From Xanthomonas campestris pv. campestris str. ATCC 33913 (lineage in GTDB: Bacteria > Pseudomonadota > Gammaproteobacteria > Xanthomonadales > Xanthomonadaceae): a DNA stretch of 32,000 nt. Shown one piece after another: positions 1-32,000 of this stretch. A program made the translations under genes and the position numbers. Location of the stretch: positions 5,044,188 through 5,076,187 of the forward strand of contig NC_003902.1 in the NCBI RefSeq assembly GCF_000007145.1, written 5' to 3'. The notes below the pieces were generated by a model. That model was not told the DNA's origin. It saw nothing but the letters and a program-made list of their open reading frames with translations, and did no database searches. How positions within the stretch are numbered: position 1 is the first letter of the stretch; each line of letters opens with the position of its first letter.

Positions 1-1061
1 GTGCCCCACTGTGCTTCGGAATCGAACACCGCCAGGTTGGTCCAGGCCTGCACGCCGTTGCCGAATTCCCAGGTGCCGTACAGATACCCGGACAGGTCCT
101 TGCTGCCGCTGCGCAGCAGCCAGTCGCCGTAGTCGGCGCTCAGCCCGCACAGCTGGCCGGTGTTGGTGGTGGTGTCGGTATTGCGGTTGTAGAGCAGCCG
201 ATCAGCGCGGTAATAGGCGCCGCCAAACTGTTCGCACGCACCCGGTGGCGGCGCCTGGCGGGTGCCGGTGGCGTTGTCGATCAGGGCAATGCCGCTGCTG
301 GGGCGAAACCCCACCCGGCGCTGCTCGGTGGTCCAGGCGCTGTAGGGCGCGTCGCTGGCGTCGTCCATCTGCGGACGGTCGCGGCCGAACAGCGGGTCGC
401 GGCTGGTGTACTGCAGCGCGTAGGTCACGCTCCAGTTGTCGCCGGTGCGCCCGCCGGCCCAGGACACATCCGCGGTATCGCGCCCGCCCTCGGTGGAGGT
501 GCCGCCGCGCATGCGGAACTGGTCGCCGCTGTAGTTCTGCTTGAGGATCACGTTGACCACGCCGGCGATCGCGTCCGAGCCGTAGATCGCCGAGGCACCA
601 CCGGTGAGCACTTCCACCCGGTCCACCGCCGCGGCAGGGATGTTGCTGTAGTTGGAGACGTTGCTCTGCCCGTTATAGGGAAGCGGGTAATCGGCCACGC
701 GGCGGCCGTTGACCAGCAGCAGGCTGCGGTTGGGGCCGAGGTTGCGCAGGTTGAGCGGGCTGGCGTTGGGCGTGTGCGAGCCCCAGCTGACATCCGCCTC
801 CACCGTGCCGATCGCCTGGTTCAACGTGCCGAGCATGTCGTAGACGGTGGTGAAGCCCTGGGCGCGGATCTCCTCCGAGCCGATGATCTGCACCGGCGCC
901 GGCCCTTCGGCCTGGACACGCTTGATGCGCGAGCCGGTCACGGTGACGGCGTCGAGTTGTTGCGGATCGGCCTGCTGCGCCAGCGCCGGGAACGGTGACA
1001 GCATGGCGAGCAAGAGGGCCTGGGACAGCACACGCGGGCGGTGACAACGGGAATCGGTCAT
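1..1061 (-). CDS. TonB-dependent outer-membrane receptor, N-terminal part (3' end runs off the window)
   Basis: Absent from the ORF track because it has no in-window stop. Reverse-complement translation from ATG 1061..1059 reads MTDSRCHRPRVLSQALLLAMLSPFPALAQQADPQQLDAVTVTGSRIKRVQAEGPAPVQIIGSEEIRAQGFTTVYDMLGTLNQ...NRSLLLVNGRRVADYP...VDRVEVLTGGASAIYGSDAIAGVVNVILK. This gives a signal peptide, a TonB-box-like DAVTVTG and plug-domain motifs. The frame stays open to position 1. Confidence 0.85.
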   Translation of the reverse strand, partial: MTDSRCHRPRVLSQALLLAMLSPFPALAQQADPQQLDAVTVTGSRIKRVQAEGPAPVQIIGSEEIRAQGFTTVYDMLGTLNQAIGTVEADVSWGSHTPNASPLNLRNLGPNRSLLLVNGRRVADYPLPYNGQSNVSNYSNIPAAAVDRVEVLTGGASAIYGSDAIAGVVNVILKQNYSGDQFRMRGGTSTEGGRDTADVSWAGGRTGDNWSVTYALQYTSRDPLFGRDRPQMDDASDAPYSAWTTEQRRVGFRPSSGIALIDNATGTRQAPPPGACEQFGGAYYRADRLLYNRNTDTTTNTGQLCGLSADYGDWLLRSGSKDLSGYLYGTWEFGNGVQAWTNLAVFDSEAQWG

Positions 1062-1470
1062 TCAAGCGTCTCGTCGGGGGCGGTGGTGCGACGGAAAGAC
1101 TTCGTCTTTTCAAACACTTGCGGGGGATAGTGTGCTTTGGACCGATCCAAATCCGGCGCGACGTGTGTCACGGTGTGGCAAAGATTAAGCAAGGCTAAAC
1201 CGTGGCGCCATACTGCGGCGCAGCAGACCGTACGGACTCAAGCGGAAGGGTGAACCCGGATCTGTTGCGAATTCAGGCAGTTGCCGTGGGCGCAGTGCGG
1301 ACTGCTGAGGGTACGCAAGCGCCGCTAACGGTTTCGCCCGCTTGTGGTCTCACTAAAAGCAGTCAACTGGCTTGATCGTCCGGCATTAGCGGGTTAAGGC
1401 CTGCTTATTCTGCGTTCGAGCAAGCATCGGCTCATGAACTCGCTGCGCAGGCTCAGCAAGCCACAGGCAT

Positions 1471-1494
1471 AAAAAAGCCCGGTCGAGACCGGGC
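1471..1494 (-). terminator. Rho-independent terminator downstream of the DUF2628-like gene
   Basis: On the minus strand GCCCGGTC/GACCGGGC form a stem followed by TTTTTT (plus strand: aaaaaa gcccggtc ga gaccgggc). It lies 50 nt after the stop at 1545. Confidence 0.65.
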
Positions 1495-1544
1495 TTGGCA
1501 ACGCTGCGCAGCGGCGGGAGGGGCCGGCGCGGCCATGCCATGAC

Positions 1545-1934
1545 TTACCAGCGCATGCCTTCGAACGGGTTGAAGCTGGTGCTGCCCTTCACCTTGTCCA
1601 GGTAGTAGGCGTAGTTGGCACTCATGCCGGCCAGCAGGGCCAGCGGGATGCTCAAGGCGTTGCCCAGCGAGCCGGGCAGGAACGAGGCAATGATGCCCAC
1701 CACCAGGCCGATGCCGATCAGGCCCAGCGCCTTGCGCCACAGGCCCAGGATAAAGAAGTAGATGAAGCCGAAGAACAGCGCGTAGAAGTTCATGCCGACC
1801 TTGAGCTTCTCGCCGAACGGCAGCGTCTTCAGCGTTTCCTTGTAGGCAGGATCCTTCGGACCGCCATGACGGTCGAAGAAGTCGAAGCGGAACTGCCACT
1901 TGGGGCTGAGCTGGGTGCGATCGAAGGTGTCCAT
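1545..1934 (-). CDS. DUF2628-like small inner-membrane protein
   Basis: 129-aa ORF with ATG at 1934. The N-terminus LSPKWQFRFDFFDRHGGP followed by two hydrophobic helices (NFYALFFGFIYFFILGLWRKALGLIGIGLVVGIIA) matches my recollection of DUF2628. Codon bias is typical of the window. Confidence 0.7.
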   Translation of the reverse strand: MDTFDRTQLSPKWQFRFDFFDRHGGPKDPAYKETLKTLPFGEKLKVGMNFYALFFGFIYFFILGLWRKALGLIGIGLVVGIIASFLPGSLGNALSIPLALLAGMSANYAYYLDKVKGSTSFNPFEGMRW

Positions 1935-2041
1935 TCCGTACCAATATGATTGAAAGCGTTTACATGATAGGCGATCGCGTATTCATGAGCACGCTCTTTC
2001 GGCGCCCGGGACATCACCAGGAACAAAGGGGCGCTACGCGG

Positions 2042-3838
2042 TCAGCGCTGGTCGGTGGGGCTGCTGCCGCGGCGGGAGCGCCGCAGTGCGTACAACGACT
2101 TGTCGGCACGGTCGACCACCGCCGCCAGTGCTTCGCCGTCCTGGCGCAGCGCGCTGCCCAGGGTGAAGCGGATCGGCGCATCGTCCGCCGCGTCCAGATA
2201 GTCGCGCGCCAGCGCGCTCAGCTGCGCAGGTGTGGGCTGATGCAGCAGCACCAAAAACTCGTCGCCGCCCAGCCGTACCAGGCGGTCCTGGGTGCGCAGC
2301 GGCTGGTTGAGGAACCAGGCCATCTGCACCAGCACTTCGTCGCCGCGCTGGTGGCCGTGGGTGTCGTTGACCAGCTTGAACTTGTCCAGGTCCACCACGA
2401 TGCAGCCCCAGCGCACGCTGGGGTCGCGCTTGTCCAGCTCGTCCAGATAGCGGCGGTTGAAGCAGTTGGTCAGCGGGTCGGTGAAGGACCATTCCAGCAG
2501 CTGCTTTTCCTGCTTGTACTGGTTGGTCACGTCCTGCGCATGCGCCAGCACCACGGTGCCATCGGCTTCCACGTCGAGCACGTTGTGGTACTGCCAGTGG
2601 CGCAGGCTGCCATCGCCGGCAACCAGCTCGATCACGCCCGAGTCCTGGCCATCGAGCACCATCCGCGACAGATAACCGTGCAAGGCGGCGTGCCGCTCCG
2701 GCCGCACCAATTCCACCAGCGCGCGGCCTTCCATGTCCTCCACGCTACGCCCGAGCGAGCGCGCGGCGGCCGGGTTCACGCTGATCAGGCGGCCGTCCAT
2801 GTCGTGGGTGCAGATCAGCCCCAGGCTGTACTGAAACATCTTGCGGAACTTGCGCTCGCTGGTGGCCAGGGCGTCCATCGCGCGGTGGCGGTCGGTGACG
2901 TCCTGGACGGCACCGATCAGGCGCATGCGCCCGTCGGTCATGTCCATCGCACCGGTGCTCTGCACCCATAAGTGGCGGCCGGTACTGCTGATCAGCGGCA
3001 GCTCCAGGTCCCATGGCGTGCCGTCGCGTACGCAGGCTTCCACCGCCTCGGTGATCACCGCGCGCGCGTCCAGCGGATAGAACGCGATCGCCTCGCCCAG
3101 GCTGGGCCGGTAGCCCGGCGGCAGATCGTGCAGGCGGCAGGTCTGGTCAGACCAGCTCAAGGTGCCGCTGGCCACATCCACTTCCCAACCGCCCACGCCG
3201 GCCACCCGCCCGGTGCGCTCCAGGAACGCTTCGCTCTCGCGCAGGCGCTGCTGCAGCTGGGCGTTGGTCTCGGCACGCTCCAGCATCAGGCGGCGCTGCT
3301 CCAGGCCCTCGGCCGCCACCCGTGCCAGATGCCGTAGGGCCTCCAGCTGGGCCGGTTGCAGCTGTCGCGGGCGCTGGTCGATCACGCACACCGTGCCCAT
3401 GCGCAGGCCATCGGAGAGCACGATCGGGGCACCGGCGTAGTAGCGGATGCCGGGTGCGTCGGTGACCAGTTCGTTGCCGCTGAAACGCGGGTCGTCCGAC
3501 GCATTGGGCACTTCCATCACTGCGTCATCGAGGATGGCATGCGCGCAGAACGCCAGCTCGCGCGGGGTCTGCGACACGCCCGGCAGGCCGACGTTGGCCT
3601 TCCACCATTGGCGGTGCTCGTCCACCAGCGACACCAGTGCGATCGGCGTGCCGGCAATGGCCTGCGCGGCGGCGGCCAGGGCGTCGAAGAACGGTTCGGC
3701 TTCGCTATCGACCACCCGCAGCAACGCCAGCCGCGCCAGGCGGTCGGTCTCGTTGGCCGCAAGCGGCGCTGCTACGTGGCGCTGTTTCAACGTGGTCGCT
3801 CGCCCGATGTCATCCGCGCAGTCTAGCGGAGCAGGCAT
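2042..3838 (-). CDS. GAF-PAS-PAS-GGDEF diguanylate cyclase
   Basis: Track ORF is 2042..3997. I prefer ATG 3838 (MPAPLDCADD...) because the 53 upstream codons are R/A/C-rich junk. It has a GAF-like N-terminus (ETDRLARLALLRVVDSEAEPFFDAL...IALVSLVDEHRQWWKANVGL) and two PAS-like segments. The GGDEF domain has an intact RLGGDEFLV and an RxxD I-site (RTQD) five residues upstream. Confidence 0.9.
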   Translation of the reverse strand: MPAPLDCADDIGRATTLKQRHVAAPLAANETDRLARLALLRVVDSEAEPFFDALAAAAQAIAGTPIALVSLVDEHRQWWKANVGLPGVSQTPRELAFCAHAILDDAVMEVPNASDDPRFSGNELVTDAPGIRYYAGAPIVLSDGLRMGTVCVIDQRPRQLQPAQLEALRHLARVAAEGLEQRRLMLERAETNAQLQQRLRESEAFLERTGRVAGVGGWEVDVASGTLSWSDQTCRLHDLPPGYRPSLGEAIAFYPLDARAVITEAVEACVRDGTPWDLELPLISSTGRHLWVQSTGAMDMTDGRMRLIGAVQDVTDRHRAMDALATSERKFRKMFQYSLGLICTHDMDGRLISVNPAAARSLGRSVEDMEGRALVELVRPERHAALHGYLSRMVLDGQDSGVIELVAGDGSLRHWQYHNVLDVEADGTVVLAHAQDVTNQYKQEKQLLEWSFTDPLTNCFNRRYLDELDKRDPSVRWGCIVVDLDKFKLVNDTHGHQRGDEVLVQMAWFLNQPLRTQDRLVRLGGDEFLVLLHQPTPAQLSALARDYLDAADDAPIRFTLGSALRQDGEALAAVVDRADKSLYALRRSRRGSSPTDQR

Positions 3839-4021
3839 AACAGCCCGCGCAGCAAATCCGTGCGCTGCCACGCAGATGTGCCGCTGGCCCAGGACGCAAC
3901 GGCATGTGCGGCTGCATCCGGCAGCAGGGCGCGGCAACCGATGCAGCAGTGCCGCGTGCGCGTGGAACCTGCACGGCGTCGCCCCGCGTCGTGGCACACG
4001 CAGTGCCTGGCCTGCGCAGAC

Positions 4022-5200
4022 CTACTGCGCGCCCTCGGGCTCGGCCGCGGCGCTGTCCTGGCGCATCTGCAGCGCCAGATACAGGCGCATGCAATCGTCG
4101 GTGACGCCCAGGTTCACCGCACACAGGTCCTGGATGCGCTGCATGCGGTAGTCCAGCGTATTGCGGTGAATGCCCAGCGCCTTGGCGGTAGGCGTCATGC
4201 GCATGCCATTGGCGAACCAGCACGACAAGGTCTGCAGCAACTGGCTGCGGCGGTCCTGCGTCAGCAGCGCCTGCAGCGGCTTGCGTAGTTCCTCGGCCTG
4301 CCAGGCCTGGCGCAGGTCGTCCACCAGCACCGGCAGGCGGTAGTCGTCGAAGAAGAAGGCATCGGCGCCCGGCGTGCGCGCCTTGCCGATGCGCATGGTG
4401 GTGCGCGCGATCTGGTGCGACAGCGCCAGCCCGTTGGGCTGCGGAAAATACTGGCCCAGCGCCAGGCGGATGCGCAGCGGGCTGCTGGCACGCATGCGCT
4501 CGAGCAAGGTGTGTGCACGCCGGCGTTGCTCGTCCACATTCCACTGCCCGCGCCGGTCCAGCGCCGGTTTAAGCACCACCAGCTCGTTGAGCGCGGTGGC
4601 GGCGATCAGGTTGCCGCGCTCGGGCGTGGACAGCAGCGTATGCAGGCGCTGCAACTCCACCAGCATGGCGTCCAGATCCAGGGTGTCGCTTTCCACTTCG
4701 ATCACCGCAGCTACGCGCGGCAGATCGAGCGCGATGCCTAGCCGTTCGGCCCAGCCGGCCAGCGCCGGGGTCGGCCCGTCGGTGCGGATCAGCCCCAGCG
4801 TGACTTCCTCGCGCAGGCGCGCGTCGCGGGCCAGCAGGCGCAGCAGCCCGGCTTGTTCGAGCATGGCCTCGGCGGCCATGCGCACCAGTTCGGCCTGTTG
4901 CCCGATGCGCGCAGGGTCGCCGGTCAGGCCCACGCAGCCGAGCACGCGGCCATCGACGATCAGCGGCAGGTTGACGCCGGGACGTACTGCGTCGAGCTGC
5001 TGCGCCAGCGCCGCGTCGATCTCCACCCGCCCCTGCCGCGACAGCACCAGCAGCGCGCCTTCATGCAGCTGGCCGATGCGCGCCGGGTCGCCGCTGGCAA
5101 CGATCACGCCGGTGTGGTCCATCACGTTGACGTTGCCGTCGATGATGGTCATCGAACGGTCGACGATGGACTGCGCCAGAGTGCGGTCGAGCGTAAGCAT
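4022..5200 (-). CDS. cdaR: CdaR/SdaR-family (PucR-type HTH) sugar-diacid regulator
   Basis: 392 aa. The N-terminus MLTLDRTLAQSIVDRSMTIIDGNVNVMDHTGVIVASGDPARIGQLHEGA is a diacid-recognition domain. The C-terminus TAKALGIHRNTLDYRMQRI is a PucR-type HTH. It sits next to glycerate kinase. Confidence 0.88.
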   Translation of the reverse strand: MLTLDRTLAQSIVDRSMTIIDGNVNVMDHTGVIVASGDPARIGQLHEGALLVLSRQGRVEIDAALAQQLDAVRPGVNLPLIVDGRVLGCVGLTGDPARIGQQAELVRMAAEAMLEQAGLLRLLARDARLREEVTLGLIRTDGPTPALAGWAERLGIALDLPRVAAVIEVESDTLDLDAMLVELQRLHTLLSTPERGNLIAATALNELVVLKPALDRRGQWNVDEQRRRAHTLLERMRASSPLRIRLALGQYFPQPNGLALSHQIARTTMRIGKARTPGADAFFFDDYRLPVLVDDLRQAWQAEELRKPLQALLTQDRRSQLLQTLSCWFANGMRMTPTAKALGIHRNTLDYRMQRIQDLCAVNLGVTDDCMRLYLALQMRQDSAAAEPEGAQ

Positions 5201-5250
5201 CGCCCTATGCTAGGGGAAACCCGGCGCCGGCCGGCGTGCGCGGCGCACCA

Positions 5251-6426
5251 TCAAGACGCGCGCGCCGGGACCGGCAACCCCGGTTGCGCCAGCGCCATGC
5301 CCACCTGCAACGCGGCGGCCACGTTCCGCGCGGCGATGCGCACATTGCTGGCCGCCTCGGCCAGGGCCTGCTCCACCGTGCAGGCGCGGTGCACCACCGC
5401 AAACATCGCTGCGATGCCGTGCGCATGCAGCAGGCCGGCGCCGTTGCCCAGGCACCCGGCAATGGCAATCACCGGCTTGCCGTGGTGCTGCGCCACCCGC
5501 GCCACCCCGACCGGGGTCTTGCCATGCAGGCTCTGGCTGTCGATGCGGCCTTCGCCGGTGAGGACCAGATCCGCCTGCGCAATGGTGGCGTCCAGGCCCA
5601 GCGCCTGCGCCACGATCTCCACGCCGGGCCGCAGCTGCGCGCCCAGAAACGCCACCAGCGCAGCGCCCAGCCCGCCGGCCGCGCCGCCACCGGGCAAGCC
5701 GTGCAGGCGCAGGCCGAGGTCGCGCTCGAGCAGGTTGGCGTAGTGCTGCAGGTTGGCATCGAGTTGCCGCACCATGGCCGGCGTTGCGCCCTTTTGCGGG
5801 CCGAACACCGCCGAGGCGCCGGTCGGGCCGATCAGCGGGTTGTCCACGTCGCAGGCCACTTCGATGTGGCATTCCTGCAGCCGCACGTCCAGGCCATCGG
5901 TCTCGATGCGGGCCAGCGCCGCCAGCGCACCGCCGCCCGCGCCGATCGGCTCATTACGCGCATCCAGCAGGCGCGCGCCCAGGGCTTGGGCCATGCCGGC
6001 GCCGCCGTCGTTGGTGGCGCTGCCGCCAATCCCGATGATGAAGCGCCGCGCGCCGGCATCCAGCGCGGCCAGGATCAGCTCGCCCACCCCGGCCGTGCTG
6101 GCCTGCAGCGGCGCGCGCTGCGCCGGGGGCACCAGCGCCAGGCCGCTGGCAGCGGCCATCTCGATCACCGCGGTGCGGCCATCGCCGGTCAACCCGAAGA
6201 ACGCCTGCACCGGCGTGCCCAGCGGGCCGCTGACGGTGCAGTCGATCACCCGCCCGCCGGTCGCGGCGACCAGCGCCGCCACCGTGCCCTCGCCGCCGTC
6301 GGCCACCGGCACCTTGGTGTAGCTCCAGTCGGGGAACACCTCGCGGAAGCCGGCCTCGATCTGGGTGGCCACCTCCAGCGCGGACAGGCTTTCCTTGTAC
6401 GAATCGGGCGCGATGACGATTTTCAT
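5251..6426 (-). CDS. glxK: Glycerate kinase
   Basis: 391 aa. MKIVIAPDSYKESLSALEVA...VPVADGGEGTV...IIGIGGSATNDGGAGM...LVLTGEGRIDSQSLHGKTP are hallmark glycerate kinase motifs. Confidence 0.92.
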   Translation of the reverse strand: MKIVIAPDSYKESLSALEVATQIEAGFREVFPDWSYTKVPVADGGEGTVAALVAATGGRVIDCTVSGPLGTPVQAFFGLTGDGRTAVIEMAAASGLALVPPAQRAPLQASTAGVGELILAALDAGARRFIIGIGGSATNDGGAGMAQALGARLLDARNEPIGAGGGALAALARIETDGLDVRLQECHIEVACDVDNPLIGPTGASAVFGPQKGATPAMVRQLDANLQHYANLLERDLGLRLHGLPGGGAAGGLGAALVAFLGAQLRPGVEIVAQALGLDATIAQADLVLTGEGRIDSQSLHGKTPVGVARVAQHHGKPVIAIAGCLGNGAGLLHAHGIAAMFAVVHRACTVEQALAEAASNVRIAARNVAAALQVGMALAQPGLPVPARAS

Positions 6427-6460
6427 GACGGAATGGGCTCAACGAAAAGGGGCACGGGCA

Positions 6461-7771
6461 TCACTGGTTCACCGCCCTGGCCGGTACCCGCAGCACCAAC
6501 GCGGCGCCCAGCACCATGGCCGCGGCCAGCACGTACAGGGCCAGCTCGGTGCTGTGGGTGGTGTCCTTGATCCAGCCCACCAGATAGGGGCTGACGAAGC
6601 CGGCAACCTGCCCGGTGGAATTGATCAGCGCCAGCCCACCGGCCGCGGCGGCGGCGGTCAGAAAGCCGTTGGTCAGCGGCCAGAACAGCGGCAGCCCGCT
6701 GACCGCGCCCATGGTGGCCAGGGTCATGCCCAGCAAGGCCAGCCACAGGTGGTCGGTGAGCGCGGCGGCCAGGCACAGGCCGGCGGCGCCCATCAGCAGC
6801 GGGATCACCAGATGCCAGCGGCGCTCGCGGCGGCGGTCGGCCGAACGCCCCATCAGCACCATGAACACCGCTGCGGCCAGATAGGGAATGGCACTCATCA
6901 GTCCGATCCGGGTCGGGTCGGTGACGCCGCTGCCCTGGATGATCGACGGCAGCCAGAAGTTGATCGCATACACCCCGCTCTGGATGCAGAAGTACACCGT
7001 GCCCAGCATCCACACCGCCGGGTTGCGCAGCACGGCCGCCAGCGAGGTGGACGCCCCGGCCGGCTTGCCCGCTTCATCGGCGTCCAGCGCGCGGGTCAGC
7101 GCCTGCTTCTCGCCCGGGGTCAGCCAGCGGGCCTGCTGCACGCCATCGCTGAGCAGAAACCACACGCCAACGCCCAGCAGCACGGTGGGCAGGCCCTGCA
7201 GCAGGAACATCCACTGCCAGCCGGCCAGCCCGCCCTGCCCGGCCGAAAAATGGCTCAGGATCCAGCCCGACAACGGCCCACCCAGCACCCCGGAAATGGG
7301 AATGGCCGACATGAAGATGGTCATGACCCGGCCATGCTGCGCGCGCGGGAACCAGCGCGTCAGGTACAGCACGATGCCCGGGAAAAAGCCGGCCTCGGCC
7401 GCGCCGGTGAGCAGGCGCAGGGTGTAGAACCCGGCCGGGGTGCGCACGAACATCAGGCCGGTGGAGAGCAGGCCCCAGCTGATCATCATGATCGCCACCC
7501 AGCGGCGCGCGCCCAGCCGCTGCAGGATCAGGTTGCTCGGCACCCCGCAGGCCAGGTAGCCGATGAAGAAGGTGCCTGCGCCCAACCCGTACACGGTCTC
7601 GCTCATGCCCAGATCGCCCAGCATCTGCAACTTGGCGAAGCCGACGTTGACCCGGTCCAGGTAATTGAACAGGTAGCAGACGAACAGGAACGGGATCAGC
7701 CGCAGCAGGATCTTGCGGTAGGTGGCGGCCATGCCGTCAGGCTGCGGCAGGGGCCGGGAGGCTGGGGTCAT
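6461..7771 (-). CDS. MFS transporter, anion:cation symporter (ACS) family, sugar-acid/tartrate-type
   Basis: Track ORF is 6461..7924. I prefer ATG 7771 (MTPASRPLPQPDGMAATYRKILLRLIPFLFVCYLFNYLDRVNVGFAKLQM), preceded by GGAG. It has 12-TM-like hydrophobic periodicity, and YLDRVNVGFA is typical of TtuB/GudP-like ACS transporters. Its stop lies 34 bp upstream of the glxK start. Confidence 0.88.
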   Translation of the reverse strand: MTPASRPLPQPDGMAATYRKILLRLIPFLFVCYLFNYLDRVNVGFAKLQMLGDLGMSETVYGLGAGTFFIGYLACGVPSNLILQRLGARRWVAIMMISWGLLSTGLMFVRTPAGFYTLRLLTGAAEAGFFPGIVLYLTRWFPRAQHGRVMTIFMSAIPISGVLGGPLSGWILSHFSAGQGGLAGWQWMFLLQGLPTVLLGVGVWFLLSDGVQQARWLTPGEKQALTRALDADEAGKPAGASTSLAAVLRNPAVWMLGTVYFCIQSGVYAINFWLPSIIQGSGVTDPTRIGLMSAIPYLAAAVFMVLMGRSADRRRERRWHLVIPLLMGAAGLCLAAALTDHLWLALLGMTLATMGAVSGLPLFWPLTNGFLTAAAAAGGLALINSTGQVAGFVSPYLVGWIKDTTHSTELALYVLAAAMVLGAALVLRVPARAVNQ

Positions 7772-8100
7772 CGCACGCTCCAACTCAGGGGTCGTCCAGG
7801 CGAACCGGACGCCGCAGCGCCCGCACCGCGGAAGGGGTGAACGCATTCTAGTTGGCGCTTTTTCCTGAAATCTTCGGCAGAGCGTTGCCTGTAGTGGCGC
7901 CGGCAAATACTGGTTTTTGTGCAAACACCCAAGCGGAGCGCTTCAGCCCCATCAGCCAAGGCAGCCCACCTAGCCAAGCCAGCCGCTGGCCGCCGCGCGC
8001 CCGACCGCTGCCAGACAAGCCCAACACCAAACGCGGCGAGCGCTGCCCGCTACCTCAGCACACGGACGCAGGCCCCCCCCCAGCCGAATCACGCCGCAGC

Positions 8101-8220
8101 CATCACCCCATCCACCCACAAGCCATCCAGCCCCACCGCTCTCCCTGCACAACGCCCTGCCCCCACCGCGCACGACCAACCGCTTCAACGATTCCCCACT
8201 CCCGATTCCCGATTCCCAGC
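8101..8220 (-). repeat. Strongly strand-skewed tract (G-rich on the minus/sense strand) ending in a GGGAATC-type heptad repeat
   Basis: My hand count for 8101..8220 on the plus strand is 65 C versus 14 G, with 11 C-tracts of >=3. The heptad part at 8189..8217 (cgattccccactcccgattcccgattccc) overlaps the last codons of the dipeptidase gene. Confidence 0.8.
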
Positions 8221-9429
8221 CGCATAGGCCTGCGCCTGCTCCATCACCCGCAGCAGATTCCCACCCCAGATGCCGGCGATCTGCGGCTCGCTATAGCCCT
8301 TGCGCAGCAGCCAGGCGGTGATGCGCGGCAGGTCGGAGACGTCTTCCAGCCCGACCACGCCACCGCCGCCATCCCAGTCCATGCCGATTCCCACATGCGC
8401 GGGCCCGGCGACGGCGAGCACGTGCTCCAGATGCGCGAAGAAATCCTCTTCGGTCGCGCGCTTGACCGGGTAGCGCGCATCCAGCGCCTTGAGCGCTTCA
8501 CTCAGGGCGGTGCCGTCGGACATCTTCAGATGCTCCCAGCCGCCGTATTGGTCGGCCAGCGCCTTCTCGGCGGCCTTGCGCTCGGGGCTGGCGCCGCTGT
8601 CGATGAGATAGCCGCCATACGAATTCACCTGGATCACCCCGCCGTGCGCGGCCAGCACCTTCAGGCGTGCGTCGTCGATGTTGCGCGGGTGGTTGTAGAC
8701 CGCCCGCGCGCCGCTGTGCGAGAGCACGATCGGCACCGGCGACAGCGCGATCAACTGGTCGAACACCGCATCGGAGGCATGCGATTGATCGATCACGATG
8801 CCCAGTGCCTGCTGCACCAGCTGCTTGCCGGCCGGGCTCAGGCCTTTCCACTCGGCCCCTTTCGGGTCGGTGGCCGAATCGGCGAACTCGTTGTTGAGAA
8901 AATGCACCGTGCTCATCAGCCGCAGGCCCTGCGCGTAATAAAAGCGCAACAGCGACGGGTCGGCCACCAGCGGGCTGGCGTTTTCCATGCTGATGTACAC
9001 CACGCGTTTGCCGGCGGCCTTGATGCGGGCGGCATCGGCGGGCGTGGTGGCCAGCGCGAAGCGTTGCGGCTGCGCGGCCAGCAGGTTGTGGATCTTCATC
9101 AGCCGCTGCAGGCCGGCGTCGCGGTCATCGAGATGCGCGGCTGCGCTGCGATTGCCTTGCCCGGTATAGACCGCCCAGAAGCCGCCATCGAGCGCGCCTT
9201 CGAGCATGCGCGGGTAGTCCACCTGCGACAGCCGATTGCCGGCATGGCCCTGCATCACATCGAAATCGCCGCGCTCCAGATTGGCCGGCGTGTCCAGGTG
9301 CGAATCCAGCGTGACCAGTCGCTTTTGCAGTGCGCTGGCGCGGGCCAGCTCGGCATCGGAAAACTCCATCGCGTGTGCCGAGGTGGTGGCGGCCAGCAAC
9401 AACGACAGATACAGCGTGTGCAGTTTCAT
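8185..9429 (-). CDS. Secreted/periplasmic membrane dipeptidase (peptidase M19 family)
   Basis: 414 aa with signal peptide MKLHTLYLSLLLAATTSAHA. LDSHLDTP, VIDQSHASD, IVLSHSGARAVYNHPRNIDD and GIGMDWDGGGG...IWGGNLLRVM resemble the renal-dipeptidase fold. The C-terminal AGNRESGVGNR is encoded by the heptad repeat. Confidence 0.88.
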   Translation of the reverse strand: MKLHTLYLSLLLAATTSAHAMEFSDAELARASALQKRLVTLDSHLDTPANLERGDFDVMQGHAGNRLSQVDYPRMLEGALDGGFWAVYTGQGNRSAAAHLDDRDAGLQRLMKIHNLLAAQPQRFALATTPADAARIKAAGKRVVYISMENASPLVADPSLLRFYYAQGLRLMSTVHFLNNEFADSATDPKGAEWKGLSPAGKQLVQQALGIVIDQSHASDAVFDQLIALSPVPIVLSHSGARAVYNHPRNIDDARLKVLAAHGGVIQVNSYGGYLIDSGASPERKAAEKALADQYGGWEHLKMSDGTALSEALKALDARYPVKRATEEDFFAHLEHVLAVAGPAHVGIGMDWDGGGGVVGLEDVSDLPRITAWLLRKGYSEPQIAGIWGGNLLRVMEQAQAYAAGNRESGVGNR

Positions 9430-9574
9430 GCGGTCTCGCTTGCAGGGGGGGTCACCGGATCATAGCCGCAGGTGTCGGCGCGGCGGGCGCCCGCACTGCG
9501 TCATCGGCTGGCCGCCATCGGGCGGGCGCAGCGGTGCAATGTCCACCGGTGCCACAGCACGAACGCCGACCGCG

Positions 9575-9603
9575 TTGCATAACCGAATAATCCATCTTCA
9601 AAT
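9575..9603 (+). promoter_or_regulatory. Candidate sigma70 promoter for the HExxH protein gene
   Basis: TTGCAT (9575..9580), a 17-nt spacer, then TCAAAT (9598..9603), in the only AT-rich patch of the divergent intergenic region. Confidence 0.4.
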
Positions 9604-9738
9604 CAATTGCAGACCCGCGCGCGCTGCGCACACTTGCGCCGCCGCCACTCCAACGGCCTGCCACCGCCCTCGCTTCGCCACACCGCCTCGGCGTTTGTGC
9701 GGTGGCGTGCGCGCCTTCACTCATGCCCGAGCGCCCTC

Positions 9739-11610
9739 ATGCCCAACGCATCGCCTGCATTGCCCCGCCGCCTGCCCGCCCGCCGTCTGCTGGCCGCCGC
9801 CCTGATCGCCACCGGGCTGCTGGGTGCCGCCTCCACCGCCAGTGCGGCCTGCACGGCCGGTCCCTGGACTGCGCGCGCCAACGAAGCCGGCATGCCACCG
9901 GTGCGTTATGAAACCACGCACTTTGCGTTCCGCTGGAATGGCGACGGCGTGTCCAGCGCCGACGTCCGCGCGGCTGGCGAGCACCTGGAGATGGTCTGGG
10001 ACACCTTCATCAATCGCCTGCAATTTCCCGAGCCGGCCTGCAACAGCACCACCAAGACCAAGGCCAGCATCCACCTGGATCCGGGCTTCGGGCTGAGCGG
10101 CGGGGTCACCGGCAGCGGCAACATGGGCATGTGGATGGCACCGGGCGGCCTGCGCGATCACTGGGGCCTGGCACACGAACTCACGCACGCACTGCAGGGG
10201 CAGACGCAAAGCCTGCGCGACTCCGACTACACCGGCTGGATCTGGGAATCGCACGCCAACTGGATGACCCACCAGCTACCGGAATTCCACGCCAGCGACG
10301 TGCATTGCTCCAGCATGCTGGTGAACTACCCGCACCTGTATCTGGGCTCCACCCGCGACCGCTACTGCAACTGGCAGTTCCTGGAATACCTCAAGAACCG
10401 CTACGGATACGCCATCGTCAACGACCTGTGGGCCAAGGCGCCCAAGCCGGGCGATCCGGCGCAACGCAGTGCCGACCCGTTTTCGGTACTCCGCACCAAC
10501 ATGGGCTGGACGCAGGCGCAGTTGAACGATGTGTTCGGCGACTGGGCGCTGCGCAACGTCAACTGGGACTACACCAACCCCGATGGCAGCGATCAGGGCG
10601 CGCTGTACCGCGCGCGCTACGGCAGCAACCTGGCGTTCGATCCGCAACGCACCCAGGACTGGGACAACCGCGACCGCGCGCTGCGCATGACCGTGCTCGA
10701 CCCGGTCGCCGGCCAGGCCAACCGCTACCGCGTGCCGTTCGAATGGGCGCCACAGCGCTGGGGCTACAACCTGGTGCAGTTGATCCCCGCTGCCGGCGCC
10801 ACCAGCATCGGCGTGAGCTTCGAAGGCCAGGTGCAGACTGCGCCCGCGGTCACCGCATTGCCCGGCCTGGTGACCGACCCGGCCAGTATTCCGACGCCGG
10901 ATTCGGACTGGCGCTGGGGCGTGGTCAGCATCGACAGCAGCGGCCGCGCGCGCTACAGCGCCCTGCAGCGCGGCGCCAAAGCCAGCGTCACCGTGGCCCT
11001 GCGCAGCGGCGACCGCGCGGTGTACCTGATGGTGATGGGCGCGCCCACCAACATGCACAAGATCAAGTGGGACCAGTCCTACTACGCGATCTATCGCTAC
11101 CCGTGGAGCGTGACCCTGAGCAACGCCGCTGCGGCCGGCAGCCAGCCCGGCGCGCCCACGCCCACGCCGGTGGGCCGCCGGCATGCCAACGGCGGTGGCT
11201 GGGTGGCCAACACCGCCAATGTCGCCTCCACCGCCTATGTGGGCCCGTTCGCGCGCGTGCTGGCCGGCAACGTGCTGGGCAATGCGCGCATCGACGGCCA
11301 CGCCACGGTGATGGGCGGCACCGTGCAGGGCAACGCCGTGCTCGGCGGGCTGACCGTATGGCACCCCGGCGCGGTGATCGGCAACACCGCGCAGGCCCAG
11401 ACCGTGTTCATGGGCCCGGGCGCCTTCGGTGCGGTCGCCGTGGCCGGCACCACCCAGGTGCGTGGCGATCTGGAACTGCGCGAAGGCACCACACCTAGCC
11501 AGGGCGTGTTCTACGGCTATGCCGACACCGAGACGATGCGCAACCCTGAGTTCGGTGCAGACCTGCGCCAGGCGGTGCCGGAGATCACTGCGCGGCCGGC
11601 GGGCTGGTAA
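9739..11610 (+). CDS. Secreted HExxH(+E) zinc-metalloprotease-like protein with C-terminal beta-helix-like repeats (possibly AvrXca/Svx family)
   Basis: Track ORF is 9607..11610. I prefer ATG 9739 (MPNASPALPRRLPARRLLAAALIATGLLGAASTASA|AC), which gives a signal peptide with an RR motif. HELTH lies at residues 146-150 and a Glu 20 residues after the second His (WIWE170), a thermolysin-like spacing. The C-terminal ~110 aa carries periodic V/I-G-N repeats (VLAGNVLGNARIDGHATVMGGTVQGNAVLGGLTVW). Confidence 0.85.
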   Translation: MPNASPALPRRLPARRLLAAALIATGLLGAASTASAACTAGPWTARANEAGMPPVRYETTHFAFRWNGDGVSSADVRAAGEHLEMVWDTFINRLQFPEPACNSTTKTKASIHLDPGFGLSGGVTGSGNMGMWMAPGGLRDHWGLAHELTHALQGQTQSLRDSDYTGWIWESHANWMTHQLPEFHASDVHCSSMLVNYPHLYLGSTRDRYCNWQFLEYLKNRYGYAIVNDLWAKAPKPGDPAQRSADPFSVLRTNMGWTQAQLNDVFGDWALRNVNWDYTNPDGSDQGALYRARYGSNLAFDPQRTQDWDNRDRALRMTVLDPVAGQANRYRVPFEWAPQRWGYNLVQLIPAAGATSIGVSFEGQVQTAPAVTALPGLVTDPASIPTPDSDWRWGVVSIDSSGRARYSALQRGAKASVTVALRSGDRAVYLMVMGAPTNMHKIKWDQSYYAIYRYPWSVTLSNAAAAGSQPGAPTPTPVGRRHANGGGWVANTANVASTAYVGPFARVLAGNVLGNARIDGHATVMGGTVQGNAVLGGLTVWHPGAVIGNTAQAQTVFMGPGAFGAVAVAGTTQVRGDLELREGTTPSQGVFYGYADTETMRNPEFGADLRQAVPEITARPAGW

Positions 11611-11627
11611 TCAAGCTGTCGCGCTGA

Positions 11628-11652
11628 GCGTTGTCTGCCCCGCAGACAGCGC
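11628..11652 (+). terminator. Hairpin after the HExxH gene (terminator candidate, no U-tract)
   Basis: gcgttgtctgc ccc gcagacagcgc forms an 11-bp stem (one G.U pair) with a 3-nt loop, 18 nt after the stop, between convergent genes. Confidence 0.3.
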
Positions 11653-11832
11653 GCGCGGGCCAGGGAGGCCGTGCGTGCGGTGCTGGCGCGATCACGACTG
11701 TGGATCGCGCAGCACGCGTGTCTTTGTTGCGCGTGCGGTGACACGCGTGAGTAGCCAGGCAACGCGCGCATCGGACACCCATCGCGTGCCGATCAACAGC
11801 CTGCGCTCACACTGCCGCGCGCACCGGCCCGC

Positions 11833-12150
11833 TCAATCGTCGAGTTCGGCCAGCCGTGCACGCACGCTGTCGGCATCGATGTGGTCGCGCAGGTGCGGCC
11901 ACTGCCGTGCCCACACCGACAGGAACACGATCCAGGCGCCAAACACGCCCAGGCAGGTCGAACCCAGCGCCAGGATCAGCGGATGCAGCGGCGACTGCAC
12001 GCCGGTCTTGAACAGATACATGAAGGCTCCGGCGAACAGCAGCCACACACCGAACACCGGCCAATTGCTGGCCAGCAGGCTGGTGTTGGGGCGCTCGATC
12101 TGCCGCAACAACCGGCGCAGCGCCTTGCGTTCGTCGTCGTGGGTGGTCAT
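11833..12150 (-). CDS. Small two-TM membrane protein, unknown function
   Basis: Track ORF is 11833..12285. I prefer ATG 12150 (MTTHDDERKALRRLLRQIERPNTSLLASNWPVFGVWLLFAGAFMYLF...LILALGSTCLGVFGAWIVFLSVWA). It has two clear hydrophobic helices and high GC3. I recognise no family. Confidence 0.55.
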   Translation of the reverse strand: MTTHDDERKALRRLLRQIERPNTSLLASNWPVFGVWLLFAGAFMYLFKTGVQSPLHPLILALGSTCLGVFGAWIVFLSVWARQWPHLRDHIDADSVRARLAELDD

Positions 12151-12358
12151 CGCCAGGCCTCTGCTGCGGGATGTGGAGGGCGGCAACCCACTGGCTGCCA
12201 GGCGCGCGGTGATGGGCGCACGTGCAGCGCGGTCCGTGTAGCCATGTGCCCCGTGCATGGTGCCAGGGCATGGCGCGGGCATCACGCCTCGATCGTACTG
12301 CGGCCCGCGTCATCGCCCCCGCCGATACCCACGGCACCGGCAAGGAGCAAGGACGTTG

Positions 12359-13528
12359 TCAGTCGACCACGCGGCAGAACACCGCCTTGAGATAACGCGA
12401 TTCCTGCACGTGCGCCATGAACGGATGGTCCGGGCCGGCACCGGCGACTTTCAGGATCTGGATGGTGCGCCCGGAGAAATACGAAGCGCGCCGCAGCATG
12501 TCCAGAAACTCCTGCTCAGCCACCAGGCCGGTGCACGAGAAGGTCGCAAACAGGCCACCCGGCTTGACCACGCCCAGCGCCAGCTTGTTCATGTCCAGAT
12601 ACTTCTTCAGCGCCGGAATCACCTGCTCGCGGTCGCGGGTCATCTTGGCCGGGTCCAGGATCACCACGTCGTATTTCTCGCCGCGGTTGGCCGCATCGCG
12701 CAGCCACGGAAAGATGTCGGCCTGCACGAACTTCGGGCGCACGTTGTTGAGCTTGGCGTTGCCCTTGGCAATGGCGATCACGTCTTCGTCGATGTCCACG
12801 CCCAGCACCTCGGTGGCGCCGCGCGCAGCCGCATACACCGCAAACCCGCCGGTGTTGCAGCACAGGTCCAGCACGGTCTTGTCCTTGACCTGCTCGCTCA
12901 GCCACTGGCGGTTCTCGCGCTGGTCGGCAAAGAAACCGGTCTTGTGCGCACCGGCCGGGTCGGCACGGAACTTGATGCCGTACTCGGTGATCACCGACGC
13001 TTCGGTGGTGGTGTTGCTGTGGAAATCGAAGCTTTCCTGCTTTTGCACATGCTCATCGGCAAAGCTGTGGAAACGGCAGCCCGGGAACTGCTCGCGCAAG
13101 GCCTCGTAGATCCACTCGCGGTGGCGGAACATGCCGGCGGCGAAGAATTCCACCACCACCAGGTCGCCATAGCGGTCCACCACCAGCCCGGACAGGCCAT
13201 CGCCTTCGCTATGCACCACGCGCCAGGCATCGGACACGCCATCGAGCTGCAGCCAGTCGCGGCGCAGGCTCACCGCCGCGGCGATCTTGCGCGAGAACCA
13301 GCCCGCATCCACCGGCACCGACTGGTCGGTTTCCAGGATGCGCACGGCAATACGCGAATGGCCGTTGTAGAAGCCGCGGCCGATCCATTCCCCGTCCACG
13401 CCGACCACATCGACGATGGTGCCGGGCTTGGGCTTGGCGGCGGGCTTTTCCACCAGCTTCTGGAAGATCCACGGGTGGCTGGAGCGCCACGCATTCTTGA
13501 GTCGGACGACGGGGACAGGAGTATTCAT
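12359..13528 (-). CDS. rlmI: PUA-domain class I SAM-dependent 23S rRNA m5C methyltransferase (RlmI-like)
   Basis: 389 aa with AGGTGA SD before ATG 13528. HPWIFQKLV..., DGLSGLVVDRYGDLVVVEF, TGFFADQRENR, VLDLCCNTGGFAVYAA and DVVILDPAKM match the RlmI/RlmK architecture. Confidence 0.9.
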   Translation of the reverse strand: MNTPVPVVRLKNAWRSSHPWIFQKLVEKPAAKPKPGTIVDVVGVDGEWIGRGFYNGHSRIAVRILETDQSVPVDAGWFSRKIAAAVSLRRDWLQLDGVSDAWRVVHSEGDGLSGLVVDRYGDLVVVEFFAAGMFRHREWIYEALREQFPGCRFHSFADEHVQKQESFDFHSNTTTEASVITEYGIKFRADPAGAHKTGFFADQRENRQWLSEQVKDKTVLDLCCNTGGFAVYAAARGATEVLGVDIDEDVIAIAKGNAKLNNVRPKFVQADIFPWLRDAANRGEKYDVVILDPAKMTRDREQVIPALKKYLDMNKLALGVVKPGGLFATFSCTGLVAEQEFLDMLRRASYFSGRTIQILKVAGAGPDHPFMAHVQESRYLKAVFCRVVD

Positions 13529-13550
13529 TCACCTATTGTATCCGGCTGGA

Positions 13551-13579
13551 TTGACGCGCCCGCCCCCGGCCCGCAGAAT
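13551..13579 (+). promoter_or_regulatory. Sigma70-like promoter driving the riboswitch-terC transcript
   Basis: TTGACG (13551..13556), a 17-nt spacer, then CAGAAT (13574..13579). The predicted TSS falls just before the riboswitch P1. Confidence 0.55.
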
Positions 13580-13580
13580 C

Positions 13581-13708
13581 GGCCGCAGAAGGGGAGTAGC
13601 TCCCAGCGTTGTCGCCGTCATTACGAGCCCTGCCTGTCAGGCGCTCCGGTGCAACGGCAACCGGCCCGGCCGGTTGCGAGCGAGACCTTCGCCGCGCAGG
13701 CGAAGGTC
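13581..13708 (+). promoter_or_regulatory. yybP-ykoY (Mn2+) riboswitch plus competing expression-platform hairpin
   Basis: The conserved cores GAAGGGGAGUAGC (13588..13600) and GCGAGCGAGACCUUC (13676..13690) are present. It sits upstream of a TerC-family gene, a classic context. A 10-bp hairpin, gaccttcgcc/ggcgaaggtc (13684..13693 with 13699..13708), re-uses the 3' half of P1. Confidence 0.85.
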
Positions 13709-13791
13709 CGTCACCCGGAATCCACGATTTCCGTGTCACAAGGCCTCAGCCCTACCGGCTGTCCAGGTCGTTTTCACTTTTCGGGATTCTT

Positions 13792-14748
13792 ATGCAAACC
13801 ATTGGCAATGTCTGGTTATGGGGTGGCTTCGCGGTCGTGGTGATCGCGGCGCTGATGATCGATCTGGTGCTGATGCGCCACGGCGGTGCCCACAAGGTCA
13901 CCTTCAAGGAAGCCACCTGGTGGAGCATCGGCTGGGTGCTGCTGGCGCTGGCCTTCAATGCCGGGCTGTGGTGGTACCTGCAAGGCAGCGTGGGCGATGC
14001 GCAGGCCGACCAGATCGGGCTGCAGTTCCTCACCGGCTACCTGGTGGAAAAATCCCTGGCAGTCGACAACATCTTCGTGTTCCTGATGGTCATGACCTAC
14101 TTCGGCGTGCCCGAGGAACAGCGCCAGCGCGTGCTGATCATCGGCGTGCTCGGCGCGATCGTGCTGCGCGCGATCATGATTTTCGCCGGCTCGATGTTGC
14201 TGGCCAAGTTCCATTGGCTGCTGTACGTGTTCGGCGCATTCCTGCTGCTGACCGGCATCAAGATGTGGTTCTCCGCCGGCAAGGAGCCGGACCTGGAAGC
14301 CAACCCGGTGCTGCGCTGGATGCGTGGCCACCTGCGCCTGAGCCCGCAGTACCACGGCAACCTGCTGAGCGTGATCAAGGATGGCAAGCGCTGGTTCACC
14401 CCGCTGTTCGTGGTGTTGATCCTGATCGCGGTGATCGATGTGATCTTCGCGGTGGACAGCATCCCGGCGATCTTCGCGATCACCACCGACCCGTTCATCG
14501 TGCTGACCTCCAACGTGTTCGCGGTGCTGGGCCTGCGCGCGATGTTCTTCCTGCTGGCCGGCATGGCCGACCGCTTCCACCTGCTGCCGTACGGGCTGGC
14601 GGTGATCCTGGTGTTCATCGGCACCAAGATGATGATCATCGATCTCTACAAGATCCCGGTGCTGGTCTCGCTGGCCGTGGTGGTCGCCATCCTGGTCGCC
14701 ACCATCGTGCTGAGCCTGCTGCGCCCGGCGAAGCCGGCTGGGCACTGA
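13792..14748 (+). CDS. TerC/Alx-family integral membrane protein (putative Mn2+/metal exporter)
   Basis: Track ORF is 13609..14748. The upstream part is riboswitch RNA, so I start at ATG 13792 (MQTIGNVWLWGGFAVVVIAALMIDLVLMRH...). FLTGYLVEKSLAVDNIFVF and AVDSIPAIFAITTDPFIVLTSNVFAVLGLRAMFF are the duplicated TerC motifs. Confidence 0.9.
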   Translation: MQTIGNVWLWGGFAVVVIAALMIDLVLMRHGGAHKVTFKEATWWSIGWVLLALAFNAGLWWYLQGSVGDAQADQIGLQFLTGYLVEKSLAVDNIFVFLMVMTYFGVPEEQRQRVLIIGVLGAIVLRAIMIFAGSMLLAKFHWLLYVFGAFLLLTGIKMWFSAGKEPDLEANPVLRWMRGHLRLSPQYHGNLLSVIKDGKRWFTPLFVVLILIAVIDVIFAVDSIPAIFAITTDPFIVLTSNVFAVLGLRAMFFLLAGMADRFHLLPYGLAVILVFIGTKMMIIDLYKIPVLVSLAVVVAILVATIVLSLLRPAKPAGH

Positions 14749-14784
14749 GGGGCTGGGATTGGGGGATTGGGGATTCGTGAAGGG
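14749..14784 (+). repeat. GGGATTG-type heptad repeat, G4-capable, immediately after the terC stop
   Basis: GGGGCTGGGATTGGGGGATTGGGGATTCGTGAAGGG has five G-tracts of >=3 on the sense strand and starts 1 nt after the TGA at 14746..14748. Confidence 0.8.
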
Positions 14785-14812
14785 CAGCGCCGCGTGTGCT
14801 GCTCGTCTCTGG

Positions 14813-14957
14813 CGCACCGACCATCTTGAGGGGTCCCTGCCCGCCCACCATCGCGGGCCCTGACGCGGTATGGATGCCGCGTCAGCGCTTACAGGGATGT
14901 ACTTGCGGCGTGTCGCGACGGTGGGCGGGCAAGGGCGCTGCAGCCAAGCGACAGATC
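14813..14957 (+). repeat. ~145-bp palindromic REP/MITE-like element, copy 1
   Basis: The outer arms ccctgcccgcccaccatcgcggg and cgcgacggtgggcgggcaaggg are inverted repeats. The inner hairpin is ctgacgcgg-N8-ccgcgtcag. A second copy lies 273 bp downstream in direct orientation. Confidence 0.8.
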
Positions 14958-15085
14958 AACAATCAGAAGCTAGGTGAGTCGAGGGCGCGGTGCCCTCACC
15001 GCTCGCGGGACACGCCGTGAACCCGTCCCGCAAGCGGCGAGGACACCACACCAGACAGTTTGTAGGTGGCTTTGTTGAAAACATG

Positions 15086-15233
15086 CACACCGACCAGCTC
15101 CGACTGGTCCTTGCCCGCCCACCGTCGCGGGACCTTACGCGGCAGGGATGCCGCGTAAGCGCTTTACAAGGATGTACTTGCAGCGTGTCCCGCGATGATG
15201 GGCGGGCAAGGGCCCTGCAGCCAAGCCGCAGAT
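15086..15233 (+). repeat. ~145-bp palindromic REP/MITE-like element, copy 2
   Basis: Aligns end to end with 14813..14957 (ggtccttgcccgcccaccgtcgcggga...tcccgcgatgatgggcgggcaagggccctgcagccaagccgcagatc), with scattered substitutions and small indels. Confidence 0.8.
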
Positions 15234-15294
15234 CGTCCAGGGTGATGCGCCAACGATCGGCGCCGGGAGTGGATTATCCCGTCGCCGGGCCTGC

Positions 15295-15323
15295 TTATCC
15301 CGAGCCGCATAGGCTTGTAAAAA
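15295..15323 (+). promoter_or_regulatory. Candidate promoter for the rhomboid gene
   Basis: TTATCC, a 17-nt spacer, then TAAAAA. The -35 is the second of two TTATCCCG direct repeats (15275.. and 15295..). Confidence 0.35.
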
Positions 15324-15349
15324 ACCCGTGCGACGCCATCCGTGAAGGC

Positions 15350-16138
15350 ATGACCTCGCATCCTGTTGCCATCGCCGACGCCCCCACGCAAGACCGCCTG
15401 GATCGCTCCCGGGTCTTGCGTGCCTTCAACCTCAGCCTCGCTGCCGTGCTGCTGCTGGTGGCCGTGTTCACCGCCCAGGGCATGTTCGACTGGCGTGCGT
15501 GGGCGGTGGCGCCACTGCAGGCCGACGGGCTCATCGGCATCCTCACCGCGCCACTGTTGCACGGCTCACTCGCCCATCTGGGCGCCAATGCGGCCGCACT
15601 GCTGATCCTGGGCACCCTCGCCGGCAGCGTGTATCCGCGTGCCACCGCGATGGCGTTGCCGCTGCTGTGGCTGGGCTCGGGCCTGGGTGCATGGCTGCTG
15701 GGCGACCCCGGCAGCCGCCACCTGGGGGCGAGCGGTGTCACCCACGGGCTGATGTTCCTGGTGTTCGTGCTGGGCCTGCTGCGCCGCGACCGCCCGGCGA
15801 TCGCCACCAGCATGATCGCGTTCCTGTTCTACGGCGGCATGCTGATGACCATCCTGCCGCACGAAGCCGGCGTGTCCTGGCAATCGCATCTGGGCGGCGC
15901 GGTGGCCGGCCTGATTGCCGCGCTGCTGCTGCGCCTTCGCGACCCGCAACAGGCCAAGCCGCGCTACAGCTGGGACGACGAGGACGAAGACGCCGCCTGG
16001 GAGGTCAGCAACCCCGAGCACGCCATGCTGGAACCGCCGCCGCCGCGTCAGGTGCCGGTGCTGTGGCAACGCCAGGACGACGGCTCGGAAAACGTGGTGC
16101 TGCATTTCCCGCCACGCGAACGCCCGCCGGGCACGTAG
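15350..16138 (+). CDS. Rhomboid-family intramembrane serine protease
   Basis: Track ORF is 14990..16138, but its first 120 codons are translated repeat elements. I start at ATG 15350 (MTSHPVAIAD...), preceded by GAAGG. The catalytic motifs are HLGASGVTHGL (GxSG) and SWQSHLGGAVAG (His), in a 6-TM-like profile. Confidence 0.85.
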   Translation: MTSHPVAIADAPTQDRLDRSRVLRAFNLSLAAVLLLVAVFTAQGMFDWRAWAVAPLQADGLIGILTAPLLHGSLAHLGANAAALLILGTLAGSVYPRATAMALPLLWLGSGLGAWLLGDPGSRHLGASGVTHGLMFLVFVLGLLRRDRPAIATSMIAFLFYGGMLMTILPHEAGVSWQSHLGGAVAGLIAALLLRLRDPQQAKPRYSWDDEDEDAAWEVSNPEHAMLEPPPPRQVPVLWQRQDDGSENVVLHFPPRERPPGT

Positions 16139-16187
16139 TGCGCGTTCTGCAGGCGACTAACCAAGTAATCAGTGCTGTGCCGCGTTT

Positions 16188-16255
16188 GTAGGAGCGCGCT
16201 TGCGCGCGATGAAGCGTCACCGGTAACGCCCCATCGCGCGCAAGCGCGCTCCTAC
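16188..16255. repeat. GTAG-type REP palindrome, copy 1
   Basis: GTAGGAGCGCGCTTGCGCGCGATG-N20-CATCGCGCGCAAGCGCGCTCCTAC has perfect 24-bp arms. It lies between the convergent rhomboid and glpQ genes. Confidence 0.9.
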
Positions 16256-16266
16256 GTATGCGTTGC

Positions 16267-16374
16267 TTACCGCGGTGTTTTCCCGCTCAATGCACGCCGC
16301 GCCAGGCCCGGGTCGTCGGCGAAAAACGCATCGATGCCGGTGTCCAGATAGCGCTTCAATTGCGCCAGTGCACC
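16267..16374 (-). pseudogene. Duplicated 3'-terminal fragment of glpQ (last 35 codons plus stop)
   Basis: 16256..16374 matches 16504..16622 with 4 mismatches over 119 bp. The minus-strand frame reads ...GALAQLKRYLDTGIDAFFADDPGLARRALSGKTPR*, against GALAELKRYLDTGIDAFFADDPGLARRALSGKTPR* in the intact gene. Upstream it hits an in-frame TGA (16432..16434) with no start codon. Confidence 0.8.
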
Positions 16375-16435
16375 AGGCACGTAACACCATTCTTCAAACA
16401 AGCCACCGACCAATCCACGTCGCCGCCCGCCTCAC

Positions 16436-16503
16436 GTAGGAGCGCGCTTGCGCGCGATGAAGCGTCACCGGTAATGCCCCGTCGCGCGCAAGCGCGCTCC
16501 TAC
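16436..16503. repeat. GTAG-type REP palindrome, copy 2
   Basis: Differs from 16188..16255 at 2 of 68 positions. It lies 11 nt downstream of the real glpQ stop. Confidence 0.9.
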
Positions 16504-16514
16504 GTATGCGTTGC

Positions 16515-17615
16515 TTACCGCGGTGTTTTCCCGCTCAATGCACGCCGCGCCAGGCCCGGGTCATCGGCGAAAAACGCATCGATGCCGGTGTCTAGATAGC
16601 GCTTCAATTCCGCCAGCGCACCCGCTTCGTTACGTTCGGTCGGCGCACCGCCACTGCGGTTGTCGGCGGCGAGAAAATAGTTTTCCGGACGAAAGGTGTA
16701 CGGCTGCACCTGCAATCCCGCCGCATGCGCATCGCGCACCAGGCTGGTCGGTTGACCCAGGCGCTGCTGCGCATCCAGCGGAATGATCGCGCGGATGTCC
16801 GGGCCGATCGCGTCGGCGTAGGTGGCAACCTGCGTGAGCCCCGCAGGCGTCCTCAGTTGCGCATAGGTGGCTGGCGCAGCGCCCTTGCCCGCATCGGGCA
16901 GCGCCATCTGCGCACCACTGAGCAATTGCAGCAGCCGGATGTTGCTCTGCCGCCCGATCCTGCCGCGCAGATAGCGCAGGTTGGTGGTCTCGAACGACTG
17001 GATCACCACCGGCGCCGTGCGCGTATACGCGTGCGCTTGCAGGGTGGCCAGCACCTTGTCTTCCATCGCCAGGCCCAGGCCGCTGAAATAGCTCGGGTGC
17101 TTGATCTCAGGAATCAGCCCAATCGTGCGCCCGGTGGCGGCCGACTCTGCCGCAACGAAGTCGATGATCTCGTCCAGCGTCACGATCTGAAAATGGCCAT
17201 CCCACTGCGTGCCACGCAATTGCGGCAACCGCTCACGCGCGCGCAGGGTCTTCAACTCGGCCAGGGTGAAGTCTTCGGTGAACCAGCCTTCCAGCGCCTG
17301 GCCATCGATGGTCTTGCGCGTCTTGCGCGCGGCAAACTCCGGATGGCTGGCCACATCGGTGGTGCCGCCGATCTCGTTCTCATGGCGCGCTACCAGCACG
17401 CCATCCTTGGTCGACACCAGATCCGGCTCGACGAAATCAGCGCCATCGACGATAGCCTTGGCGTAGGACGCCAAGGTATGTTCCGGGCGCAATGCGCTGG
17501 CACCGCGGTGCGCGAAGATCTGCACCGTCTTGGCCAGCGGCGCTTCTGCCAGTGCAGGGCTGCTCATGACGGCCATCATCGCTCCCAAGACTAGAACACG
17601 GTGGAACTGCATCAT
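16515..17615 (-). CDS. glpQ: Secreted glycerophosphodiester phosphodiesterase (GlpQ-like)
   Basis: Track ORF is 16515..17693. I prefer ATG 17615 (MMQFHRVLVLGAMMAVMSSPALAEAPLAK), which gives a signal peptide and is preceded by GGAGAAAGG. FAHRGASALRPEHT, VEPDLVSTKDGVLVARHENEI, PEIKHPSYF and GIDAFFADDP are GDPD motifs. Confidence 0.9.
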   Translation of the reverse strand: MMQFHRVLVLGAMMAVMSSPALAEAPLAKTVQIFAHRGASALRPEHTLASYAKAIVDGADFVEPDLVSTKDGVLVARHENEIGGTTDVASHPEFAARKTRKTIDGQALEGWFTEDFTLAELKTLRARERLPQLRGTQWDGHFQIVTLDEIIDFVAAESAATGRTIGLIPEIKHPSYFSGLGLAMEDKVLATLQAHAYTRTAPVVIQSFETTNLRYLRGRIGRQSNIRLLQLLSGAQMALPDAGKGAAPATYAQLRTPAGLTQVATYADAIGPDIRAIIPLDAQQRLGQPTSLVRDAHAAGLQVQPYTFRPENYFLAADNRSGGAPTERNEAGALAELKRYLDTGIDAFFADDPGLARRALSGKTPR

Positions 17616-17753
17616 GCCTTTCTCCAACGAAAAAGTAGCCATCAAACCAAAGCATGATCGCCAGGCGAACGCGGCCGATTGGTGGTGCGGCATGTACTAC
17701 ACGTACACCCCCGCTTTCTCCGCATCGTTCGTACACGCCTGACAACCACGCGC

Positions 17754-17899
17754 TAAGAGCGGCTAACAAAACGTAGCGAGCAGTCGTCAGGTGGGTGCGG
17801 ACGGCGCGGAGGAACCGGAGTGTACGGGGGTACATGAGAATTCCGAGCACCGGCCGCGCCCGCCTGGCGGCTGCGCAGTCGTTTTGATAGCTGCTCTTA
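17754..17899. repeat. 146-bp imperfect palindrome (MITE-like or long hairpin element)
   Basis: The left arm taagagcggctaacaaaacg...gcagtcgtcaggtgggtgcgg pairs with the reverse complement of the right arm, taagagcagctatcaaaacg...gcagccgccaggcgggcgcgg. The centre is near tgtacgggggtaca (17821..17834). Confidence 0.7.
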
Positions 17900-17976
17900 C
17901 GTCTTGTCAGCCACTCTAAAACTAACAGCGTCCATCAGCATCGGAAATCCGTAAACAGCAGCAAGACCCGCCGTTA

Positions 17977-18005
17977 CGAATCCCCAATCCCGATTCCCCA
18001 ATCCC
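17977..18005 (-). repeat. GGGATTG/GGGAATC heptad repeat, G4-capable, immediately after the TBDR stop
   Basis: The minus-strand sequence is GGGATTGGGGAATCGGGATTGGGGATTCG, with four G-tracts, starting 4 nt after the TGA at 18012..18010. Confidence 0.8.
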
Positions 18006-18009
18006 TAAC

Positions 18010-20325
18010 TCAGAACTTGGCATCCAACGTCAAGAACACCTGCCGCGGTGCACTGGCGTGGAATGCCAGCTGGCGGCCATTCGGATCGCTGTTGGCGAAC
18101 GCGGTGAGGTTGGAGGCGTAGCGTTTGTCGGTGAGGTTGGTCACGTTGAGCGAGAGCTTCAACGACTGCAGCATGCTGACCTGACCAAACTCATAGCCGG
18201 CGCCGGCATCGAACGAGGTGTAACCGCCAAAGCCCTGATCATTGGTGTAGGTGTAGAAGCGCTCACCGGTGTACTTGCCACGCAGGTTGACATTCCAGCC
18301 AGCGTAGTTGAAGGCGATTTCGCTGGCGAGCATGCGCTTGGGCGTATCCACCGTGGTCTTGCCGGCAGTGGCAATGGTCACCCCGTTCTGCACGTAGTTG
18401 TCGTCGTAGGTGGAGCGGTTGATCGAGGCCGAGTTGTACCACTGCAGGTAGCTGGTGGGCTTCCAGATCACCGTCAGTTCGCCACCGCGGCTGCTCACCG
18501 ACCCCACGTTGAAGAAGCGCGTGGTGCAGGCCGGCGTGGTGCCCTGCTGGATGCTGGCGCAGGGGTTGAGCGAGAGCAGGCGGTTGTCGAAGGTGACGTC
18601 GTAGCCGACCAGCGAGGCTTCGAAGCGGTCACGCACGAAGCGGTAGCCGGCTTCCAGGGTGCGCGACTTTTCCGGCTCCAGCGCGCCCACGCTGGCATCG
18701 AACGAGGCCTGCGTCACCAGCAATGGGCCACCGGCGCCGCCGCCCTGGAATGCGGCGATGTTTTCCGCGTACGAGGCGAACACTTCCTGCCCTTCGGCCA
18801 GGCGATATCCCAACCCGATCTGCGGCAGCACCGACTCGCTGGCCTTGATCGAGCCGGTGGCCACCGGCGCTTCCACTGCGATGCCCGGCGTCTCGCGCGC
18901 GGTCATTTCGGTGCTCGGGCTCTTGATGCCCAGATCCACGCTCAGGCGGTCGTCGAGAAACTTGAAGTTGCCCTGCACGTAGAACTGCCGCGTGGTGATG
19001 ATGTAGTTCTGCGAGAACAGCCGGCGGTCGGGATCCTGCAGGAACTTGTCATCGCTGACCGGCCCATCGATCCAGTAGAAATTGCGCTCCACATCGTGGT
19101 GGTTGCGCTCGTACCACAGCCCGGCTTCCAGATGATGCGGGCCCAGATCCCAACCGAGTGAGGCGATACCGCCAGTGCGATTGATCCAGTAGTTGGTGCT
19201 GCGGATCGAGATCGGCAGTGCCTGCGGCGTACCCGGGTTGGACGCTTGACCCGGTGACCACCAATGCCCCTGGCCCTTGTTTTCATGGTGATACACCTGC
19301 GTGTGCAGGCTGATGGCATCGTTGGGCTGGAAGTCGCCGGCCACGTAGAACAGGTCGTCGTCGCGCAGCGCGCGGCTCTGGTAATACGCATCGTCCACGT
19401 TATCCACGCCACCACTGAAGCTGCAGCGCGCCGCATTGCGCGTGGCCGGCGCGCAGTACGCCGCCGCCAACGCACGGTTCCAGTCCGGTGCGTACAAATT
19501 CCAATCCCAGCCCAGACCACGCGCCATGCCACTCTTGGACAGGTAGGAATAATCGGCTTGCGAGGTGCGCGAGGTATCGGCAAATGCGGTCAGCTTGCCG
19601 CCGTCGAACTGATACACGCCCTTGGCATTGAACTGGCGGGTGGTGGTCGGCGACTCGGGGCGCGCCCACATGTCGGCTTCGGCATTGATGCCGGACACAT
19701 ACGCCGAGAACCCGTTGTAGTCGCCGGTATCAATACGCAGGAAGGTGCGGCGGTTGGCATCGGAGCCCACCGTCTGCGACAGCTGGCCGCCAAATACGCT
19801 GGACGGATCGGCCGAGTAGTACTGGATGGTGCCGCCGAGGTTGCTGGTCGAGGCAGTACCGAGCGCACCGATACCCGAAGCCAGCTCCACGCCGCCAAAA
19901 TTCTCGGCGATCAGCGCGCGGCTGATGTTGAGGCCGTTGTAGTTGCCGTACGCGTTATCGCCCAGCGGCAACCCATCGAGCGTGTAGCCCAGACGCGTGC
20001 CGTTGAAGCCACGCAGGCTGATCGTCTGCGACTCTTCGTTCGCGCCGAAGGCATCGTTGGACTGCACGTTGACGCCCGGCATGCGGTTGAGCAGCTTCTG
20101 GATGCTGGTGCCCGGCGGCAGCACCGGAATGTCCTGCTGGGTGATGCGCTGCACCTGACGGGTTTCGCCCTGACCGATCACCGACACCGCATCGAGTTGC
20201 TGCACGGTTCCCGTGGCGGCAGACGCGTCGGCACCTGCCTCGGCGGGCGTATCGGCGGCGCGCACGGCCGGTGACAGCACGAGCGCGGTAAGAACAGCGG
20301 CACTGAGGAGATGGGTCTTGGGCAT
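18010..20325 (-). CDS. TonB-dependent outer-membrane receptor
   Basis: Track ORF is 18010..20400. I prefer ATG 20325 (MPKTHLLSAAVLTALVLSPAVRAADTP), which gives a signal peptide. It has a TonB-box-like LDAVSVIG, plug motifs (NRMPGVNV, ISLRGFNGTRLGYTLDGLPLGD) and the C-terminal barrel signature ...VFLTLDAKF. Confidence 0.9.
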   Translation of the reverse strand: MPKTHLLSAAVLTALVLSPAVRAADTPAEAGADASAATGTVQQLDAVSVIGQGETRQVQRITQQDIPVLPPGTSIQKLLNRMPGVNVQSNDAFGANEESQTISLRGFNGTRLGYTLDGLPLGDNAYGNYNGLNISRALIAENFGGVELASGIGALGTASTSNLGGTIQYYSADPSSVFGGQLSQTVGSDANRRTFLRIDTGDYNGFSAYVSGINAEADMWARPESPTTTRQFNAKGVYQFDGGKLTAFADTSRTSQADYSYLSKSGMARGLGWDWNLYAPDWNRALAAAYCAPATRNAARCSFSGGVDNVDDAYYQSRALRDDDLFYVAGDFQPNDAISLHTQVYHHENKGQGHWWSPGQASNPGTPQALPISIRSTNYWINRTGGIASLGWDLGPHHLEAGLWYERNHHDVERNFYWIDGPVSDDKFLQDPDRRLFSQNYIITTRQFYVQGNFKFLDDRLSVDLGIKSPSTEMTARETPGIAVEAPVATGSIKASESVLPQIGLGYRLAEGQEVFASYAENIAAFQGGGAGGPLLVTQASFDASVGALEPEKSRTLEAGYRFVRDRFEASLVGYDVTFDNRLLSLNPCASIQQGTTPACTTRFFNVGSVSSRGGELTVIWKPTSYLQWYNSASINRSTYDDNYVQNGVTIATAGKTTVDTPKRMLASEIAFNYAGWNVNLRGKYTGERFYTYTNDQGFGGYTSFDAGAGYEFGQVSMLQSLKLSLNVTNLTDKRYASNLTAFANSDPNGRQLAFHASAPRQVFLTLDAKF

Positions 20326-20365
20326 GAGCGGCGTGGGGGAAGAGTCAAAAGATGGCGGCAAGCGT

Positions 20366-20416
20366 GCGACAGCTGTCTTGCGCCGATGCGACTGCCGCAT
20401 GACAGTGCGGCGACAG
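20366..20416 (-). promoter_or_regulatory. Pho-box-like array (7-nt half-sites at 11-bp phase) upstream of the TBDR
   Basis: The minus strand reads CTGTCGC cgca CTGTCAT gcgg CAGTCGC atcg gcgcaag acag CTGTCGC. Four of five phased half-sites resemble the E. coli PhoB half-site CTGTCAT. The array ends about 40 nt before ATG 20325. Confidence 0.45.
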
Positions 20417-20449
20417 TCGCTGCGTTGCGCGCGCCGTCACTGCGTGGCG

Positions 20450-20483
20450 CCGGCATGCAGCTGTCATCTGCGCGTCGTAATGT
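20450..20483 (+). promoter_or_regulatory. Pho box plus -10 element upstream of the acid phosphatase gene
   Basis: CCGGCAT gcag CTGTCAT matches 12 of 14 half-site positions against CTGTCAT-N4-CTGTCAT. It is followed after exactly 10 nt by TAATGT (20478..20483), the canonical Pho-promoter geometry. The SD GAGGAG and ATG 20521 follow. Confidence 0.5.
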
Positions 20484-20520
20484 GCGCGTTCTTCCCGTTG
20501 TGTCGTTTGAGGAGTGTTCC

Positions 20521-21363
20521 ATGCCGCAGCGCCGTGCTCGCTCGTTCCATCGGACGCTGACTGGCGCCGCAATTGCCACATTGTTGATCGGCAGCGGCCT
20601 GGCGAGTGCGCGGGAGAAGCCTGCCTCCGCAGGTTCGGTGATTGCTACCGACGCACGTGGTTATCTGCAGAAAGAGCAATTGCCCGACAGCCTGCAGCTG
20701 GTTCCGCCACCGCCGCAGGATGGCAGCGCCGCGCTCGCCAACGACGAGGCAGTGGCCAAGGCGATGCTGCAACTACGCGGCACACCACGCTGGGACCTGG
20801 CCACGCGCGACGCCGCGCTGGGCTTCCCGGCGGCGGTTGGCCACTTCAGCTGCGCATTGGGCGTGCAGATCGACCAGGCCACGACGCCACACCTGCTGCG
20901 CCTGCTCGAACGCAGCCTGCGCGATGCCAGCACCAGCACCAGTGCGGCCAAGGGGCGCTACCAACGCCCGCGCCCGTTCATGCGCAACAATCAACCGATG
21001 TGCACCCCGGCCGACGACGACAGCCTACGCAAGAACGGCTCCTACCCGTCCGGTCACACCGCCATCGGCTGGAGCTGGGGCCTGATCCTGGCCGAACTGG
21101 CACCGGCCAGGCGCGATGCCCTGCTCGCTCGCGGCCGCGCCTTCGGCGACAGCCGCCTGGTCTGCAACGTGCACTGGCAAAGCGACGTCCTGCAGGGCCG
21201 CATCATGGGCGCCGCCACCGTCGCGGCACTGCATGGCAACGCCGAGTTCCAGAACGACCTGGCCGCCGCCCGCCGCGAGATAGCCAAGGCCACGCCGGCG
21301 AACTCCACGACATGCGCGGCAGAAGCCGCCGCCCTGCAGACGGTGTTGCCGGGCGTGCTGTAG
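20521..21363 (+). CDS. phoC: Class A bacterial acid phosphatase (PAP2 superfamily, PhoC/PhoN-like), secreted
   Basis: Track ORF is 20311..21363. I prefer ATG 20521 after GAGGAG, which gives a signal peptide (MPQRRARSFHRTLTGAAIATLLIGSGLASA). The PAP2 signature is complete: KGRYQRPRP, YPSGHT and SRLVCNVHWQSD. Confidence 0.9.
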   Translation: MPQRRARSFHRTLTGAAIATLLIGSGLASAREKPASAGSVIATDARGYLQKEQLPDSLQLVPPPPQDGSAALANDEAVAKAMLQLRGTPRWDLATRDAALGFPAAVGHFSCALGVQIDQATTPHLLRLLERSLRDASTSTSAAKGRYQRPRPFMRNNQPMCTPADDDSLRKNGSYPSGHTAIGWSWGLILAELAPARRDALLARGRAFGDSRLVCNVHWQSDVLQGRIMGAATVAALHGNAEFQNDLAAARREIAKATPANSTTCAAEAAALQTVLPGVL

Positions 21364-21634
21364 GCCACATCGCAGTGATGCGCGCCTGCGCGATGTGCAG
21401 GTCGCAGGCATGCAGCCGAACACTGCGGCTCGCAGCATTCGTCGATTGGCGCATGCAGGCATGAAGGCATGGGGATGCCTGGGCTCTGAGTCGATGGGCA
21501 GACTATCTGGCGCATGCGTGCAGCAGTGCGTTGCCCGCTCTAACGCTGGCAATAGTGCCGTTTCCACTGGTTACTTGTTGACCGCTGCCTTGGCGCATAG
21601 CCGCCGAGATGCTGGTCATGCGCGGCATTAGCGA

Positions 21635-21952
21635 TCACAGAGCGTTGGCCTGGCATAGGCGCCTGCAACCCACCATCCGTTGAGCACAGCAGTTGGCGGC
21701 CTCTTGGCAGGTGATGCTTCCGCAAGAGATGCGAGAGACCCGCTTGGTCGACCTGCGGGCGTGTTCTCCCGGCACTGACTCGCCCAGCTGTCGCACCACC
21801 TCGCTGAGGTCGAAAGGCCAGCGCGCACTGGCATGCCTAGATGCATCATCTGGCGTTTGCCACAACTCCTGGCCCTTAGGCACTTCCGCAGCAGCGGCAA
21901 ATACTTCATTCGCATACAGCATTTGCTCGAACGAATCCCGGCCCGAAAGCAT
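21635..21952 (-). CDS. Doubtful ORF or gene remnant in a lower-GC spacer
   Basis: 105-aa ORF (MLSGRDSFEQMLYANEVFAAAAEVPKGQELWQTPDD...) with visibly lower GC3 than neighbouring genes. I see no SD and recognise no family. The C-terminal half is Cys/Arg-rich and junk-like. Confidence 0.2.
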   Translation of the reverse strand: MLSGRDSFEQMLYANEVFAAAAEVPKGQELWQTPDDASRHASARWPFDLSEVVRQLGESVPGEHARRSTKRVSRISCGSITCQEAANCCAQRMVGCRRLCQANAL

Positions 21953-22073
21953 CGATCTCGTTAAAAGTTCCCGGAAGATGACATCTCTGTAAATCCTGGG
22001 TTAATCTTCAGACAAGCTTCAGGAAGCTGACATCCGTTCAGGTTGTTCAGGCGATCCCTGAAGTGCAGTTCCC

Positions 22074-22095
22074 CTCGACTGCGATCGCAGTCGAG
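22074..22095. promoter_or_regulatory. Perfect 22-bp palindrome upstream of the Oar-like TBDR (operator or 5'-UTR hairpin candidate)
   Basis: CTCGACTGCGA|TCGCAGTCGAG is perfectly self-complementary and lies 48 nt before ATG 22143. It is preceded by four TTCAG(G) motifs at 22007, 22018, 22037 and 22046. Confidence 0.35.
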
Positions 22096-22142
22096 TCCCA
22101 CGTCTGCAGTGTCCGTGACCGAATTCATCAGGAGAGAGAGGA

Positions 22143-25100
22143 ATGACGCGTCCAGGGGTTCGTAGTGTGTTGTGCAGGAACATCAAGCGCAGTGCCTTGA
22201 GTCTTGCGTTGGGGATGTGCGTCGTCGGTGGGGTGCAAGCGCAGAGCGCAGTCGGCTCGATCTTCGGTAGTGGCCAGCCAGGAAGTACGATCGCCATCCA
22301 GAGCCCGCAGACCGGCGTCAGCCGCTCGATCACCGCGGGCGCGGACGGGCGTTTCACTTTCAGCCAATTGCCACCGGGCAAGTACGTGATCACCGCCGAT
22401 GGGGTGACGCGCGAGGTGGACGTCAAGGTCGGTAGCGGCTCGCAGGTATTGCTCGGCAGCGATGCCAAGACACTGGACCGTGTGGAGGTCGTGGGCGTAC
22501 AGGCCTTCAATCCGATCGACGTGTCGTCGGTGGAATCGACCACGGTGTTCACGGCCGAGCAGATGGTCTCGCTGCCGGTGGCCAGTGATGTGTCGTCGGT
22601 GGCGCTGCTGGCGCCGGGCGCCGTTCGCGGCGACAGCGGCCTGGGCGCAGGCAATCTGGCCTCGTTCGGCGGCTCCTCGGTGGCCGAGAACGGCTACTAC
22701 ATCAACGGCTTCGACGTGACCAACATGCGCACGTTCCTGTCCTTTGCCAACATCCCGTTCCAGGGCATCGGCCAGCTGCAGATCAAGACCGGCGGCTACG
22801 GTGCCGAGTACGGGCGCTCGCTGGGCGGCATCGTCAGCATCGTGACCAAATCCGGCTCCAACGACTGGCATTACGGCGCCAGCGTTGAATGGGCACCGGA
22901 CTGGGGCGCTGCAGCAGCCAAGAACGTGCGCGAGCGCGATCCCGATGCGTCGGACCCGCTGTACCAATACCGTAGCGATGACCAGTTCGACAGCACCATC
23001 TATTCGGCCTACGCCAGCGGCCCGATCATCAAGGACCGCTTGTTCTTCTTCGCAATGGTGGAAGGCCGCCAGGAGACGGAAGACAACTTCTACGCGCTGA
23101 CCAGCCGGCGTGTCAGTGACACGACGCCGCAGGGCCTGGTCAAACTCGACTGGTACATCAACGACAGCAACCTGGTCGAATTCACCGGCATCTACAACCA
23201 GGCCAAGACCAAGTACCGCACCTACGAATACGACACCGACGCCAACGGCGATAACCGCTACAACGTTGGCAGGCACGAAGTGCCGATCGAGCAGTACGAG
23301 ATGGAAAACGGCGGCAAGGTCGGCATCCTCAAGTACACCGGCTACTTCACCGACAATTTCACCGTGTCGGCGCAATACGGCTATTTGAGCAACCTGATCG
23401 ATTCCCGCTTACCTGCCAATCCCGCCGGCGGAGAGTGCCCATGGGCGTACAGCTTCGGCCTGACCACCAGCGTGATTGACCGCTATATCGGCTGCAACCC
23501 GGGCACGATCACGACCATCGCTGATCTGGATGCCGAACCCGATGAAGACGTCCGCAAAGCCTTCCGCGTGGATGGCGAATGGGTGCTGGGCGAGCACCGA
23601 CTGCGCTTTGGCGTGGATCAGGAAAAATACGAATCCAGCCACCGTGGCCAGACCTACGCCGGCGGCATCAACTGGGCGTACTACACCGTGCCGGGCAATG
23701 CTGTGGCAACCGGCGCGTTTGCCGGACAGCCGGGGCGTACGGTCAACGGTCAGCTCGTGCCGCGCGGTGCGCTGTATGCACGCTCACGCGTGTATCAGAC
23801 CAGCAGCTCCAGCTACGAGAACACCAATAGCGCGTTCTATCTGGAAGACAACTGGCAGGTCACCGAGAACTTCCTTGCCGTGCTCGGCTTGCGCGGCGAA
23901 AAGTTCGAAAACAAGAACGGTGATGGCATCGCCTGGATCGAGTCCGATTACAAGATGGCGCCGCGCCTTGGCTTCTCCTGGGATGTGCTCGGCGACGCCA
24001 GCCTGAAGCTATTCGGTACCGCCGGCCGCTACTACATTCCGGTGGCGACCAACTCGAGTATCCGTGCCACCGGTGCCGAATCGACCGTGTCCAACTGGTA
24101 CTTCGTCAATGGCTGGAGCGAAGCCGATGGCACGCCGGTGGGTCAAGGTGCGCAGATCGGCCAGACCCAGGCCAATGGCTCGCTCACTGCGCCGAATCCG
24201 GCCTCTGTCGCATCGACCAACCTGTCGCCGATGTACCAGGACGAAGTGATCCTGGGTGGCCAATTGCAGCTGACCGAGAACTGGATGGCGGGTGTGCGCA
24301 TGATCCGCCGCGAAGTGAAGTCAGGCATGGACGACACCTGCACAACCAACCCCTGGATTGACTGGGCCGCGGACAATGGCTATCCCGATTTCGATCCGGG
24401 ATCCGTGCCGAGCTGCTACTTCCTCAATCCAGGAAGCGATGTCACCCTCAATGTCGATTTGAACGGCGATGGCGAAGTCGAACTGGCCACCCTGCCTGCC
24501 TCGTACCTTGGACTACCTGAGTACCGTCGCCTCCACACGGCACTGGAATTCTTCTGGGAACGGACCGGCGAGAAGTTCAACTTCCAGGGCTCCTATACGT
24601 TTGCCAGGACACGCGGCAACGTCGAGGGCTACGTCAATTCCACGCTGGAACAGGAAGATGCCGGCCTCACTCAGGACTTCGACCACCGTCTGTTCACCGA
24701 TGGCACCTATGGGCCGACACCGAACGATCGTCAGCACACGCTCAAGCTGTTCGGGGCATACAACCTCACGCCCGAATGGCAGTTCGGCGGAAATCTGGTG
24801 CTGCAGTCCGGCCGTCCGATCAACTGCCAGGGCTATATCCCGCTGGACGATATTCCGCAGCCTGACCAGGGCAATCTCAGCGGTTACAGCGGCTCAAGCT
24901 TTTATTGCTTGAACGCTGAAGGCACACGCGAGCTACGCCAACGTGGCGACGAAGGCCGCACACCGTGGACCTGGACCTTCGATCTGGCAGCGGCCTACAT
25001 TCCCAATTGGGCCGACAACAAGCTGCGCATCAAGCTCGACGTCTTCAACCTGTTTAACAACGATCGCGTCACCGAGTACAACGAGTTCAGTGAGGCCTCG

Positions 25101-25187
25101 CGTGATGTGATCAGCCCGAACTACTTGAACGATGGCAATTACCAGACACCGCGCTCGTTCCGGCTGACGGCACGCTACGACTTCTGA
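22143..25187 (+). CDS. Oar-like TonB-dependent receptor with N-terminal carboxypeptidase-regulatory-like domain
   Basis: 1014 aa with a strong SD (AGGAGAGAGAGGA) and a signal peptide ending VQAQS. The N-terminal beta-sandwich-like region is GSTIAIQSPQTGVSRSITAGADGRFTFSQLPPGKYVITADG. It has a plug (GSSVAENGYYINGFDVTN, IKTGGYGAEYGRSLGGIVSIVTKSG) and the C-terminal barrel end RSFRLTARYDF. Confidence 0.9.
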   Translation: MTRPGVRSVLCRNIKRSALSLALGMCVVGGVQAQSAVGSIFGSGQPGSTIAIQSPQTGVSRSITAGADGRFTFSQLPPGKYVITADGVTREVDVKVGSGSQVLLGSDAKTLDRVEVVGVQAFNPIDVSSVESTTVFTAEQMVSLPVASDVSSVALLAPGAVRGDSGLGAGNLASFGGSSVAENGYYINGFDVTNMRTFLSFANIPFQGIGQLQIKTGGYGAEYGRSLGGIVSIVTKSGSNDWHYGASVEWAPDWGAAAAKNVRERDPDASDPLYQYRSDDQFDSTIYSAYASGPIIKDRLFFFAMVEGRQETEDNFYALTSRRVSDTTPQGLVKLDWYINDSNLVEFTGIYNQAKTKYRTYEYDTDANGDNRYNVGRHEVPIEQYEMENGGKVGILKYTGYFTDNFTVSAQYGYLSNLIDSRLPANPAGGECPWAYSFGLTTSVIDRYIGCNPGTITTIADLDAEPDEDVRKAFRVDGEWVLGEHRLRFGVDQEKYESSHRGQTYAGGINWAYYTVPGNAVATGAFAGQPGRTVNGQLVPRGALYARSRVYQTSSSSYENTNSAFYLEDNWQVTENFLAVLGLRGEKFENKNGDGIAWIESDYKMAPRLGFSWDVLGDASLKLFGTAGRYYIPVATNSSIRATGAESTVSNWYFVNGWSEADGTPVGQGAQIGQTQANGSLTAPNPASVASTNLSPMYQDEVILGGQLQLTENWMAGVRMIRREVKSGMDDTCTTNPWIDWAADNGYPDFDPGSVPSCYFLNPGSDVTLNVDLNGDGEVELATLPASYLGLPEYRRLHTALEFFWERTGEKFNFQGSYTFARTRGNVEGYVNSTLEQEDAGLTQDFDHRLFTDGTYGPTPNDRQHTLKLFGAYNLTPEWQFGGNLVLQSGRPINCQGYIPLDDIPQPDQGNLSGYSGSSFYCLNAEGTRELRQRGDEGRTPWTWTFDLAAAYIPNWADNKLRIKLDVFNLFNNDRVTEYNEFSEASRDVISPNYLNDGNYQTPRSFRLTARYDF

Positions 25188-25214
25188 GCGTGCGCATGAT
25201 GAAGTGACCACAGC

Positions 25215-25242
25215 ATCCGGCCTCGCAAGAGGCCGGATTTTT
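25215..25242 (+). terminator. Rho-independent terminator of the Oar-like TBDR gene
   Basis: atccggcctc gcaa gaggccggat followed by tttt, 28 nt after the stop. Confidence 0.8.
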
Positions 25243-25278
25243 CATGGGTGGCGCATGAGCGAGGTCGCGGCCACCGCA

Positions 25279-26619
25279 TTACTTCCCGATACAAAAACTC
25301 GAAAAGATCTTGCCGAGTAGATCGTCCGCGCTGAGCTTGCCGGTGATTTCGCCGAGGGCTTCATGCGCCAGGCGCAGTTCTTCGGCGGCCAGTTCGAGCT
25401 GCTCGTAGCGCAGCTCCAGATCTGCGGCGTCGGCATGTTGTTCGGCGCGGTGCAATGCATCGACATGCCGCGTGCGCGCTGAAAATTCGCCATCCACGCT
25501 TTCTATGCCATCGCCCAGCGCCAGTTCGCGCAGGCGGGTGTGCAGGTGCTCCAGCCCCTGCCCGGTCACCGCAGACACCGCGATCGCATCGGCGTCCATT
25601 GGCCCAGCCACAGCCAGCAGGTCGCATTTGTTGTGGATCCACAACCGGCGCGGTACCGCATCAATGGCATCGCCGAGGGCATCGCGCGCGGCCTGCGGGT
25701 CACGTGCATCCAGCACGATCAGCGCCAGGTCGGCACGCTGCAGTTCGGCGCGCGCGCGGCGCATGCCTTCGCGCTCGATTGCATCGCCGCCCTCGCGCAG
25801 GCCTGCGGTATCGACCAGGGTCAGTTCGAATCCATCGAGCTGGATCGCTTCATGCAAGGTATCGCGCGTGGTACCGGCAACATCGGTCACGATCGCCCGA
25901 TCACTGCCGGCCAAGGCATTGAGCAAGGAACTCTTGCCGGCGTTGGGCGGACCGATGAGTACTGCGTGCAAACCATCGCGCAACTTGCGTCCACGTTCGG
26001 CATCGCGCAACAGCTGCGCAAGCAATGCGCGCGTGCGGGTGAGCTCCTCGCGCACCTGCGCGCCGCCCAGTGTGTCGAGGGGCTCGTCGGCAAAGTCGAT
26101 CGCCGCTTCCACATGGATGCGCAACCGCGTGAGGCTCTCACTCACCGCATCCACGCGCCGCGAGAACACACCGTCGAGCGATCTGCGCGCCGCACGCGCT
26201 GCGCGCAGATCGCCGGCGGCGATCAGGTCGGCAATCGCTTCGGCCTGTGCCAGGTCGAGTTTGCCGTTGAGGAAGGCCCGCTCGCTGAACTCACCCGCAC
26301 GCGCCTGGCGTGCACCCAGCGCGATGCAGCGGGCCACCAATTGCCGTAGCAGCACCGGGCTGCCGTGGCCCTGCAGCTCCACCACCTCTTCGCCGGTGAA
26401 GCTGTGCGGCGCGGGGAACCACACCGCGATGCCGTCATCGATCACCTCGCCCTGCGCATCACGAAAGCGCGCGTAACGCGCATGCCGCGATTGCAGTCCG
26501 GCGATGCCCAGCGCGGCGGCGATCTGTACAGACTGCGGGCCGGACAGCCGCACGATACCGATACCGCCAGTTCCGGCAGCAGTGGCGATGGCAACGATGG
26601 TGGAAGGCAAAGCATTCAT
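25279..26619 (-). CDS. mnmE: tRNA uridine-5-carboxymethylaminomethyl modification GTPase MnmE (TrmE/ThdF)
   Basis: Track ORF is 25279..26760. I prefer ATG 26619 ([27 protein letters not shown]...). The G-domain motifs [18 protein letters not shown] and NKCD are present, as is the C-terminal FCIGK. Confidence 0.95.
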
Positions 26620-26641
26620 GCGATGAGAGAACGAAGAGAAA

Positions 26642-29344
26642 TCACAGGGTCTGCAACTGTGCGCGTGCCTGCTCGGCACCGGCACCTTGCGGCTGCAGGG
26701 CGAGATAGGTGGTGTAGGCCTTGCGTGCCTTCTCGCGATCGCCTGCCTTGGCATAGGCATCGCCGAGGTTGAGATAGGCCACCGCGCGCGAGGGATCGAT
26801 CTTCAAGGTGTTTTCCAGCCAGCGTGCGGCTTCGGCATAGCGCTCCTGGCGGTAGTACACAAACCCCAGGTTATTGGCAGCCAATGCAAAGTCCGGCCGT
26901 AGCTTCAGGGCTTCGGCGAACTGCTCGGCGGCATCGGCGTAGCGTTTTTCCTTGTACAGCTGCAAACCACGTTCGTTGGCCAATTGCGCACGCTGCCGGT
27001 CGCTGCTCTTCACCGCGGTCGGCAGCACCAACGTGGCTTCGCCGCCCTGCAAGGTCTTGACCGTCACCGGCGCCGCGTTTGCCGGTACGCCGGCACTGAC
27101 CGCAGCCGGGCGCACCGCATCCACGCGGCCATTGAGCGCGATCGCGGCCGCCGACAACTGCGCGGTATCGGCGGTGAGGAATTCTTCGCCACTCGGCACC
27201 TGGAACACAAACTCACCGCCCTGCGATCCCGGCAGGCTGCCGAATGCCGGCGTCTGTGCCGACACCGCAGACACGGCCGGCGCGACATACGCGGCCAGCT
27301 CGGTTCCGGTGATCAAGCCATCGCCATTGAGATCGCCCTTGCCGGCCAGCGCCTGCAACACCACCCAGGTGAACACCGAATGCCCGTTCGGGCCACTGTC
27401 GGCCACCTGTTGATCGGCGCCGCCGGCGGTGAGCATCTGGCGCGCGATACGGCGGGCGTTCTCACGCAGGTAGGCGCTGGAACTTGGGCCGCCACGGGTC
27501 AATCCCAAACCGCTGTAGCAGGCATCCATCACGAACAGCACGTGCTTGGCCTGCAGGCTTTCGGCGATGTTCTGCAGGTCGCTCATGGCGATCGCGTCAT
27601 TGGCCAGATGCTCCGGGTCCGAATCCACCGGGATGATGTAGCCCAGGTCGCGCCCGGAGGCGAGCCGGCGCGTGGCGCCATGCCCGGCGAAGAACACGAA
27701 CACGCGGTCGTTGGTCTGCGCGCGTCCATCGCCGAGCCGGTCGTGGAACGCGGCCAGGATGTTGTTGCGGGTGGCTTCGGCATTCTTGAGCACGATCACC
27801 TGCGACGACGGAAACCCCAACGGGCCGGTCAAGGTGTTGGCAATCGCCTGCGCATCGTTGGCGGCGTATTCGAGCTTGGGCCAGCGCGCGTAGTCGTCGA
27901 TGCCGATCACGATCGCCCACGACTTGGCATAACCGGTGGTCACCGTTGCGGCCGCTGTCGCGCTGGGTGCGCGTGCCACCGAGAAATCGCGCCCGTTCCA
28001 GCCGGCAAACTGGTAGCCATCGGCAATCAGGCGATCCAGGATCTGCGGCAACGCTTTTACGGCGCGGTCGTGGATATCGTGGAACAGCACGATGCCGCGC
28101 TGTTCCTTGTTCACCTGGTCGAGCACGCGCTGCACGATCGATTCCGGCACCGGGTCGGCCCAGTCCATTGAATCGATGTTCCACATGATCGATTTCAGGC
28201 CCGCTTCGCCGAGCAATTGCAGCCCTTCGGCATTGCGTGCGCCATATGGAAACCGAAACAGCGGCGCGCGCTTGTCGTCCACCGCACGCAACAGCGTGTC
28301 GGTATCCAGCACCTGGCTGCGCAAGGCCGCACCGGTGGTCTTGGATAGCTGTGCATGGGTGAGGCTGTGATTGCCCACCGCATAGCCTTCTTCCATCAGG
28401 CTGTGGCTGATCTTGGCCAGCGGCGCCAGGGTCGGCTTGCCTTGCGCATCCAGGTTGCCCAGATTGCGCCCCACTTCGAAGAACACGCCGGGCACGTCGT
28501 AGCGTTTGAGGATGGCCACGATCTCTTCGGTATAGGCCTTGTGCGGGCCATCGTCGAAGGTCAGCACCACGGTCTTGGGCGGCAGGTCGCGGCCGAAGAT
28601 CTCGCTCTCGCTGTCGCGCGCGGAGAACGGATACGGCTCCACCACGCCGTGGTCGCGCAGGATCTTTTCGCGCGTGTACAGCGTGCGCAGATGCGCCACG
28701 TAGTCGTCCCATTTCTCGCGCTTGGGCGTGATGGCGCGGCTGCGATCGAAGCGGCTGAAGATCTGGGTCAGCTCGGTGTTGTAGGTGCGCTCGATTTCAT
28801 CCAGCGCCTCCAGGTCTTCGCCGATGCGCTGGTGCAGTTTCACCGCCGGCAATGCCGAATCGCGGCCAATACGCGCGTGCAAATCGCGCAGCACTTCGCG
28901 AAAGGCCAGACGATCGGCATCGTAGAGATCGGGCGCCGACTCGACGTCGTCCAGCACCGTGGCAAGGGTGGCAAAGCGGGTGGACGCCTTGGAGGCCAGC
29001 ACGGTCTCGAATCGTGCAGCAATACGCTCGCGCTGCTCCAGGTTCTCATGGAACAACTGCTGGCCCACGCTGCTGGAGGTGGCACGGTCGCGCGGCGATT
29101 GCGCGGCCTCATCGGCCAGCAACACGATGATGCGGCGATGCCGGTCCAGCTGTTCGCGCAACTGCGCGATCAGGACGCGCGCATCTTCGGCAGCGGGATC
29201 GTTTTGCGCGGCCGGCGTGGCGGATGCGGCCGGCTTGGCAGCCTCCTGCCCATCGCGCCCGTCCTGCGGTTTGCCGCAGCCAGCCAGCAGCAACAGCCCC
29301 AGACAACTGGCGCACAGCAACAGGCGGTGCAGCGGCAAAGACAT
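26642..29344 (-). CDS. Multidomain lipoprotein: NodB/CE4 polysaccharide deacetylase, caspase-like peptidase C14, EF-hand loop and TPR repeats
   Basis: Track ORF is 26642..30175, but its first 277 codons overlap yidC out of frame. I start at ATG 29344 ([23 protein letters not shown], lipobox LAGC), preceded by AAGGA. Motifs: TFDDG, HSLTH, RFPYG, LFHD (CE4); FFAGHG and VMDACYSG (C14 His/Cys); [12 protein letters not shown] (EF-hand loop); three C-terminal TPRs. Confidence 0.9.
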
Positions 29345-29404
29345 CACGAACGCATCCTTGGCAATGGTCAGCACGTGCGGTGGTGCACTGCGGGGGCACA
29401 TGTA

Positions 29405-29426
29405 CAAAGCCCGCCTTGCGGCGGGC
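29405..29426 (-). terminator. Terminator/attenuator-like hairpin right after yidC
   Basis: The minus strand reads GCCCGCC gcaa GGCGGGC followed by TTTGT, 10 nt after the yidC stop and about 60 nt before the lipoprotein ATG. Confidence 0.5.
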
Positions 29427-29436
29427 CTTGTTCCAC

Positions 29437-31158
29437 TTACTTGGCGTTGGCCTGGATGATCTTGCTCGGCTTCTCGCCGTGCTGGCGGATCATCCACCAC
29501 TGGATCAGCAGACCCAGGCCACCGTTGACCACCCAGTACAGCACCAGGCCGGCCGGCATGAAGGCCATCATGACGCCGAACACCAGCGGCATGAACTGCA
29601 TCATCTTGGCCTGCATCGGGTCCATGCCCGGGGTCGGGGTCAGCTTCTGCGTCGCCCACATGATGGCGATGTTGAGCACCGGCAGGATGAAGTACGGATC
29701 GCGCGCGGTCAGGTCCTGGATCCAGCCCAGCCACGGCGCCTGGCGCAGTTCCACCGATTCCACCAACACCCAGTACAGCGCGAAGAAGATCGGCATCTGG
29801 ATCAGCAGCGGCAGGCAGCCACCCATCGGGTTGATCTTTTCCTTCTTGAACAGCTCCATCGTCGCCTGCTGGTACTTCTGGCGGTCGTCGCCGTAGCGCT
29901 CCTTCAACTGCGCCAGGCGCGGCTGGAAGCGGCGCATCTTGGCACCGGACTTGTACTGCGCGGCCGACAGCGGATACAGCGCCAGGCGCAACAGCACCAC
30001 CAGGCCAATGATCGCCCAGCCCCAGTTGTGCAGGAAGCTGTGCAGATGGCTCAGCACCCAGAACAGGCCCTGGCCGATGATGGCCATGATCGAGAAGCGG
30101 CTGTAGTCGACCACGCGGTCCAGGCCCTTCACGTCTTCCTTGGCGAGCAGGCTGACCAGCTTCGGGCCCACCCACAGGCGCGCCTCGGTGCTGGCACTCT
30201 GGCCCGGTGCCACGGTGAAGGCTGGGCCACGCAGCTCGGCCACGTCACGCGGGCCATCCTGCGCCAACACGTACAGCGAGGCCTGGTCCTTCTGCGGGAT
30301 CCACGCGGTGAAGAAGTGATGCTGCAGCAGGGCCACCCAGCCGCCGGTGATCTGGCGATTCAGGCCACCGTCGTCCATGTAGTCCTTGAACGCCCGGCGC
30401 TCATACCCTTCCTGCGGGCTGTACCAGGTCGCGCCGTTGAAGCTGAAGGAATCCGGGTTGGTCATGCCGCGGCTGAGGATGGTCGGCACCCGGCTCAGCT
30501 TGCGGAACACATAGCCATTCCACGCCGCATCGCTCTTGTTGATCACCTCATCCTTGATCGAGATCGCGTAGCTGCCGCGCTGCAAGGTGAAAATGCGGCG
30601 GATCGACACGCCATTGGGGCCGTTCCACACGAACGGCACTACCAGGGTGTTCTGGCCCTTGGCCAGCTCAAACGTGGTGCCCGGCTGCTCGGCACGGAAA
30701 CCGCCCACGCCCGGCACCGGCGAGCGCTCGCTGGCCCAGCCGCTGGTGGCGTTATACGGATGCGCGGCGTCTTCGGTCAGCAACTTGACCGGCTCGGTGC
30801 CGTCCTTGGTCTGCGGGAACTGCAACAGCTCGGCGTCGAGCACGCTGCGGCCGTCCAGCTTCAGGCGCAGCACGTCCGAGGTCAGGGTGATTGCCGGCGC
30901 GGCACCGGTAGTAGCCGGCGTGGCCGTGGTGGTGCTGGTCGCCGGCACCGCGGCAGGGCTGCCGGCTTGCGGAATTGCCTGTGCCGACGGCACGTTCGCC
31001 GCGGGGGCCGCGGCGTCCGGATCGCGCGCCGCCGGGACCGCCTGCGAGGCGATCGGCGTCGGCGCATTGGCGGCCGCCTTGTCCTTGCCCCACTCCATCC
31101 ACAGCAGTGCCGCGACCATCAGCCAGGCAAAAATCAGGAAAACACGGGTCTGGTTCAT
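29437..31158 (-). CDS. yidC: Membrane protein insertase YidC
   Basis: 573 aa. It begins [23 protein letters not shown], has a large periplasmic domain, and carries a C-terminal core with [39 protein letters not shown] and [12 protein letters not shown]. Confidence 0.95.
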
Positions 31159-31173
31159 CGGGCAGCAACTCGC

Positions 31174-31620
31174 TCAGTCGGAACGGGGGTCCGGCTCTGT
31201 CGGGGAAAGGGAGGATGGGCGCGGTGCCCTGGCGGGCGGCATTGTGCCGGGCGCGGCAGGCAGGGGCAATGCGCCGGCACGGCGCAGCAGACGCACGAAG
31301 GCGTCGCGGATCTGTGGATTGGTCGCTTTGGCGGCCGCCGAACGGGCCACGATGACGTAGTCACCGCCGGCAAGCTCCGGCAGCAGGTGGCGCATGGCAT
31401 CGCGCAGGACCCGCTTGATTCGGTTGCGTCCCACCGCACGCGTATCGACCTTGCGCGATACCGCCATGCCCAGGCGCGGCGGCGTCTCGCCACTGCGCCA
31501 GTGCAGGCTCAGCAACGGGTCCGAGGTGCGGCGCGCGGTATCGAAGACGACCGTATATTGCGCACGCGTACGAACCCGCGCAGAGCGAGGAAATCGCCTG
31601 CACGGGTTCGATGCGTTCAC
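31174..31620 (-). CDS. rnpA: Ribonuclease P protein component
   Basis: The track ORF starts at TTG 31662, overlapping the rpmH stop. I prefer GTG 31620, which places [18 protein letters not shown] at the position typical of RnpA N-termini. The RNR-like motif [16 protein letters not shown] is present. The Pro-rich C-terminal tail of about 30 aa is unusual. Confidence 0.85.
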
Positions 31621-31658
31621 TGAAGGGATTGCCTCGGCCGCAGGGAGCGGCGCGGCAA

Positions 31659-31799
31659 TCAAGCGCTCAGGCGCTTGCGGCCCTTGGCGCGGCGGCGAGC
31701 CAGGATCTTGCGGCCGTCGGCGGTTGCCATACGTGCGCGGAAGCCATGGTCGCGTGCTCGCTTCAGGTTGCTGGGTTGGAAAGTACGCTTGGTGGCCAT
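31659..31799 (-). CDS. rpmH: 50S ribosomal protein L34
   Basis: Below the track's size cutoff. Reverse-complement translation from ATG 31799 reads [46 protein letters not shown], which is canonical L34. Confidence 0.95.
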
Positions 31800-31838
31800 G
31801 GGGCCCTCTGCATGGATGGAGACGAATAGAACCGGAAA

Positions 31839-31867
31839 TTCTATAGGAGCTGTTGGGGCCGGGTCAA
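31839..31867 (-). promoter_or_regulatory. Sigma70-like promoter for rpmH-rnpA
   Basis: The minus strand reads TTGACC (31867..31862), then 16-18 nt, then TATAGAAT (containing TATAGA and TAGAAT), about 40 nt upstream of the rpmH ATG. Confidence 0.55.
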
Positions 31868-31907
31868 CTCCCTGCTGGCTTTACCGCAAGTGACGGTGTG
31901 CATGGCC

Positions 31908-31928
31908 TGTGGATGGACCTGTGAATAA
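31908..31928. promoter_or_regulatory. Two DnaA-box-like 9-mers
   Basis: TGTGGATGG (31908..31916) has 2 mismatches and TGTGAATAA (31920..31928) has 1 mismatch to TGTGGATAA, the complement of TTATCCACA. They lie in the region that normally separates rpmH from dnaA. Confidence 0.45.
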
Positions 31929-32000
31929 CCCTGGGAAAACCCTGCCCCGGGTGCTAGTCTGGTCCATCCTCTTTTCATGACCGGGCTGCGAGCACGGCGC

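Follow-up and report, generated by a model that had tools for sequence, protein, structure and literature searches.

The gene at 26642..29344 on the minus strand of the window (the whole 32,000-nucleotide stretch of Xanthomonas campestris DNA that was analysed) encodes a protein of four parts: an N-terminal helical domain, a CE4 deacetylase, a C14 protease and a TPR module. We read this fusion protein, with a probability of roughly 0.45, as a self-contained periplasmic envelope enzyme that combines a PgdA-type deacetylase with an Arg/Lys-specific protease, each acting on presumed substrates. The identities of the domains, the intact catalytic residues, the conserved export signal and the rigid architecture are established by the results given below. 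The protein is highly conserved and widespread, and the bacteria that carry this presumed envelope enzyme include important plant pathogens as well as the opportunist S. maltophilia.

Neither the architecture nor the pairing with trmE is new, both having been published in 2012. Asplund-Samuelsson et al. (2012, PLoS One 7:e49888, PMC3501461) use the name "Xanthomonas-type metacaspase" for the combination of PF01522, a metacaspase domain and 1-3 TPR repeats, and list Xanthomonas, Xylella, Stenotrophomonas and two Acidobacteria as hosts. They cite Raju et al. 2007 as having tied the gene, GI 88792532 of X. campestris pv. glycines, to programmed cell death with caspase-3-like and PARP-like activity, and describe Xanthomonas death with DEVD-cleaving activity and a 55-kDa immunoreactive band. 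The gene itself is no different from the published one, with the same protein family, the same species, the His-Cys dyad and the place upstream of trmE. It has the features of the class (PF01522, metacaspase, 1-3 TPR repeats, ~97-100 kDa, upstream of trmE), the computed mass of the mature protein being 95.5 kDa. To what the consulted part of that paper describes, the present analysis adds the export signal with its lipobox, the N-terminal helical domain, the acidic S1 pocket and the EF-hand-like loop, and extends the distribution from Gammaproteobacteria and two Acidobacteria to Betaproteobacteria, Myxococcota and Bacteroidota. The main additions are a family-wide export signal, an S1 pocket of the Arg/Lys type and no detectable PARP domain.

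A preliminary description of the locus, made from the sequence alone, had stated that no characterised function was known for such a fusion. This was partly mistaken, because the architecture and a claimed role were already in the literature (PMC3501461), and it holds in so far as rigorous biochemistry is concerned: our literature search returned no genetic or biochemical study of the fusion gene and no demonstrated substrate. The bacterial cell-death literature cites the protein as a caspase-3-like, PARP-like executioner, whereas its sequence points to an exported enzyme with Arg/Lys specificity and no PARP domain. If the latter reading holds, the fusion protein may not be the source of the DEVD-cleaving activity of Xanthomonas.

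The gene, its neighbours and its export signal

The coding sequence is complete, running from ATG 29344 to the TGA stop at 26642-26644, and encodes 900 amino acids, as had been described. A ribosome-binding site, AAGGA (29355..29359, minus strand), lies 10 nt from this ATG and 7 nt from an alternative start, GTG 29347, one codon 5' of it. The GTG is the better spaced of the two, which is a small correction, and it agrees with the 901-aa form that carries the NCBI name. The protein matches P0002 at 99% identity, an entry with 786 member sequences that is named for X. campestris. The database name of the X. campestris product is "polysaccharide deacetylase family protein", with Xanthomonas-type metacaspase as an alias, and the gene is probably XCC4239 of PMC13133917.

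The gene mnmE, also called trmE (25279..26619, minus strand), has its ATG only 22 nt past the stop of the fusion gene, and the two are therefore very probably co-transcribed. Their order is kept in 73 of the 80 Xanthomonadaceae loci among the best 80 matches listed by a genome-contig search, and the operon with trmE is already noted in PMC3501461. Farther upstream of the fusion gene are yidC and rnpA, as in the published Xanthomonas-type metacaspase loci. A terminator-like hairpin, GGCCCGCC-GCAA-GGCGGGCT followed by TTTGT (29408..29427, minus strand), lies 10 nt past the yidC stop. Since a consensus terminator scan did not report it, the T run being too short, it is a weak terminator candidate, and it gives a faint suggestion that the fusion gene may be partly insulated from yidC.

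The protein begins with a signal peptide (aa 1-23; 29276..29344, minus strand) in which positive charges at the N-terminus and a hydrophobic core precede the lipobox LAGC at residues 20-23. This is the pattern of a bacterial lipoprotein, a signal peptide ending in [LVI][ASTVI][GAS]C, and the lipobox with Cys23 is found exactly where it had been described. Cys23 is the putative lipidated first residue. The Gly at position +2 avoids the Asp rule of E. coli, the sorting rules of Xanthomonas itself not being established here, and a placement in the outer rather than the inner membrane is at most presumed.

The lipobox was found by pattern in 115 of 120 Xanthomonas and Stenotrophomonas orthologues, which agrees with the extracytoplasmic location proposed earlier; four more orthologues carry variants and one is N-terminally truncated. 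Distant homologues have a plain signal peptide or a membrane anchor in its place, and an N-terminal hydrophobic segment is present in 101 of 113 of them. A predicted N-terminal export signal is kept throughout the family, in Xanthomonadaceae in the form of a lipobox. The lipobox is not kept outside Xanthomonadaceae, and lipid anchoring would thus be inessential to function. The signal peptide is followed by a low-complexity tether rich in Ala, Pro and Gln (aa 24-46; 29207..29275, minus strand), which is predicted to be disordered, with pLDDT <50 for residues 23-46 in the full model, and which is unconserved in alignment A1.

Domains of the fusion protein

The first domain behind the tether, the N-domain (aa 47-235; 28640..29206, minus strand), is a seven-helix bundle according to the predicted structure and alignment A1. 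The first ~230 residues had been described as charged helix without a motif; instead, they hold a conserved and confidently folded domain. Its stand-alone model has a pLDDT of 90.3 and a pTM of 0.84, and the conserved residues in alignment A1 are R70, D144, L146, F148, Y188, E191, R203, R209, W212 and Y215. No match was obtained in Pfam or NCBIfam, nor in the PDB by phmmer or with a 21-sequence profile, and a Foldseek search of the stand-alone domain against the PDB gave nothing significant (best E 0.23, TM <=0.41). The predicted domain is a family-specific helical bundle without a described relative. Bdellovibrio Bd3279 (5jp6) likewise has an all-helical domain N-terminal to its catalytic barrel, but that "cap" is only about half as large as the N-domain and resembles it in neither sequence nor fold. 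Homology between the two was rejected, because the N-domain model does not retrieve 5jp6 and the CE4 barrel by itself accounts for the TM-score of the full model against 5jp6 (Foldseek, 422 columns, rmsd 10.3 Å).

The CE4/NodB deacetylase domain (aa 247-456; 27977..28606, minus strand) matches PF01522 over residues 253-384 with 88.7 bits against a cut-off of 23.1 (E 4e-25). Its five motifs are TFDDG (262-266), HSLTH (326-330), RFPYG (364-368), DSMDW (391-395) and LFHD (420-423). They supply the Asp-His-His metal triad as well as the catalytic Asp and His, and agree column for column with S. pneumoniae PgdA (SpPgdA). All motifs listed in the preliminary description lie at the residues it gave, and motif 4, DSMDW, was absent from its list. 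D264 aligns with the SpPgdA residue mutated in the D275N crystal form, and the domain has 35% identity to SpPgdA (2c1g) at an rmsd of 2.5 Å. In alignment A1 the motifs show little or no variation, and 109-113 of 113 distant full-length homologues carry them.

The five motifs and the Asp-His-His metal site are shared with SpPgdA and Bd3279, the peptidoglycan deacetylases that are the nearest solved structures. Between motifs 1 and 2 the domain carries 11 inserted residues that SpPgdA lacks, and unlike both enzymes it is fused to a protease, its activity on peptidoglycan being putative. The nearest sequences and structures overall are deacetylases of peptidoglycan, chitin and xylan, and the motifs fail to discriminate between peptidoglycan, chitin oligomers, PNAG, LPS sugars and O-acetylated xylan. 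No NCBIfam equivalog reaches its cut-off for the fusion protein.

A flexible linker (aa 457-470; 27935..27976, minus strand), with pLDDT <50 at residues 458-469, connects the two catalytic domains. Judging from the model, it is a candidate processing site, and a cut there would give halves with computed masses of 49.0 and 46.5 kDa. These predicted masses are near that of the 55-kDa immunoreactive species reported for Xanthomonas in PMC3501461.

The second catalytic domain is a C14 peptidase of the metacaspase/orthocaspase type (aa 471-716; 27197..27934, minus strand), assigned by PF00656 (80.5 bits against a cut-off of 21.4, E 2e-22), by alignment with the yeast metacaspase Yca1 and by Foldseek matches to Yca1, AtMC9 and MALT1 (E ~1e-7). 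The motifs are FFAGHG (551-556, with His555), VMDACYSG (605-612, with Cys609), GHSVFTW (654-660) and GEFVF (710-714), so that the earlier C14 assignment, with both catalytic residues, is upheld. In the alignment with Yca1, to which the domain is only about 20% identical, His555 and Cys609 fall within the catalytic GHG and DSCHSG motifs, and both residues are present in all 113 of 113 distant homologues. With catalytic residues intact and conserved in both domains, the view that both enzymes look catalytically competent is supported as far as sequence can tell.

Two residues of the S1 pocket, Asp497 (in AANDA) and Asp607 (in DAC), do not vary in alignment A1, and about 111 of 113 distant homologues keep the Asp497 position. 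Mapped by motif and not by structural superposition, the two residues are the equivalents of TbMC2 Asp95 and Asp211, a pair that accepts a basic residue at P1 and confers Arg/Lys specificity (PMC6426788). The pocket thus predicts Arg/Lys specificity, not specificity for Asp. An invariant Arg617 lies in a disordered loop just past Cys609. True caspases are Asp-specific and have a basic S1 pocket, whereas the pocket here is acidic and the nearest structures are those of metacaspases and a paracaspase. The domain shares the caspase/hemoglobinase fold, the GHG and DxCxSG dyad and the two S1 Asp residues with Yca1 (4f6o), T. brucei MCA2 and cyanobacterial orthocaspases. Unlike type I metacaspases and orthocaspases, which are cytosolic, it is predicted to be exported and is fused to CE4 and TPR parts. 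Its closest C14 paralogues bear PEGA surface domains.

Nor does the domain fall among the caspases of defence systems. It scores 87.1 bits with NF047832 (EACC1-associated caspase) against a cut-off of 140, its match to the PADLOC "caspase" model PDLC02987 (E 2e-21) is a generic domain match, and for the defence-system types (PADLOC, CHAT/gasdermin-type) there is no partner gene in the window and the protein is exported.

Inside the C14 domain is an EF-hand-like loop of 12 residues (aa 671-682; 27299..27334, minus strand). It follows the pattern D-x-[DNS]-x-[DNS]-G-x-[ILV]-x-x-x-E and is flanked in the model by helices at 657-669 and 680-694; residues 677-679 form a short strand. A perfect loop at these residues had been recognised correctly, but it had been taken for a separate element after the C14 domain. 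The loop type is present in 107 of 113 distant family members. Among 60 related C14 proteins that lack a CE4 domain, 39 carry it, mostly at 63-70 residues past the catalytic Cys. The loop belongs to the C14 subfamily and is no separate module. No Pfam EF-hand family reaches E 0.1 on the fusion protein and the paralogues are sub-threshold; the C14 domain encloses one such loop and not the pair that makes up an EF-hand domain. The loop probably binds Ca2+. In TbMCA2 and Yca1, Ca2+ is bound by an Asp cluster, whereas the putative Ca2+ site of the fusion protein is the single EF-hand-like loop 62 residues past the Cys.

A variable linker (aa 717-780; 27005..27196, minus strand) follows, which is rich in Ala and Pro in this protein, has pLDDT <50 at 746-780 and has a counterpart of coiled-coil character in distant homologues (alignment A1). 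The C-terminal TPR module (aa 781-900; 26645..27004, minus strand) consists of three TPR repeats and a capping helix, with seven helices at residues 782-899 in the model. TPR_2 matches with 60.1 bits against a cut-off of 27, in three stretches, in line with the three repeats counted previously. All three Pfam assignments expected in the preliminary description (PF01522, PF00656 and TPR) are thereby above cut-off, with scores well outside the range of chance. The pTM of the full-length model is 0.51, and the arrangement of the domains is uncertain.

The protein resembles E. coli NlpI, CpoB/YbgF, PilW, Tgl, PgaB-PgaA and PelA-PelB in having a lipobox and/or a short periplasmic TPR module. Its TPR part scores weakly with the NCBIfam models of NlpI, YbgF, PilW and Tgl, all far below the curated cut-offs. 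Unlike NlpI, YbgF, PilW and Tgl, the TPR part is covalently joined to two enzymes and has no known partner. By analogy, it may be a docking device for a partner.

A rigid architecture without conserved partner genes

The four-part architecture is rigid and is not accompanied by conserved partner genes. The N-domain, CE4, C14 and TPR parts are encoded in one ORF at 35 of 36 assessable metagenome loci, and the TPR module is present in all 33 of 33 complete fused metagenome ORFs. Among control CE4 loci without the N-domain, 0 of 33 have a C14 gene within 10 kb. The rare unfused N-domain-CE4 genes adjoin a TPR-CHAT gene, two C14 genes or a Trypsin_2 protease gene. The neighbours of the fusion gene differ wholly between lineages, and no common neighbour was found across eight contexts of distant or unfused homologues. 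The homologue P0125 adjoins PEP-CTERM/EPS, sugar-transferase and epimerase genes, and the L049 copy lies 4 nt upstream of an LPS-core cluster of GT4, WaaP-like kinase and WaaL genes; these two contexts hint at other glycans.

Proteobacteria, Acidobacteriota, Myxococcota and Bacteroidota, all of them diderm phyla, account for the named members, save for a doubtful Candidatus Saccharimonadales MAG and a few contaminated records. The order of the four parts seen in Xanthomonas recurs in Acidobacteriota, Myxococcota and Bacteroidota. The family is also found in the predatory or antagonistic groups Lysobacter, Myxococcota and Stenotrophomonas. The Xanthomonas and Stenotrophomonas proteins are 77-81% identical.

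Possible roles in the cell envelope

In the reading that we prefer, that of a self-contained envelope enzyme, an N-terminal lipid anchor and a flexible tether of ~25 residues would hold the protein at the membrane in Xanthomonadaceae. In its first half, the N-domain and the metal-dependent CE4 domain would remove acetyl groups from a GlcNAc/MurNAc envelope glycan, most probably peptidoglycan. In the second half, the metacaspase/orthocaspase-type cysteine protease would cut after Arg or Lys, not Asp, possibly under the control of Ca2+ bound to the EF-hand-like loop, and the three-repeat TPR module would dock a partner protein or a substrate. Since one ORF holds all four parts in several phyla, deacetylase and protease most likely work at a common site, namely the sacculus with its associated proteins. 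The protein may be activated, or its halves parted, by cleavage in two flexible linkers (457-470 and 611-626), perhaps through autoprocessing. If a glycan deacetylase and a clan-CD protease were obligatorily coupled in this way, the remodelling of the wall would follow a new type of logic.

The published reading is a different one, in which the "Xanthomonas caspase" is an intracellular, caspase-3-like death executioner for metabolic or oxidative stress in rich medium, with a PARP-like deacetylase half. The 55-kDa band that, like DEVD-cleaving activity, accompanies cell death in Xanthomonas (PMC3501461) would fit half of a 95.5-kDa protein, and DEVD-AMC and FITC-DEVD-FMK remain in use as markers in later papers (PMC4006831; PMC13391759). 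However, the export signal is conserved family-wide, which would place the catalytic domains outside the cytoplasm, away from NAD+ and DNA, and the two S1 Asp residues would select Arg or Lys, the opposite of caspase-3. Pfam matches down to E 0.1 include no PARP catalytic domain, the half called PARP-homologous having the canonical CE4 fold. The export signal, the Asp residues of the pocket and the lack of a PARP domain together argue against a cytoplasmic, DEVD-cleaving, PARP-like enzyme, and we consider the published reading highly improbable. No knockout of the fusion gene was found in the literature search. E. coli is not known to have a C14 gene, so that a DEVD assay giving a signal in this species would be non-specific. 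Caspase-3-like activity in E. coli is reported by the same laboratory (PMC4006831). It is reasonable to suppose that the envelope-remodelling role suggested in the preliminary description would fit the sequence better than the cell-death reading does.

Death could also be triggered in the periplasm, by an autolysis switch in which deacetylation marks the cell's own peptidoglycan, the protease frees or activates wall-degrading or wall-tethering proteins, and unleashing by Ca2+ or stress leads to the lysis observed as "programmed cell death". Such a switch would reconcile the published view with that of an envelope enzyme. In its favour are the export of the protein, the apparent competence of both enzymes and the occurrence of the family in Myxococcota, a phylum with developmental lysis. 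In Bdellovibrio, the prey wall is marked for later destruction when Bd3279, the best structural match, deacetylates it (PMC4876506; PMC7511926), and the 55-kDa species is tied to death (PMC3501461). The proposal is nevertheless inferential throughout. The gene lies in a housekeeping cluster, with probably constitutive expression together with mnmE; it is kept in many organisms without a reported death programme; and no cognate lysozyme or inhibitor gene is linked in the contexts examined. We regard such a switch as unlikely. A surface enzyme directed against foreign walls (of fungi or competing bacteria) or against host-derived proteins, for offence or defence, would likewise be consistent with the match to a predator enzyme acting on the prey wall, and also with the occurrence in Lysobacter, Myxococcota and Stenotrophomonas and with the action of CE4 enzymes on chitin. 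It is scarcely credible, however, for a protein whose lipobox and short tether would, in Xanthomonadaceae, keep it bound to the membrane of the producing cell; the fusion locus has no linked secretion-system gene, and the identity between Xanthomonas and Stenotrophomonas, together with the housekeeping contexts, is unlike that of the usual conflict genes.

Lastly, the substrate could be a secreted or surface polysaccharide, such as a PNAG-like EPS, the LPS core or O-antigen, with the TPR module docking to an export machinery as in PgaB-PgaA and PelA-PelB and the protease processing a component of that machinery. By analogy, a CE4 lipoprotein with TPR repeats recalls PgaB and PelA; the TPR part is weakly similar to PrsT (a PEP-CTERM TPR lipoprotein), PilW, Tgl and GltE; and the contexts of P0125 and L049 point the same way. 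On the other hand, the gene has neither a polysaccharide synthase nor a porin linked to it, be it in Xanthomonadaceae or in most of the other contexts, the neighbours in the window being yidC and mnmE, and no equivalog match places the protein with PgaB, IcaB or PelA. The PgaB models of NCBIfam reach 24-27 bits against cut-offs of 322-923, on the first motif only, and the nearest relatives act on peptidoglycan, chitin and xylan. A role in polysaccharide modification is thus doubtful.

The envelope enzyme that we prefer might conceivably act as a periplasmic "mark-and-cut" machine in at least four diderm phyla, in which a gated deacetylase marks the cell's own wall and a Ca2+-controlled Arg/Lys protease cuts wall proteins recruited by the TPR module, its unleashing being the basis of the caspase-associated death of Xanthomonas. 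This extended scheme is very unlikely as a whole; if it were true, the "apoptosis-like" death of Xanthomonas would be an envelope event and not a cytoplasmic caspase cascade.

Domain organization and earlier descriptions of the fusion protein

The fusion gene is read on the minus strand from ATG 29344 to the TGA at 26642–26644 and encodes 900 residues. The open reading frame agrees with the preliminary description, but a GTG at 29347, one codon further 5', is better spaced from an AAGGA ribosome-binding site and agrees with the 901-aa form found under an NCBI name. The G+C content of 65% and GC3 of 81% resemble those of the neighbouring genes. Its product shares 99% identity with a 'polysaccharide deacetylase family protein' of Xanthomonas campestris, and Stenotrophomonas orthologs show 77–81% full-length identity.

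Location of the motifs by script placed LAGC (20–23), TFDDG (262–266), HSLTH (326–330), RFPYG (364–368) and LFHD (420–423) at the residues originally assigned, as well as His555 in FFAGHG, the Cys609 motif, the loop at 671–682, GHSVFTW and GEFVF. The sequence DSMDW (391–395), which is motif 4 of the CE4 (NodB/polysaccharide deacetylase) domain, is also present. The predicted Pfam matches were recovered far above the curated cut-offs, with Polysacc_deac_1 at 88.7 bits, Peptidase_C14 at 80.5 bits and three TPR_2 units. In an alignment of the C14 (caspase-like protease) segment, His555 and Cys609 fall on GHG and DSCHSG of the yeast metacaspase Yca1, confirming them as the catalytic dyad. All five CE4 motifs align with S. 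pneumoniae PgdA in an alignment of the CE4 segment, and D264 corresponds to the position substituted in the D275N crystal form of that enzyme. Both enzymatic domains have intact catalytic residues.

The preliminary description knew of no characterised function for such a fusion; the architecture itself had already been described. The 'Xanthomonas-type metacaspase' was defined by Asplund-Samuelsson et al. in 2012 as PF01522 followed by a metacaspase domain and 1–3 TPRs, with a mass of 97–100 kDa and a conserved His-Cys dyad (PMC3501461). The same paper lists Xanthomonas, Xylella, Stenotrophomonas and two Acidobacteria, reports a conserved operon with trmE and figures the gene of X. campestris 8004 (PMC3501461). 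In a 2026 comparative paper, XCC4239 is probably the X. campestris CE4 fusion gene (PMC13133917). Our literature search found no further functional study of the gene. The fusion is real and was correctly dissected, but it is already present in the literature and in database annotation.

The N-terminal 230 residues or so had been described as charged helical sequence without a motif. This view needs revision, since residues 47–235 form a real, conserved domain (the N-domain), in which ten positions are fully or almost fully conserved among 21 full-length homologs of only 33–62% identity. Modelled alone with AlphaFold2, the N-domain is a seven-helix bundle (pLDDT 90.3, pTM 0.84). It gave no sequence or profile match in Pfam, NCBIfam or the PDB, and its best PDB match in Foldseek had an E-value of 0.23 and a TM-score of at most 0.41. 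The top Foldseek match of the full model was the Bdellovibrio peptidoglycan deacetylase Bd3279, in which an all-helical N-terminal domain caps, and may gate, the active site (PMC4876506). Both proteins carry an all-helical N-terminal domain; since no relationship between these domains was detected, a gating role for the N-domain would be suggested only by analogy.

The proposed EF-hand has the canonical ligand pattern and lies between two helices in the model, but it is not a separate module. No EF-hand profile reached an E-value of 0.1 on the fusion protein. Among 60 related C14 proteins with no CE4 domain, 39 have a similar loop, mostly 63–70 residues past the catalytic Cys, and it is found in 107 of 113 distant family members. 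Judged from these comparisons, the loop is a built-in trait of the C14 subfamily and plausibly a candidate Ca2+ site. The closest C14 paralogs (P0165, P0176, P0181, P0183, P0206 and P0220) contain two C14 matches in tandem, or a C14 domain with three or four PEGA domains behind it, pointing to a large, little-studied group of exported bacterial caspase-like proteases with an EF-like loop.

Two variations were observed in the CE4 domain. Compared with SpPgdA and a Caldanaerobacter esterase, the domain has 11 additional residues between motifs 1 and 2, encoded at window 28420–28470 (about aa 293–309); this insertion forms a small beta-hairpin in the predicted model and might shape the substrate cleft. 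One of the aligned full-length homologs (P0132) has degenerate CE4 motifs, TFDAGP and NHGASLA in place of NHSxxH, with the protease Cys kept, which suggests that the deacetylase half is able to decay in some lineages.

Coupling of the deacetylase and the protease

A profile-free search, run exhaustively over 1.84 billion representatives, recovered about 20 clusters (50% identity) with the full architecture, the most distant sharing 35% identity with the query. Named members come from Salibacteraceae, Pyxidicoccus, Hyalangium, Myxococcus, Koribacter, Terracidiphilus, Blastocatellia, Reinekea and Acidovorax; all are diderm except for one doubtful Candidatus Saccharimonadales MAG and some mislabelled assemblies.

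The same search also returned some shorter proteins, of about 430 aa, that have the N-domain and CE4 but no protease. These were used as bait for a metagenome scan, and the loci were searched with our own HMMs for the N-domain, CE4, C14 and TPR. CE4 and C14 were found in one ORF in 35 of the 36 metagenome loci with downstream sequence available, L131 being the single truly unfused locus, and the TPR module ends all complete ORFs (33/33). No C14 gene was present within 10 kb in any of 33 control CE4 loci without the N-domain.

Six loci with unfused N-domain+CE4 proteins had enough flanking DNA, and two further contigs were too short to judge. The unfused gene lies 527 nt upstream of a 1111-aa TPR-CHAT gene, with a CHASE2 gene nearby (L088, 7793–11128), within 6 kb of two genes for exported C14 proteins of the same type (one with OmpH), beside an ECF sigma factor (L097, 1–4191), or 68 nt downstream of a 624-aa Trypsin_2 protease gene (L092, 4059–5933). 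In L096 (8475–12234) it is located near a MurQ-like SIS protein, a NagB-like glucosamine-6-phosphate isomerase, YdjC and a BadF-type sugar kinase, which is an amino-sugar or wall-recycling set. Another copy follows valS with no visible link, and a copy on a 3-kb contig has only small unannotated ORFs upstream. Deacetylase and protease thus belong together as an obligatory pair, and this speaks for action on a single target or at a single site.

Export, protease specificity and possible function

The lipobox was confirmed by pattern search in 115 of 120 Xanthomonas and Stenotrophomonas orthologs, with variants in another four and a truncation in one. Distant full-length homologs carry a lipobox, a plain signal peptide or a membrane anchor, and a hydrophobic segment is present at the N-terminus of 101 out of 113 homologs belonging to other phyla. 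These signals suggest that export is a family trait and lipidation a trait of Xanthomonadaceae. Asp497 and Asp607 are both invariant in the alignment of 21 homologs and correspond by motif to Asp95 and Asp211 of TbMC2, the residues described as making room for a basic side chain at P1; the same paper states that orthocaspases cut after positively charged residues (PMC6426788). The Asp497 position is kept in essentially all 113 distant homologs. With this acidic pocket conserved, cleavage of DEVD would not be expected from the C14 domain.

We consider it possible, with a probability of about 45%, that the gene encodes a bifunctional enzyme of the envelope, exported and tethered to a membrane. 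Its CE4 half, together with the helical domain particular to it, would deacetylate a glycan of the GlcNAc/MurNAc kind. The most probable substrate is peptidoglycan, because it is common to all diderm lineages with the protein and because the nearest characterised enzymes act on it; modification of EPS or LPS instead is considered unlikely. The C14 half would cut after Arg or Lys in a protein recruited by the TPR module, probably under Ca2+ control. What the analysis shows directly is the identity of the domains, their catalytic integrity, the export signal and the obligatory coupling; the substrates, the Ca2+ control, the processing and the assignment to a membrane are inferred. Autoprocessing may occur at Arg617, which is invariant in the alignment and lies in a disordered loop of the model eight residues past the catalytic Cys (an Arg follows the Cys motif in 113/113 homologs), and in the flexible 457–470 linker. 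A cut between CE4 and C14 would yield halves of 49.0 and 46.5 kDa, close to a reported 55-kDa species.

The role usually cited for this deeply conserved enzyme is contradicted by its sequence. The Xanthomonas-type metacaspase is tied by Asplund-Samuelsson et al. to Raju et al. 2007 and to caspase-3-like activity in 'programmed cell death' of Xanthomonas in rich medium (PMC3501461). Later work from the cell-death school continues to rely on DEVD substrates as markers, with no knockout of the fusion gene among its reported results (PMC13391759, PMC4006831). A cytoplasmic caspase-3-like, PARP-like protein is very unlikely given the conserved export signal, the acidic S1 pocket formed by Asp497 and Asp607, and the absence of any PARP family among Pfam matches down to an E-value of 0.1. 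The half claimed to be PARP-1-like has the canonical barrel of CE4 enzymes, with 35% identity to PgdA and an rmsd of 2.5 Å in the predicted model. These three points weigh against the cytoplasmic caspase-3/PARP reading and are compatible with lysis from the periplasmic side; a periplasmic autolysis switch would reconcile the protein with the cell-death literature, although we regard it as rather improbable. An enzyme aimed at foreign walls appears the most remote of these alternatives to the bifunctional envelope enzyme.

Gene neighbourhood

In the window, rnpA (31174–31662), yidC (29437–31158) and mnmE/trmE (25279–26619) are located on the minus strand together with the fusion gene. A GC-rich hairpin with a short T run lies 3' of the yidC stop, and the mnmE ATG at 26619 begins 22 nt after the fusion-gene stop, in agreement with the previously predicted two-gene operon with trmE. 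Among the best 80 Xanthomonadaceae loci listed, yidC precedes the fusion gene in 72 and mnmE follows it in 73, the exceptions being mostly contig ends. In Stenotrophomonas koreensis and a related MAG (L067, L070) the order is rnpA-yidC-mnmE-gene rather than rnpA-yidC-gene-mnmE, so that the place of the gene with respect to mnmE can vary even inside the family.

A strong terminator-like hairpin at window 25215–25238 (10 pairs, 7 G-C) separates mnmE from a convergent TonB-dependent receptor gene with a CarboxypepD_reg N-terminus (22143–25187, plus) and is probably a bidirectional terminator. The flanking genes at window 14990–25187 have an envelope and phosphate flavour, and include a rhomboid protease (14990–16138), a glycerophosphodiester phosphodiesterase (16515–17693), another TonB-dependent receptor (18010–20400, minus) and a PAP2 phosphatase (20311–21363).

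Outside Xanthomonadaceae, the neighbours of full-length homologs are PEP-CTERM/EPS genes (P0125), methionine synthase and Pqi genes (P0121), a UvrA-like gene (Acidovorax) or genes without an obvious theme (P0130). Three MAG contigs with Azonexus or Betaproteobacteria labels (L049, L050 and L053) carry copies with 82–84% DNA identity to one another and mutually unrelated flanks. The L049 copy (5566–8511), with 86% DNA identity to a Stenotrophomonas gene, has trpD-trpC-trpF upstream and an LPS-core cluster (GT4, WaaP-like kinase, WaaL) 4 nt downstream. The L053 copy lies between def-fmt and rsmB, and the L050 copy between leuA/Lrp and a ferric-reductase-like gene. The candidate explanations for these three copies are that the gene was transferred horizontally as a single unit or that the bins are chimeric. 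The unrelated neighbours across homologs suggest that the gene is a single, self-sufficient unit, often inside housekeeping clusters.

Stenotrophomonas-type copies with 76–81% identity were also found in records (L017, L074, L052 and P0056) labelled Nocardiopsis yanglingensis, Bacillus subtilis, Desulfobulbus sp. and the fungus Knufia peltigerae. These are almost certainly due to contamination or mis-binning, and L017 and L074 display the full rnpA-yidC-gene-mnmE synteny.
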